A stretch of 59,557 nt of DNA from Gammaproteobacteria bacterium (GTDB taxonomy: Bacteria; Pseudomonadota; Gammaproteobacteria; Steroidobacterales; JABDLF01), in the NCBI GenBank assembly GCA_041609715.1, contig JBFIQI010000003.1:1-59557 (forward strand). The letters run 5' to 3'. Below, piece after piece: positions 1 to 59,557 of this stretch. Under the pieces are notes generated by a model, which saw only the letters and a program-made list of their open reading frames with translations, was not told where the DNA came from and searched no databases. The position numbers and the translations under genes were made by a program. Position 1 is the first letter of the stretch. Each line of letters opens with the position of its first letter.

Positions 1-3000
1 ATTGATAACCCCGGCCCGGCGGATGTGGTTGGTCTCGAGGTGGTGGATACGCCGCCGCCAAGCTTTGTTTATGTGACGGGTTCGGCACGCCTGGATGGCA
101 GCAGCAGTGGCTTTACCGTCAGTGGCGTGAGACCCATAGTCTTTGGCGGGATCACGGTCCCGGCCGGCGGCAACGTCACCTTGTCCTATGTGCTCAGGGC
201 CGGTGCGGGTGTCGTGCCTGGCGCATATCGCAATACGGCTGTTGCGCAGATCGGGGGTTCGCCAGTCGGCAATGCTTCGTCTGCCGATATCAATGTGACC
301 GGAGATACCGACTTCTCCGAAACCACCATTGTCGGCAAGGTCTTTCACGACCTGGATGCTGACGGCTGGCAGGACGAAGGCGAGCCCGGCATTCCGGGCG
401 TGCGCCTGGCAACCGTTACCGGCCTGCTGATAGAGACCGATCAGTACGGGCGCTATCACATCGCAGGTGTGGACGGTGGTTTGATGGAGCGTGGCCGCAA
501 CTTCATCCTCAAGGCTGACCCGGCCACATTGCCACCGGGAGCCGAGTTCACGACCGAGAATCCGCGCGTGCTGCGCATTACCCAGGGCATGCTGAACCGC
601 ATCGACTTCGGCGTGCGGGTACCAGGTGCGGGTGTCGGTTGCTGCACAAGCATGGAGGCGAAGCTCAGCGAGTTCTTCTTCTTGCCGGGAAGCGCCGAGC
701 TGCGCGATGAGTTCCTGCCCATCATCAAGCAACTCGCCGACAAATTGCGGGTTCATGGTGGCGGCGTGTTGATCATCAAAGGCAGCTTTGATCAAAGCAA
801 GGAGTCAGCGGATCTGGCCCGCCAGCGCGCGCAGGCCGTTCGCGAGGTGCTGCGCCAATATCTGGGTGAGCAGCTCATGAAGAACGTAGAAATCCGTACG
901 CAGTCATCCGCGGGCGAGGCAGCCACGCATACAAGACCGCAACTAAAAGAGAGGCTGTCGCAGATGCTTGGCCGGGGCGTGCTGGCCGCACTGAGTCTCG
1001 TCGCCGGCCCGGCGTATGCGGAGGATATGTGCAGCCTGGAGACTTGTCGCACCGAAGACGGATACCTGGTGGAAATCATCGAGCATCATGCCGGCGCCGA
1101 TGCGAGCGACACGAAGTACGCAGCCCGTGATCCGAAGCATGCGGATTTGTCGGGACGGTTTGGCGTGGCTTTGCCTGGCAGCGGCATGGTCTGGGCGACC
1201 GAGGACCCGGCGGCGACCGAGCCCCGCCTGGCGGTGCAGGGTCCCACCGTCCTGCCGGCGGCGGATGGTCGCTTGATCGATGCAGTCAGCTTTACGCTTT
1301 ACACGAACTACGCGGCGTTTATCGACAGCGCAGAACTGGCTGTTTACGACGGCAAAGACACCGACCTGGTCGCTGCGCTCGCGGTCTTGCCGGTGAGCCT
1401 GAGCGGGCTCAATTCACTGAGCTGGGATGGCGAACGAGGCGATGGAAAGAGTTACTTGCCGGGCGATCAGCTTGTCTATGTCCTGCGAGTGCGCGATGCC
1501 GACGGCCGCATGGATGAAACGCGAGCCAGAATCATCGATATCGTGGATGGCCGCGATTTTGCTTACAGAAAACGCGAGCAATTCCCGGACAAGGCCCTGG
1601 CCCCAGCCGGGCCGCTCATGCACACGCCAGACGCGCAGTTGCCGTTGGCCGGCAATGTCCTGGTAATGCGACCGTCGTCGGTGGAATCTCGCAAGTACAG
1701 GCTCACGCCCCGTTTCGGTACCCGGGAAGCTACGCTGGACGATGCCGACAAGGCGAAGCTCGACGACATCATCGCCAGTTGGAAGGGTGCGGCAAACATC
1801 AATGTCGAGACCGTTGGCCATACGGATAATGTACGCATCGCGCCACAAAACCGGCATGAATTCGCCAACAACCAGGTATTGTCTGAGGCTCGCGCCCGCA
1901 GCGTGGCTGCGTATCTGACCCGTGGCCTCAAGTTATCGGCCGGGCAGGTTTCGGTCATCGGCCGGGGTGCAAGCCAGCCAATCGCCAGCAATGCGAGCGC
2001 CGAGGGCCGCGCACAGAACCGGCGCGTTGAACTTACCATCACCGGTGATGTGACTGTGGCGGAGCTCGATGTGCGGCTGGTGAACCGGGATACCGGCCAG
2101 GAGCAGGTGGTTCAGGGCGACCTGGGTGCGGCGGTAGCCGCGCTGACGCCGGGTTCAGCGGCAGCAACCCCGCAAGGCGAACGCACCTGGCGTTCCGGCG
2201 AGGGTCTGGCGGGCATCTATGGTCAGAATGACCTGGTGCGGCAGAACATTCCTGTCTATGGCAGTCGGGTTCGCGTTTACGGCCATGGTGTGCAAGCCGC
2301 CAGGGAACTGGTCATCAACGGCCAGCCCCTGCCGGTCGATCGTGAGGGGCGTTTCGCAGTCGAGTACCTGATGCCGGTCGGGAGTCACCGGTTCGCTGTT
2401 GGTTTCCTGGACAGCAATGGCAGTGGCCAGAACCGTTTCCTCGACGTCGAGGTTACGGGCCGTCACATGTTTTTGGTGGGATTGGCGGATGTGACGGTAT
2501 CGGGGAGTGATGTGAGCGGCAGCATCGAGCCGTTGTCGGGAGACGATCGTTACCAGGAAGATTTTCTGGTTGAAGGTCGGCTGGCGTTTTATCTGAAGGG
2601 CAAGGTCAAGGGTAAGTACCTGGTAACAGGCCAGATGGACACCCGGGAAGAAGAGCTGGGTGATCTGTTCAGCAATATTCACAGGAAGGACCCGCGGGCG
2701 GTATTCCGTCGTCTGGATCCTGATCGTTATTACCCGGTATATGGGGATGATTCCACCACTTACAGCGATACCGATACCCAGGGCCGGATGTATGTGCGGG
2801 TGGACTGGGACAAGAGCCAGGCGCTGTGGGGCAACTATCACACCGGGATAACCGGCAACGAGTTCGGCCAGTACAACCGCAGTCTGTATGGGGCGAAGTT
2901 CCACAATCGCTCACTGGACACCACGCAGCTGGGCGAGGCCAGGCGCGATGCCACGGTATTTATATCCGAGGCCCAGACGGCGTTGGGGCATTCCGAGTTT

Positions 3001-5088
3001 CTGGGTACGGGCGGGAGCCTGTACTACCTGCGCCACCAGGACATCTTGCCGGGCTCGGAGAAGGCCCACGTGGAGATCCGGGACCGGGATTCCAACCGGG
3101 TGGTGCAGAACCTGACCCTGGTCAGGGGTACGGACTACGAGATCGACGAGTTGCAGGGTCGGATCATTCTCAGCAAGCCGCTGGCGCAGGTGACCCAGCA
3201 GTTTGCGCCATCGCTGATCAAGGACGAGCCGCTGGATGGCAACGATGTGTTCCTGCTGGTGGATTACGAGTATGTACCGGAGGCCTTCCAGCCGGACCAC
3301 CTGACCATGGGGGCACGTGGCAAGCAGTGGCTGGGTGACAAGCTGGCGGTGGGAGTGACTGCGGTCGATGAGAATCGCGGCGGCGAGGATTACCGGATGC
3401 TGGGCGCCGATGTCACCCTGCAGGCGGGTCGCGGGACGTATCTGAAGGCCGAGATTGCCAGCACCGAGGCCACCCAGGCGCCGGTGTTTTACTCGGACAA
3501 TGGTGGTCTCAGCTTCGTCACCACCAACCCCGGCAACCAGGCCAATCGCGAGGGTGATGCCCTGGCCATTGAGGGGCGGGTGAACTTCCGCGAGCAGGGA
3601 TTGACGGACAAGGACGTGACAGCGGCCACCTGGTGGCGCCAGAGCGAAGCCGGCTTCTCGGCGGCGCGGCGCGATACCGGGGTTGAGCTGACCGAATACG
3701 GTGGCGAGATCACGGGTGAACTCAACAATCGCCTGCGGCTGTCGGCGAGGCTTGCGGTGGTGGAGCGTGCCGGGCAATCCGAGGACCAGCGCCTGGCGGT
3801 GCAGGGCGACTACCGCCTGAGCGACAAGGGCACCCTGTCTGCCGAGGTGCGCAGGCAGGAGATCGAAGACCTGGTGGCGGGCAGCTCGCTGAACAGCACG
3901 CTGGCCGCACTGCGCTACGCCTATCGCCTGAACTCCAGGCTGGATGTCTATGCCCAGGGCCAGTTCACGCTCGACAGCGACATCGGCGTGGATAACAACG
4001 ACCTCGGTACGGTGGGTGCACGCTGGCGAATGAACGACCGCAGTGACCTGGCTGCCGAATACTCGTCGGGGCATCGTGGCGAGGCTGCCACCGCGACGCT
4101 GGAACATAGGCTCAACAGCGACCATCGCGTTTATGGCACCTATACGATGTCGACGGACCGTACCACCGGTGGCGAGAACCAGATTGCCCTGGGCCACCGT
4201 TCGCGCCTCAGCAATCAACTTGCCGTGTTCAACGAGCGCCAGTTCATCCGCGGCGACAAGGAAGCCGGGGTCAGCCACGCTTTCGGATTGGACTTCATGC
4301 CCCGGCCGGGACTCAACTTCGGTCTCAGCGTGCAACATGGCGAACTCGAGGCCCTGACCGGGCTGGTGGAGCGTGATGCGGCGACCCTCAGCGGCGGGTA
4401 TCGGGGAGAGCGGCTGCGCTGGCAAAGCAAACTGGAATTCCGTGATGACTCCGGGGCCGAACAGCGCGAGCAGCGCCTGACCAGCAACCGCTTCAACTGG
4501 CGCTTTAACGAAGCACTGCGCTTGCTGGCACGCTTCAATTATTCGGATACTGAAGACCTGCTCGATCCGAATTTCAATGCTCACTTCGTCGAAGGTGGAC
4601 TGGGACTTGCCTATCGGCCGGTCGCGAACGACCGTCTGAACTTGCTGGCCAAGTACACCTACCTGTACGACTTGCCGAGCATTGCCCAGCTAAATGCGGG
4701 CACGGATCAGCGTTCCAACGTGTTTTCCCTGGAAGGCATCTACCGCGTCAGTCCGCGTTGGGAACTGGGCGGCAAGCTGGCGCGTCGCAAGGGTGAATTG
4801 CGTGCCGATCGCGATGTGGGGGCATGGTATCCAAGCACGGTCAATTTCCAGTCAATACGCGCACGTTATCACCTGATCAAGCGCTGGGATGGTGTCCTCG
4901 AGTACCGGCGCCTCGAGGTGCGCGAGAACGACAGTGTGCGCGACGGTTTACTGGCCCAGATCGATCGTCACTTTAACCAGCACTTCAAGGTGGGCGTGGG
5001 ATACAACTTCACCGATTTCAGTGATGACCTGACCAATCTCGATTACGACCACAAGGGCTGGTTCCTCAACCTGGTTGGCAAGTACTGA
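1..5088 (+). CDS. Giant outer-membrane protein, 5'-truncated by window edge: DUF11 repeat, SdrD-B-like domain, two OmpA/MotB-like domains, C-terminal beta-barrel
   Basis: Frame 1 is open from base 1 (IDNPGPADVVGLEVVDTPP, DUF11-like). IVGKVFHDLDADGWQDEGEPGIPGVRL is SdrD-B-like. OmpA motifs LARQRAQAV and GHTD...LSEARARSV...NRRVEL. Amphipathic beta-strand C-terminus ends WFLNLVGKY. Confidence 0.8.
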   Translation: MDNPGPADVVGLEVVDTPPPSFVYVTGSARLDGSSSGFTVSGVRPIVFGGITVPAGGNVTLSYVLRAGAGVVPGAYRNTAVAQIGGSPVGNASSADINVTGDTDFSETTIVGKVFHDLDADGWQDEGEPGIPGVRLATVTGLLIETDQYGRYHIAGVDGGLMERGRNFILKADPATLPPGAEFTTENPRVLRITQGMLNRIDFGVRVPGAGVGCCTSMEAKLSEFFFLPGSAELRDEFLPIIKQLADKLRVHGGGVLIIKGSFDQSKESADLARQRAQAVREVLRQYLGEQLMKNVEIRTQSSAGEAATHTRPQLKERLSQMLGRGVLAALSLVAGPAYAEDMCSLETCRTEDGYLVEIIEHHAGADASDTKYAARDPKHADLSGRFGVALPGSGMVWATEDPAATEPRLAVQGPTVLPAADGRLIDAVSFTLYTNYAAFIDSAELAVYDGKDTDLVAALAVLPVSLSGLNSLSWDGERGDGKSYLPGDQLVYVLRVRDADGRMDETRARIIDIVDGRDFAYRKREQFPDKALAPAGPLMHTPDAQLPLAGNVLVMRPSSVESRKYRLTPRFGTREATLDDADKAKLDDIIASWKGAANINVETVGHTDNVRIAPQNRHEFANNQVLSEARARSVAAYLTRGLKLSAGQVSVIGRGASQPIASNASAEGRAQNRRVELTITGDVTVAELDVRLVNRDTGQEQVVQGDLGAAVAALTPGSAAATPQGERTWRSGEGLAGIYGQNDLVRQNIPVYGSRVRVYGHGVQAARELVINGQPLPVDREGRFAVEYLMPVGSHRFAVGFLDSNGSGQNRFLDVEVTGRHMFLVGLADVTVSGSDVSGSIEPLSGDDRYQEDFLVEGRLAFYLKGKVKGKYLVTGQMDTREEELGDLFSNIHRKDPRAVFRRLDPDRYYPVYGDDSTTYSDTDTQGRMYVRVDWDKSQALWGNYHTGITGNEFGQYNRSLYGAKFHNRSLDTTQLGEARRDATVFISEAQTALGHSEFLGTGGSLYYLRHQDILPGSEKAHVEIRDRDSNRVVQNLTLVRGTDYEIDELQGRIILSKPLAQVTQQFAPSLIKDEPLDGNDVFLLVDYEYVPEAFQPDHLTMGARGKQWLGDKLAVGVTAVDENRGGEDYRMLGADVTLQAGRGTYLKAEIASTEATQAPVFYSDNGGLSFVTTNPGNQANREGDALAIEGRVNFREQGLTDKDVTAATWWRQSEAGFSAARRDTGVELTEYGGEITGELNNRLRLSARLAVVERAGQSEDQRLAVQGDYRLSDKGTLSAEVRRQEIEDLVAGSSLNSTLAALRYAYRLNSRLDVYAQGQFTLDSDIGVDNNDLGTVGARWRMNDRSDLAAEYSSGHRGEAATATLEHRLNSDHRVYGTYTMSTDRTTGGENQIALGHRSRLSNQLAVFNERQFIRGDKEAGVSHAFGLDFMPRPGLNFGLSVQHGELEALTGLVERDAATLSGGYRGERLRWQSKLEFRDDSGAEQREQRLTSNRFNWRFNEALRLLARFNYSDTEDLLDPNFNAHFVEGGLGLAYRPVANDRLNLLAKYTYLYDLPSIAQLNAGTDQRSNVFSLEGIYRVSPRWELGGKLARRKGELRADRDVGAWYPSTVNFQSIRARYHLIKRWDGVLEYRRLEVRENDSVRDGLLAQIDRHFNQHFKVGVGYNFTDFSDDLTNLDYDHKGWFLNLVGKY

Positions 5089-5133
5089 CCCAGGCTGGCA
5101 GCACCAGGGTGCAGGAAGGTCGTGCAGACAAAC

Positions 5134-5159
5134 AAAAAGGTCGCAGCAGCGGCCTTTTT
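5134..5159. terminator. Bidirectional rho-independent terminator
   Basis: AAAAAGGTCGC-AGCA-GCGGCCTTTTT hairpin with A/T tails, just after the giant ORF. Confidence 0.75.
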
Positions 5160-5377
5160 GATTACCGGCGAATGGGCAGCGCAAGTTCGACTCGGCTCAA
5201 TGACGAGTCGCCCAGGTCAATGGGCCAAGTCCGCTGCGCAAGATGCCGCCAGTGGCCTGCGGCTCGCAGTTTTGCCCGGACCACACCGGCTGGAGCCGTA
5301 AAACCCGGGACCATGGCATACTTCGCGGCGGAAAATCTGAAATCTTCCGCGGCAACGATGATCTGAAGGGGAATCTG

Positions 5378-6925
5378 ATGTCAGAAAAAGAACCAGCAAA
5401 AACCCACGCCTCGGACATGCCAGGATTCCTGGGAACCGTCGAGCGTATCGGTAACAAGCTGCCGGACCCGGCCATGCTGTTCGTCGGGCTTTTGTTCATC
5501 GTCTGGGTGCTTTCCTGGCTGCTGTCCTATGTGAGTTTTGAGCTGGTAGATCCGCGTACCGGTAATCCGCTGGTGGTAAAAAACCTGTTGGCGCCGAGCG
5601 CCATAACCGAATTCCTTTCGGTGATGGTGACCAACTTTTCGCATTTTCATCCGGTTGGCGTAGTACTGGTTGCCATGCTGGGCATCGGGGTTGCGGAGCA
5701 CACCGGCTTTATCAACGCAGCTATCCGTTCCCTGTTGAACGTCACGCCGAAGTCGCTGCTCACGCCGATGGTCATCCTGGTGGGCATCGTCAGTCACTCG
5801 GCCGTGGACGCGGGTTACGTGCTGGTGATTCCCCTGGGTGGCGTAATTTTCTATGCGGCGGGGCGGCACCCGCTGGCCGGCATCGCCTGCGCTTTTGCCG
5901 GGGTCTCGGGCGGGTTTTCGGCCAATTTCGTGCCGTCATCCCTGGATCCCCTGCTCCAGGGGCTGACCCAGGAAGGGGCGCGCATTCTTGACCCCAGTAT
6001 CGAGCTCAACACCCTCAACAACTACTTCTTTACCACCGCCTCATCGCTGCTGATCGTCAGTCTGGGCTGGTATATCACTGACAAAGTCGTCGAGCCGCGC
6101 CTGGCCGGTACGGCGATCGATGGAGAGGCCGAGGATTTGCCGGAAATGCATGACCTCGCGGACAGCGAGCGCAAGGGTCTGCGTTGGTCGCTGGTAGCCA
6201 TGGTGGTGGGCCTGGTCATTCTGTTTGTGACCGCTTTTCCCGACGGTTCGGCGTGGCGCAGCCCCACCGGGAACATTACCGCTTTTGATGCGCCCATGAT
6301 GCGCGCAATCGTTGCGCTTATTTTCCTGTTGTTCCTGGTGCCCGGTGTCGTCTTTGGCATTGTTTCCGGTTCCATGAAGAGTTCACGGGACATGATCGAA
6401 GGCATGACTCACGCTATGCATAGCATGGCTTACTACCTGGTGATCATGTTTTTCATCGCCCAATTCGTATACGCCTTCGGCCAGTCGAACCTGGGTGTGC
6501 TGCTGGCGCTGGAGGGCGCCGCGTTCCTGCGCTGGCTGGCGATGCCTGCGGCGATCACCATCATCGGCATCGTGCTGCTGACTGCTTTTGTAAACATTTT
6601 CGTAGGTTCTGCCAGCGGAAAATGGGGGCTGCTGGCACCGATATTCGTTCCTATGCTGATGTCGCTGGGGATATCGCCGGACCTGACTCAGGCCGCTTAT
6701 CGTGTCGGTGATTCAAGCACCAACATCATTACACCGCTGATGCCGTATTTTCCGCTGGTGGTTGTTTACTGCCAGCGATACGTGAAGTCCACCGGAATCG
6801 GGACGCTGACGGCGATGATGTTGCCGTACTCGATCTGGTTCCTGGTGACCTGGACGGCGTTCCTGTTGCTGTACTACTGGATCGGGCTGCCGCTGGGCTT
6901 CCAGTCCAGTTACACCTACCCGTAA
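5378..6925 (+). CDS. abgT: AbgT-family transporter
   Basis: ERIGNKLPDP, GVSGGFSAN and AAYRVGDSSTNIITPLMPYF motifs; multi-TM; start placed at MSEKE (ATG 5378). Confidence 0.9.
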   Translation: MSEKEPAKTHASDMPGFLGTVERIGNKLPDPAMLFVGLLFIVWVLSWLLSYVSFELVDPRTGNPLVVKNLLAPSAITEFLSVMVTNFSHFHPVGVVLVAMLGIGVAEHTGFINAAIRSLLNVTPKSLLTPMVILVGIVSHSAVDAGYVLVIPLGGVIFYAAGRHPLAGIACAFAGVSGGFSANFVPSSLDPLLQGLTQEGARILDPSIELNTLNNYFFTTASSLLIVSLGWYITDKVVEPRLAGTAIDGEAEDLPEMHDLADSERKGLRWSLVAMVVGLVILFVTAFPDGSAWRSPTGNITAFDAPMMRAIVALIFLLFLVPGVVFGIVSGSMKSSRDMIEGMTHAMHSMAYYLVIMFFIAQFVYAFGQSNLGVLLALEGAAFLRWLAMPAAITIIGIVLLTAFVNIFVGSASGKWGLLAPIFVPMLMSLGISPDLTQAAYRVGDSSTNIITPLMPYFPLVVVYCQRYVKSTGIGTLTAMMLPYSIWFLVTWTAFLLLYYWIGLPLGFQSSYTYP

Positions 6926-6974
6926 CGGCCGGCCAGGCCGGGACGGAATCGGGCGCCGCGAGCGCACCGGGACG

Positions 6975-7631
6975 ATGGTGGACCAGCAAGGGTTTGACAG
7001 GGCGCTGCAGCAAGCGCTGGACGCCCAGCCCGAGCCTCTGCCGGCAGGCGCCTCGCGGCAGTTTGCCGAATTTCTGCACCTGCTCTGGAAGTGGAATCAG
7101 ACCTGGAACCTGACGGCGGTAAGGGATCCCGTACAAATGGTTACCCGCCACCTGGCGGACAGCTTGAGCGTGCGCCGGTGGATCAGAGGGCACTCCATCG
7201 CGGATGTGGGCTCCGGGGCGGGGCTGCCTGGCATCCCGCTGGCTATCGCGGAGCCGGAACGGCAGTTTGTGCTGATTGACAGCGCCGCCAAGCGCACCCG
7301 TTTCATGATTCAGGCCGCAGCCGCCCTGGGGCTCAGCAACATCCAGGTGGTGCGCAGCCGGGCCCAGGACTACCACCCGGATTCAGGCTTTGATACCGTG
7401 ATCAGCCGTGCTTTTGCCTCGCTGGCGGATTTCACCGCCGCCGCGGGTCATCTGGCCGGGCCCGGCGGGCGCTTGCTGGCCATGAAAGGCCAGTATCCAG
7501 AGGATGAAATAGCGGCGCTGACCGGCTCCTGGGGGGTAAGGTCTGTGGATCCCGTTAGAGTCCCGGGGCTCGCGGCAGAACGACATGTGGTCGTATTGAA
7601 TGCGGATACCGGCACTGCCGGGCAAGAATAA
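6975..7631 (+). CDS. rsmG: 16S rRNA m7G527 methyltransferase
   Basis: KWNQTWNLTA, HLADSL, DVGSGAGLPGIPLAI, SRAF; lies upstream of parAB-atp. Confidence 0.96.
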   Translation: MVDQQGFDRALQQALDAQPEPLPAGASRQFAEFLHLLWKWNQTWNLTAVRDPVQMVTRHLADSLSVRRWIRGHSIADVGSGAGLPGIPLAIAEPERQFVLIDSAAKRTRFMIQAAAALGLSNIQVVRSRAQDYHPDSGFDTVISRAFASLADFTAAAGHLAGPGGRLLAMKGQYPEDEIAALTGSWGVRSVDPVRVPGLAAERHVVVLNADTGTAGQE

Positions 7632-7633
7632 AC

Positions 7634-8407
7634 ATGACCAGGATCATCGCAGTTGCAAACCAGAAAGGCGGGGTGGGTAAAACCACGACCAGCGTAAATC
7701 TCGCTGCGTCGCTGGCTGTGACCCGCCACAAGGTATTGCTGGTGGACCTGGATCCCCAGGGTAATGCCACCATGGGCTCCGGCATCGACAAGGGTAGCCT
7801 GGAAAAGTCGGCCTGCGACCTGATGCTGGGCGAGTGTACGGCAGAGGAAGCCATTGTCAGGGCCGAAAAGGCCGGTTTTGATCTGCTGCCGGCGAACTCC
7901 GACCTGACGGCGGCTGAAGTCAGCCTGGTGAGCGAGTTCAGCCGCGAGAGCCGACTGCGGCGGGCACTGGAACCCATAGTTGACCGTTACGAATGGATTT
8001 TTATCGACTGCCCACCGTCGCTGAATATGCTCACCATCAATGCGCTCAGCGCCGCGGATGGTGTGCTGATTCCCATCCAGTGCGAATACTATGCGCTGGA
8101 AGGCCTGAGCGCGCTGATTCGTACGGTGGAGCAGATTCGTGAGGCGGTTAATCCGGGCCTCGAGGTCTTAGGCATTTTGCGCACCATGTACGACCCGCGG
8201 AATAACCTGGCCAATGATGTTTCGTCGCAGCTCATCATGCACTTTGGCGACAAGGTGTTCCGAACGGTCATTCCGCGTAACGTGCGACTGGCCGAGGCTC
8301 CAAGCTACGGGGTCCCGGTGCTGTTGCATGACAAGCAATCACGTGGCGCCATGTCCTACCTGGCGCTGGCGGGCGAGCTGAGTCATCGGGACCACCCGCC
8401 GCACTGA
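7634..8407 (+). CDS. parA: Chromosome partitioning ATPase ParA/Soj
   Basis: NQKGGVGKTTT deviant Walker A, DLDPQGNAT, QCEYYALEGL, PRNVRLAEAPS. Confidence 0.96.
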   Translation: MTRIIAVANQKGGVGKTTTSVNLAASLAVTRHKVLLVDLDPQGNATMGSGIDKGSLEKSACDLMLGECTAEEAIVRAEKAGFDLLPANSDLTAAEVSLVSEFSRESRLRRALEPIVDRYEWIFIDCPPSLNMLTINALSAADGVLIPIQCEYYALEGLSALIRTVEQIREAVNPGLEVLGILRTMYDPRNNLANDVSSQLIMHFGDKVFRTVIPRNVRLAEAPSYGVPVLLHDKQSRGAMSYLALAGELSHRDHPPH

Positions 8408-8579
8408 GCCATCGTCGACAGCCGCTGCGGAGCGGGCAGGCTGGCCAGCCGGGATTTTGGCTGGCGTAGCGGGGGTGCTTGTGTGGCCGGTTGCGGTTGC
8501 AAGGGGTGAGCGGCGAAGCTGCTAGAATCGGTTCCTGAGTGCATTGGCCGGCTTGCGGCCCGGGACGACGAGAAAAAAT

Positions 8580-9470
8580 ATGGCAACAAAGAGACGCGGT
8601 CTTGGTCGGGATCTGGCGGCCCTGCTGGGCACCAGCGGTGCGGCTACGGAAACCGTAACGGATGCGCCCATAAGCCGCGGCACTTCCCGGGATGCCCTGC
8701 GGGCTTTGCCGGTGGACATACTGCAGCGCGGCCAGTATCAGCCTCGCGAAGATATGCGCACCGAAACCCTCGACGATCTCGCCAACTCCATCCGCGCCCA
8801 GGGGGTTGTGCAGCCCATCGTGGTGCGGCCCCTGCCCGGGGGCGGTGAAACGCGTTACGAGATCATTGCGGGCGAACGCCGCTGGCGGGCTGCGCAGATT
8901 GCCGGTCTGGACGAAATTCCCGCGGTTGTTCGAGATGTTCCAGACGAAGCGGCGGTGGCCATGTCGCTGATCGAGAATATCCAGCGTGAGAATCTCAATC
9001 CGCTGGAAGAAGCGCGCGCCTTGCAGCGCCTGACTGCCGAATTCGATATGACTCACGAGCAGGCCGCCCAGGCCGTGGGGCGCTCACGCAGCGCTGTGAG
9101 CAATCTGCTGCGGCTGCTGGAGCTGGAGGAAGGGGTGCGCGCAATGGTGGAAGGCCGCGAGCTGGAAATGGGTCACGCCCGGGCGCTGCTGGGCCTGCCG
9201 CCCGGCCGGCAGCTGGAGCTGGCGCGGGAAGTGGCGCGACGCGGCTTGTCGGTCCGGGAGACCGAACGCCTGGTGAAGCAGCAGCAAAGGCCGAAAAAGA
9301 GCAAGCCGGCCGCGAAAATTGATCCCAACATCCGTGCACTGGAATCCGACCTCACCGAAAAGCTGGGTGCCCGCGTCAGGGTGCAGCCGACCGCAAAGGG
9401 CAAGGGCAAGCTGGTTATCGCCTACAACAGCCTGGATGAGCTGGAAGGCATCCTGGAACACATCAAGTAA
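8580..9470 (+). CDS. parB: Chromosome partitioning protein ParB/Spo0J
   Basis: KRRGLGRDL N-terminus, QPR, IIAGERRWRAA arginine patch, LIENIQRENLNP; start placed at MATKR. Confidence 0.96.
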   Translation: MATKRRGLGRDLAALLGTSGAATETVTDAPISRGTSRDALRALPVDILQRGQYQPREDMRTETLDDLANSIRAQGVVQPIVVRPLPGGGETRYEIIAGERRWRAAQIAGLDEIPAVVRDVPDEAAVAMSLIENIQRENLNPLEEARALQRLTAEFDMTHEQAAQAVGRSRSAVSNLLRLLELEEGVRAMVEGRELEMGHARALLGLPPGRQLELAREVARRGLSVRETERLVKQQQRPKKSKPAAKIDPNIRALESDLTEKLGARVRVQPTAKGKGKLVIAYNSLDELEGILEHIK

Positions 9471-9522
9471 GCCGCGAGCGCCAGAAACAGGAAATAAAGC
9501 GGTTTTTCGCGCCCCCGGGTTG

Positions 9523-9551
9523 TTGTACGGACCCAGCGTCCACACTATAAT
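9523..9551 (+). promoter_or_regulatory. Sigma70 promoter of the atp operon
   Basis: TTGTAC-N17-TATAAT upstream of atpI. Confidence 0.7.
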
Positions 9552-9617
9552 ACCGCGGCTCTGAGGCCCCCCGGGGGAGGCCCTGGACAGACGCCACAGA
9601 CCGCGGCAAGCCGGGAA

Positions 9618-10896
<1,279 letters not shown>

Positions 10897-10912
10897 CCGG
10901 ACTAGATCCTAA

Positions 10913-11206
<294 letters not shown>

Positions 11207-11254
11207 TTGGAATCGCTGCGCCAGCCGTAGCCGTTTTCAAGCAGGAGCAGACTG

Positions 11255-11725
11255 TTGGATATTAATTTGACCCTGATAGGCCAGTCGATCGCCATGCTGG
11301 TGTTCGTGTGGTTTTGCATGAAATTCATCTGGCCGCCCTTGTTGGCCGCCATCGAGGAGCGTCGCGAAAAGATTGCCGATGGCCTCGCTGCCGGCGAACG
11401 TGCAGAGCAGGATCTCGAGCGGGCCCGCGAGGAAGCTGCTGGCATTGTCGCCGAGGCTCGTCAAAACGCCCTCGACATCGTGGCCCAGGCCAACCAGCGT
11501 TCCAATGAAATGATCGATGCCGCCCGTGACAAGGCTGGCAGCGAAGCGGAGCGTATCAAGGCCCAGGCCCATGCAGAAATTCAGCAGGAGATCGAGCAGG
11601 CACGCACCGCGCTGCGGCGCGAAGTGGCCGCCATTGCCGTGGGCGGCGCCAGGCAGCTATTGGGTCGCGAAGTCGACGAGGCCGCCAACGCCGACCTGCT
11701 GGACAAACTGGCCAGCGAGCTCTGA
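11255..11725 (+). CDS. atpF: F0 subunit b
   Basis: INLTLIGQ...[20 protein letters not shown]; TTG start after AGGAG. Confidence 0.97.
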
Positions 11726-11730
11726 TTCCC

Positions 11731-12288
11731 ATGGCGGAAAGCATCACACTCGCACGCCCTTATGCCAGCGCGGCTTTCGAGCTTGCCACCGAGACCGGCC
11801 AGCTACAGCCCTGGTCCGAGGCGCTGGCGGCGGCAGCTGCCGCGGCCCGTGACGGCGAATTCCGCGGCTTGATCGGCAGTCCCCATGTGCGGGCCGGGCA
11901 ACTCGCGGATCTGCTGGGGGACGTGGTCAGCCGTGCGCTGGGTGGCCAGCTTGATACCGTCGAGCTGCAGGCCGGCAACCTGTTTCGGGTGATGGCAGAA
12001 AACGGGCGGTTGAATGTCCTGCCGGAAGTATCCCGGCTGTTCGATCAGCTCCGGGCGGAAAAAGAGAACGTGCTGGACGTGCACCTGGTATCTGCACGGC
12101 CGGTGAGCGAAGGTCTCAGGCACAAATTTACGATGGCCCTGGAAAAAAAGCTGGGCCGCAACGTACGCCTGCATTGTGACGTGGACGATCAGTTGATCGG
12201 CGGCGCAATTATCAAGGCGGACGATATGGTTATTGATGGGTCCTTGCGTGGGCGGCTGGAAAAGCTGGCCAGTGCAGTGGCGCAGTAA
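11731..12288 (+). CDS. atpH: F1 subunit delta
   Basis: TLARPYA, ENGRL, LIGGAII...VIDGSLRGRL. Confidence 0.96.
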   Translation: MAESITLARPYASAAFELATETGQLQPWSEALAAAAAAARDGEFRGLIGSPHVRAGQLADLLGDVVSRALGGQLDTVELQAGNLFRVMAENGRLNVLPEVSRLFDQLRAEKENVLDVHLVSARPVSEGLRHKFTMALEKKLGRNVRLHCDVDDQLIGGAIIKADDMVIDGSLRGRLEKLASAVAQ

Positions 12289-12300
12289 GAGGTTTAGTAA

Positions 12301-13842
12301 ATGTCGATCAAAGCATCTGAAATCAGCGACCTGATCAAGGAACGAATCAAAAATTTCCAGGCGCCGGCCGAAGCTCGCGACGTGGGTACGGTGCTGACCG
12401 TTACCGACGGCATCGTGCGTATCCACGGCCTGGGCGATGCCCGCTACGGTGAAATGCTCGAGTTCCCGGGAAACACCTTCGGCATGGCATTGAACCTGGA
12501 ACAGGACTCAGTGGGCGCCGTAGTGCTGGGCGATTACAAGCACATTTCCGAAGGCAACGAGGTCAAGACGACGGGGCGCATCCTGGAAGTGCCGGTGGGC
12601 GAAGCATTGCTGGGTCGCGTGGTTAATTCCCTCGGCCAGCCCATTGACGGCAAGGGGCCCATCGAAACCCAACACAGTTCTCCCATCGAAAAAGTTGCGC
12701 CAGGTGTTATCTCACGTCAGTCAGTGTCTCAGCCGGTGCAGACCGGACTGAAGGCGATCGACTCCATGGTGCCCATCGGCCGGGGACAGCGCGAACTTAT
12801 CATCGGTGACCGCCAGACCGGCAAGACAGCAGTGGCGGTGGATACCATCATCAACCAGAAAGGCACCGGCATTAAGTGTATCTATGTGGCGGTTGGCCAG
12901 AAGAACTCCTCGATTTCGGGAGTGGTGCGCAAACTCGAAGAGCATGGCGCCATGGAACACACCATCGTGGTTGCCGCTGCCGCAGCAGAATCTGCAGCAA
13001 TGCAGTACATCGCCCCTTACTCGGGTTGTTCCATGGGCGAATATTTCCGTGACAAGGGTGAAGATGCGCTCATTATTTATGACGATCTCACCAAGCAGGC
13101 CTGGGCATACCGGCAGGTATCGCTGCTGCTGCGTCGCCCCCCGGGGCGCGAGGCTTACCCTGGCGACGTTTTCTACCTGCATTCGCGCCTGCTGGAACGC
13201 GCCGCGCGAATCAATGCTGAATATGTGGAAAAAATCACCAATGGCAAGGTCAAGGGCCGCACCGGTTCGCTAACCGCGCTTCCCATCATCGAGACTCAGG
13301 CAGGCGACGTGTCGGCGTTCGTGCCCACCAACGTGATCTCCATTACCGACGGCCAGATCTTTCTGGAGTCAGACCTCTTCAATGCGGGCATCCGGCCTGC
13401 CATTAACGCGGGTCTGTCGGTATCCCGTGTGGGTGGTGCCGCTCAGACGAAAATCATCAAGAAGCTGGGTGGCGGTATCCGCCTGGCGCTTGCGCAATAT
13501 CGCGAGTTGGCGGCTTTCGCTCAGTTTGCGTCGGATCTTGACGAAGCCACCCGCAGGCAGCTGGAGCGCGGCCAGCGCGTCACGGAGCTCATGAAACAGC
13601 GCCAGTATTCACCCCTTTCGGTCGGCGAGATGGCCGTGTCACTGTATGCAGTGAACGAGGGCCACCTCGACAAGGTGGACGTGAAAAAAGTCGTCGACTT
13701 CGAGGCCGCTTTACATGCTTATGCACGCACCAATCACCAGGACCTGCTGGACAAGATCGATGCCAGCGGCGATTACGACGATGACATCAAGGCGGCCCTG
13801 GAAAAACTGGTAAGCGAATTCAAAACCAAGGGCGCTTACTGA
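12301..13842 (+). CDS. atpA: F1 subunit alpha
   Basis: [29 protein letters not shown]. Confidence 0.99.
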
Positions 13843-13861
13843 TCTGGAGCAGGATTGACTG

Positions 13862-14722
13862 ATGGCAGGCGCAAAAGAAATTCGCACCAAGATCAAGAGT
13901 ATCAAGAATACTCAAAAGATCACCAAGGCCATGGAAATGGTCGCTGCATCGAAGATGCGCAAGGCGCAGGATCGCATGAGCGAGGCCCGCCCCTATGCGG
14001 ACAAAATTCGCACCGTAATCGGCCACCTTAACCAGGCAAATCCTGACTACAAGCATCCGTGGCTGGTTGAGCGCGAGGTCAAACGTGTCGGTTACATCAT
14101 CATTTCCACCGACCGGGGCTTGTGCGGCGGCCTTAATGTCAACATGTTCAAGCGTGTGCTGTCGTCCATGCAGGAATGGCGCGAACAGGACGTTGAACTG
14201 GAGATGTGCCTGATCGGCGCCAAGGGCGTGCGCTTTTTCCGGCGCTACGGCGGCAAAGTCGCTGCCACTGCCACGCACCTTGGTGACCGCCCGCACATCA
14301 GTGACCTGATCGGCACCATCAAGGTCATGCTGGACGCTTATAGTGAAGGCCGCATAGACCGCCTGTTTCTGGTGCACAACGAGTTCGTCAACACCATGAC
14401 GCAGAAACCCGTGGTGCGCACTATGCTGCCGGTAGAAACGGTAGATGTGGACGATCTTCAGACGCACTGGGACTACATCTACGAGCCGGGCGCTATCGAA
14501 CTGCTGGACGGTATCCTGATGCGTTACGTCGAATCGCAGGTGTTTCGAGGCGCCCTGGAAAACACGGCCTGTGAAATGGCGGCGCGCATGGTTGCCATGA
14601 AAAGCGCTACCGATAATGCAGGCGAACTCATCGATAACCTGCAGCTTGTCTACAACAAGGCCAGACAGGCGGCAATCACACAAGAGATTTCAGAAATTGT
14701 TGGCGGTGCCGCCGCGGTCTGA
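13862..14722 (+). CDS. atpG: F1 subunit gamma
   Basis: [36 protein letters not shown]. Confidence 0.99.
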
Positions 14723-16141
<1,419 letters not shown>

Positions 16142-16158
16142 GCAGTAGCGAGCAACTT

Positions 16159-16581
16159 ATGGCAATCATCCACGTCGATATCGTCAGCGCCGAGGGCGAA
16201 ATATTCTCCGGTGAGGCTGCCATGGTCTTCGCACCGGCGCTGTTGGGTGAGATCGGCATCGCGCCGCGCCATGCCCCGTTACTGACAATTCTGAAGCCCG
16301 GTGAAGTTCGCGTGGAAACCCCTGACGGCGAGGAGCTGTATTTCTTCGTTACTGGCGGTGCCATCGAGGTGCAGCCGCATATGGTGACGGTCCTGGCCGA
16401 CACAGCAATGCGAGCCCGGGACCTGGATGAGGCCGCGGCGCTGGAAGCCAAGCAACGCGCTGAGGAAAGCCTGCAGAACCGCGAAGGAGAGATTGATCTT
16501 GCGGCGGCCCAGGGTGAACTGGCGGCTGCCATGGCGCAGCTCAAGACCATTCAAAAACTTCGCAAGCAAGCGAAGCGCTGA
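16159..16581 (+). CDS. atpC: F1 subunit epsilon
   Basis: IHVDIVSAEGEIFSG, HAPLLT, VTVLADTA. Confidence 0.97.
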   Translation: MAIIHVDIVSAEGEIFSGEAAMVFAPALLGEIGIAPRHAPLLTILKPGEVRVETPDGEELYFFVTGGAIEVQPHMVTVLADTAMRARDLDEAAALEAKQRAEESLQNREGEIDLAAAQGELAAAMAQLKTIQKLRKQAKR

Positions 16582-16599
16582 GCCAGGCGCAACAGCCAT

Positions 16600-16630
16600 G
16601 CAAAAGGCGCAGGCAACTGCGCCTTTTTGC
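16600..16630 (+). terminator. Rho-independent terminator after atpC
   Basis: GCAAAAGGCGCAG-GCAA-CTGCGCCTTTTTGC. Confidence 0.8.
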
Positions 16631-16674
16631 TTGTTGGGCTATGATTCGCAGGCGAATACGGGAGGGCAGTTGTC

Positions 16675-18042
16675 ATGCCTTTGAGTACCATCATCCTGGC
16701 AGCTGGCCAGGGCAAGCGCATGCAGTCGGAGCTGCCCAAGGTTCTGCAGCCACTGGCGGGCAAACCACTGCTCAGCCACGTGCTGGAGACGGCCAGGAGA
16801 CTGGGCGCCGAGCATCGCTACATCGTCTACGGGCACGGCGGCGAGCTGGTCAAGGCGGCCTACGAGGGAGAAGCGCTGCACTGGGTCCATCAGGCGCAGC
16901 AGCTGGGCACCGGGCACGCAGCCGCCCAGGCAATCGGATCCATCCCGGATGATCACACGGTGCTGGTACTGTGCGGTGACGTTCCCCTGACCTCGGTTTT
17001 CACCCTGCAGCAACTGGTGGAAGCGGGCTCCGCAGGCCTGGCGGTATTGACGGTAATATTCGACGACCCGACAGGTTACGGTCGCATCCTGCGCAATCCA
17101 GGCGGTCAGATCGAAGCAATTGTCGAGGAGCGCGACGCGACACCGGAACAGCGACTGGTGCGGGAGGTGAATACCGGTTTGATTGCCAGCACTGCCGCCA
17201 ACCTCAAGCGCTGGCTCGGTCAGTTGGATAATAACAATGCCCAGGGCGAGTATTACCTGACAGATATCGTGGGACTCGCGGTGGCGGAAAACATGGCCGT
17301 GGAGGCCATCGAAGCAGTCAGCGCCGACGAGGTTCTGGGAATTAACGACAAGGTGCAGTTGGCCGAGGCCGAAAAAATCTACCGGCGTACCGTCACAGAA
17401 GAGCTGATGCGGGCTGGCGTCACCATCATCGATCCCGAGCGCATCGATATTCGCGGCGAGCTGCGCTGTGGGCGGGACGTGGTTATCGATGTGAACGTCG
17501 TTTTTGAAGGGAATGTCGAGCTGGGCGAGGGCGTCACGGTGGGGCCTAACTGCGTCATTCGTGACAGCAGTATCGGTGATGCTTCGCAGGTGCATGCCAA
17601 CTGTGTCATCGAAAATGCGGTCACCGGATCACGCTGCCAGGTAGGCCCGTTTGCGCGGTTGCGGCCAGAGACCAGGCTTGCTGATGAGGTCAAAGTAGGT
17701 AACTTTGTTGAAATCAAGAAGAGTGAGTTGGGTTTTGGCAGCAAAGTTAGTCACCTGACTTACATCGGCGACAGCGAAATTGGCCAGCGCGTCAACGTGG
17801 GCGCGGGCACAATCACCTGTAACTATGATGGCGCCAACAAGCATCGAACTGTAATAGGCGATGATGCCTTTATTGGCTCCGGGGTCCAGCTGGTAGCACC
17901 GGTCACCGTAGGTGCGGGCGCCACCATCGGGGCCGGCTCGGTGATCACCCACGATACCCCGGATGGCAAGCTGACCGTGGGACGAGCCCGGCAACGCAGC
18001 GTGGACGGCTGGCAACGGCCGGTCAAGCAGCCCAAAAAGTGA
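16675..18042 (+). CDS. glmU: Bifunctional UDP-GlcNAc pyrophosphorylase / glucosamine-1-P acetyltransferase
   Basis: [38 protein letters not shown]. Confidence 0.98.
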
Positions 18043-18130
18043 GACGCAGTTAACTGCCAGCGAAACGGCATTTAACAATAATTGCGATTCTGTAACCCAA
18101 TTCCGAAGATCTGGCAGGGGACGCGAACAT

Positions 18131-19966
18131 ATGTGTGGAATCGTAGGGGCAATCGCCGAACGCAACGTGGTGCCGGTGCTCATGGAAGGGCTGCGCCGCC
18201 TCGAATACCGGGGCTACGATTCGGCCGGTGTCGCAGTGCTGGAAGCCGACGGCAGCCTGGCGCGTCGCCGCGCCCTGGGCAAGGTTAAAGAGTTGCAGGA
18301 TTCCCTGGATGCCGAGTCTTTGCTGGGTTTTCTGGGCATTGCCCATACGCGCTGGGCTACCCATGGTGTTCCCAGCGAACAAAACGCGCATCCGCATTTT
18401 TCCAATGACAGCATTGCGCTGGTGCACAACGGCATCATCGAGAATCACGAGGCCCTGCGCAAGGAACTGCTGCAATCGGGGTACACCTTCACCTCCGATA
18501 CCGATACCGAGGTGGTGGCGCACCGCATTCACAGCCACATGCAATCGGGGCAGGACCTGCTGGGCGCGGTGCGGGCCACGGTTGCAGAAATCGAAGGCGC
18601 CTACGCCCTGGTGGTCATGAGCAAGGAAGATCCGGAACACCTGGTGCTGGCCCGACAGGGTTGCCCGGTGGTCATCGGGCTGGGCATCGGTGAGAATTTC
18701 GTGGCCTCGGATGTCGCGGCCCTGCTGCCCGTCACCCGCCGCTTTATATTCCTGGAGGAAGGCGACGTGGCCACCGTAAGCCGCCGGGGCATCCAGGTTC
18801 TGAATATTGACGGACGGCCCGTGCAGCGTGCGATCAGCGAAAGCCAGCTGCAGGCCGATGCCGCGGAGCGCGGTGAATACCGCCACTTCATGCTCAAGGA
18901 AATTTACGAGCAACCGCGGGCGGTGGCAGCAACCCTCGCGGGACGCATTGCCAACGACAAAGTCCTGGATGGCGCCTTCGGACCGGGGGCTGACAAGGTT
19001 TTCGATAAGACGCGCTGCGTCCATATCGTGGCCTGCGGCACCAGCTACCATGCCGGCATGGTGGCGCGTTACTGGATCGAAAAGTACGCCAAGCTGCCAT
19101 GTACCGTGGAAATTGCCAGCGAGTATCGCTACCGGACGCTGGTGGTTCCTGAAGGCACCTTGTTTGTAACCATCTCCCAGTCTGGCGAGACCGCCGATAC
19201 GCTGGCGGCGCTGCGCGCGGCCAGGAACCTGGATTATTTGTCATCCCTGGGCATCTGTAACGCGCCGGAAAGCTCCCTGGTGCGGGAATCCGAGCTGGTG
19301 CTGATGACCCGCGCGGGACCGGAGATCGGGGTCGCCTCCACCAAGGCCTTCACTACGCAGCTGGCCGCCTTTGGGTTACTGGCGCTGGCGCTGGCCAACC
19401 GTAACGGCATCAAGCCGGAAAAAGCCGCACGCCTGACCCGGGATCTGCAGGCCTTGCCCGGACTGATCGAAGATACCCTGACCCTGGACGACCGGATTTC
19501 GCGCCTGGCCGAAGATTTTCCGGAAAAGCATCACGCCCTGTTTCTGGGTCGCGGCAGCCAGTTTCCCATTGCCATGGAAGGTGCGCTGAAGCTCAAGGAG
19601 ATCTCCTATATTCATGCCGAAGCTTACGCTGCCGGAGAGCTCAAACATGGTCCACTGGCGCTGGTGGATGCCGACATGCCGGTATTCGCTGTGGCGCCCA
19701 ACAACAAGTTACTGGAGAAACTCAAATCCAACCTGCAGGAAGTACGCGCGCGTGGCGGACGGCTGTATGTGTTCGCCGATCCGGGTTCGGCCCTGAAGGA
19801 GTCCGACGGCGTCACCGTCATCGATCTGCCGGCGCATTGTGAGGAGTTCCAGGCACCGGTGGTGTTCACCATTCCGTTGCAACTGCTGGCCTATCATGTT
19901 GCGGTGTTACGCGGCACCGACGTGGACCAGCCGCGCAACCTGGCCAAGTCCGTGACCGTTGAATGA
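18131..19966 (+). CDS. glmS: Glutamine-fructose-6-phosphate transaminase
   Basis: [35 protein letters not shown]. Confidence 0.99.
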
Positions 19967-20406
19967 AAACTGCTAAACAGCAACTAGGAGATTTTGGTGA
20001 AAACCTAATACAGAAAAAATTTAGCTGTCCTAAATGCAAAAGAGCAAAAACTTTAAAGAAACTTCCGCCAAACTTTAAGTGTGCAGATATTATTTGTGAT
20101 TTCTGTGGATATTTAGCACAAGTAAAAACCCATAACGTTAAAGATATATCCCAATTCCCAAAAAGAGTTCTCGGAGCAGCATGGGGACAGCAAAAAGAAA
20201 GGATGGATGCAGGAATATATTTCCCTTTATATGTCATTCTTAAATGTGAAAAACAATATTCTGTTTTTTACTTATCATCTGATCTTCAAACAGAAGAAAT
20301 GTTTATAAAAAGAAAACCATTATCAAAAACCGCTAGAAGAGCAGGATGGCAAGGATATTATTTTGATGGAGAAATAATGAAAGACCTTGTCACAAGATTA
20401 ATCTGA
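19963..20406 (+). CDS. Short DpnI/Dam-replacing-family endonuclease (catalytic domain only)
   Basis: CPKC and CDFC Zn ligands, AD-x-QVK nuclease-type motif, [19 protein letters not shown] DpnI signature; about 30% GC; ATGA overlap with glmS stop. Confidence 0.8.
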
Positions 20407-20464
20407 TTAAAAGATGTCTCAAATTTAATCCGTTACGGTGGAATAAGCAGCGCTAACGGGCGCC

Positions 20465-20935
20465 TTATCCCGGTTGCCGGGCCCTCGCCACCTTGCGCCG
20501 CACATACAGGGTTTTGTGTACCCTGGCGACCAGATCACCGGCAGCATCCACCACCTGCAGATCGAACCGGGGCCGAAAAGGTTCACCGGCGGCCGTGTTG
20601 CCGCGAATTTCCTCGAGCACCTCGTGGCTCAGGCGTATCTGCGCATGCACGCGCCCTTTACCCGGCTTCCTGAAATCAATGCCTGCAGACTGGTCCCAGA
20701 CGACGTAGTCATCACCCAGGGCGCCCATGAGCAGTAACATCAGGTGTGGATCCACCATGGCATAGAGGCTGCCGCCAAAATGAGTGCCCACCGCGTTGCG
20801 GTTGTACCAGCGCAACTTCATGGACACGTCCAGCTCCAGCCAGTCTTGCGAGACCCGCTCTACCCATATCCCTGCGCCCAGGTAGGGTGGGTAAACATTC
20901 AGAAAGAACTTGAGTTTCGCCGGTGTCCACTTCAT
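20465..20935 (-). CDS. DUF4442-like hotdog-fold thioesterase
   Basis: YPPYLGAGI, YNRNAVGTHFGGSLYAMVDP, VWDQSAGIDF. Confidence 0.85.
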   Translation of the reverse strand: MKWTPAKLKFFLNVYPPYLGAGIWVERVSQDWLELDVSMKLRWYNRNAVGTHFGGSLYAMVDPHLMLLLMGALGDDYVVWDQSAGIDFRKPGKGRVHAQIRLSHEVLEEIRGNTAAGEPFRPRFDLQVVDAAGDLVARVHKTLYVRRKVARARQPG

Positions 20936-20987
20936 CGGGAACGGTTGTCCGGGTCAGAGAGAAATAGCAGCAGTGATGTGCCACTGC

Positions 20988-21191
20988 TCAGCCGTTACCA
21001 CCCCATTTTTCGCGAAACGCGTTCAGGGCATCGCTTTGCACACTGGCGTGTCGGTTCGACAGTTTCAGGGATGACGGATCGCAGACCCGCGCCCTGATGA
21101 GGCCCAGATCTTCAGCGGCGTCGAACAGGCTGGGATACCAGCTTTGCCAGTTGGGCAACAGCTCCTCCACGCGTCGCCTGAGACCCTTCAT
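20988..21191 (-). CDS. Small hypothetical protein (67 aa)
   Basis: MKGLRRRVEELLPNWQSWYPSLFDAAEDLGLIRARVC; followed by hairpin GCAGTG-GCACAT-CACTGC; internal ATG chosen as start. Confidence 0.65.
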   Translation of the reverse strand: MKGLRRRVEELLPNWQSWYPSLFDAAEDLGLIRARVCDPSSLKLSNRHASVQSDALNAFREKWGGNG

Positions 21192-21322
21192 GGCTGCGCC
21201 CGGAAATTTGATGATTTCTTGGACCTCATGGTACCTGTTTAGCACAGGCTGGGAATTTGTCCAATGTCCTGTTTCACGGACCGGTAAGGAGGTGTTGAAT
21301 GCGCTTGCCGCTGGCGGCTTTT

Positions 21323-22312
21323 TTATAGCTGGTTGAACAGTATGGCCAGCAGCATGATCTGCGGCACGGTGATGACAGGCAACCAGATAGCGGTCCGCCG
21401 GCCGATATTTGTCCACAGCAATCCGATTTCGGTGTAATCGGTGGCCACCCCGGCCATCAGGAAAACAAAAGGATTGCCGAGCGTCCCCACCTGGGCATAG
21501 ATCTCGAAAGCAATGGGTGAGCTACCCTCGCTGCAGATTTCCACAACAGTGGCGGCCAGCAGAGTCATGAACAGGCCGAAAACCCCGGGTCCGAACCAAT
21601 CCATGAACCATTCATGGGGCATGTAGGCTTTGATAAATGCCGCGATGACAAAGCCCAGGATAATCCACCAAAGTACCATGTTGGCCAGACTGAGGGCCCC
21701 TCGAAATACTCCTGACAGAGCCGTGCTCCAGTGGAAATTCTTCACTGCATTCCACTGGTAGTCTGCTCCGGCTGCCGGCTGCGGGGATTTTTCAATCAGT
21801 CCCGATTTGTCCAGTAACATGAACAGGAAGCCCGTGGTAACGGCCACCAGCATGGCACCGCCCACCAGCAGAAGCGCCTGCCAGCCGAAAAACCCGAATA
21901 GCAGGATGGTGACCGGGAAGTTGGCCCAGGGAGACGCCAGCAGAAAAGTAACGGTGGCCGGTACGCTGGCACCTTTCTTGTGTAGCTGCATGGCGATGGC
22001 CAGGATGCCATGGGAGCAGGCAGACATGAAAAAGCCGGTTACGACTGCCAGCAGGATACTGTTGGCCGACTGACCACCCAGCAGCCTGACGACCAAGCCG
22101 TCGGGCACAAAATGATCGATCAGCCCGCCGATCACCAGACCCAGCAAGATAGCCCACCAGATCATGCCCAGGTACTCGACCAGGGCCTGGTTCAGCGGTT
22201 GCAGCGCGGGCAAGAGGGATACAGTAAACAGCAGTCCCAGACCGATCAGCGCAAGCTTGAGTTTCGGCCCTATCGTCGGGTGATTGCTCTCATGACAATG
22301 TACTTCGGTCAT
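21323..22312 (-). CDS. Permease, DUF318/ArsP-like
   Basis: Duplicated motifs SACSHG...FLLASPWAN and EICSEGS...FLMAGVATD; multi-TM. Confidence 0.8.
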   Translation of the reverse strand: MTEVHCHESNHPTIGPKLKLALIGLGLLFTVSLLPALQPLNQALVEYLGMIWWAILLGLVIGGLIDHFVPDGLVVRLLGGQSANSILLAVVTGFFMSACSHGILAIAMQLHKKGASVPATVTFLLASPWANFPVTILLFGFFGWQALLLVGGAMLVAVTTGFLFMLLDKSGLIEKSPQPAAGADYQWNAVKNFHWSTALSGVFRGALSLANMVLWWIILGFVIAAFIKAYMPHEWFMDWFGPGVFGLFMTLLAATVVEICSEGSSPIAFEIYAQVGTLGNPFVFLMAGVATDYTEIGLLWTNIGRRTAIWLPVITVPQIMLLAILFNQL

Positions 22313-22373
22313 GGGGCGCAGCGTTCGGGAATCAGGGGCGGGGGCTGAATCATGCCGGGACGACTGTTACTGG

Positions 22374-22772
22374 TCAGCCGACCGCCAGCGCGGGCCAGAT
22401 TGCCCACAGGAGGTAGCCACCGAATAACAGGCCAAGTGAAACCCAAAGGCGCTGAATGGCCACCGGCAGGTGGGCCCACCATTCGATCAGTGGGGTGGCG
22501 CGCTCGCGCCCGGCCAGGAGCAAGCCGCCAGCTGCCAGCAGCGCGACGATAGCCAGTAGTTTGAAGACCAGTGGGTGTCGGGCGACGGGGGCGGCCAGCC
22601 ACAGGATTACCGCCAGCACCACGCGGGAGCCAACCGCGCTCATCATAAAATACCGGTCGGGCAGCGTGCGCAGCAACTGCGCCAGGCGCTGGGGCCACAT
22701 CATGCCCCAGGAGGTGAGCACGATGATCAGGCCTGCGAAGGCAACCACTAAAATAGCGACAAGGGGCGACAT
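22374..22772 (-). CDS. Hypothetical 4-TM membrane protein
   Basis: Four hydrophobic segments; co-oriented with the array. Confidence 0.7.
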   Translation of the reverse strand: MSPLVAILVVAFAGLIIVLTSWGMMWPQRLAQLLRTLPDRYFMMSAVGSRVVLAVILWLAAPVARHPLVFKLLAIVALLAAGGLLLAGRERATPLIEWWAHLPVAIQRLWVSLGLLFGGYLLWAIWPALAVG

Positions 22773-22800
22773 GGCTGTGCAGAGTTTAACCTGAGTCAGG

Positions 22801-23937
22801 TCAGCTGGCGCGCAGCCCCAGCATATTTTCGATCAGGCGCAGGAACAAACCGCTACCGGTGGCAATGAGTGGGTCGGGAAAATCATATTGGGGGTGGTGC
22901 AGTGCGGGAACATCTTCGCCGGCCCCCAGACCAAACATGGCCCCCGGGTAACGCGCCGTGAAGTGGCCAAAATCCTCGGACCAGCGAAAGGGCGCGGTAG
23001 CAACCTGCAGCTGCTCCGAGTCGGTAACAGCCAGGATTTCTTCATACGCTGCAGGGTCGTTGTGACAAGCCGGAAAAGCATCGGCGAAACTGATGCTGTA
23101 CTGCAATTCCTGTGCGGCACAGGTTGCGCTGACAATGTCCTCGGCCTGGGTGATCAGCTCCTGCAACAGCTCATCACGCTCCCCACGCAGGGTGAGCATA
23201 AGCTCGGCGCTGCCGGGGGCAATGCCGAAAGATCGCTGACCCAGCGTGGCATGCACGACGGTGACAAATGCAATGGGCGCAGTGCGGTCGGGCAACGGGC
23301 CCAGCGCATTGAGCGCCGTGATGATACGGGCCATTGCCATGGCCGGACTGCGTCCGGTTTCCGGTTGTGCGGCATGGGCCTCCAGGCCTTTGAGCAGGAC
23401 CCGCATGCCGCAGGATGCACAACTGAAGGTGCCGGCGCGGGCAATGACTTTGGCCATAGGGAATCCCGGCAGGTTGTGCAGGGCGAAGACCCGGTCGGGA
23501 GCCAGCGCCTGGAAACGCGGGTGGTGAACGATTGCCCGGGCACCAACGCCGGTTTCTTCCGCCGCCTGGAACAGCAAGATCACGCGGCCCGAGGGGGGTG
23601 GTGCCGCCGCCAGTCTCACACCGACTTCCGCGAGTATGGCCATATGTCCGTCGTGCCCACACTGGTGGGCCACGCCCGCGGTACGAGAGCGATGTGCAAA
23701 CTGGTTGGTTTCCACTATTGGCAAGGCATCGAGTTCCGCACGCAGCATAATTGACCGACCGGGCGTGGGCGACGAGAGGATCGCAGCGAAGCCGTAGTCA
23801 TCAAATTTTTCGAAAGTAAAACCGGCGTCAAGCTCACGAAAAAACCTGAGCAGCCTGGTGGTAGTGGCCGTCTCGTTGCCCGAAAGCTCCGGTTGGGCGT
23901 GCAGTGCCCGGCGTAACTGTTGCGTGGCTGAGCTCAT
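22801..23937 (-). CDS. M20-family amidohydrolase
   Basis: RRALHAQPELSGNE, LRAELDALP, HQCGHDGH, FQAAEE, SEDF, LHHPQYDFPD. Confidence 0.92.
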   Translation of the reverse strand: MSSATQQLRRALHAQPELSGNETATTTRLLRFFRELDAGFTFEKFDDYGFAAILSSPTPGRSIMLRAELDALPIVETNQFAHRSRTAGVAHQCGHDGHMAILAEVGVRLAAAPPPSGRVILLFQAAEETGVGARAIVHHPRFQALAPDRVFALHNLPGFPMAKVIARAGTFSCASCGMRVLLKGLEAHAAQPETGRSPAMAMARIITALNALGPLPDRTAPIAFVTVVHATLGQRSFGIAPGSAELMLTLRGERDELLQELITQAEDIVSATCAAQELQYSISFADAFPACHNDPAAYEEILAVTDSEQLQVATAPFRWSEDFGHFTARYPGAMFGLGAGEDVPALHHPQYDFPDPLIATGSGLFLRLIENMLGLRAS

Positions 23938-24023
23938 TCCTGGTTCGCTCCAAAATTTACCGGTGCCGGGCCTGCCTCACGCGCGTAGGCGAGCTCGCTG
24001 GATCAGCACCCCGTGCCCGGATA

Positions 24024-24647
24024 TCAGCTTGCCTGTCCATGTTTAATACAATGAAACCAGGCGAATCCCTGCTTGTCTCCCCAGGGCGTGACATGCAGAT
24101 CGTTGTGCTCGGCCAGCAGGTCAAATGCCGGGCCCAGGCAGGCCAGTAGCCGGTCAGCATCGTATTGCAGCACCTCGAGACCACTGCAGCGCTTTGGTCC
24201 GGACAGCGCGAAAGCCCCCAAAATCAGGTGTCCGTTGGCTGCCAGGCCCTGGCCCAGGGCCTCGAGATAGGCTTGTCGGTCGTCAGTATTCACCAGAAAA
24301 TGGAATGCGGCCCGGTCATGCCAGACGGCGTATTGCCGGCTCGGCGTCCAGGCGGTGACATCCTCGCAAAGCCAGTGCACCTTGCGCGAGCGTGTTCCCA
24401 TGCGGCGACGGGCTGCCTGCAGCGCCAGGCTTGATATATCGAGCGCCGTGATATCCGAATAACCCGCGTCCAGCAATTCTTCGGCGAGCACCGAGGCACC
24501 GGCGCCGATGTCGATAATCGGCTGCTCCCTGCCTGCTCCGGTTGCAGCAATCAGCTGCAGAGAAATATCGGCGTGTGGCTGATACCAGCTCGTTTCGGTT
24601 GGCTGTCGGGATGCGTAAACCCGATCCCAGTGTGATTGTTCACTCAC
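24024..24647 (-). CDS. Class I SAM-dependent methyltransferase
   Basis: IIDIGAGAS, WHDRAAFHFL, GPKRCSGL. Confidence 0.9.
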   Translation of the reverse strand: MSEQSHWDRVYASRQPTETSWYQPHADISLQLIAATGAGREQPIIDIGAGASVLAEELLDAGYSDITALDISSLALQAARRRMGTRSRKVHWLCEDVTAWTPSRQYAVWHDRAAFHFLVNTDDRQAYLEALGQGLAANGHLILGAFALSGPKRCSGLEVLQYDADRLLACLGPAFDLLAEHNDLHVTPWGDKQGFAWFHCIKHGQAS

Positions 24648-24674
24648 CGCCAGGTGTAAAGAGCCAGGCTCTAT

Positions 24675-25073
24675 TCATGGCAAAGTCAGAATCAAGGTCA
24701 CGTCGGCTTCGCCACTGTGGCTGGCGCAAAACGAACCTGTGCCAGCGATCCCCTCCAGTTCACCGTTGCCGGAATCCGCGACGACCTTCCAGTCGCTGCT
24801 GGCAACACCGTTGTGGTAAACGCCGTTATGGACGATGACAAAGCGTCCAGCGCGACCGCGATACTCACCCTGGATAGTTTCGTAGCCGGTAAAAGTGGCA
24901 CTATCCTTATTGCAGTAAAACATGAGGTATTCAACCTCACCATTACCCGCCAGCTCGCCTGTGTAGCTCTGGGTTACCTGGGCACGGACGATCTTGCTGT
25001 CCGCCCCCAGCTCCTGCGCAGGAGTTTCATTCCAGGACGCAATGGTAAATCTTGTTTGTATGTCAGCAGTCAT
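24675..25073 (-). CDS. DUF3224-like protein
   Basis: FTIASWNE, YTGELAG, EYLMFY, SGNGELEGIAGTG. Confidence 0.8.
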   Translation of the reverse strand: MTADIQTRFTIASWNETPAQELGADSKIVRAQVTQSYTGELAGNGEVEYLMFYCNKDSATFTGYETIQGEYRGRAGRFVIVHNGVYHNGVASSDWKVVADSGNGELEGIAGTGSFCASHSGEADVTLILTLP

Positions 25074-25111
25074 GTTTCTGATGTCCGCGAGCCGGTGATG
25101 TCCCGGTCATT

Positions 25112-25822
25112 CTATGCGATACCGCGCCATTGGAGTATGCGCTCTGCACTCGCGCTGCCCCAGCGCCGGTATATTTCCGGGCCCGGATGAAAACCGTCAC
25201 GGGCCATGTCGTCTGTACTGCCCGAAACATCCAGAGAAATAAACACGCAGTCGGGTTCTGCCGCCACCGCGGCGCGCAGCGCGCGATCGAATTGTCGGGC
25301 CCGCAGTCCGAGGTGCCACCGTAAAGGCTGCGGCAGTGCCGGGAACAGGTGTACTGGCGGCAGCCCCGACACCACGATAAGTCGCGCATGGTGGCGCTCG
25401 CGCAAGAGTTCTCTCAGGGCGACCTGTTGCTTTAACCAGGACCCCAGACCAGCACCGGAAGTGACGTCATTGACACCCAGCGAAGTGATCGCGACGCAGA
25501 ACCTGGCGGGCTCAATGCCCTGCAGGCGCTTCAGCGTAGCGCCGGTAGTGGCGCCCGAGACCGCCTCCAGTCGCCAGCGCACGCTGAAATGGGGACACAG
25601 AGAGGCCAGCGTCTGGCCCAGCAGCGCTTCGTTCTGGTGCCGGGCGCCCACGCCGGCCGCCGCGGAATCCCCGGCAATCAGAAGGCTGAGTTCAGGTCCG
25701 TTACCGGTCTGCCCTGCGCGGTTGCCAGGCGGCTCCGGCAGAATCAGCGCCCGGCGCCGGACCCGCATCCCCTGGGCCAGCAAAAGCGGGGCCAGCGCCA
25801 GCGTTCGCAACCAGTACAGCAT
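25112..25822 (-). CDS. SGNH/GDSL hydrolase
   Basis: GDSAAAGVG, LGVND, DGFHP. Confidence 0.9.
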   Translation of the reverse strand: MLYWLRTLALAPLLLAQGMRVRRRALILPEPPGNRAGQTGNGPELSLLIAGDSAAAGVGARHQNEALLGQTLASLCPHFSVRWRLEAVSGATTGATLKRLQGIEPARFCVAITSLGVNDVTSGAGLGSWLKQQVALRELLRERHHARLIVVSGLPPVHLFPALPQPLRWHLGLRARQFDRALRAAVAAEPDCVFISLDVSGSTDDMARDGFHPGPEIYRRWGSASAERILQWRGIA

Positions 25823-25827
25823 CCGGC

Positions 25828-26064
25828 TTAACCTCGACTGCTCATCCTGCCGGGTCCCGGCGCCCCATACTCGGCCTGGAACTCCCGAAATACCCTCTCG
25901 AGTTCGCGTTGCTTCACTATTTGGTCCAGGTTTTCCAGCAAGATCGTCAGTAGATAATTATTGCCGTAGTGGTATTTTGCGTTCAGCGCGCGGAGATTGG
26001 CATAGGCCTTCTCGGACATCGCTGCGTTAAGCCGTTTGGGTAACGGAAATCTTTTACTCGCCAT
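25828..26064 (-). CDS. Small hypothetical protein (78 aa)
   Basis: AGGAG RBS; MASKRFPLPKRLNAAMSEKAYANLRALNAKYHYGNNYLLT. Confidence 0.7.
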   Translation of the reverse strand: MASKRFPLPKRLNAAMSEKAYANLRALNAKYHYGNNYLLTILLENLDQIVKQRELERVFREFQAEYGAPGPGRMSSRG

Positions 26065-26203
26065 CTACAAGTCTCCTTTGCCCGTCTGTTGACTCATGCT
26101 CATCCCTCTCATCAGCATGCTCCCCGGCGCCATCGGGCCAATGCTGCTTGCGCATGCTCAGGCAGGCTTGCCTGTCGTCCCGATATGCCGGTCGTATACT
26201 CAT
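26054..26203 (-). pseudogene. 5' stub of an AAC(6')-I-like GNAT gene
   Basis: Manual translation MSIRPAYRDDRQACLSMRKQHWPDGAGEHADE...* (49 aa) resembles the IRPA..D...W..MR..LWP....EH N-terminus of AAC(6')-I enzymes. Confidence 0.5.
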
Positions 26204-26205
26204 TG

Positions 26206-26724
26206 TCAGTTGTCTCCGCCCAATTCGATCCGCAACAGGCGTGCCTGATCAGTACCCGACGGTAATGTCACCATACCGGCGTCATCGAACCCGAGGTGCT
26301 CCAGCAGGCGCAAGGAACGGATGTTGCCCGGCGCGACAATTGCCTCGACGGCGGTCATGCCGAGAGCCTCGGATGCGTACTGCAACACGCCCCGGCATGC
26401 TTCACGGGCCAAACCCTGACCGCGGAAGTCGGGCAACAGGGCGTAGCCCAGGTCGGGGTATTGAAGGTACTCCCTGTTCAGCAGGCCACACAGACCGATG
26501 GGCGCGCAATCGCCCAGCAGCTCCATCAGCCACAGGCCGTAACCATGCTTCTCATAACTTGCCATGGGGCCATCGGCAATAAATGTCCGGGCGTCGTCCA
26601 GCGTACGAACGCCCCGGTCGCCGATGTGCTGCAGCCAATCCGGGTCATTAACCAATGCCAGTATGAAACTGGCATCGTGGTTGGTGACATGTCTGAGGCG
26701 CAGGCGGCTGGTCTCGATAATCAT
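26206..26724 (-). CDS. RimJ/RimL-type GNAT acetyltransferase
   Basis: IETSRLRLR, IGDRGVRT, PDLGYALLPDFRGQGLA, LLEHLGF. Confidence 0.92.
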   Translation of the reverse strand: MIIETSRLRLRHVTNHDASFILALVNDPDWLQHIGDRGVRTLDDARTFIADGPMASYEKHGYGLWLMELLGDCAPIGLCGLLNREYLQYPDLGYALLPDFRGQGLAREACRGVLQYASEALGMTAVEAIVAPGNIRSLRLLEHLGFDDAGMVTLPSGTDQARLLRIELGGDN

Positions 26725-26741
26725 GGCGCCTGCCGCGGGGC

Positions 26742-27233
26742 TTAGCGTGGAACGCTGCAACCCCGGATTTCAAATGTGTGTCGCACATACACTTGCTTGC
26801 CGACATGAACCACCACAGTGGCATCATGGTCTACTGCGCCTTCCCTGATTTTGAAGGCGAAACGCCGCGTGCCGAATTGTTCTTTTTTAAGCGTGTGCTC
26901 CCGATGCGAATGCCTGGGGACATCGTAATTGTCAAGATCACGAAATATCGCCGTCGTTTCGAAGAACATCATCTGCACACCGGGCTGGGTGGCGATGACA
27001 CCCAGGGCGTACCAACGGCCAACCTCGCAGGCGATCTCGGTACGCTCGGGAATGGTGGCCTTACGTTTCAGGTTTCTGCGAACCTCGCGGCGAAAGTCGC
27101 CCCAGGAAGCGGGCGAAACTCCGGCGAAAACTTTGACAAAAACCGGAGGCTCGGGATCCGCACCGAAAACCTGTGCCGATCCCAGCAGTATCGTCAGCAG
27201 GGCAAGCTGCAAGATGTTAGGCACTTTGATCAT
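26742..27233 (-). CDS. Hypothetical secreted protein
   Basis: Signal-peptide-like MIKVPNILQLALLTILLGSAQVFGA; start uncertain. Confidence 0.6.
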   Translation of the reverse strand: MIKVPNILQLALLTILLGSAQVFGADPEPPVFVKVFAGVSPASWGDFRREVRRNLKRKATIPERTEIACEVGRWYALGVIATQPGVQMMFFETTAIFRDLDNYDVPRHSHREHTLKKEQFGTRRFAFKIREGAVDHDATVVVHVGKQVYVRHTFEIRGCSVPR

Positions 27234-27281
27234 ATGAAAACTGTAGCACGACAGACAGTAACGGGGCACAAGCAGCGCTGC

Positions 27282-28406
27282 TCAGTCATGGCTCAGGCTG
27301 AGGAAAACCAGCGCAACGTTGCTGCCAAAATCCAAACTCACCAGATCGTCATGTCCGTCGTTGTTCAGATCGGCAATAGCAAGGCCCCAGGGGTGCTTGC
27401 CGCCTGGCATTTTGATCGCCTCGCCCCCGTCCTGGGTACCAAGTAGCACCAGCATGGGCGAGGCGAGATAGTTCTGAATGACAAAGTCTGCGCGACCGTC
27501 GCCATTGAAATCACCTGAAGCAACACGCTTGGCGCCATTTTCAGTATCCAGGCGCCTGACGATCTCGAAGTTGGCGCCGCCGAGACCTTTGGCCACCAGG
27601 ATCGGCCCGCGCTCAGGCGCACTCAGCAGGTCCTGACTTCCGTCACCGTCGAAATCAGCTAACGCCACGCCAAACGCGCCGCCGATCTGCAGATGACGAG
27701 GGGCTGCGAAGCCTTTTGGATTGCTGAGCATTACGGTGACCGAGCGATTAAGAGGCGCGACGATGTCGGGGCGCTGGTCCTGGTTGAGATCGGCCATGGC
27801 CATTCCCAGGTAAGGGTCGCCACCTGCATCAATGGATTCGCCGGGTAACTCGAAGGTGGCATCTCCCCGGCCCCTGAGCAGAACAAAGCCTTCACCTTCT
27901 CGATTATCGACCAGCAGATCGAGATGGCCATCGCCATCCATATCAAGCGTCTGGACCTGATGTACGTGGGGGCGGACGGACACCGTCAGCGGAGATCGGG
28001 CATGGGGTGCTAAAACTCCGTCACCCTGGTTGATCAGCAGGGTGATGTTCGGGGTTTCGTGGTTCGCCACCGCCACGTCAGGTCGACCATCCGCATTGAA
28101 GTCGCCGACGGCCAGACTGTCGGGATTGGGGCCCGCAGGATAGACAGAGACCTGGCCCAGGCCACCCGCGCCATCGCCGCGCCATACCCACAGATCGTTG
28201 CTGCCATGATTGACGATCAGCAAATCCGCATGCCCATCACCGGTGACTTCGGCGATGGCCGCAGCAGTCGGATTGACGCCGGTCTCGAGTTGCGTCGGTT
28301 CTGCAAACGACTTGCCAGGCGTCTCGGCCATGCTGGCCGCAGAGGCACACAGGAAAGGCAGCATAATGGCCGCAATGGAACCGCCAAGTTGCTTAAAATC
28401 TGTCAT
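27282..28406 (-). CDS. Secreted FG-GAP/VCBS-repeat beta-propeller protein
   Basis: About seven D(F/L)(N/D)xDGxxD repeats; signal peptide. Confidence 0.9.
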   Translation of the reverse strand: MTDFKQLGGSIAAIMLPFLCASAASMAETPGKSFAEPTQLETGVNPTAAAIAEVTGDGHADLLIVNHGSNDLWVWRGDGAGGLGQVSVYPAGPNPDSLAVGDFNADGRPDVAVANHETPNITLLINQGDGVLAPHARSPLTVSVRPHVHQVQTLDMDGDGHLDLLVDNREGEGFVLLRGRGDATFELPGESIDAGGDPYLGMAMADLNQDQRPDIVAPLNRSVTVMLSNPKGFAAPRHLQIGGAFGVALADFDGDGSQDLLSAPERGPILVAKGLGGANFEIVRRLDTENGAKRVASGDFNGDGRADFVIQNYLASPMLVLLGTQDGGEAIKMPGGKHPWGLAIADLNNDGHDDLVSLDFGSNVALVFLSLSHD

Positions 28407-28800
28407 TGTTGGCCCTTCCCTGGTTGTTGATCTTGGTCCTGCCCAATATTTTTAGTAACAGGTTACGCGCGCTGCGCAGCACCGGGTACAGCGCGCGGGC
28501 CATGCCGCGAGAGCGAAACAGCCAGTGCGTGAGTCGGTTGAACAGACCAGAGCGTGTGCTCAGCATTGACAGCATGTGGATCGCATCGGCGCCGTAATAT
28601 AGTTCGCTGCCAATCTTCAGCACCATGCCCTGGTCAATGTCGAAACCGGCAGCCGTGATTTCATCCAATATTGGCCCCCCGGCACGCGCGTCCACCAGCA
28701 CCAGCCTGCCCGCCGACTCCCGGATGCGAGCCAGCCTGCAGTAGAAGTCGCAGGCGGGGCATTGTTTGTCATAAACGAGAAATATGTCGTGCTGCGTCAT
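28393..28800 (-). CDS. DCC/DUF393 thiol-disulfide oxidoreductase-like protein
   Basis: VYDKQCPAC, GADAI, YPVLRSARNLLL. Confidence 0.88.
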   Translation of the reverse strand: MTQHDIFLVYDKQCPACDFYCRLARIRESAGRLVLVDARAGGPILDEITAAGFDIDQGMVLKIGSELYYGADAIHMLSMLSTRSGLFNRLTHWLFRSRGMARALYPVLRSARNLLLKILGRTKINNQGRANNDRF

Positions 28801-29627
28801 GTCGCTGCAACTGAGGTTGCTGGTTGGCGGTCCTGTGGATGGGCCGGGTGGCGCAGATAGCGGATAACCACGGTACCGGCAATGAAGTCGTGAATGGCGC
28901 GTCTGCGGCGATTGAAAAGCATGGTAATGAGTTCAAGGAGAGGCCAGAGGAACTGGAGAAAAACAACGGCACCCACGATGGGCGGGGGCTGCAGGCTTGC
29001 CTGCTTGTTTTCGGCGATCCCGATGTCCAGATAGTTGATCAGCACGATACCGACTATAAAGACCAGCAGAGGAACCATGTCGCGCGTGAGTGCATGGCGA
29101 AACGCGATGGGCGACAAGTCGGAATTCTTGACGACCTTGACGCCAGTGATCATTTTCCCCAGCGTTTGTCCCCAGACCGCATGCAGCAGGATGTAATAAA
29201 AAATCGTGACCAGGGTAGTGCCGTAATCCAGCGCCGCCATCAGTGCGAGATTGTCATTGCGGCCTTCTTCTACAAGCATCGCCACCGGCGCCATCACTGC
29301 GAACAGGATGATGGCGTCGAAAATCACGGCCCAGAATCTTCGCCAACCGGTACTGAAACGGTTTTGCTCGGTGACCACTTCGGGAGCAATGCTCTCGAAG
29401 CCGCCTTGTCGCGCAATCTCCTGGCGCAAGCGTTCTGCATGCCTGGGAAAGCGCTCGGTATCCAGGCGAAAATAAATCTCCTCCAGCTCGGCCTTGTTGA
29501 GGCCCTGGCGCTTTGCAATCTCATCTTCCAGCGCTTGCAACACCTGCGGGTACAGATCGCCGCGTAAAGCACCGAGCGCTTCGTAAAGCTCGCGGAAGGA
29601 ATAGCCGCTGTAGTCCGGAGTTGCCAT
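28797..29627 (-). CDS. RDD-family membrane protein with N-terminal extension
   Basis: WRRFWAVIFD, GQTLGKM, RRAIHDFIAGTVV. Confidence 0.9.
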   Translation of the reverse strand: MATPDYSGYSFRELYEALGALRGDLYPQVLQALEDEIAKRQGLNKAELEEIYFRLDTERFPRHAERLRQEIARQGGFESIAPEVVTEQNRFSTGWRRFWAVIFDAIILFAVMAPVAMLVEEGRNDNLALMAALDYGTTLVTIFYYILLHAVWGQTLGKMITGVKVVKNSDLSPIAFRHALTRDMVPLLVFIVGIVLINYLDIGIAENKQASLQPPPIVGAVVFLQFLWPLLELITMLFNRRRRAIHDFIAGTVVIRYLRHPAHPQDRQPATSVAAT

Positions 29628-30010
29628 CAGTCCTGATAGATCTGGACCAGATTGCCACAGGTATCATCGAAAACGGCCAGCACCGTACCGCCGGCTTCGG
29701 CTGGCTCGGCCGTGAACTTTACTCCCCTGGCTACCAGCTGCTTGTATTCAGCGTGCACATCCGCAGATGCCAGGGCCGTACAGGGAATGCCGGCTTCGTA
29801 AAGGGCCTGCTGGTAGGTGGCTGCCGCCGGGAAAACATTGGGTTCCAGGACCAGCTCGGCGCCGTCCGGGTCGTCGGGGGAGACCACCGTCAGCCAGCGA
29901 TATTCGCCCATTGGTATTTCAGTTTTTTTCACAAAGCCCAGCTTGTCGGTGTAAAAGCCAAGAGCTTTGTCCTGATCGTCTACCAGAATGCTGTTCAATC
30001 TGATTCTCAT
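29627..30010 (-). CDS. VOC/glyoxalase-family protein
   Basis: VDDQDKALGFYTDKLGF, RWLTVVSP, FDDTCGNLVQI. Confidence 0.92.
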   Translation of the reverse strand: MRIRLNSILVDDQDKALGFYTDKLGFVKKTEIPMGEYRWLTVVSPDDPDGAELVLEPNVFPAAATYQQALYEAGIPCTALASADVHAEYKQLVARGVKFTAEPAEAGGTVLAVFDDTCGNLVQIYQD

Positions 30011-30082
30011 TTTTGTCTCCCTTTTGCTGGTTGAGCAAGCAACTCAGATCTGCCCGGTATGCTTCGCATGCAGCAGCTCGCG

Positions 30083-30811
30083 CTATTCCTGCTCGTGGAG
30101 AAACTCTCCGTTCTCGATGAAATGGATTGTCTGCGCAATCACCACGGGCTTGCTCATGATGAAAGGATGTGAGTGAGGCACCACCAGGAAATCGGCCATG
30201 CCGTCAACCCTGGTGCTGGCAAGTGATACCTTGCCGTCATCCGGGTTGGGCAGATACTGGGACAGAATTGGATTAATCGTGCGACTGCCTGCGATCACAC
30301 CTGCCTCGAAGTTAACTGGCCCGAGCTGCAGGGGCAGGCTCGCTGCGTCGGTTCCCAGCTGGGCGGCAGCGGGGCCGTTTAACTTATGGAAGCCCGGCAG
30401 GCCGCCAAGTTTGTCGATGATTTCACTCCCCTGGTTAGGCGGCGCCAGCATGACGACACGACCCAGGCCGTCGATGGCATGCTCTGCCAGGTAATAACGC
30501 ACCAGGATTCCACCCAGGGAATGGCCGACAAAGTGCACCGGGCCTTCTTGCCCGCAACTCGCCAGACCGGCGTTCACGGCAGCGGGTGCCAGATTTTCTA
30601 TATTTTGGCTACGCGACGGATAGTCGATGTTGGCAACCTTGTAGTCACGAGCCTGCAAGGCTTTGGCGAGAGGCTCCATTGCTGCAGAGGAGCGCAACAG
30701 TCCATGCAGCAGTACCACGCAATCGGCTTGGGCCGCCGGCACTGCCAGCACGGCCAGCCAACCGCACAGCAGCAGTGTCGCAAACTTGCCGCGTTGACCC
30801 CATTCAGTCAA
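30083..30811 (-). CDS. Secreted alpha/beta hydrolase (lipase-like)
   Basis: VLLHGL, GHSLGG nucleophile elbow, DDGKV, HSHPFIM. Confidence 0.9.
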   Translation of the reverse strand: MTEWGQRGKFATLLLCGWLAVLAVPAAQADCVVLLHGLLRSSAAMEPLAKALQARDYKVANIDYPSRSQNIENLAPAAVNAGLASCGQEGPVHFVGHSLGGILVRYYLAEHAIDGLGRVVMLAPPNQGSEIIDKLGGLPGFHKLNGPAAAQLGTDAASLPLQLGPVNFEAGVIAGSRTINPILSQYLPNPDDGKVSLASTRVDGMADFLVVPHSHPFIMSKPVVIAQTIHFIENGEFLHEQE

Positions 30812-31406
30812 AGAAGTCCACCTCTCCCGTTTCCAGGGAATATTCGGCGCCCGCTATGATCAGACCGCCGTCTCTTATCAATTGTTCAAGAATTGGCGAG
30901 CCATGGCGTAATTGCTCCGTGGAATTACGAATATTGGCCCGCACTGCGGCTTGCTCCAATGCCTGTCTGTCGCTTGTGTTCACGAGGGGCTCGATGGCAG
31001 GGCGAATTCGCTCAACGATGGTTTTAAGGTTGACGGAACGGTGTTCCTGTGGCTTGCGTAACTGCTCCAGGGTGGCAAGTACGGCGCCACAGCGGGAATG
31101 CCCAAGGACCACGACCAACCGCGTGCCGAACTGTTCGGCAGCAAATTCGATGCTGCCAATCTGGGTGGGCGCTACGATATTGCCGGCAACGCGAATGACG
31201 AAAAGATCACCAAGACCCTGGTCAAATACAATTTCTGCAGGCACTCGTGAGTCCGAGCATCCCAGGATGATGGCAAAGGGGTTTTGACCGTCGACAAGTT
31301 CGCCACGGGCCTTGGGCAGGCTGCTGGCGGTTGCGGAAACATCACCACGTACGAAGCGCCGGTTACCTTCCTGGAGCCGAGCCAGGGCATCTGCTGCTGA
31401 AACCAC
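30804..31406 (-). CDS. Beta-class carbonic anhydrase
   Basis: GCSDSRV, RVAGN, GHSRCGAV. Confidence 0.95.
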   Translation of the reverse strand: MVSAADALARLQEGNRRFVRGDVSATASSLPKARGELVDGQNPFAIILGCSDSRVPAEIVFDQGLGDLFVIRVAGNIVAPTQIGSIEFAAEQFGTRLVVVLGHSRCGAVLATLEQLRKPQEHRSVNLKTIVERIRPAIEPLVNTSDRQALEQAAVRANIRNSTEQLRHGSPILEQLIRDGGLIIAGAEYSLETGEVDFFD

Positions 31407-31423
31407 GTTTACCTCGCTGAATG

Positions 31424-31864
31424 TTATTGATCCGCATAGCCCTGGTCCCAGCTGCGCGCGGCATCATGGTTACGAATGTCAATACCATGCAGGACCCAGG
31501 CCTTTAGCGGGAATAATACGTTAAGCCATCCCGCATGTACCTCATTCCAGTCTGCATCACCAATGCCATTGTGGGTCAGCAATAGATCGGTGCCACCACG
31601 GCCGTCAGCCGTCAGGTCGAAACGCGCAACCCCACCGATATAGTCCAGCTCGAATGCGGACGGTCGCTCGCGAAGCAGAATTTTGCTGCTGCAGGCATAG
31701 CCATTGATAAATCGAAATTCGATATGACCATCGCGCTCTCTAGCAGACTCGGCCCAGAAAGCGGCTCGACCGGTATCGGAATCGATAGCGTCAAACACCA
31801 CCGTGGGCGCTGCTTGCAGGTGCATGCGCCAGCGAATCGGCCCGCCCGGCTTATCGCCCTTCAC
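31424..31864 (-). CDS. SRPBCC/AHSA1-like protein
   Basis: GRAAFWAES, GTDLLLTH, AGWLNVLFPLKA. Confidence 0.8.
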   Translation of the reverse strand: MKGDKPGGPIRWRMHLQAAPTVVFDAIDSDTGRAAFWAESARERDGHIEFRFINGYACSSKILLRERPSAFELDYIGGVARFDLTADGRGGTDLLLTHNGIGDADWNEVHAGWLNVLFPLKAWVLHGIDIRNHDAARSWDQGYADQ

Positions 31865-31886
31865 GGCTGAAATTCCAACGGGGTTC

Positions 31887-32432
31887 TCAGGTCCGCTTGC
31901 ATCTCGAGATCCCCTCGTCGCACTCGAGTACGCCGGCTTCTATCCCTGCTGATTCATACAGGGTCCGCGCTTGCTGCCAATACTTTACAGCCCTTTGATT
32001 GTGACTCAGCTGTTCGAACACGATTGCCGCAGGCCGCAAGGCATTGGCCAACTCGAGCCCCGGCGTTGCAGGGTCTTCTCCATAGAGTGCGAGCGCTTCC
32101 TGGTATAGGGGGAGCGCCTGCGCCAGCTGGCCGGCGGCTCGGTAAGCATCAGCATAATGGCGAATTGTATGAGCGACCAGCCTTTTGGTGGCGGTGCGCC
32201 GGGCGAGGCGGGTCGCATCGTCAAAATAATACAGCGCCTGGTCGGGGTTACCGGCGTCACGCTCCAGTTGGCCAAGGCCCTTGAGCGCCGCCAGCCTGCC
32301 ATGTTCGTCTTGCGAAAGGCTGCTGGTTTCAAGCGCCTGTTCGAATGCCCGGCGTGCGGTTTCCAGCTGGCCCTGGCGCCGGGCCTCGTCTGCCTTTTGC
32401 AGTATCATTTTGACCTCTACCTGCACGGCCAA
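31887..32432 (-). CDS. TPR-repeat protein
   Basis: Repeated AL..Y..AL helical pattern. Confidence 0.85.
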   Translation of the reverse strand: MAVQVEVKMILQKADEARRQGQLETARRAFEQALETSSLSQDEHGRLAALKGLGQLERDAGNPDQALYYFDDATRLARRTATKRLVAHTIRHYADAYRAAGQLAQALPLYQEALALYGEDPATPGLELANALRPAAIVFEQLSHNQRAVKYWQQARTLYESAGIEAGVLECDEGISRCKRT

Positions 32433-32440
32433 CTTACCTC

Positions 32441-32713
32441 TTAGGACGCTGCGGGCTCATACAGCCTTGCTTGCTGCGCAACCGGGTTCTCGGTGAGGAG
32501 CACGCAGTAACCGTCTACGTTGCGAACTTCCACGTAGCTGTCGAGATGCAGGCTTTGCGGCTCTCCGAACCGCTGTAGGCGCAGCGCGGGAAAGGTATCT
32601 TCGATGCCGTGGCCCGCGACGAACCGGAGGTCATGCAGCTCAATGTTGGCGCTACCTGCATGCCCACCGACATACGCCATAAAGAGACCGATTGTTCTCT
32701 GCTCGTCCGCCAC
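32441..32713 (-). pseudogene. Probably truncated DUF1543-family gene
   Basis: LFMAYVGG...NIELHDLRFV...IEDTFPALR...LHLDSY...VDGY is one DUF1543-like unit; similarity ends at RLY, where a second unit normally begins. Confidence 0.55.
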
Positions 32714-34075
32714 CTAGCCGACCTCGTCGCAGGCAATGCACAGCCTGCGCCAGATCTCGTCTACCCAGTCCAGGTGCTCGGGCTTCATCAGCACCGAGCG
32801 CAGGCAAGTAATTGTAGTGGCATCTGGCCGCATGCCGGCACTGTCCAGGTCAAAGAGACGGGCCGGCATATTCGCCAGGGCCAGGTGCAGATCATGGTCG
32901 GCGGCAGCTTTGAAAATAGCCCGGGATTTTTTCGAAGCTTCGCTGACGCTCTCGGCCTGTGGTGCCCAGATAACGATGTCCAGTTGGGGTGCGAAGGCGG
33001 TAACGAAATCTGCGCTGCCTGCAACCCGGCTGTAAAACTCAATGGCCGCCTGGCGGCAACGAGACAGCATATTGGCAAATTCGCCGCCGGGCATCAGTGG
33101 CAACAGGCGTTGCGTGGCCCACAGGGCAACTGCAGCTGCACCGGGGCGCGAGCACTCGAGGCTGATTTCGCCGAGATGAAGTTCATCGGAACTGAAGTAG
33201 GTGTAAGGCGAGTCATGTTTGTAAAAATGTCCCTCATCGGGATTCCTAAACAGTACGCAGCCGCACCCGTAAGGTTGCAGACCGTGCTTGTGGGGATCGA
33301 TGACCAGGGAATCCACCTTGTCCAGGTGGTCAAAGGCGATTCTCGCGTCGTCATCGAGGTTGTCAGCCAGGACAAAATAACCGCCATACGCCGCATCAAC
33401 ATGGATGCGAAAATCATGCTGCTGCCGCAGAGCAAGAATTTCCTTTAACGGATCAATGGCACCGGAACCGGTTGTGCCCAGGGTGACGACGACGGTGCCC
33501 ACATCTCCTGAGGCCAGCCGCTCTTCAAGCTGATTCACCGCCATGCGCCCGCGAATGTCGCAGGCGACTGACTCGAAGCGCATGCCAAGCACCTTGCTGA
33601 TACGCTCATGGGTGTAATGCGCCTGCTCCGACGCCAGTACTACCTTGCCGGGACGGGTTTGATCTGCGACCCACAGGGCCTCCATGTTGGCCATGGTGCC
33701 GCCGCCGCAAAGATGCCCCAGGTGGGCTGTCCATCTGAACATGCTGGCGATTTCCGCAACCGCTTCTTTTTCCATCCGCGAGCTGGCCCGGCCGCCATCG
33801 AGTGCGTGATTATTGGGATTGACAAACATGGCCAGCGCGTAGGCAGCATGGGCGACAGGGTGGGGCGGCTTGAGCATCTGCCCGGCATACAAGGGATGAA
33901 AATAAGGGAAATTGTCCTGCAGACGAGCAGCGGTTTCCTGCAACACCCGGGCATAGTCGGAACTTTTGGCGCGTACCGGCGGCAGCTCGGCAAAACCCGC
34001 CTCCAGCTCGAGCCGTGCTGCGTCCAGGGTTGTTAACAGGTGCCGGTCAAAAACATAATTTTTGTTTTGATTCAT
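32714..34075 (-). CDS. PLP-dependent group II decarboxylase
   Basis: GGTMANMEAL, HVDAAYGG, DPHKHG (PLP lysine). Confidence 0.9.
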   Translation of the reverse strand: MNQNKNYVFDRHLLTTLDAARLELEAGFAELPPVRAKSSDYARVLQETAARLQDNFPYFHPLYAGQMLKPPHPVAHAAYALAMFVNPNNHALDGGRASSRMEKEAVAEIASMFRWTAHLGHLCGGGTMANMEALWVADQTRPGKVVLASEQAHYTHERISKVLGMRFESVACDIRGRMAVNQLEERLASGDVGTVVVTLGTTGSGAIDPLKEILALRQQHDFRIHVDAAYGGYFVLADNLDDDARIAFDHLDKVDSLVIDPHKHGLQPYGCGCVLFRNPDEGHFYKHDSPYTYFSSDELHLGEISLECSRPGAAAVALWATQRLLPLMPGGEFANMLSRCRQAAIEFYSRVAGSADFVTAFAPQLDIVIWAPQAESVSEASKKSRAIFKAAADHDLHLALANMPARLFDLDSAGMRPDATTITCLRSVLMKPEHLDWVDEIWRRLCIACDEVG

Positions 34076-34103
34076 TGCCGTGCATTATGAACCATCAGGA
34101 CTA

Positions 34104-34829
34104 TTATTCCGATTCTGGCCATCCGCTGCGGCCAGGATCCAGCGCGTTCCAGCCCGATCCGTGGTCATAGTCTGATTCGTTATCCGGATGAATTGAGAAG
34201 CGGCCATAACAGAGCAGGCGCAGAACCGATGCAGGACGGAGGTGCCAGCTTGCCCAACTCAGCGGCGAGTCATTATTGGCATCCTTTATGGTCTTGTCGG
34301 CACCCGCCTCCAATAGCATTCTTATGGCCCTCTCGGTTCCGTATGCCGCCGCGCGGTGCAGAGGCGTTTCGCCACGCGTACGACAATCGCGCATGAATGC
34401 GCCGGTTTCGACACCCGCCAGGGTCTTCGTGTTTGGGTCGGCACCGTGCGCCAGCAATACCTGGACGACATGATCATAGATGGGGCGGTTTGCCTTGCAT
34501 AAAGCAGCATGCAATGGCGTTTCTCCGGTATCAGAAAGTTTACTGTTGGCGTCAGCGCCGTTATTCAAAAGAAACTGGCAAAGTTCCCAGTGTCCGTGAA
34601 AGGCTGCTGCGTTCAGGCCGAAATCTGCTCCCAGCGATAAAAGTTTTTCGCCCTTGTCCAGCAAAATCCGAAGAGCGCTGACATCCCCGTGAAAAGCGCA
34701 CCACTTGATCAGAGAGACGCCTTGCTCATCGGTTTTATCAGCTGGCTCGCCCGCGGCCAAAAAATCCAGCACCAGATCCGTGCGACCGGCACTTATACGC
34801 TGAAACAGTCTGGAATTGTCCTTGTTCAA
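34104..34829 (-). CDS. Ankyrin-repeat protein
   Basis: GETPLHAA and GETPLHRAA repeats; TTG start overlapping the upstream TGA. Confidence 0.88.
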   Translation of the reverse strand: MNKDNSRLFQRISAGRTDLVLDFLAAGEPADKTDEQGVSLIKWCAFHGDVSALRILLDKGEKLLSLGADFGLNAAAFHGHWELCQFLLNNGADANSKLSDTGETPLHAALCKANRPIYDHVVQVLLAHGADPNTKTLAGVETGAFMRDCRTRGETPLHRAAAYGTERAIRMLLEAGADKTIKDANNDSPLSWASWHLRPASVLRLLCYGRFSIHPDNESDYDHGSGWNALDPGRSGWPESE

Positions 34830-35359
34830 GTTTTTGCACCTGCCGGGTCGGCCCGGGCGACCCGCTTGATCTGCATGGACACGATCTTGCCGTCGGTAAG
34901 CCTCTGGGTACCAATTTCCAGGAAGCCGTTGCGCTTGTGAAATTTCAGTGACTGCAGGTTGGGAGGATCGAGGTTCATTTCGGCCGCCAGCCAATGCAAG
35001 CCCTTGGCGCCGGCCCATGCTCTGACATGGGCGTACATCTTCTGGCCCAATCCACTGCTGCGACAGGCCGCAGCAATGACAATGCGATCAATATAGAAGA
35101 AACTCTTCAAGCGTTCCGCAAACCATTGGTAGTTAGCACCATCCAGATCAGCGCCATCTTGAAAGCCCATCAGAAATCCGGATACCTGGTCATTTTTTTG
35201 GGCGACTATCGTCAGGCTGCTGAGCTCGAACAGCCGCCGGAACTCATCCATATCCATGGGGCTGGTCGCATCGACCGAGCCCGTGTTCAGAGCAATAATT
35301 GCATCGCCATCGGCCAGGGTTGCCTGGCGCAAAGTAATCTCACTGCCATCGTCATTCAT
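34826..35359 (-). CDS. GNAT-family acetyltransferase
   Basis: NYQWF, YIDRIVI, RSSGLG, PPNLQSLKFH...GF. Confidence 0.9.
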   Translation of the reverse strand: MNDDGSEITLRQATLADGDAIIALNTGSVDATSPMDMDEFRRLFELSSLTIVAQKNDQVSGFLMGFQDGADLDGANYQWFAERLKSFFYIDRIVIAAACRSSGLGQKMYAHVRAWAGAKGLHWLAAEMNLDPPNLQSLKFHKRNGFLEIGTQRLTDGKIVSMQIKRVARADPAGAKT

Positions 35360-35431
35360 CTGAATATCTTGCTATCGGCCGCGCTGGGTTGGGATGAGTC
35401 AGCACTCTACTTCCACTGTTGTTAATTGTTC

Positions 35432-35824
35432 CTAAATCATAGCGTAAAAAACCAACAAGCCGAGGGTGAGAGCGGCCACAGCGTAGAGCTTGATGTGGCG
35501 TATCGCCATTGGCACTACCTGATCAGCAAAGCGCTTGTGCCAGCGCCAGGGTATGAACAGCAGGGCCGTGGACGTGCCGATGAGCACCCAGCCGAAAACC
35601 TCAAATGCGGGCGTAAAGCGAAGGCGATCGGCGTACAGGACAAAACCCGCTCCCGCCAGGATACGGATCAACTGCTCGATAAAATGGCTTCGGGCTGAAC
35701 TGGCAAAACCCCAGAGGAAGCCCGCGGCCCGGCGGGGCGCAAAGGCACAAAAGATGGCGAGGCAAACCAGCCACGAGCCGCTGGCAAACACAACAAAACC
35801 GGCCAGCCCGCTCCCGCTGGTCAC
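35432..35824 (-). CDS. Hypothetical membrane protein
   Basis: Hydrophobic; FASSARSHFIEQLIR...PWRWHKRFA; GTG start inferred. Confidence 0.7.
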   Translation of the reverse strand: MTSGSGLAGFVVFASGSWLVCLAIFCAFAPRRAAGFLWGFASSARSHFIEQLIRILAGAGFVLYADRLRFTPAFEVFGWVLIGTSTALLFIPWRWHKRFADQVVPMAIRHIKLYAVAALTLGLLVFYAMI

Positions 35825-35867
35825 TTCGACTGCCCCGGTTTGTTGCAGGTTTGCGCCAGGGAGCAAC

Positions 35868-36263
35868 TCACTGGCGGTGTTCGACGATAAGAAAGATTGC
35901 GGTGCTGTCGCCGATATTTCGAACCTCGTGCCAGGCGATACCGGGGCTTTGAAAGCTGCTGCCTGTTCGGGGCTCCACTTCGCGCACTCCCGACGCATCG
36001 CTGATGCGCATTCGACCGCCTGCAATAACGTAACCTGTGTGGGGAAGGTGATAGTGGCGTTCGTGGCCGCCACCCGGGGGGAACACACAGCGCAAAGCAC
36101 GCTGGAATCGGTTTTCGTGCAGCACCTGGCAAACCGACGCACCCCGCCAGCCAGCCTGCAGCGGATCAGGAAGCTGGGCGTTCGAGCCGCAGCCGAGCAG
36201 CAAACCGAAACAGGTCAACAGTGAAAACCGGGCGCCACCCGGCACTCCTGGAACGAGATTCAT
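35868..36263 (-). CDS. Cupin-domain protein, probable lipoprotein
   Basis: GGHERHYHLPH and WHEVRNIG cupin motifs; LLLGC lipobox. Confidence 0.85.
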   Translation of the reverse strand: MNLVPGVPGGARFSLLTCFGLLLGCGSNAQLPDPLQAGWRGASVCQVLHENRFQRALRCVFPPGGGHERHYHLPHTGYVIAGGRMRISDASGVREVEPRTGSSFQSPGIAWHEVRNIGDSTAIFLIVEHRQ

Positions 36264-36326
36264 TTGTTTGTCAGGGACCAGCACCCTAAAGATGCATGCG
36301 GCGACAGCACCAGCCCCGATGTGACC

Positions 36327-37283
36327 TCAGGACGCTCTCTTGTGCTCGTACATTTTCTGGTCCGCGCGTTCCAGCAGCTCGTCGATGGACTCATTGTCCT
36401 CCGGGATAAAAGCAATGTGCCCAACGCTGTATTTCAGGTCGTAGCCGCGCTTGGCCTGCTGGTTATAGGCAGCTATGGCAGCTCGAAATCGAGCGAGCAC
36501 CGCATCCAGCTTTGATTCTGCGCAGTCAGTCATCAGGGCCACAAATTCATCACCGCCCAGGCGGGCGAAGACATCGGACTCCCTAAATACGTTACGCATC
36601 TGCTCGGCAAAAGCTACCAGTGCTTTATCGCCCTCGGCATGGCCAAATCGGTCATTGATCTCCTTGAATTCATTAAGATCAAAAGACAGTAGGGTAGCTG
36701 GCATATTCTTGCGCTGGCAGACATTCAGTGTGTGCTGGGCCAGTGCCATGAAACCGCGACGGTTAGAAATCAGCGTCAGTTCATCGAGGGTAGCCAGCTG
36801 AACGGCGGCGATCTCCTGCTCCGCCATGGCGGCGAGATCTCTCAGTAGTGCCAGGTCTTCCTCATCGAAATTGCGGGGCGCCCTGTCTATTAGACACAAG
36901 GTGCCAAGCTTGCTGCCATTGTGCACCTTGAGCGGGCAGCCCGCGTAGAAGCGGATGTTCGGCTCTCCCGTGACCAGGGGGTTGTCCGCAAAGCGGTCGT
37001 CTTTGAGGGCGTTGGGAATGATGAATACCTCATCGCCCAATATGGCATGCCCGCAAAAAGATATTTCCCGGGGTGTTTCATCGGCATCCAGGCCCTGTTT
37101 GGATTTGAACCACTGGCGATCGGCATCGACGATGCTTACCAGGGAAATCGGCACCCCGAACATGCGCTTGGCGAGCCGCGTCAGCCTGTCGAAGCGTTCC
37201 TCTGGCGCCGTATCGAGCAGATTGAGGGAGCGGAGTGTTTCAAGGCGTGTGCGCTCATCAGGTGGCATGGCGGGTTTCTGCAT
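36327..37283 (-). CDS. GAF-sensor diguanylate cyclase
   Basis: REISFCGHAI/RFYAG GAF domain; FKEINDRFGH, RLGGDEF. Confidence 0.95.
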   Translation of the reverse strand: MQKPAMPPDERTRLETLRSLNLLDTAPEERFDRLTRLAKRMFGVPISLVSIVDADRQWFKSKQGLDADETPREISFCGHAILGDEVFIIPNALKDDRFADNPLVTGEPNIRFYAGCPLKVHNGSKLGTLCLIDRAPRNFDEEDLALLRDLAAMAEQEIAAVQLATLDELTLISNRRGFMALAQHTLNVCQRKNMPATLLSFDLNEFKEINDRFGHAEGDKALVAFAEQMRNVFRESDVFARLGGDEFVALMTDCAESKLDAVLARFRAAIAAYNQQAKRGYDLKYSVGHIAFIPEDNESIDELLERADQKMYEHKRAS

Positions 37284-37517
37284 GACAAATGAACCTTATT
37301 CATGTGCAAGGAACCAGCAGCCTTCCTGACCCGCTGCCCCCACGGGTTGGTCGATGGCATACTTCCTGATCGCCAACGCTATCAGCTTCCTGCTTTGCGA
37401 TCGGCCCCGATTCAACGCGGATTTATCGCGCGGTAATCTCTGATATCGACAAGCAGGAAAACAACCGCAATCATCGCATATTAGTGTCAGCGATTCACTG
37501 TTCCGCGGGGTCGCGAG

Positions 37518-38261
37518 TCACTCTTCAGGCTCTGCGAGGCGGGCCGTATGCTGGAGCAAGCCTATGTCGCCTGGTGCGCCATGGCCGGGGATGACCAATC
37601 GTGCATCGGAGAATTGACCGAGCAGGGATTGCATCACAGCTTGCCAGTTAGTGAGATCGGCATCCGCAATATTGCCAAGCGAATCGGCCTTTGCCGGACG
37701 CACCGCACAGCCGCCAAACAGAATGCCATGTCCCGGTAGCCAGATCACCAGATTATCCGGAGCATGGGCCGGGCCAGGGTAATGCGCTTCCAGCTCCCCA
37801 AGCGCCGAGGAGCTGCCTGGGGTAGCGAGTGCAGGCAATATCAGATCAGGTACCGGCAGCCCCTGTCGTGCGGCCAGCCGCTGGGTATCCGGGTGTGAGT
37901 ACACCTTTATGCCACGAGACTCCAGCGCGTCGACGCCGGCAATGCGATCGGCATGGGCATGAGTAACAATGGCTTGCGTAACAGGCAGGCCAATTTCACG
38001 CTCGATTTTTGTCACGAGCCCGATGGTGAGTAGTTCCCCCCAGGCAGTATCCACAAGGGTGAGCTCATCCTGGCTGCGGACCACCAAGCCGTTGGAGGGA
38101 AGACGCGTACCACTGGGATAGGTGTAATATGAAGTGTGCAGCCAGACACCATCCGCAAGCCGCTCAATATCAATATCCGCATCGGAGCTTGCACATCCTT
38201 GCAGCACAATGCATGCCAGCAGAAATAATCTGAATACTGCTGCGCCAGCCCGGCCCGTCAC
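37518..38261 (-). CDS. Subclass B1 metallo-beta-lactamase, probable lipoprotein
   Basis: PSNGL, LVDTAW, THAHADRIAG (HxHxD), GPAHAPDN, FGGCAV, LGNIADA, IPGHG; VLQGC lipobox-like. Confidence 0.88.
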   Translation of the reverse strand: MTGRAGAAVFRLFLLACIVLQGCASSDADIDIERLADGVWLHTSYYTYPSGTRLPSNGLVVRSQDELTLVDTAWGELLTIGLVTKIEREIGLPVTQAIVTHAHADRIAGVDALESRGIKVYSHPDTQRLAARQGLPVPDLILPALATPGSSSALGELEAHYPGPAHAPDNLVIWLPGHGILFGGCAVRPAKADSLGNIADADLTNWQAVMQSLLGQFSDARLVIPGHGAPGDIGLLQHTARLAEPEE

Positions 38262-38767
38262 AGGCGCAGCTCCCAGTAACCTACGTTGATCCATTTCCCG
38301 AACTTGAAGCCCACCTCTTCCAGTTCACCAACCTTGCGGAATCCCAAGCTTTCATGGAGGGCGACGCTGGCCTCATTTGGCAGGGCGATGCCTGCCAGCG
38401 CGCAATGCAGGCCTTTGTTCTTGAGTGTTTGGAAAAGTCGTTGGTAAAGGGCGCTGGCGATTCCGCGGCGCTCATGACCCGGCGCTATATAAACGGTAAC
38501 TTCCACCGTGTTCCGATAGGCGGCGCGGGGCTTCCATGGGGTTGCGTAGGCATATCCAGTTATTTTCTGTTCAAGCTCGGCTACCCACCAGGAATCTTCT
38601 GGGATGCAGGCATCGATACGAGCGGACATGTCGATCGTTGCCACTGGGGTCTCTTCAAAGGTCGTGGTGGTATTGTCGATGTAATAGTTGTAGATGGTGC
38701 AGATTTCCCCGGCGTCTGTAATTTTCGCCAACCTGATTGTGGGGTAATGCCGGGTCACACTGGTCAT
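38258..38767 (-). CDS. Pat/YncA-type GNAT acetyltransferase
   Basis: IYNYYI...TFEE, RAAYRNTVE, LPNEASVALHESLGF, GFKFGKW. Confidence 0.92.
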   Translation of the reverse strand: MTSVTRHYPTIRLAKITDAGEICTIYNYYIDNTTTTFEETPVATIDMSARIDACIPEDSWWVAELEQKITGYAYATPWKPRAAYRNTVEVTVYIAPGHERRGIASALYQRLFQTLKNKGLHCALAGIALPNEASVALHESLGFRKVGELEEVGFKFGKWINVGYWELRL

Positions 38768-38787
38768 GCCGAAAAAAACGGATCACT

Positions 38788-39207
38788 CTAACCGGCGGCA
38801 AGCGGGTCCAGCACCCAGGCGCGGGGGTGCTGCGAAAAACCGATGCGCGGATAGTATTCGTTCGCCGCTGGCGCCGACAGCAGCACAATCATGCAATCGG
38901 GGCCCAATGCGGCACGGGTCTCAGCCACCAGGCGTTTGCCGATGCCCAGCCGCTGGTAAGCTTTGGCCACGGCGAGATCGGCAAGATAGGCGACGTAGCC
39001 GAAGTCCGTCAGTGTGCGCGAGATTCCGATCAATTGCTCGCCATCCCATGCCGTAATCGTGAGATCAGCATGCTCCATCATCTGGCGCATTATCTCTGGT
39101 TTGTCTGCGGGACGGCGTTCCGCCAGCGTCGATGTTTTATAGAGCGCCGTGAATTGATCGAGGGTCAGGGCGACGTCACGCTTGTAAGCGATAGCTGATG
39201 GTGTCAT
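38788..39207 (-). CDS. GNAT-family acetyltransferase
   Basis: RTLTDFGYVAYLADLAV, YQRLGIG, YYPRIGF. Confidence 0.92.
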   Translation of the reverse strand: MTPSAIAYKRDVALTLDQFTALYKTSTLAERRPADKPEIMRQMMEHADLTITAWDGEQLIGISRTLTDFGYVAYLADLAVAKAYQRLGIGKRLVAETRAALGPDCMIVLLSAPAANEYYPRIGFSQHPRAWVLDPLAAG

Positions 39208-39284
39208 GACGGTTCGAACGTGCTTGTGATGGATATTCCGGATTATATACAGCGGCTTTAACAACAGCCTGTTCGCCAGGCCGC

Positions 39285-40031
39285 CTAGCGGCACACTCCG
39301 GGTGCCGTGTACAAATAGGCATTGGAGCCGAGCTGATCCAGCATGAATTCAGCGGCCTCTGCCCGGGAGATTCTGGGCGTCAGGAGCCGACTTCCCGATT
39401 GGAATCCATGCTGGTATTGCCCGCGCTTGTTGCCTTTGGTAAATGCTGCAGGCCGCACGATGATCCAGTTCACAGCGCTCTTCGCTATCAACTGTTCCTG
39501 GCGGGTCTTGTCCCAGTAATAAAAAGGCAATATCAGGGGAACCACAAAAAAGGTGTAATAGAGACCCATGCGCCCGGCGCTGTCGCCGATACCGAGCGAG
39601 GTCTCGCAGATAAGTCGCGATACATTGTGATCCTGCATTGCACGGATGATGTTCCGGGTGCCTTGCGAAAGTATCCGGGTCGGATAAAAAAACCGCTTGT
39701 GCCCCAGGGCGCACAGCACGGCCTGCTGGTTGCGCATTGCACTGGCCAGGGAATCCGGATCAAGCACATCGCCCTTGATGACATTGAGCGCGGGATGCTC
39801 TACGTCGAGTTTCTCGGGATTCCTGGCGAACGCGGTTACGCTGTAGCCGCGCTGCAAAGCCTGGGAAACCAGCTGGCGGCCGGTACCCCCGGTGGCGCCC
39901 ACGATCAGGATTCGCGATACCGGCTCTCCGTCTGGCGGTGGGGAAGTGGTGCCCTGTGAGTGATGGCCAGCGCGACCGAGGGCAACGGACAACGCGATTG
40001 CGTAGAGAGCGAATAACAGCAGAAGTTCCAC
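39285..40031 (-). CDS. Atypical SDR / NAD(P)H-binding oxidoreductase
   Basis: GATGGTG, ARNPEKL, WIIVRP, ISRAEAA. Confidence 0.88.
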   Translation of the reverse strand: MELLLLFALYAIALSVALGRAGHHSQGTTSPPPDGEPVSRILIVGATGGTGRQLVSQALQRGYSVTAFARNPEKLDVEHPALNVIKGDVLDPDSLASAMRNQQAVLCALGHKRFFYPTRILSQGTRNIIRAMQDHNVSRLICETSLGIGDSAGRMGLYYTFFVVPLILPFYYWDKTRQEQLIAKSAVNWIIVRPAAFTKGNKRGQYQHGFQSGSRLLTPRISRAEAAEFMLDQLGSNAYLYTAPGVCR

Positions 40032-40121
40032 CCTTAGTGGCCCATGGTGGCGAGCGCGACAATGGGCGGGGCTTTCATGCTCGCAAGTGGTGAGTTCAGA
40101 GAGGCTGAACGCGGCAAGCGT

Positions 40122-40571
40122 TTACACATGGGCGTCAGGATTGTGATCGGCAACCAGGGCCAATTCGATGCCATGCTCGAGGTAGGCCTTGCAGGCGGCC
40201 AGGGTCGATGTGAAGCCCCCCATCGAATCCATCGCCCGGGCGACTTTTTCGTCATCGCTGCCGGTGAATCCACCGGCCTCGATGATTACAAAAGTGTGGT
40301 CGCCACGCTGCTCGAAAATCCATTCAACCGGCGTAGGCCAGGCGATCAGAATGCGCCGATCAGGCTCCAACTCCTTGACCTCCACTTCGGCGGCCACGCC
40401 ATACATGTCCCAGTACCAGGTGACGGTCTCGCCAGACTGCAGGGGCCCGCTGGCCCGTGAAAACCAGAACTTGCTGGTGATATGAGGATCTACGAAAGCG
40501 CCGAAAACTTCCGCCACGGGCTTGCGGATCAATAAATGGGCCCGCGCCACCGGTTCATTTTTCAGGCTCAT
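40122..40571 (-). CDS. SRPBCC/AHSA1-like protein
   Basis: IRKPVAEVFGAFVDP..TSKFWF, GGFTSTLAACKAYLEHG. Confidence 0.88.
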   Translation of the reverse strand: MSLKNEPVARAHLLIRKPVAEVFGAFVDPHITSKFWFSRASGPLQSGETVTWYWDMYGVAAEVEVKELEPDRRILIAWPTPVEWIFEQRGDHTFVIIEAGGFTGSDDEKVARAMDSMGGFTSTLAACKAYLEHGIELALVADHNPDAHV

Positions 40572-40696
40572 AACGGCTTACCCCCAAGAATCAACCAGCG
40601 TGCTGTGGCCTGCCATCATAAACGAATGATGGCCAGCATTGACCAGATGAGCGTATGCGTTTTGAGCCTGTGATGCGGTACTTGCATCGATGGTAT

Positions 40697-41287
40697 TCAG
40701 GGTGCGTCACCAGATGATTCGGCCTGGTCCGGGGCGGCGCGCAAAAACAACTGCGCCGCCACGATGTACAAAACGATAAAAAAGCCGTTGAGCAACACAA
40801 GCTGCAATGGGCTGTTCCACGGCTCGCCCAAACCCGCGCTGACCGCGATCAAGGTAACCAGGCCCTGGGCCAGCGCCATGGCGATCAAGGCGCGCGCCAT
40901 ACCGCGCGGCTGAAAGCGGGCGACCAATGTGCCGACAACGCCAACGGCAAGTACACCGAAGTACATTTGGTTGGCGAGGTTATCCTCGGAGCCGATCATG
41001 CCGACGGCGCCATTCACCCAGACCAGGATCAGGACTGCGGCGAGGGCGACGCCGGCGGCGGTCCGGTAGGCGGTATTGCGCGTGGTTCTCGCCACCAGCT
41101 CGTAAGTGATACCGACACCCAGCAGCAGGGCGCCGGCAACAAGGAAGTCACCGGGGGTCCAGTTCACTTCATCGGTGAACTGCATGGCAATCAGGGGGAG
41201 CAGCAATATCAGTGCTGCGCCACTCCACAGAATTATTCGCCAATGGCCCCCGTGCGAGCCGCTTTTGTTGACAGGCTTGGATGCCAT
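40697..41287 (-). CDS. Hypothetical membrane protein
   Basis: LLPLIAMQFTDEVNWTPGDF, WVNGAVGMIGSE; about 6 TM; GGAGG RBS. Confidence 0.8.
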   Translation of the reverse strand: MASKPVNKSGSHGGHWRIILWSGAALILLLPLIAMQFTDEVNWTPGDFLVAGALLLGVGITYELVARTTRNTAYRTAAGVALAAVLILVWVNGAVGMIGSEDNLANQMYFGVLAVGVVGTLVARFQPRGMARALIAMALAQGLVTLIAVSAGLGEPWNSPLQLVLLNGFFIVLYIVAAQLFLRAAPDQAESSGDAP

Positions 41288-41421
41288 TGACTTGCCTCCT
41301 GACGACCATTGGATGCTGTCCGATGCCTGGCGGCGCCGGTGCTTCCTATCCCTAGAAGTGTTATGTATACTACTTCAATGTATCTGAGATTTCCAGCTTG
41401 CCAGTCCGTTGGTGGCCGGGC

Positions 41422-41775
41422 ATGAACATCGGCAAGGACCTCGTCGCGGCCTCTGCCACACCCCTGGTACTGTCCATCCTCAGCGAGGGGGAGAGCTATG
41501 GATATGCCATCATCAAACGCGTGGATGAACTTTCTGGCGGCGAACTCAAATGGACGGACGGCATGCTCTACCCGGTGCTCCACCGCCTCGAACGCAACGC
41601 TTATGTGAAAGCTTCATGGGGCAGGTCCCGGGCAGGCCGGCGCAGGAAGTACTACCGGCTGACCGATAAAGGCTTACAGGAACTCGCCAGTCAGCGCCGG
41701 CAGTGGCAAGTGGTGGACGACGCGTTACGGGCCACCCCTTTCCATGATTTCCAACTGGCAGCACGGGGAACCTGA
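41422..41775 (+). CDS. PadR-family transcriptional regulator
   Basis: SYGYAII, GMLYPVLHRLE, RRRKYYRLT. Confidence 0.93.
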   Translation: MNIGKDLVAASATPLVLSILSEGESYGYAIIKRVDELSGGELKWTDGMLYPVLHRLERNAYVKASWGRSRAGRRRKYYRLTDKGLQELASQRRQWQVVDDALRATPFHDFQLAARGT

Positions 41776-41798
41776 CCCCTCAATCGAGAATACGCCTG

Positions 41799-43151
41799 AT
41801 GCTGGAACAACGAATCGGTGAATGGCGATCATGCGTCCTCAAGCGGCGCGCCATGGATGCGAGCGACGTGGACGAGCTCGAGGATCACCTGAGAAACCAG
41901 GTGAGCGATCTGCGTCAAGCCGGGCTGGATGAGGAAGAGGCTTTTCTGATTGCGGTCAAGCGCATTGGTGAACTTGACGCCATCTCAAGGGAATATGCCC
42001 GGGAATACTCAGAGCGCTTGTGGAAACGGTTGGTTTTTACCCATGAGCCCGGAACCGACGCCTCCCGATCACGGCAAGAGGCGCGCGTCGCCGTAGGGCT
42101 GGCAGTCGCCGCCGCAGCCGCCATCAAAGCGCCGGAGCTTTTCGGTGTCGGGCTTGATGACCCAGATCCGCAACCCGCTTTCTACATGAGAAACCTCAGC
42201 CTTTTTGTCCTGCCATTTCTGGCGGGATTCTTCGCCTGGAAGAGGCAAGTGGCACAGGAGACCTGGCGCTCTGTGGGCGGAATATTCCTGGTCAGTGCCC
42301 TGGTAATGAATTTATTCCCATTCACTCCCATGGGAAACACGCAGATTCTGGCGGCCATACATCTACCCATGGCCCTGTGGCTGGCGACGGGTATCGCCTA
42401 TGCCGGAGGGCAGTGGCGCGATCATGGGCAACGGATGCATTTCATCCGCTTCTCCGGAGAATGGTTCATCTATTACGCCCTGATTGCCTTTGGCGGCGGC
42501 GTGCTGATGGGGGTCACGGTTTTTATATTCAGCGCCATCGGTGTGGACCCCGAGTGGATTGTGAATGAGTGGGTACTGCCCTGCGGAGTAATGGGTGCAG
42601 TGATTATTGCGGGCTGGCTGGTGGAGGCCAAGCAAAGTGTCGTCGAAAATATGGCTCCCGTGCTCACGATGCTATTCACGCCGCTGTTCGCGTTGTTGCT
42701 CCTGGTGTTCCTGGGAACCATGCTGTGGACCGGCAGCGGCATCAACGTGGAGCGGGAAGTGCTCATCGGCTTTGACCTGCTGCTGGTGGTGGTAGTGGGC
42801 CTGCTGCTATACGCCATCTCGGCAAGAGACCCCGGGCGTGCACCGGGGTTCTTCGACGGCCTGCAGCTGCTGCTGGTTGTCTCGGCGCTGCTGGTGGACG
42901 CATTGGCTCTCTGGGCAATACTCGCGAGGATCTCGGAATTCGGCCTCAGCCCCAATCGTGTTGCCGCCCTGGGCGAGAATCTTATCCTGGTTATCAACCT
43001 GGGCTGGTCGGCGGTGCTGTATTCGAGGTTTTTGAGAGGCCGAGGCAGCTTTTACGATCTTGAACGCTGGCAAACTGCGTACCTGCCGGTTTACGCAATC
43101 TGGGCGGCGATAGTTGTGCTGGTATTCCCGGCGATGTTCGCGTTTCAATAA
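41799..43151 (+). CDS. Permease-prefix-domain membrane protein (PadR-associated)
   Basis: ELEDHLR...GLDEEEAFLIAVKRIG N-terminal domain; about 10 TM. Confidence 0.85.
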   Translation: MLEQRIGEWRSCVLKRRAMDASDVDELEDHLRNQVSDLRQAGLDEEEAFLIAVKRIGELDAISREYAREYSERLWKRLVFTHEPGTDASRSRQEARVAVGLAVAAAAAIKAPELFGVGLDDPDPQPAFYMRNLSLFVLPFLAGFFAWKRQVAQETWRSVGGIFLVSALVMNLFPFTPMGNTQILAAIHLPMALWLATGIAYAGGQWRDHGQRMHFIRFSGEWFIYYALIAFGGGVLMGVTVFIFSAIGVDPEWIVNEWVLPCGVMGAVIIAGWLVEAKQSVVENMAPVLTMLFTPLFALLLLVFLGTMLWTGSGINVEREVLIGFDLLLVVVVGLLLYAISARDPGRAPGFFDGLQLLLVVSALLVDALALWAILARISEFGLSPNRVAALGENLILVINLGWSAVLYSRFLRGRGSFYDLERWQTAYLPVYAIWAAIVVLVFPAMFAFQ

Positions 43152-43155
43152 GCGT

Positions 43156-43173
43156 GGCCGAATGGGTTCGGCC
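43156..43173. terminator. Hairpin between convergent genes
   Basis: GGCCGAA-TGGG-TTCGGCC. Confidence 0.45.
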
Positions 43174-43193
43174 GGGCGATAGCGACTTTCGGT

Positions 43194-43724
43194 TTATCCC
43201 ATCCTGGCTACAAGCATCCCGAATTCATCCACGCGCTGCCAGTCCGTGAACTCGTAAGTACCCTTAGTATCCGTCGGACCTTTGGTCATTCTCATGATCA
43301 TCTGAATTATCAGCCGATCCCACAAGCGATACCTGGGGTAATCAATCTTGCCGGCAAACACCGCAAGTTCCTTCGGCCGCCAGGCGATCTGGCGCAGAAA
43401 TGTCTGCAGGTACGGATTAGTTTCCGGCCGGTTTTTTTCCAGCTTGCGAGCCACGACATTGACCGAGAAAAATGCGTTTGGCCTGCTTTCCAGCACTTCC
43501 TGGTTCTGGCGGATAAATTTATACACGGCTCTGCTGTGCTTGCCATACCGGATACTCGCCCCGATCACAATTTTTTCAAATCGGTGCAAGTCAATTATCG
43601 GGGCCTGGTCAATCGCGATCAGCGAAACCGTGTGATCCTGAGTCTCGATGACCCGCTTGAGTCGCTCACAGATTTTTCGTGTGTGACCATCGGTGGTGGA
43701 ATAAATTAATAGAATCTCAGCCAT
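43194..43724 (-). CDS. hemG: Menaquinone-dependent protoporphyrinogen IX dehydrogenase
   Basis: YSTTDGHT, IGASIRYGKH, FFSVNVVARK, NPY, YEFTDW. Confidence 0.9.
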   Translation of the reverse strand: MAEILLIYSTTDGHTRKICERLKRVIETQDHTVSLIAIDQAPIIDLHRFEKIVIGASIRYGKHSRAVYKFIRQNQEVLESRPNAFFSVNVVARKLEKNRPETNPYLQTFLRQIAWRPKELAVFAGKIDYPRYRLWDRLIIQMIMRMTKGPTDTKGTYEFTDWQRVDEFGMLVARMG

Positions 43725-44093
43725 GTCGATTCGCAATCATGTTGTCTTGAATGGTGCGTCCGGATATCACCAGGCATCAAGGCCAATAACCCCGGTTAAA
43801 AATAAATTGTACTGGAATCGGGTCGCAGGATGCAGATACTTGCCGGGAGCCGCGGCGTTTCGAAGCGGTCCGTTTGTCTCATGGACAGCAATGCTTGCCT
43901 ATGAAACATGTTTCACTCATCCAGGCTATCAGCCGGCCGCTGCACATACTGCCGGGTGCCCATACTCTTGCATGCAGCTCGCAATGCCAGCCCGGAAGCA
44001 AATTATGTCAACCCATTTAGGCGCGAGATGCGTTATATTTTCCCGAAGCTTGAACGATTTACCACGCACAGACCGGGTGGCAAGGAAAAGGCG

Positions 44094-45950
44094 ATGGATA
44101 ATCCCGGCACAGACCGCAGAAGCATCTCGATATCGAGATTCGTGCTGGATCTCGATCGCTGTGCGCTGCTGGACGAGGGACGTGAGATCCCGCTGCGTCC
44201 CAAGACCTTCGAGGTACTGCACTTTCTCGTGCAAAACGCCGGCGTTGTTGTCTCGTCGCGGGAACTGCTGGACGCGGTCTGGGGGGATATTGTGGTCACG
44301 GAAGACTCGGTGCGCCAGTGTGTCGCCGATGCGCGCAAAGCCCTGGGCGACAAAGATCACGATATCATCCGCACAGTGCCGCGTCGGGGCTATCTCTTCG
44401 ATTCGCCCGCGGACCAGGCAGCGCCTCAGGGCAGCCGGCCCGTCTCGCAACGCTTTCGCCCGAGCTGGTTACTTGTAGCCGGGATCAGCATTTTGCTTCT
44501 CGCTGCTGTTGTCTTCCGCTTCCTTGGCGAGGACGCAGTCGAACCGACAGTGAATCTCCAGCCGGCGGCGAATTCCGTTGCCGTCCTGCGATTTGCTGAC
44601 CTGAGCCCGGACGGAAATCATGGTTACCTGGCTGCCGGCCTGGCTGAGGAAATTCTTCATTACCTGGCGCAGAGCCCTTCCCTGCGCGTCATTGCCCGTA
44701 CATCATCCTTCGCCGTCGAGGGCGATTCTATCGCGGCAATCGGTCAGCAGCTTAACGTTGCAAACGTGCTGGAGGGGAGCATACGCCGGGACGGCGACCG
44801 GCTACGGGTCTCCGTGCAACTCGTGGATACTGCAAACAGCTTCCATCGCTGGTCTCGAACCTATGATGTTGAGTACCGGAATATTCTCGCTGTCCAGACA
44901 GAGATTGCCCAGGTGGTGGCGAGTCAACTGGACGTCACGCTCGGTAACCGAAAACGAGGCTCAACTTCAGACCCCCAGGCCCTGGAGCATTTCCTGCAAG
45001 CAAGGTTTTTCTATTCTAGGCGCGGACCGGACGACGTGGAGCTTGCGGAGGATCATTATCGGATGGCGCTCGATGTCGACCCGGCGTACGCCGAGGCCTG
45101 GGCCGGACTGGCCGCAATTGCCAACTTGCGCCTCCATGGCAAAAACCCCGAGGCTGACCCGGAACGGCGCGCACAACTCACGGAGACGCAAAGGCATGCC
45201 GTGGAACAGGCGCTGCAATACGGCCCGGGTCTGGCGGATATCCAGATGAGGGCAGCGTCTTATTTCCGGTTCAACGGAGAGCGTGACCGGGCGGTCAAAC
45301 ATATTGAAATTGCCCGAACGCTCGACCCTGATAACTGGCTGGTGCTATCAGCCGATGCTGCACGCCATCTTATCCGCCGCAGGCCCGAGGAGGCTGTCGA
45401 TGTCATGCGCCAGGCTGTGCAGCTCGATCCTCTGAATGCAGTTCTTCGTAATAACCTCGCAGCTTACTATTTCTACGCTGGCCAGTTCCAGAAAGCGCTG
45501 GATCAGCTTCGCGAAGCTGAGCGGCAGTATCCCAACATCGTGCAATCGAATACGGACCAGCAGGTTTCGATCGCCAAGGCACTGATCCTTCTGGAAAGGT
45601 TCGAGGAGGCGCTGGGAGTTGTTCAATCATTACCGGCTGGTTGGCGCAGCTATGGACTGGCCCTGGTTTATCATGCTCTTGGTTCGAATTCGGAAGCGGA
45701 AGAGTCCTTGGCGGAGCTGCAGGCGCTGCCACCGGAGCCTGGGAACCTGCTCGCCGTAGCCGAGGTGCATGCTTACCGCGGAGAGTCTGCACAGGCTTTA
45801 ACCTGGCTGAACCGGCTCAAACCACACCTGCTCTGCTTCGGCGGGGTCATGCCCATAGATGCTTATTATTCGCATTTCCTTGCCAGGCTGGACGATTTAA
45901 AGCAATGGCGAGAGGCGGCCGCTACACGGATGGCGGACTGCGTCTACTGA
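44094..45950 (+). CDS. CadC/OmpR-type winged-helix regulator with TM, TolB-like and TPR domains
   Basis: LRPKTFEVL, ELLDAVW, IRTVPRRGY, SVAVLRF, VIARTSSF, TPRs; AGGA RBS before ATG 44094. Confidence 0.9.
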   Translation: MDNPGTDRRSISISRFVLDLDRCALLDEGREIPLRPKTFEVLHFLVQNAGVVVSSRELLDAVWGDIVVTEDSVRQCVADARKALGDKDHDIIRTVPRRGYLFDSPADQAAPQGSRPVSQRFRPSWLLVAGISILLLAAVVFRFLGEDAVEPTVNLQPAANSVAVLRFADLSPDGNHGYLAAGLAEEILHYLAQSPSLRVIARTSSFAVEGDSIAAIGQQLNVANVLEGSIRRDGDRLRVSVQLVDTANSFHRWSRTYDVEYRNILAVQTEIAQVVASQLDVTLGNRKRGSTSDPQALEHFLQARFFYSRRGPDDVELAEDHYRMALDVDPAYAEAWAGLAAIANLRLHGKNPEADPERRAQLTETQRHAVEQALQYGPGLADIQMRAASYFRFNGERDRAVKHIEIARTLDPDNWLVLSADAARHLIRRRPEEAVDVMRQAVQLDPLNAVLRNNLAAYYFYAGQFQKALDQLREAERQYPNIVQSNTDQQVSIAKALILLERFEEALGVVQSLPAGWRSYGLALVYHALGSNSEAEESLAELQALPPEPGNLLAVAEVHAYRGESAQALTWLNRLKPHLLCFGGVMPIDAYYSHFLARLDDLKQWREAAATRMADCVY

Positions 45951-46165
45951 CCGGCATCGCCTTTTGCCGTCTGCACTGGGGCGGCATCATTTAAGGAATG
46001 AACGATCTTGGCCTCCACTGGATTAAGGCCACCGGCCAGGCCCCCGGACCATCCGTCCCCGGTGTAGGCATTGGCCCTGCCGGCAGCCAGCAGCGCCGCA
46101 ACAATAGCCAGAGCCGCGGCGAACCAGATTATCTTGCTGACTTTTTTGCTGATTATGCTCCTCAT
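45944..46165 (-). CDS. Small secreted hypothetical protein
   Basis: Signal peptide MRSIISKKVSKIIWFAAALAIVAALLAAGRANA. Confidence 0.55.
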   Translation of the reverse strand: MRSIISKKVSKIIWFAAALAIVAALLAAGRANAYTGDGWSGGLAGGLNPVEAKIVHSLNDAAPVQTAKGDAGQ

Positions 46166-46230
46166 AGGAATGCGCCCCCTTGCAGCCCCTGTGGGAGGAC
46201 CTGAGCTTGCCCCGTGTGGAGGGCACAAGT

Positions 46231-46265
46231 CCGCAAATATCCGTGAAATTTTCGTGAATCATGAA
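46231..46265 (-). promoter_or_regulatory. 11-bp-periodic direct repeats, candidate wHTH operator
   Basis: Minus strand TTCACG-AAAAT-TTCACG-GATAT-TTGCGG upstream of the small secreted gene. Confidence 0.5.
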
Positions 46266-46537
46266 TTCGGATAATTAATTCAGTAGCTTGACTGGCAACC
46301 GGCGCCAGAAACGATCCGTTTATTGATGGCCCGCATTCCGGTTGCTAAGTTTTTATCACTACAAATCGAGCGCCATGGAGAGTGCTATGGGCACGATAAG
46401 ACTGAGGCGGCATTCAATCGCAGGCAGCATGCGACTTGAATGTGATTCATTCACGGCTTGTCGCAATCCCCGGCACGCCTCAGCCTGGCCTTTTTGCAGA
46501 AAGATTGCATGCATAAATGGTGGGAATCACCTGGCAG

Positions 46538-46637
46538 ACCTAGCGCATCCGGGGAAGTTTTTTTGCCCTGCGCTTTTCATTACCAAACAAATAAAAAGCA
46601 TGCCCCTGAAATACCCGAGAGATTTTGTTTGTCAGCT
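46538..46637 (-). repeat. Degenerate attC (MAPEG cassette)
   Basis: AGCTGAC-AAACAAAATCTCTCGG...GCGCTAGGT right after the stop; both R boxes mutated. Confidence 0.45.
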
Positions 46638-46642
46638 GTCAT

Positions 46643-47056
46643 TCATAACAAATCAAAGACAAAAGCGCCCCACATCACGAACAGGCAAATGGTGCTGGTC
46701 ATGTATGCTAACCAACGGTGCATAACCCTGTTGTAGGTCACGTGAATCAAGCTGTGCAGAGCGCGTAAGGCGACATAGAGCCAGGCGAGAACCAGTTGAA
46801 GTTGCGTCACCTGGCCCGTAACAAAGAGAATGATGCAAATCGCATAAAAAAGGACAGGAGCCTCCAGGAGATTGCTGAAATTATCGGCTGCGGAGACGTC
46901 TTTCAGCTTGTTCGAAGCCATCTCGCTGGTCGCCAATGACTGCGGATCTATTTGATTTTTTCTTATTTCCGATATTCGCCGTACATACATCAATACCCAT
47001 ATGCAGGCTGTAAGCGCCACTAAAGTGATGACCGGCCAGAATATGGAGATTTGCAT
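46643..47056 (-). CDS. MAPEG-family membrane protein (cassette)
   Basis: DNFSNLLEAPVLFY, LAWLYVALRALHSLIH...NRVMHR. Confidence 0.9.
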   Translation of the reverse strand: MQISIFWPVITLVALTACIWVLMYVRRISEIRKNQIDPQSLATSEMASNKLKDVSAADNFSNLLEAPVLFYAICIILFVTGQVTQLQLVLAWLYVALRALHSLIHVTYNRVMHRWLAYMTSTICLFVMWGAFVFDLL

Positions 47057-47068
47057 GTTTAAATTGCT

Positions 47069-47190
47069 GCCTGGCGTTTTAATTCAGCGAAGCATCGCTG
47101 GACGCACGTTTTACCCTCTTGCTCCCCGCCGCTGATCCAGACTCCAAAAATGCCCCGTGCAGGCACCAAATTTCAAGTGAGGGGTTGATG
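47069..47190 (-). repeat. Degenerate attC (DM13 cassette)
   Basis: TCAGCGG ... CGCTGAATTAAAACGCCAGGC, similar to the common CGCTGAACTCAAACGTTAGGC attC end; R'' boundary uncertain. Confidence 0.5.
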
Positions 47191-47200
47191 CGCACCTGGC

Positions 47201-47677
47201 TCACTGATATTTCGCTGCCGTGATGAATTCTCCGAATGATTCGCACCAAACTATGACACTGTCATAACGCGACGGGTCCAGTCCCTCGGGTACGGGAACA
47301 ACAAAGCCATCAAAAGTCTTTACATCACCCACCAGCGCCATGCTGGACCTGATGCGCTCGAATTCTGCTTCCGTTTCCACAAATTGGGGCGACAGATACA
47401 GTTTATAGTCCGGGCCCGGTGCTAGCCTACCGCTGTGCGATATTGCACTCTTGCCTATGAACACCCGGCCCTCACCCCAGTGAAATGCATCACTATCCAG
47501 GAGGTCGCGACGAAACTCGGCAGTATAGGTAGCGCGCGCAGAGACAGCAGCAAGCTCCTCAGAAGACGGTGCCGCGGGCGCAATCAGGATGGGCAGCGCG
47601 TAGATGCCCGCTGCAAAGCCGATTGCAAGCGCAATTCCATGGGTTGTCGCCAGGATCAAAGATGTGCGTATTTTCAT
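47201..47677 (-). CDS. DM13-domain protein (cassette)
   Basis: HWGEG, LAPGPDYKLYL, VIVWCESFGEFITAA. Confidence 0.85.
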   Translation of the reverse strand: MKIRTSLILATTHGIALAIGFAAGIYALPILIAPAAPSSEELAAVSARATYTAEFRRDLLDSDAFHWGEGRVFIGKSAISHSGRLAPGPDYKLYLSPQFVETEAEFERIRSSMALVGDVKTFDGFVVPVPEGLDPSRYDSVIVWCESFGEFITAAKYQ

Positions 47678-47698
47678 AGTGAGCGACTCCGGAGGATT

Positions 47699-47756
47699 GC
47701 CTGGTGCCGATGACTATTTCAAACAGGCAATGATACGCTGCTGGGCCTTGTCAGGC
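47699..47756 (-). repeat. Strongly degenerate attC remnant
   Basis: GCCTGAC-AAGGCCCAGCAGCG resembles the GCCTAACAAGGCGCAGCAGCGG left arm. Confidence 0.4.
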
Positions 47757-47789
47757 AGCATGCGACTCGAGCTGGCATTGTGTCTGAAG

Positions 47790-47868
47790 TCTTAACGCGT
47801 CGGCAGTATGCCGCGGTGTCATTGCTTGCCCTTTATCCGACCCCGCTGGCTACGGCGATTGCTTAGGT
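47790..47868 (-). repeat. Degenerate attC (GFA cassette)
   Basis: ACCTAAG...GATAAAGGGCAAGCAATGACACCGCGGCATACTGCCG...GTTAAGA; core 31/37 identical to the attC at 49547-49633. Confidence 0.7.
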
Positions 47869-48399
47869 CCGGGTCGAACGAAGGCGCTGCTTATAAGCCT
47901 CAATATGTTCTCGAAGCGCCTCACGTCTCTCCAGGCTTTCCCTGGGCCAGTATTTTGTCCGATCATAGTACTCGGGAACGGCCGGCACGCCGGCCGGTAG
48001 GGAGATCCATGGCTGCTTCGATGCCGTGAAGATGTGAATATCTGGAGGAAACCGATCCGGATCATCCAACGTGCCGACACGGATGAACTTAAAAACCGGG
48101 CCAGCGCCAGCGTAATGGCTCCATAAGGCGACGTGGCATCGGGGGCACCTGGCAACCTGCTGGCCCAGGCCACTCTCGGACGGAGTCTCGATCATCACCG
48201 GGTCACCACCCAGATCCAGCACCCGATCCGATTCGATTATGGCATTCAGGGCGAAGGATGCTCCTGACTCCCGCTGGCACCAACGACAATGGCAGCAGTG
48301 CACGAACATCGGCTTTGCGTCCAGGCGGTAGCGGACGAAGCCACAGTCGCATCCGCCTTCAGCGCCGGACCATGCTGGGTTCTTTTTATCCGAGTTCAC
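47863..48399 (-). CDS. GFA/CENP-V family protein (cassette)
   Basis: GGCDCG, HCCHCRWCQRESG, RCPRC, GTLDDP, SKQPW. Confidence 0.93.
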   Translation of the reverse strand: MNSDKKNPAWSGAEGGCDCGFVRYRLDAKPMFVHCCHCRWCQRESGASFALNAIIESDRVLDLGGDPVMIETPSESGLGQQVARCPRCHVALWSHYAGAGPVFKFIRVGTLDDPDRFPPDIHIFTASKQPWISLPAGVPAVPEYYDRTKYWPRESLERREALREHIEAYKQRLRSTRT

Positions 48400-48406
48400 G
48401 GCACGA

Positions 48407-48494
48407 CCCTAGCGCCTTGGCTCAGTGGCGTTACGCCGTAGTTTCCTTAATCGCCCTTTATTCATGAACCATCTGCTGCTGCGCCTTATTAGGC
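48407..48494 (-). repeat. Degenerate attC (lipoprotein cassette)
   Basis: GCCTAATAAGGCGCAGCAGCAGATGG...AATAAAGGGC...CGCCACTGAGCCAAGGCGCTAGGG; both arms resemble the attC at 49547. Confidence 0.75.
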
Positions 48495-48889
48495 ACCGTT
48501 TTGCCCATCACTTCAGACTTTAATACGTCCAAAGTATTTTTCATCGATGTGACCATCGGCGAGTCTTCGCGAGCCCGATAAATGCTAATCCTGTATTCAT
48601 TTGTCTCAAATGGATTCCTCATGAGAATGAGTGAGTCGGGTCGCCACATTGCGATCATAAAGCGAGGTTTGCTCGGATGTACGCGGCGGGTAACCAACTC
48701 GTAACCGTGTGTGGCAGCGAATCCGGACAGGATTGATTTCACTTCTGCTTCAGTTATCGCGGTAAGTTGCAATTGTATGCTCGCAGAGGGTTTGCTTTCA
48801 TATTGATCATAATCAATGAGTTCATCCTGACAACCATTTAGCACGATCAATACGGCCAGACCAACATGTATCGAACAAAGTTCGCGCAT
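48458..48889 (-). CDS. Hypothetical lipoprotein (cassette)
   Basis: LAVLIVLNGC lipobox; start after the preceding attC; C-terminus reads into the attC. Confidence 0.7.
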   Translation of the reverse strand: MRELCSIHVGLAVLIVLNGCQDELIDYDQYESKPSASIQLQLTAITEAEVKSILSGFAATHGYELVTRRVHPSKPRFMIAMWRPDSLILMRNPFETNEYRISIYRAREDSPMVTSMKNTLDVLKSEVMGKTVPNKAQQQMVHE

Positions 48890-48897
48890 CAAGTCAT

Positions 48898-48987
48898 GCC
48901 TAGGCCGCAGCGAGCGGCGGGTAGCCGATTTAGTCTCAAAAAACATCGAAGCCTGTCCCATAGGCCCGCCCGAATGCATAGTCATAC
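48898..48987 (-). repeat. Degenerate attC (cassette 48982-49533)
   Basis: GTATGAC (contains the stop)...GGGCGG...CCGCCGCTCGCTGCGGCCTAGGC. Confidence 0.55.
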
Positions 48988-49533
48988 CGCACTGGAGAAC
49001 TTCTTCGCACTCGCGAAAAAGGCGGGGACGAAAGCCAGCTCAATCAGGCCACCCACCATAGCAGCAAGTGGAGGCGAGAGTAACAGAAAGAATGATACGC
49101 ACGATGCCGCAACCAGAGTCAGGCCCATAGCCCAGTAGACTTTCAATCCGTAAAGCGTCGCAAATACCGTATACCTACACCCGATCGTGACCATCATGGC
49201 AGGAAAGAACAGCTCCTCCCGCAGATGATATAGCCCGTACGCCATAATGCAGCACGCGATGAGCCAGATTGTCGATGCCCATGCAAGCTGATTCAGCGCA
49301 TTGGGAGAAGGCGCCTCTCGCGGTTTGACCCAGAATCTGTCCAGCATCGAGCTGATTGGGTAAATCAAAGCTCCGCCGACAAGTAGTGTCCACACCCCCT
49401 GCGGGGTACCCAACAGGAAGCAAACAACTGACGACGTGAGCCACACAAGGCCCGACGTAAGAACACCTGTAGCACCGTCGTAATGAATCCGGCGCATTTC
49501 GGATTGCAAGCGATCATTCAAAGCTAGCTGCAT
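48982..49533 (-). CDS. Membrane protein, DUF7010-like (cassette)
   Basis: GATGVLTSGLVW, GGALIYP, FFPAMMVTIGCRYTVFATLYG; 6 TM; GAGG RBS. Confidence 0.75.
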   Translation of the reverse strand: MQLALNDRLQSEMRRIHYDGATGVLTSGLVWLTSSVVCFLLGTPQGVWTLLVGGALIYPISSMLDRFWVKPREAPSPNALNQLAWASTIWLIACCIMAYGLYHLREELFFPAMMVTIGCRYTVFATLYGLKVYWAMGLTLVAASCVSFFLLLSPPLAAMVGGLIELAFVPAFFASAKKFSSAV

Positions 49534-49546
49534 GAGTTCCTCTGCA

Positions 49547-49633
49547 CTCTAATGTCTTGGCTTAGCGGCGGCACGCCGCTGTGTCGTTGCTTGCACTTTA
49601 TCGACCACCGTCCGCTGCTGCGCATTGTTAGAT
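49547..49633 (-). repeat. attC site, best preserved (R' mutated)
   Basis: ATCTAAC-AATGCG-CAGCAGCGGACGG...CCGCCGCTAAG-CCAAGAC-ATTAGAG: canonical R'', pairing L arms, GTT changed to ATT in R'. Confidence 0.8.
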
Positions 49634-49923
49634 TGCCGACCGAGCATGCCTCTCAGAAAAATAATTAGAGCAGCGCTGTAGGCAGCGTGATATGGGGTGA
49701 CTCGACTTTCGTGACTGAGACCGATCGAGTTCTCCAAAACAAAAAACGCGCCCAGGACAACGAAGAACGTCACTGCGGCCCGGCCAACTAACTGTAAAGC
49801 TGAAACGCCATCCTCTCCGTCTCCGCCGTTTGGCTTGGACCCTGGGAGGAATCGCAGAGATATCCAGACTGCCAATGCGATTCCAACCGTGAGTGCTCCG
49901 AAAGTGACGAGATGGTTAATCAT
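49549..49923 (-). CDS. Hypothetical membrane protein (first cassette)
   Basis: 3 TM; C-terminal SNNAQQRTVVDKV...AAAKPRH is translated attC. Confidence 0.7.
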   Translation of the reverse strand: MINHLVTFGALTVGIALAVWISLRFLPGSKPNGGDGEDGVSALQLVGRAAVTFFVVLGAFFVLENSIGLSHESRVTPYHAAYSAALIIFLRGMLGRQSNNAQQRTVVDKVQATTQRRAAAKPRH

Positions 49924-49939
49924 TACAAAGCTTCATAAT

Positions 49940-49965
49940 GGCAATCTAACTATTATTAGCAGGCT
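49940..49965 (-). other. attI-like site (alternatively the R' end of another decayed attC)
   Basis: GCTAATAATA-GTTAGATTGCC; GTTAGATTGCC is exactly complementary to GGCAATCTAAC at the far end of the first cassette. Confidence 0.55.
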
Positions 49966-50256
49966 TACACAAAAAGAAGAATCCTAAATTGGTAGTGGCC
50001 ATGCAAAAGCTCCTTTTAGACCGCCTTGTCAGCTGATCAAGGGCGAATAAACGATTTGGTAAACCGGTCGAACGAGACTAACCTCGTTCTTTGGCTGCTT
50101 TTCAGGCCAATTTAATGCCTTGAAGGCGCCCCTGCAATGGGGAAGAACACTCACATAATGCCCTGGCATGGGTATGAGAGCTGCGAGAAACCGGATGACT
50201 GGCGCAAACACATCTGGTACTACACCGGCTGCCGCCGGTATTGGTCTGCAACCCGG

Positions 50257-51126
50257 CTAGCCCATCAGGGCATGCACGGCTTGCGCGAAGCGATACGGCG
50301 ACTCGGGGTCGGTGCGAAAATAAAGCGCCGGCTCGATGAGTTCCAGTTCCATCAGTTGAAAGCCTTTGCTTGAATTGCTGCGCACGAAGTCCACTCGCGC
50401 ATACAGCAGGTTTTCCGCCAGGCCGGCGAGGGCACGCCGCCCGGCGCTTTGCAACCTGTCGTCGGCCTGGATCGGCTTGATATCAGCACCGTGCTCTTCC
50501 TGGCTGCGGAAGTCATTGGCCTTTGGGGTTTTCAAAATGGCGTGGCTGTACTCCCCATTGAAATAAAACAATGAATATTCACCCTCGGTTTCGATATGTT
50601 TCAGGAACGGCTGTACCAGCAGCGGCGTGCTGGCGTAATACGCCTCCACTTCCTCTTGCAGGGCAACGAAACTATCCTGATGCAAGCGATAGGCGCCGCT
50701 GGCGGTCGCACCCACCTGTGGCTTTATTACCAGCTCATCAGTCTCGAGCAAGGCGAACAGCTCCGTTAGTTCACCTGGCGCCAGCGCATCTGCGAATCGG
50801 GTGGGCACGATCTCCACGCCTTGTTGGTGCAGGTCGCGCAAATAAGTCTTTTCCAGGTTCCAGCCCACAATGCTTAGGGGGTTTTCCAGGCGTGCGCTGC
50901 TGGCTTCGATTTGTCCGAGCACGCGTAAAAACTTCTCAGGCTTTAACTGGTAATCCCAGGGCGAGCGAATGACCACAAGTTGGTAGGTGTTCCAATCGTT
51001 GTCCGACGCGTCCCAGACCACGGGTTCCACCTGCCAGCCGCACTCTGCCATGGGCCCATAGGCGTGCTCATCGTCGATGACGTAGTTGCCGCGTTCGGCC
51101 AGCGTCAGGAAAGCACAGCGTCTCAT
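50257..51126 (-). CDS. RimK/glutathione-synthetase-like ATP-grasp protein
   Basis: IRSPWDY, WNLEKTYL, VIKP, LYARVD, MELELIEPALY. Confidence 0.88.
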   Translation of the reverse strand: MRRCAFLTLAERGNYVIDDEHAYGPMAECGWQVEPVVWDASDNDWNTYQLVVIRSPWDYQLKPEKFLRVLGQIEASSARLENPLSIVGWNLEKTYLRDLHQQGVEIVPTRFADALAPGELTELFALLETDELVIKPQVGATASGAYRLHQDSFVALQEEVEAYYASTPLLVQPFLKHIETEGEYSLFYFNGEYSHAILKTPKANDFRSQEEHGADIKPIQADDRLQSAGRRALAGLAENLLYARVDFVRSNSSKGFQLMELELIEPALYFRTDPESPYRFAQAVHALMG

Positions 51127-51161
51127 TCAGTGGCTTGCTGCGCTGCCAGATTCAGCGATTC

Positions 51162-51281
51162 TCATGTTTCCACAGCCGGGCAGACTTTATGCAACAGGGT
51201 GCCTACTTTTTTGAAGATCGGCCTGGCGCAGGGCTGGGCCCGGACAATGCAGGCGTGTACGCGCGGATTCTGTTTGCTCAT
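51162..51281 (-). pseudogene. 5' stub of a DUF1801/YdeI-like gene
   Basis: MSKQNPRVHACIVRAQPCARPIFKKVGTLLHKVCPAVET* (39 aa) resembles PRVDAYI.KAQPFARPIL..LR.LVH.ACP.VEE; ATG overlaps the upstream TAA. Confidence 0.6.
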
Positions 51282-51598
51282 TAATGATCCGCTTTATTTT
51301 TGCGCGGAGGCTTGAGGGCGGCTGCCACCTCAGCCAGCCAGTCGCGGGTGCTCTGCTCGGGACGCGGGTCATAGCCGCAGCCGAACTCTTCAAACAACAG
51401 CTCGTTGAGTTCATCGTCATTCTTGTTGTTCTTCAGAAATACTCTGATGTCCTGGTATACCTGCTGCACGCGTTCCTTGCGGGAAATGACTTTAAATTTT
51501 TCCACCAGCGCCTGCCAGCTATCGGCCTCCAGGTCCCAGTCCTGGTGAAACCAGTTACCAATAAAGCGGTCCAGAGATTCGTAGTCGTTATCAGTCAT
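51281..51598 (-). CDS. CdiI-like immunity protein (orphan)
   Basis: Y..L..FIGNWFHQDW ... FGCGYDP...RDWL pattern of CdiI_2-type immunity proteins. Confidence 0.7.
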   Translation of the reverse strand: MTDNDYESLDRFIGNWFHQDWDLEADSWQALVEKFKVISRKERVQQVYQDIRVFLKNNKNDDELNELLFEEFGCGYDPRPEQSTRDWLAEVAAALKPPRKNKADH

Positions 51599-51744
51599 TT
51601 TGCTCACGGCAGGATCGACACAGATGATTGCTGGTCGGCTGCCGTCTTTTCGATTGATCTTGCAGTCTTGCCACTCCCGGAGAACACACCACCAGTCTGA
51701 AGATACCACTGCCGGGGGCCCGGCAATAGTCCCGGCCACGGTAC

Positions 51745-52431
51745 TTATTTTGCTTCCCGCATCCTCAGGTAAGCATGCCAGTGAATGCGAGCGGCGACGC
51801 TGCGCCAGGGACGCCAGCGCTCGGCAAGCTCATGGCTTTGCGCGTGTCCCGGTCGCTGGGCAAGCCCAAGCAGTTGCGCCTGGGCAAGCTGCAGTGCCAG
51901 ATCACCGGCCGGCCACACGTCCGGTCGTCCCATAGCCAGCAGCAGATAAATGTCAGCGGTCCAGAGACCAATACCTGGAAGAGACATGAGTCGCTCGCGT
52001 ACCGTGTCGTCATCCTGGCGGGCCAGCGAATTCATGCGCAAGTCACCGTTTTGCACCGCCAAAGCCAGCTTATGGCAGTAGCGTGCCTTTTGACGCGAAA
52101 GCCCCGCCCCGCGCAGCCTTGTTTCGCCGAGGCTGGCAATATTGGCAGCTCGTATGCCGCCGGCGAGGGTTTTGAGCCGTTTGTACACGGCAACACCACT
52201 GGCCACAGATACCTGCTGTTCCAGGATGATCTGTATCAGCGTGGCAAAGCCGGGTGGTCGCAAACGAATCTCAGGAACGCCGTGTTTGTGAACTGCCTCA
52301 CGCAGCTGCGCGTCGCGCCGCGTAAGTTCCCGCACAGCCCGTCGATGGGTGGTCAGGTCGAGACGGCGGCGAGTGTTAACGAGCTTCTCTCCAGAGCATG
52401 ACGGCCAAGGATGCGGGCACCAAGACCCCAA
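51745..52431 (-). CDS. HhH-GPD DNA-3-methyladenine glycosylase (AlkA-like); start uncertain
   Basis: ILEQQVS, GLSRQKARY, LPGIGLWTAD, PDVWPAGDL, WRPWRS. Confidence 0.9.
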   Translation of the reverse strand: MGSWCPHPWPSCSGEKLVNTRRRLDLTTHRRAVRELTRRDAQLREAVHKHGVPEIRLRPPGFATLIQIILEQQVSVASGVAVYKRLKTLAGGIRAANIASLGETRLRGAGLSRQKARYCHKLALAVQNGDLRMNSLARQDDDTVRERLMSLPGIGLWTADIYLLLAMGRPDVWPAGDLALQLAQAQLLGLAQRPGHAQSHELAERWRPWRSVAARIHWHAYLRMREAK

Positions 52432-52558
52432 GCACGCTGACCCACATGGGCGTTACCTCGCCCTCGACCAGGACTTCCCAGCCAAAAATAAGGCGCAACA
52501 AGTGCACCAGCGCCACCAGGCTGAAAAGAACGATTGACAGCAGGCTTCCGATTTTCAT
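52376..52558 (-). CDS. Small 2-TM hypothetical protein
   Basis: LVALVHLLRL..GWEV...PMWVS; AGGGGG RBS. Confidence 0.7.
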   Translation of the reverse strand: MKIGSLLSIVLFSLVALVHLLRLIFGWEVLVEGEVTPMWVSVLGVLVPASLAVMLWREAR

Positions 52559-52650
52559 GGTTTTGCCCCCCTTTGGCTGAGTTTGCCGGCCGGCATCAGC
52601 ATTCAGGTATTAAGAGGATAGCTGGTCATATCCAGCCTCGCCCGCGGTGG

Positions 52651-53466
52651 TCAAACAGATTTTCTTGCCACCACGCCCAGCATGGGCGGTGACAGGAAGA
52701 AGCTGGCCGGATTCTCTGCTCGCTGGCGCCAGTCGGCATCATTAGCGTCAAGATCGTCAGCGCTGAGATAGCCTTTTTTCACGAGCTGCGGCAGGTAGCT
52801 GCGCTGGAATGCGCGGACCCACTGCCATACTGCACTGCCGGGGCGGGCGGTTTCGATAATGGGCTCCAAATGAATAACTTCCAGACCGGCTTCCAGCATC
52901 AGACCGGGCAGCTTGTCGCCTATGTCCAGATCGCCGCCGGCATCTGCAAGGCTCTGATGGATCTGCCCAAACACATGTCTGAATATGTCGCTGGCCGGGA
53001 AGGTATCTATGGCCAGGTAATGAAAATAATCCATGACCACCAGGTGCCCACCGGGACGCAGCGCGCTGGCGACGGCATCGATCACGCGGCCCGGGTCTGG
53101 CAAAAAGCACAACAACCAGCGAATAAAGGCGCCATGCACCGAGGCTACCGGTAATCCCGGCTCGAGGGCATCAGCGACTCGCGCGTCAATGTTCTCGACA
53201 GCGCGTTCGCGGCACCAGCCGGACAGTACCTCGATGAACCTTCGGGAATTATCCAGAGCGATTATCTTGCCGTCAGGCCCGACGCGCTCGGCCAGTTCAA
53301 AACTGGTAAAGCCCGGACCGCAACCGAGGTCCAGCAAGCGCTGTCCGGCACCGAAACCGGCCTCATCGTACAAGCCGACCGTGACCGGTCGCCAGATATC
53401 GTGCTGCTTGGCCAGGCGATCGAGTTCGGCATCGCCGGTGCCTAATACGTAAGGGTGTTTTTTCAA
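52651..53466 (-). CDS. Class I SAM-dependent methyltransferase
   Basis: YVLG...ELDRL..QH, LDLGCGPG, LRPGG. Confidence 0.9.
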   Translation of the reverse strand: MKKHPYVLGTGDAELDRLAKQHDIWRPVTVGLYDEAGFGAGQRLLDLGCGPGFTSFELAERVGPDGKIIALDNSRRFIEVLSGWCRERAVENIDARVADALEPGLPVASVHGAFIRWLLCFLPDPGRVIDAVASALRPGGHLVVMDYFHYLAIDTFPASDIFRHVFGQIHQSLADAGGDLDIGDKLPGLMLEAGLEVIHLEPIIETARPGSAVWQWVRAFQRSYLPQLVKKGYLSADDLDANDADWRQRAENPASFFLSPPMLGVVARKSV

Positions 53467-53549
53467 GGCCAGCCACTCCCGGCATGTCGATCACTACCGA
53501 CGGCACGGTGCAGAGCTTAGCGAATTAATCAGTCAGCGGTAAGTCGCAG

Positions 53550-54545
53550 TCAGGACTTCAGGTTGCGAATTTTGAGGGCCGCCATGCGCTGAGTGTCGTC
53601 GAGATCTTCGCTTTTCCACGTAAAGCAGGGTGGGCTGCGGCGCAGCATGGGCCAACTGTTGGTCTCGATAATCTCCTGCAGGAATGCGAGGTTTTGCTCA
53701 ACGGCGTCTATGTAGGGGTTGCGGCCGTCGAATACGGCTTCGAAGTATTGATAGGCCTTGCCGAAGGCGCCGTCCAGGCGATCCCGGGAAGTCATCTTGA
53801 AAAACTCCGGTGTTTTCTTGAGCAGGTCCTCGCCCGATTCATAAAGAACCCGCAACTTGCCGGTATCTTCCTCCTCGGCCATGGCAATACCGCCCAAAAC
53901 GAACTCCGGAAACAAGCGGTCGCGACATTTTTCCAGGTAGCAGCGGTCAGCCATTTGCGCAATCAGGTCTGCGGTGCCAACCAGGTGACCCACCTTTTTG
54001 TAGAGCGGGTCCTGAACCTCGATTGACTCCGGCGCGCGTTCCATGCCGGTGAAATGCACGATGGTGGAGGCAACCCCGGCGGCATGATCGAGACCGACTT
54101 TTGGCAGGTACTCGCCGAGAAACTCGGCACTTCGCGATACATGATGGCGGGTCAGTTCGGAGCCGTTGACCAGCTCCTTTTCTTCTTCCCGGCGGATGTA
54201 GCCGGCGTCGTGAAATAGCGCAACGATCTGTCCTACCGTGGCGCGTTCGACACCAAGGCGACGATTCTCGGGCACAGTTTTTTCATAGCCAACAATGAGG
54301 CGCGCGGTTGCGAGGCTCATATCCAGGGTGTGCTGCATGTCGTGATAGACAGTTTCACAGCCGTGGAAACCTTCCAGTTCTCCACGGAAGAGATCCGCGA
54401 AATCATTAAAGGCTTTGCGTACCGTGGTCAGCCGATCGTTTGGAAAAACCTCCGAAAACAATTCGACAGCAGCATCGCGCACGGCAGTGGGCGAGCTCAC
54501 CTGCACTGTGTTGGTTACGTCAAAATCGCTGCGTCGCTCGCGCAT
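53550..54545 (-). CDS. HD-domain metal-dependent phosphohydrolase
   Basis: YHDMQHT, LFHDAGY, HVSRS, GTADL. Confidence 0.85.
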   Translation of the reverse strand: MRERRSDFDVTNTVQVSSPTAVRDAAVELFSEVFPNDRLTTVRKAFNDFADLFRGELEGFHGCETVYHDMQHTLDMSLATARLIVGYEKTVPENRRLGVERATVGQIVALFHDAGYIRREEEKELVNGSELTRHHVSRSAEFLGEYLPKVGLDHAAGVASTIVHFTGMERAPESIEVQDPLYKKVGHLVGTADLIAQMADRCYLEKCRDRLFPEFVLGGIAMAEEEDTGKLRVLYESGEDLLKKTPEFFKMTSRDRLDGAFGKAYQYFEAVFDGRNPYIDAVEQNLAFLQEIIETNSWPMLRRSPPCFTWKSEDLDDTQRMAALKIRNLKS

Positions 54546-54676
54546 GGCCCGCCCTCGAGGGTAGTTTTACCTGCGCGTCCCTGGCGGGTTTTTGAATTAG
54601 TCTAAAAAAGATTCTGGAATTTTACCACTAACCCTTGTATTTATTAGGGTTATGGTAAATATCAAGGGCCATAGGC

Positions 54677-55453
54677 CTAGTCGTCCAGGGCGAACGTGGC
54701 CACCACCGGCGCATGATCCGAGGGCCGGTCTGCGGCCCGCGGCTTGCGGTCGATACTACTGGCCTTACATTTTTGGGCCAGCGCTTCGCTGGCCAGCACC
54801 AGGTCGATCCGCAGGCCACGGTTGCGGCGAAATGCCGCCATGCGGTAGTCCCACCAGCTGAACAGGCCCGGTTCCTGGTCGAAAAGTCGAAAGGTATCCC
54901 GGAACCCAAGAGCAAGGATCGCCTGCAGGGCCTCCCGCTCCACAGCGCTGCAGTGGATCTTGCCCTCCCAGGCCCGGGGGTCATGCACGTCGGCATCTGC
55001 CGGCGCGATGTTGAAGTCGCCCATAACTGCAAGCTGCGCGGATTCCTCGAGAGCAGATGCCAGCACGTCGCGCAGGCAAGCCAGCCAGCGCAGCTTGTAT
55101 TGGAATTTGTCCGAACCTGGTTCTTTGCCATTGGGCACATAAAGATTAAAAATTCTGATGCCATCAACAGTGGCTGCGACGAACCGCCGCTGGGGGTCGT
55201 CCTCCATGCCGGGCAGAACGAGTTGAATATCTTCTGCCGCGTTGCGCGTCAGAAGCGCGACGCCGTTGTAGGTTTTCTGACCGGTGAACGCCACCCTGTA
55301 GCCAGCAGCTTCCAGCGCCTCCCGTGGGAAGTCGGCATCCGGTAGCTTGGTCTCCTGCAGACCAAGGACGTCCACGGGATTATCAACCAGCCACTCCAAC
55401 ACCTGCTCCAGGCGTACGCGCAATGAGTTTACATTCCAGGATGCGAGCTGCAT
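54677..55453 (-). CDS. xth: Exodeoxyribonuclease III
   Basis: SWNVNS, LQETK, GDFNIAP, SWWDYR, GLRID, SDHAPV. Confidence 0.96.
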   Translation of the reverse strand: MQLASWNVNSLRVRLEQVLEWLVDNPVDVLGLQETKLPDADFPREALEAAGYRVAFTGQKTYNGVALLTRNAAEDIQLVLPGMEDDPQRRFVAATVDGIRIFNLYVPNGKEPGSDKFQYKLRWLACLRDVLASALEESAQLAVMGDFNIAPADADVHDPRAWEGKIHCSAVEREALQAILALGFRDTFRLFDQEPGLFSWWDYRMAAFRRNRGLRIDLVLASEALAQKCKASSIDRKPRAADRPSDHAPVVATFALDD

Positions 55454-55468
55454 GGTTGTTTGCCAGAT

Positions 55469-57529
55469 TTAACTGGCAGCCGTCAGTTGATCGCCGTCAC
55501 CGGCTATACCGGCATGTCTCAACAATGGCTCGATGCTGGGTTCGCGCCCGCGAAATTCCACGAAAGCTTCCATGGCGTCCCTGGTGCCGCCAACTTCCAG
55601 AATGCTCTTCAGAAATCTGCGGCCGGTGGCAGAATCAAAAATCCCTTCTTCCTCGAAGGCTGAAAACGCGTCCGCCGACAGAACTTCCGCCCACTTGTAG
55701 CTGTAATAGCCGGCGGCATAGCCGCCGGCAAAGATATGCGAAAAACCATTGGGAAACCGGTTGAATTCGGGTACCGGAACCACCGTTACCTGGCGGCGAA
55801 CTTCATCGAGAATACGCTGCACCTGGCCCGTTCCTCCGGGCTGGTACTCCACATGCAGGCGAAAGTCGAAAAGCGAAAACTCTAACTGCCGCAGCATCTT
55901 CATGGCCGCCTGGAAAGTGCGCGCACCGCGCAACTGCTCCAGCATTTCATGGGGCAGTGGCTCGCCGCTCTGGTAGTGCCGGGAAATGTAGGGCAGGGCT
56001 TCATGCTCGAAGGCAAAATTTTCCATGAACTGGCTGGGTAATTCGACGGCATCCCAGGCGACGTTGTTGATCCCGGCAACGCTGGGATACTCGGCCCGGG
56101 TCAACAGGTGGTGCAGCGTGTGACCGAATTCGTGAAACAGTGTCAGTACCTCATGGTGGGTCAGCAACGCCGGATCATTGCCTACTGGCGGCATGAAGTT
56201 ACAAACCAGGTAGGCCGCGGGATCCTGCTGATGATCCTGCATGCGTTTGCGGTTGGCGCATTCATCCATCCAGGCGCCTCCGCGCTTGTTCTTGCGCGCG
56301 TACAGGTCTGTGAAAAAACTGCCTCGCAGCTTGCCTTTGTGGTCAAAAACATCGTAGAAACCCACATCTTCGTGATAGCGGGCGACATCCTCCCGGGGGC
56401 GTACCTCGATTCCGTAAAGTTTGCCGGCTATTTTGAACAGACCATCCAATACCACTGGCATGGGAAAGTACGGCCGCAGCTGTTCATCTGAAATGCCGAA
56501 ATTTTTGCGTTTCAGCTTTTCCGAGTAGTAGGCGATGTCCCAGGCTTCGAGGTTTTCGTGACCATGGGTGGTATGCGCATAGTCCGCAAGCATTGCAAAT
56601 TCCCGCTGTCCCGCGGCCCGGGTTTGGGCTACCAGGTCGTTCAAAAAGCCCATGACTTCGTCAGGTGCGCGGGCCATCTTGGGTTCCAGAGACAGCTCGG
56701 CGTAATGGCGGTAACCGAGCAGCTTAGCCATTTTCTGTCTGATGACGAGAATTTCATCCATGACTTCGGTGTTGTCGAAGCGGGCGTCGTGGGGGCCATG
56801 ATCAGAAGCTCTGGTAACCCAGGCTTCGTAAAATTCGCGACGCAAGCCAGCGTCATCGGCGTAAGTCATGACCGATTCATAAGACGGGTAATCCAGGCCC
56901 AGCAACCAGCCGTCTTTACCCTTTTCTTTGGCCGCGTTGCGCGCGCGCTGGATCGCACGCTCCGTCATACCGGCCAGTCGTTTCTCATCCGTAATATGCA
57001 TCGACCATGCGTTGGTGGCATCAAGCAGGTTTTCTTCAAATTTTGCCTGCAGCTTTGACCGCTTGCGCGCCATTTCCCGATAGCTGGCTTTGCCCGCGTC
57101 GCTCAGAGCCACCCCGGAAAGACGAAAATCGCGCAGCGCGTGGGCCAGCAGTTTCTGCTGGGAATCGTCCAGATTGCTGGCGTTACCCGCAACATTCTCG
57201 AATGCAGCAAACAGCCTGGCGTTCTGCCCGATTTCGCTGTGATAGTCCGTCAGTTTGCCCAGGCATGCGTTATAGGCCTCGCGCAGCACTGGATCATTCC
57301 TGACGGCATTCAGATGCGCTACGGGCGACCAGGCCCGGGCCAGGCGCTCATCCGCGGCCTCCAGCGGCTCCACCAACCGCTCCCAGCTGCGCGCCTCTTT
57401 GTCCGCCAGCACCCTGGCGATCAAGGCCCGATTTTCCGCCAGCAGATGATCGATTGCGGGTTCGACATGCGCCGGCATGATGCGGTCAAAAGCCGGCAGT
57501 CGGCGATCTTCTAGCAGGGGGTTGTTCAT
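55469..57529 (-). CDS. prlC: Oligopeptidase A (M3)
   Basis: MNNPLL start, KRGGAWMD, FHEFGH, WDAVELPSQ, GYYSYKWAEVL. Confidence 0.96.
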   Translation of the reverse strand: MNNPLLEDRRLPAFDRIMPAHVEPAIDHLLAENRALIARVLADKEARSWERLVEPLEAADERLARAWSPVAHLNAVRNDPVLREAYNACLGKLTDYHSEIGQNARLFAAFENVAGNASNLDDSQQKLLAHALRDFRLSGVALSDAGKASYREMARKRSKLQAKFEENLLDATNAWSMHITDEKRLAGMTERAIQRARNAAKEKGKDGWLLGLDYPSYESVMTYADDAGLRREFYEAWVTRASDHGPHDARFDNTEVMDEILVIRQKMAKLLGYRHYAELSLEPKMARAPDEVMGFLNDLVAQTRAAGQREFAMLADYAHTTHGHENLEAWDIAYYSEKLKRKNFGISDEQLRPYFPMPVVLDGLFKIAGKLYGIEVRPREDVARYHEDVGFYDVFDHKGKLRGSFFTDLYARKNKRGGAWMDECANRKRMQDHQQDPAAYLVCNFMPPVGNDPALLTHHEVLTLFHEFGHTLHHLLTRAEYPSVAGINNVAWDAVELPSQFMENFAFEHEALPYISRHYQSGEPLPHEMLEQLRGARTFQAAMKMLRQLEFSLFDFRLHVEYQPGGTGQVQRILDEVRRQVTVVPVPEFNRFPNGFSHIFAGGYAAGYYSYKWAEVLSADAFSAFEEEGIFDSATGRRFLKSILEVGGTRDAMEAFVEFRGREPSIEPLLRHAGIAGDGDQLTAAS

Positions 57530-57670
57530 AGCAATTTGGAAGTCGGCTTGTGCAGGGGGCGGCGATTTTAACATGCTGTCGTGGCGTGGCCGCGAGGGGG
57601 CGCGTTGCCAATGCAGTAAACTAATGCCCTTTGGCGGTGCAAGCCCGCACATTTGCATAGAAGGTTTGCT

Positions 57671-59017
57671 ATGAGCGAAAGCTACGATCTGGTGGTAATC
57701 GGTGGCGGCAGCGGCGGCCTTGCCTGCGCTCAACGGGCAGCACTGCATGGCGTGCGCGCCCTGGTGATCGAAAAAGGGCGCCTGGGAGGTACCTGCGTAA
57801 ACGTCGGCTGTGTGCCGAAAAAAGTCATGTGGTACGCGGCCAGCCTCGCCCATGGCCTGCATGATGCTGCCGATTATGGCTTCGATCTGGAGCTTGTGGG
57901 GCATGACTGGCCAAAACTCAAGCGGGCACGGGATGCTTACGTGGAGCGCCTCAATGGCATCTATGCGCGCAATCTCGAAAAGCGCCAGGTCGATCTGGTG
58001 CGGGGCCAGGCCAGCTTTATTGATGAACAAACGGTGAGCGTGGAGGGTGTTTCCTACAGCGCGCCGCATATCGTGATTGCCACCGGCGGCTGCCCGATCC
58101 AGCCAGATGTGCCGGGTGCAGAACTGGGCACGGACTCCGACGGTTTTTTTGAATTCGAGGACTGTCCCGAAAAAGTGGCTGTAGTGGGAGGCGGTTACAT
58201 TGGCGTAGAGCTGGCCGGCATGCTGCATACCCTGGGTTCCGATGTCAGCCTGTTCATGCGCCGCGATGGTCCGCTGAAGAACTTCGATCCTATGTTGCGC
58301 GAGGCGCTGATGGACGCCTTGGTGGACAGTGGGGTCAAGCTGCACATTCACAAAGTGCCACGCTGTCTTGAACCACGCGACGGCAAGCTGGCCTTTTGCA
58401 GCGAGGACGGCGAAGCGTACCAGGGATTTGACAGCGTGATCTGGGCCATTGGCCGCCGCGCCGACACGCGGCACCTGAAGTTGGAAAATGCCGGTGTGGC
58501 GACCGGCGAAAATGACGATATCCCGGTGGACAAGTTCCAGAACACCAATGTGCCGGGTATCTACGCAGTGGGAGACGTCACTGGCCGGGCTGCGCTGACT
58601 CCGGTGGCCATTGCTGCCGGGCGGCGACTGGCTGATCGCCTGTTTGCGGATATGCCGGAGCGTCACCTGGATTATGATTGCATACCCACCGTTGTGTTTT
58701 CACATCCGCCTATCGGTACAGTCGGATTGACAGAAGTTGAGGCGCACGCCCGTTACGGCCATGAAGTGCAGGTGTTCAAGTCCATGTTCACGCCCATGTA
58801 TCACGCTCTGAGCCAGAAAAAGGGCCGCGCTGCCATGAAGCTTATTTGCGCAGGCAAAGAGCAGAAGGTTGTAGGTTGTCACGTGATCGGCATGGGTGCT
58901 GATGAAATGCTGCAGGGATTCGCAGTAGCGGTACGCATGGGTGCAACCAAGCAGGATTTCGACGACACTGTCGCCATCCATCCCACATCGGCTGAAGAAT
59001 TTGTGACCATGGTTTGA
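57671..59017 (+). CDS. gor: Glutathione-disulfide reductase
   Basis: [37 protein letters not shown]. Confidence 0.97.
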
Positions 59018-59556
59018 GGCTGGTTGTGAACCCGCGAATGTACCTGGATTTTGCGCCCGCCCTGGGCCATCGGGTCTATGTCGATCCGGCTGCGCTGGTT
59101 ATTGGGCAAGTATCGCTGGCCGATGACGTTTCAGTCTGGCCCATGAGCGTGGTGCGAGGCGATGTTAATCGCATCGAGATTGGCCCGCGCAGCAACATCC
59201 AGGATGCCAGTGTTTTACATGTCACTCATGACGGCCCCTACACGGCAGGCGGAATTCCCCTGATCATTGGTGCGGATGTAACAGTTGGCCACCGGGTTAC
59301 GCTGCACGCCTGCACTGTGGGTGATCGTTGCCTGGTGGGTATGTCGTCCACGCTTATGGACGGCGCAATCCTGGAAGACGATGTGCTGTTGGCCGCCGCC
59401 AGCCTGGTGCCTCCCGGCAAGCGCCTGCAATCGGGGTACCTGTACCGCGGCAGTCCGGTGCAGCAGATCCGCAGGCTTTCAGAGCAAGAGCTGGAAATGT
59501 TGCGCTACTCCGCCGCGCACTATGTGCGCCTCAAAGACCGCTACCTTTCGGGATAA
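59014..59556 (+). CDS. Gamma-carbonic-anhydrase-family (YrdA-like) protein
   Basis: [20 protein letters not shown], hexapeptide repeats. Confidence 0.92.
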
Positions 59557-59557
59557 A

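Follow-up and report, generated by a model that had tools for sequence, protein, structure and literature searches.

Does the run of small minus-strand genes at about 46.6-50.2 kb of a gammaproteobacterial contig, several of which end in related repeats, represent what is left of a chromosomal integron, and if so, what became of its integrase? Integrons are the main gene-capture platforms in many bacteria, and clusters of attC sites without an integrase are common, their origin being debated. The locus lies within a 59,557-nucleotide stretch of DNA (the window), which belongs to a metagenome-assembled genome (MAG) of 2.54 Mb in 238 contigs that is 91% complete (G000). We compared it with two congeners, G003 and G002. 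The GC content of the array is 0.53, compared with 0.587 for the remainder of the window.

Three minus-strand repeats are present where the original prediction had placed them, and, judged by homology, they are relic attC sites (Table 1). All three are located at the 3' ends of minus-strand ORFs and abut or overlap the stop codon. A general attC covariance model (R1), built from 24 sites of eight other integrons with the window sites left out and containing 16 pairs, eight of which show compensatory changes, matched relic 1 over its full length on the + strand (30.7 bits, E = 1.4e-5) and relic 2 marginally on the expected strand (14.1 bits, E = 0.18), the E-values of this model being rough owing to a short calibration. 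These two best R1 matches in the window coincide exactly with relics 1 and 2, in agreement with the covariance signal expected at both places. Over the whole assembly relic 1 was the only R1 match, and relic 3 was missed at E <= 10. An 11-site profile from the two congeners, which contains no window sequences, yielded full-length matches to relics 1, 2 and 3 with 71.1, 40.3 and 30.9 bits (E = 4.4e-21, 1.9e-11 and 1.6e-8), identifying them as one family far beyond chance; the match to relic 3 is ungapped and covers positions 2-85. As these are the only three matches to the profile in the 2.54-Mb assembly at E <= 1, the shared core is not a genome-wide REP. Furthermore, a profile of five G003 sites recovered relics 1, 2 and 3 with E = 5.6e-13, 4.1e-10 and 0.053, and blastn aligned relics 1 and 2 to G003 repeats at 76-82% identity (E = 6.6e-15 and 3.2e-6; 76% for relic 2). 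The local alignment score of relic 3 against known sites was reached by 0 of 300 shuffles, and a recount reproduced the 31/37 identity previously noted between two of the cores, located at 49602-49566 and 47837-47801. A search of positions 44000-53000 against Rfam at E <= 10 returned two chance matches, none of them at the relics.

Table 1. Features of the array and its attI side (positions in the window)
Feature	Position	Strand	Remarks
attC relic 1	49547..49633	-	folding (bottom) strand is the window + strand; R'' ATCTAAC, R' ATTAGAG (GTT to ATT)
attC relic 2	48407..48494	-	R'' core AAT, R' core GCT
attC relic 3	47782..47868	-	most decayed; R'' core AAG, R' core TTC
Cassette 1	49553..49949	-	124-aa membrane-like ORF at 49549-49923, no Pfam family; last ~30 codons extend into attC
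Cassette unit 2	48413..49552	-	DUF7010 ORF 48982-49533 (Pfam DUF7010, 1.4e-25) and 175-aa ORF 48458-48985 with lipoprotein-like signal
Cassette unit 3	47789..48412	-	GFA-family ORF 47863-48399 (Pfam GFA, 2e-26), stop codon within R'' box; relics 2 and 3 at its ends
DM13-domain ORF	47201..47677	-	Pfam DM13, 1.9e-14; start lies past relic 3; no recognisable 3' attC
MAPEG-family ORF	46643..47056	-	Pfam MAPEG, 1.5e-18; no recognisable 3' attC
Putative attI-like junction	49946..49976	-	ends in GTTAG; predicted crossover between 49950 and 49949
intI-proximal intergenic conserved block	50134..50166	-	26/33 identical to G002 (score 31; maximum of 200 shuffles 28)

The relics qualify as attC relics and not as intact sites. 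With regard to the predicted boxes, RYYYAAC is canonical in site 1 but not in sites 2 and 3, and GTTRRRY is canonical in none, which leaves the R'' core AAC in one of the three relics and the R' core GTT in 0/3. On the bottom strand, relic 1 retains 5 pairs plus 1 wobble of 7 in the R arm and 10+1 of 12 in the L arm, relic 2 retains 4+1 of 7 and 7+2 of 12, and relic 3 retains 3+3 of 7 and 4+2 of 12; both bulge positions of the family structure are kept in all three. Model scores and pair counts thus drop from relic 1 to relic 3, i.e. with distance from attI, and the best-preserved site is indeed the one nearest the attI end. The imperfect palindromes proposed from inspection could not be recovered as stable folds: single-strand DNA folds of five candidate gaps on both strands did not exceed dinucleotide shuffles in stability (z -0.68 to +1.03, + strand), and the minimum-energy folds of the relics fail to recover the attC hairpin. 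As the A-type sites beside the intact intI of G003 fold weakly too (z -0.3 to -1.2), free energy was dropped as a criterion of palindromy.

Cassette 1 has exact integron-cassette boundaries, as read from sequence comparison, and the same unit occurs at a different array position in G002. Its start GTTAGATTGCC (49950-49940, 11 nt) recurs as a perfect inverted copy at 49637-49627 within its own attC, and this is the top-ranking inverted repeat of the region. Perfect start/end matches of 11-13 nt characterise five of nine junction pairs in G003 and three of five in G002, and the window pair of attI and site 1 shares 11 nt; the perfect prefix comprises only 5 nt in cassette unit 2 and 0 nt in cassette unit 3. 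The predicted crossover points mark both limits of homology to the G002 copy, with 223/317 identical positions in the cassette body and 69/87 in the attC compared with 54/110 and 55/107 in the flanks, and the encoded proteins are 59% identical over 121 aa. In cassette unit 2, the DUF7010 ORF overlaps the 175-aa ORF, and this unit may consist of two fused cassettes.

The proposed array of six cassette genes, each followed by a site, is overstated, as recognisable sites follow only three of the six stops and delimit only three cassette units; the ends of the DUF7010, DM13 and MAPEG genes were negative. With no detectable site at three of the six gene ends, DM13 and MAPEG possibly do not represent cassettes, and the DM13 ORF would be classed as one solely by its orientation, size and position. 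Neither R1 nor the family profile detected anything in the gaps after DM13 (47057-47200) and MAPEG (46520-46642), where local alignment to known sites was no better than for shuffles (the observed score was reached by 137/300 and 38/300, respectively). The G003 array carries a different MAPEG cassette, which has no tblastn match to the window MAPEG. A search for a further relic in 46229-46520 was negative with R1, the family profile and alignment against shuffles, and the family profile identified none at 51127-51280, 52432-52650 and 53467-53549, gaps located upstream of the ATP-grasp gene, or at 43737-43907. A candidate fourth relic between the DUF7010 and 175-aa ORFs (48880-48995), which by eye has CCGCCGCT and a TAGGCA/TGCCTA pair in common with site 2, was rejected, since the family profile gave no match and 27/300 shuffles scored equally well. 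The cassette genes have either no known function or a housekeeping-like one; no resistance genes were seen in the window array, nor were toxin-antitoxin cassettes by Pfam.

The 333-bp gap upstream of cassette 1 retains two blocks of the G003 intI-attI intergenic region, which are collinear and similarly spaced (190 versus 180 nt in G003). The cassette-proximal block is 27/32 identical to the stretch preceding the first G003 cassette (score 37; 200 shuffles: mean 17.9, maximum 27) and is a putative attI-like site, attI function being defined experimentally. A contig of run X3 departs from the window exactly below 49946, a hint at this junction. The G003 counterpart of the second block precedes the intI start codon by 26-52 nt; between G003 and G002 this block is 25/26 identical, and it is collinear with the attI-side block. 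In the window, the ATP-grasp gene ends about 90 nt from it. The TIGR02249 profile found no intI above its cut-off in the assembly, only two Xer-like matches on other contigs, and in the window no tblastn match to the G003 IntI reached an E below 0.2; no remnant of intI turned up in window or assembly. As the assembly is a 238-contig MAG that is 91% complete, intI could be encoded elsewhere in the genome. Contigs from two public runs, which may be the source samples, bridge 49946-50520 and 50122-50557, and the intI-less junction is therefore not a scaffolding artefact; the array as a whole is spanned by no single public-run contig.

In the same genus, G003 encodes intI at 60373-61314 of contig C18, where the gene scores 458 bits (cut-off 265) and precedes an array whose repeats have R and L boxes, i.e. 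the integrase and intact attC sites that the original prediction had suggested looking for in relatives. Its A-type sites have the GTT core in 5/5 cases and 10-12 of 12 L-box pairs, and a distal site with an ATT core, like relic 1, still scores 39 bits. A second pair of G003 attC matches is located on another contig. The distal flank of the window array is syntenic with the G003 integron (41347-43150 matches L007 13172-14976), and synteny of the left flank is imperfect, with 17.7 kb of ordinary genes separating the ATP-grasp ortholog from intI in G003. In G002, intI was not found, tblastn detected no remnant of it at the locus, and the attI-side block is retained together with seven attC matches; both cores are intact in four of six A-type sites. 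The sequences on either side of the G002 array have their counterparts on G000 contig C20 and not in the window. Across the order, intI is common (65/201 genomes above cut-off), and a search for more syntenic arrays via the flanking 450-aa protein returned only seven loci, in distant phyla.

We conclude that the region at ~46.6-50.2 kb is very probably what remains of a sedentary chromosomal integron from which intI was removed cleanly while the cassette array and the greater part of the intergenic region between intI and attI stayed behind. The original prediction, a chromosomal integron that was active at one time, has lost intI and is now decaying, is thereby borne out by attC homology to the congeners, the R1 match, exact boundaries, the intI-attI remnant and the lack of any intI in the searches. 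No complete integron, with intI adjoining attI and an array, is present at the locus. In the sections of Cury et al. (2016; PMC4889954) that introduce IntegronFinder, attC sites less than 4 kb apart are clustered, and a cluster with two or more attC sites lacking an integron-integrase is termed a CALIN; a recognisable intI pseudogene is absent from 95% of CALINs, and four origins are proposed, intI loss among them. With the models built in this analysis, 1.05 kb separates sites 1 and 2, and site 3 follows after a further 0.54 kb, and neither TIGR02249 nor tblastn with the G003 IntI identified an integron integrase nearby. Like CALINs as described in those sections, the window array carries two or more attC sites in the same orientation behind promoterless small ORFs, no nearby intI or recognisable pseudogene, and cassettes of unknown or non-resistance function. 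Unlike them, it retains the attI-side region, and its sites, as scored with our own models, are degenerate, with the GTT core in 0/3 and one confident match to the general model. The locus is a decayed CALIN-type element that arose through intI loss; the CALIN kind itself is already known, and the decayed array shows no new mechanism. Because the congener still has the intact platform, there is a direct argument for an origin by intI loss, and a relic of known kind is unusually well documented here, since a sister species retains the complete integron at the corresponding position. The window shares with the G003 integron the attC family, the attI-side blocks, the distal flank (PadR gene and 450-aa gene) and cassettes similar in kind (small membrane proteins, MAPEG and unknowns), whereas G003 additionally has intI and BrnT/BrnA and HigB/HigA toxin-antitoxin cassettes. 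Chromosomal integrons of Xanthomonas, reportedly described by Gillings and colleagues in 2005, are said to be vertically inherited at a fixed locus, with an inactivated intI that usually survives as a pseudogene and with eroding arrays; in the inheritance at a fixed locus, the loss of integrase function and the decay they would resemble the present array, whereas the window has no detectable intI remnant.

Alternatively, the array could be a reservoir rather than a fossil, its cassettes being excised and reused by an IntI from the unassembled 9%, a plasmid or a co-resident relative, a possibility raised for CALINs in the cited sections of Cury et al. (PMC4889954). The MAG is only 91% complete, the pairing of relic 1 is mostly kept (R 5+1 of 7, L 10+1 of 12), and the ATT-core distal G003 site still reaches its 39 bits. 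In addition, public-run contigs at least 90% like the window end at 49946, 49564 and 49545, where cassette boundaries are predicted, with higher depth over sites 1 and 2, which hints that similar cassettes occupy other contexts in the same communities. We nevertheless consider ongoing use of these sites improbable, as the GTT triplet is kept in 0/3 and AAC in 1/3 relics, no intI was found in the searched 2.54 Mb, and the loose contig ends possibly derive from other organisms. Even less probable is that intI was not lost in place, the cassettes having been inserted at a secondary chromosomal site or a rearrangement having split the integron. Both routes are among the CALIN origins given in those sections of PMC4889954, genomes of the genus are rearranged, as seen from the G002 array flanks on C20, and G003 has its second attC pair on a separate contig. 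Against this stand the two collinear intI-attI intergenic blocks with their conserved spacing, the GTTAG crossover joining cassette 1 to the intI-attI region, and the distal flank shared with the G003 integron; furthermore, after a split intI should still be present in the genome, where the searches found none. That the repeats are not attC at all but a generic REP or terminator-type intergenic repeat, or similar by chance, is scarcely credible: folds no more stable than shuffles, the silence of Rfam at the relics and promoter-like and terminator-like scans without enrichment over shuffles (which we count in its favour) are outweighed by the confinement of the family to this locus within the assembly, its homology to sites adjoining an intact intI in G003, the correctly stranded matches of the independent attC model R1 and exact cassette boundaries.

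For the preferred reading, an integron remnant formed by intI loss in place, the following course can be proposed. In the past, IntI would have inserted cassettes into attI by recombining folded bottom-strand attC hairpins. After the loss of intI, selection on the attC sites would have lapsed, and the sites would have been eroding since. The decay gradient probably pre-dates the loss in part, because distal (older) sites in the intact G003 array are degenerate as well. At present the array would be frozen, with its intact ORFs presumably acting like ordinary chromosomal genes. More tentatively, the genus could comprise a three-stage series of integron decay, from intact intI and canonical sites in G003 via an intermediate in G002 to three relics without GTT in G000. 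A clean cut a short way upstream of the start codon would have taken out intI in G000, and seemingly in G002 too, without leaving a pseudogene; we regard this series as possible but rather less likely than the intI loss itself.

The locus provides a clear worked example of one route to a CALIN, in which intI is deleted, the attI side and the array are left, and the sites then erode, and sister species offer both an intact integron and an intermediate stage for direct comparison. The locus further indicates that lineage-specific attC profiles reveal very degenerate arrays in which general models detect at most one site. The decay series, if true, would offer a means of timing attC erosion after integrase loss, and clean intI removal, if general, would account for the lack of intI pseudogenes in most CALINs.

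Six intact ORFs lie on the minus strand between 46643 and 49923, with a GC content of 0.53 in this array compared to 0.587 in the remaining window, which is contig C3 of an assembly (G000) of 2.54 Mb in 238 contigs with a rated completeness of 91%. The DUF7010 ORF overlaps that of the 175-aa protein, so that this pair (unit 2) represents one cassette with two genes or else a fusion of two cassettes. The attC site predicted behind every gene stop was recovered at three of the six stops; at the other three, no site was detectable with a covariance model, a family profile or shuffle-tested alignments. The DM13 and MAPEG genes are considered cassettes only by their orientation, size, position and lower GC content. 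The 124-aa and 175-aa ORFs extend into their own attC sites (49549-49640 and 48458-48500), so that the repeat supplies their final codons; the part of the 124-aa protein that derives from attC also resembles translated attC sites of a congeneric genome (G002).

Features of the array, of congeneric A-type attC sites and of metagenome contig ends at the locus
Feature	Coordinates	Strand	Properties
ORF 1 (cassette 1)		minus	124 aa; no Pfam family
ORF 2 (unit 2)		minus	183 aa; DUF7010
ORF 3 (unit 2)		minus	175 aa; no family, lipoprotein-like signal
ORF 4 (unit 3)		minus	178 aa; GFA
ORF 5		minus	158 aa; DM13
ORF 6		minus	137 aa; MAPEG
Site 1	49547-49633	minus	profile E 5.6e-13 (5 G003 sites), 4.4e-21 (11 sites); R pairs 5 + 1 wobble of 7, L 10 + 1 of 12; R''/R' cores AAC/ATT
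Site 2	48407-48494	minus	profile E 4.1e-10, 1.9e-11; R 4 + 1 wobble of 7, L 7 + 2 of 12; AAT/GCT
Site 3	47782-47868	minus	profile E 0.053, 1.6e-8; R 3 + 3 wobble of 7, L 4 + 2 of 12; AAG/TTC
G003 A-type sites (5)			L pairs 10-12 of 12; AAC in 4/5, GTT in 5/5
G002 A-type sites (6)			L pairs 7-12 of 12; both cores intact in 4/6
Contig loose end	49946		run X3
Contig loose end	49564		run X3; differing sequence with canonical R' core
Contig loose end	49545		run X5, 4 contigs
Contig loose end	50153		run X2; inside intI-proximal block

The core similarity noted originally between two of the sites was reproduced, as 49602-49566 and 47837-47801 are identical at 31 of 37 positions. Searched against the whole assembly with blastn-short, the five gaps yielded self-matches, this core shared by sites 1 and 3, and other matches of at most 18 nt. 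A genome-wide REP, which had been named as one of two findings that would overturn the prediction, is ruled out, since the repeats are confined to the array within the assembly, on which blastn-short, profile and model searches agree. Sites 1 and 2 share 76-82% identity with the A-type sites of an integron in another genome of the genus, G003 (E 6.6e-15 and 3.2e-6 in a locus search). A profile of 11 congener sites (five from G003, six from G002), built without any window sequence, matched sites 1-3 at full length on the minus strand, and these were its sole matches at E<=1 in the entire assembly.

Integron integrase genes scored above the cut-off in 65 of 201 sampled genomes of the order, in 33 of 60 genera, a tally that takes in one genome flagged as unpublished (G018) and used for no other result. 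The cassette side was taken from ten intI-bearing integrons, with 8 stretches long enough to scan, and attC sites were chosen by their R boxes and folds. For a covariance model (R1), 24 sites of 8 integrons were aligned as bottom strands, leaving out all A-type and window sites. RNAalifold on these 24 sites gave the canonical architecture, in which a 7-bp R stem is followed by an unpaired spacer and a bulged 9-bp L stem, with compensatory changes in 8 of 16 pairs. When R1 was searched against the whole window with filters off, giving E-values that are rough because calibration was short, the anticipated covariance signal appeared at site 1 (top match, 30.7 bits, E 1.4e-5) and, at only E 0.18, at site 2 (second match, 14.1 bits), both on the plus strand, which is the bottom strand expected for minus-strand cassettes. 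The 18 further matches had E-values of at least 0.88 and lay elsewhere, save one on the wrong strand at 47069-47142 (E 3.8); site 3 was missed by this search. Across genomes, R1 detected site 1 only in G000, 11 matches in G003 (9 within the integron array), 8 in G002 (6 in one cluster) and none in G001.

A search of the other three genomes in the genus revealed an integron integrase in G003 (TIGR02249, 458 bits versus a cut-off of 265), which is adjoined on the opposite strand by small ORFs in an array, with repeats ending in CCTAAC...GTTAGG between them. Some of these repeats fold into textbook attC hairpins (z -6.5 and -3.6), and the dominant A-type family, ~88 nt long, combines R and L boxes with a long unstructured centre (fold z -0.3 to -1.2). 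Between the ATP-grasp gene (stop 50257) and cassette 1 (the 124-aa ORF and site 1), a 333-bp gap contains two collinear blocks alignable with the G003 intI-attI intergenic region. The first, 49946-49976, is identical at 27/32 positions to a G003 stretch that ends in GTTAG ahead of the first cassette (score 37; mean 17.9 and maximum 27 in 200 shuffles). The second, 50134-50166, has its G003 counterpart 26-52 nt upstream of the intI start codon and is 26/33 identical to G002 (score 31 versus a shuffle maximum of 28); between G003 and G002 this intI-proximal block is 25/26 identical. The block spacing is 190 nt in G000 compared with 180 nt in G003. Similarity ends past the second block, and the ATP-grasp gene ends ~90 nt further. 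A 15-nt stretch past this block is alike in G000 and G002, not G003, and might be a faint sign of one shared intI deletion.

No TIGR02249 match above the cut-off was found in the assembly, just two Xer-like genes (contigs C4 and C66); by tblastn, the G003 IntI gave no match in the window with E below 0.2 and only Xer-like genes in the assembly. In public metagenomes, contigs bridge 49946-50520 (run X1) and 50122-50557 (run X2), which indicates that the intI-less junction exists beyond the scaffolding of G000; both runs may be its source samples. Contig depth increases at sites 1 and 2. The loose contig ends at the locus are loosely compatible with alternative cassette contexts, possibly with another allele past the intI-proximal block, and given the 90% likeness threshold these contigs may derive from other organisms. 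In three runs, contigs align with the window over just 50 nt of the 175-aa ORF (48605-48654) and depart from it to either side.

The G003 ortholog of the ATP-grasp gene (59% aa identity) is separated from intI by 17.7 kb of ordinary genes (ExbD, TPR, DUF3570, OMP, ApbE). None of these was found in G000 by tblastn, so that the difference comprises either intI together with that block or a rearrangement. Synteny is preserved on the distal flank, which consists of a PadR gene and a 450-aa gene (41347-43150 in the window, 13172-14976 in the G003 array stretch L007). The 450-aa protein (41799-43151) has no Pfam family. Its G003 counterpart is 77% identical, and the other relatives (59-70%) come from MAGs of Acidobacteriota, Gemmatimonadaceae, Eisenbacteria and Omnitrophota, a spread that suggests a horizontally moving gene. 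The neighbour of the ATP-grasp gene, in the window (51281-51739) as in G003, is an ORF of 152 aa carrying a CdiI_2 immunity-protein domain (2e-20); the ORFs scanned included no CdiA-like toxin gene.

The G003 array also contains a duplicated BrnT/BrnA toxin-antitoxin cassette (L007 3442-4036 and 6340-6933; 300 nt at 97% and 271 nt at 91% identity), a HigB/HigA pair, MAPEG and SOUL-domain cassettes and a 615-aa beta-lactamase-fold protein. Two attC matches (42 and 36 bits) on a contig other than the integron's (G003:C11:158984-159586) make up another small cluster, with no intI match nearby. About 1.1 kb past the 3' end of G003 intI, within an ApbE gene apparently split into two ORFs, a ~90-nt stretch (18137-18229 of the intI-side stretch L006) shares 84-95% identity with four G000 contigs, two of the matches at contig ends, and is possibly a dispersed repeat or insertion sequence end.

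A cassette in an array starts with the rest of its own R' box, and complementarity to the R'' end of its own attC is therefore expected. Perfect start/end matches of 11-13 nt occur in 5/9 junction pairs in G003 and 3/5 in G002. In cassette 1, GTTAGATTGCC (49950-49940) is the exact 11-nt complement of 49637-49627 in site 1 and ranks first among the inverted repeats of the region; the perfect prefix is only 5 nt in unit 2 and 0 nt in unit 3 (the GFA ORF). Cassette 1 also occurs in G002 at another array position, between two attC sites. Identity between window and G002 is 54/110 upstream of the crossover, 223/317 in the cassette body, 69/87 in its attC and 55/107 downstream, and thus the homology starts and stops at the predicted recombination points; such bounded homology is a sequence signature of a discrete integron cassette.

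The G002 array (G002:C19:14560-18660; 9560-13660 of stretch L032) has six A-type sites, one further attC match and the retained intI-proximal block, and no intI was found in this 94% complete genome. Window cassette 1 and DUF7010 have homologs there (59% and 41% aa), and both flanks of the array map to G000 contig C20, not to the window.

When bottom strands were scored against the family structure, pair counts fell from site 1 to site 3 together with model and profile scores, in agreement with the proposed decay gradient from the attI end. Degenerate distal sites with AAT and ATT cores are also found in the intact G003 array, so that cassette age, and not decay since the loss of intI, may account for some of the gradient. 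The GTT core is needed for recombination; as none of sites 1-3 retains it, they are, to judge from their sequence, relics rather than intact attC sites. Their description as imperfect palindromes is not supported by free energy, as palindromy is not significant by this measure. In A-type sites (49566-49602 in the window, L007 2543-2630 and others), a ~37-nt centre is conserved in sequence yet unstructured, and the L' arm can instead form 4-8 bp with a neighbouring segment. This local hairpin is the one chosen at minimum energy in site 1 and one G003 site, and it may compete with the recombinogenic fold.

The attC family in common with G003, the boundaries of cassette 1, the attI-side blocks and the lack of any intI match in window and assembly uphold the original prediction of a once-active, decaying integron without its integrase. 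The best reading of the locus is a sedentary chromosomal integron that would have been frozen by the clean loss of intI. Because intI is absent, it is not a complete integron and is best classified as a CALIN formed via route (iii) as outlined by Cury et al. 2016 (PMC4889954), in whose CALIN figures 95% are without a nearby intI pseudogene. The locus thus adds a well-documented case to this already known class.
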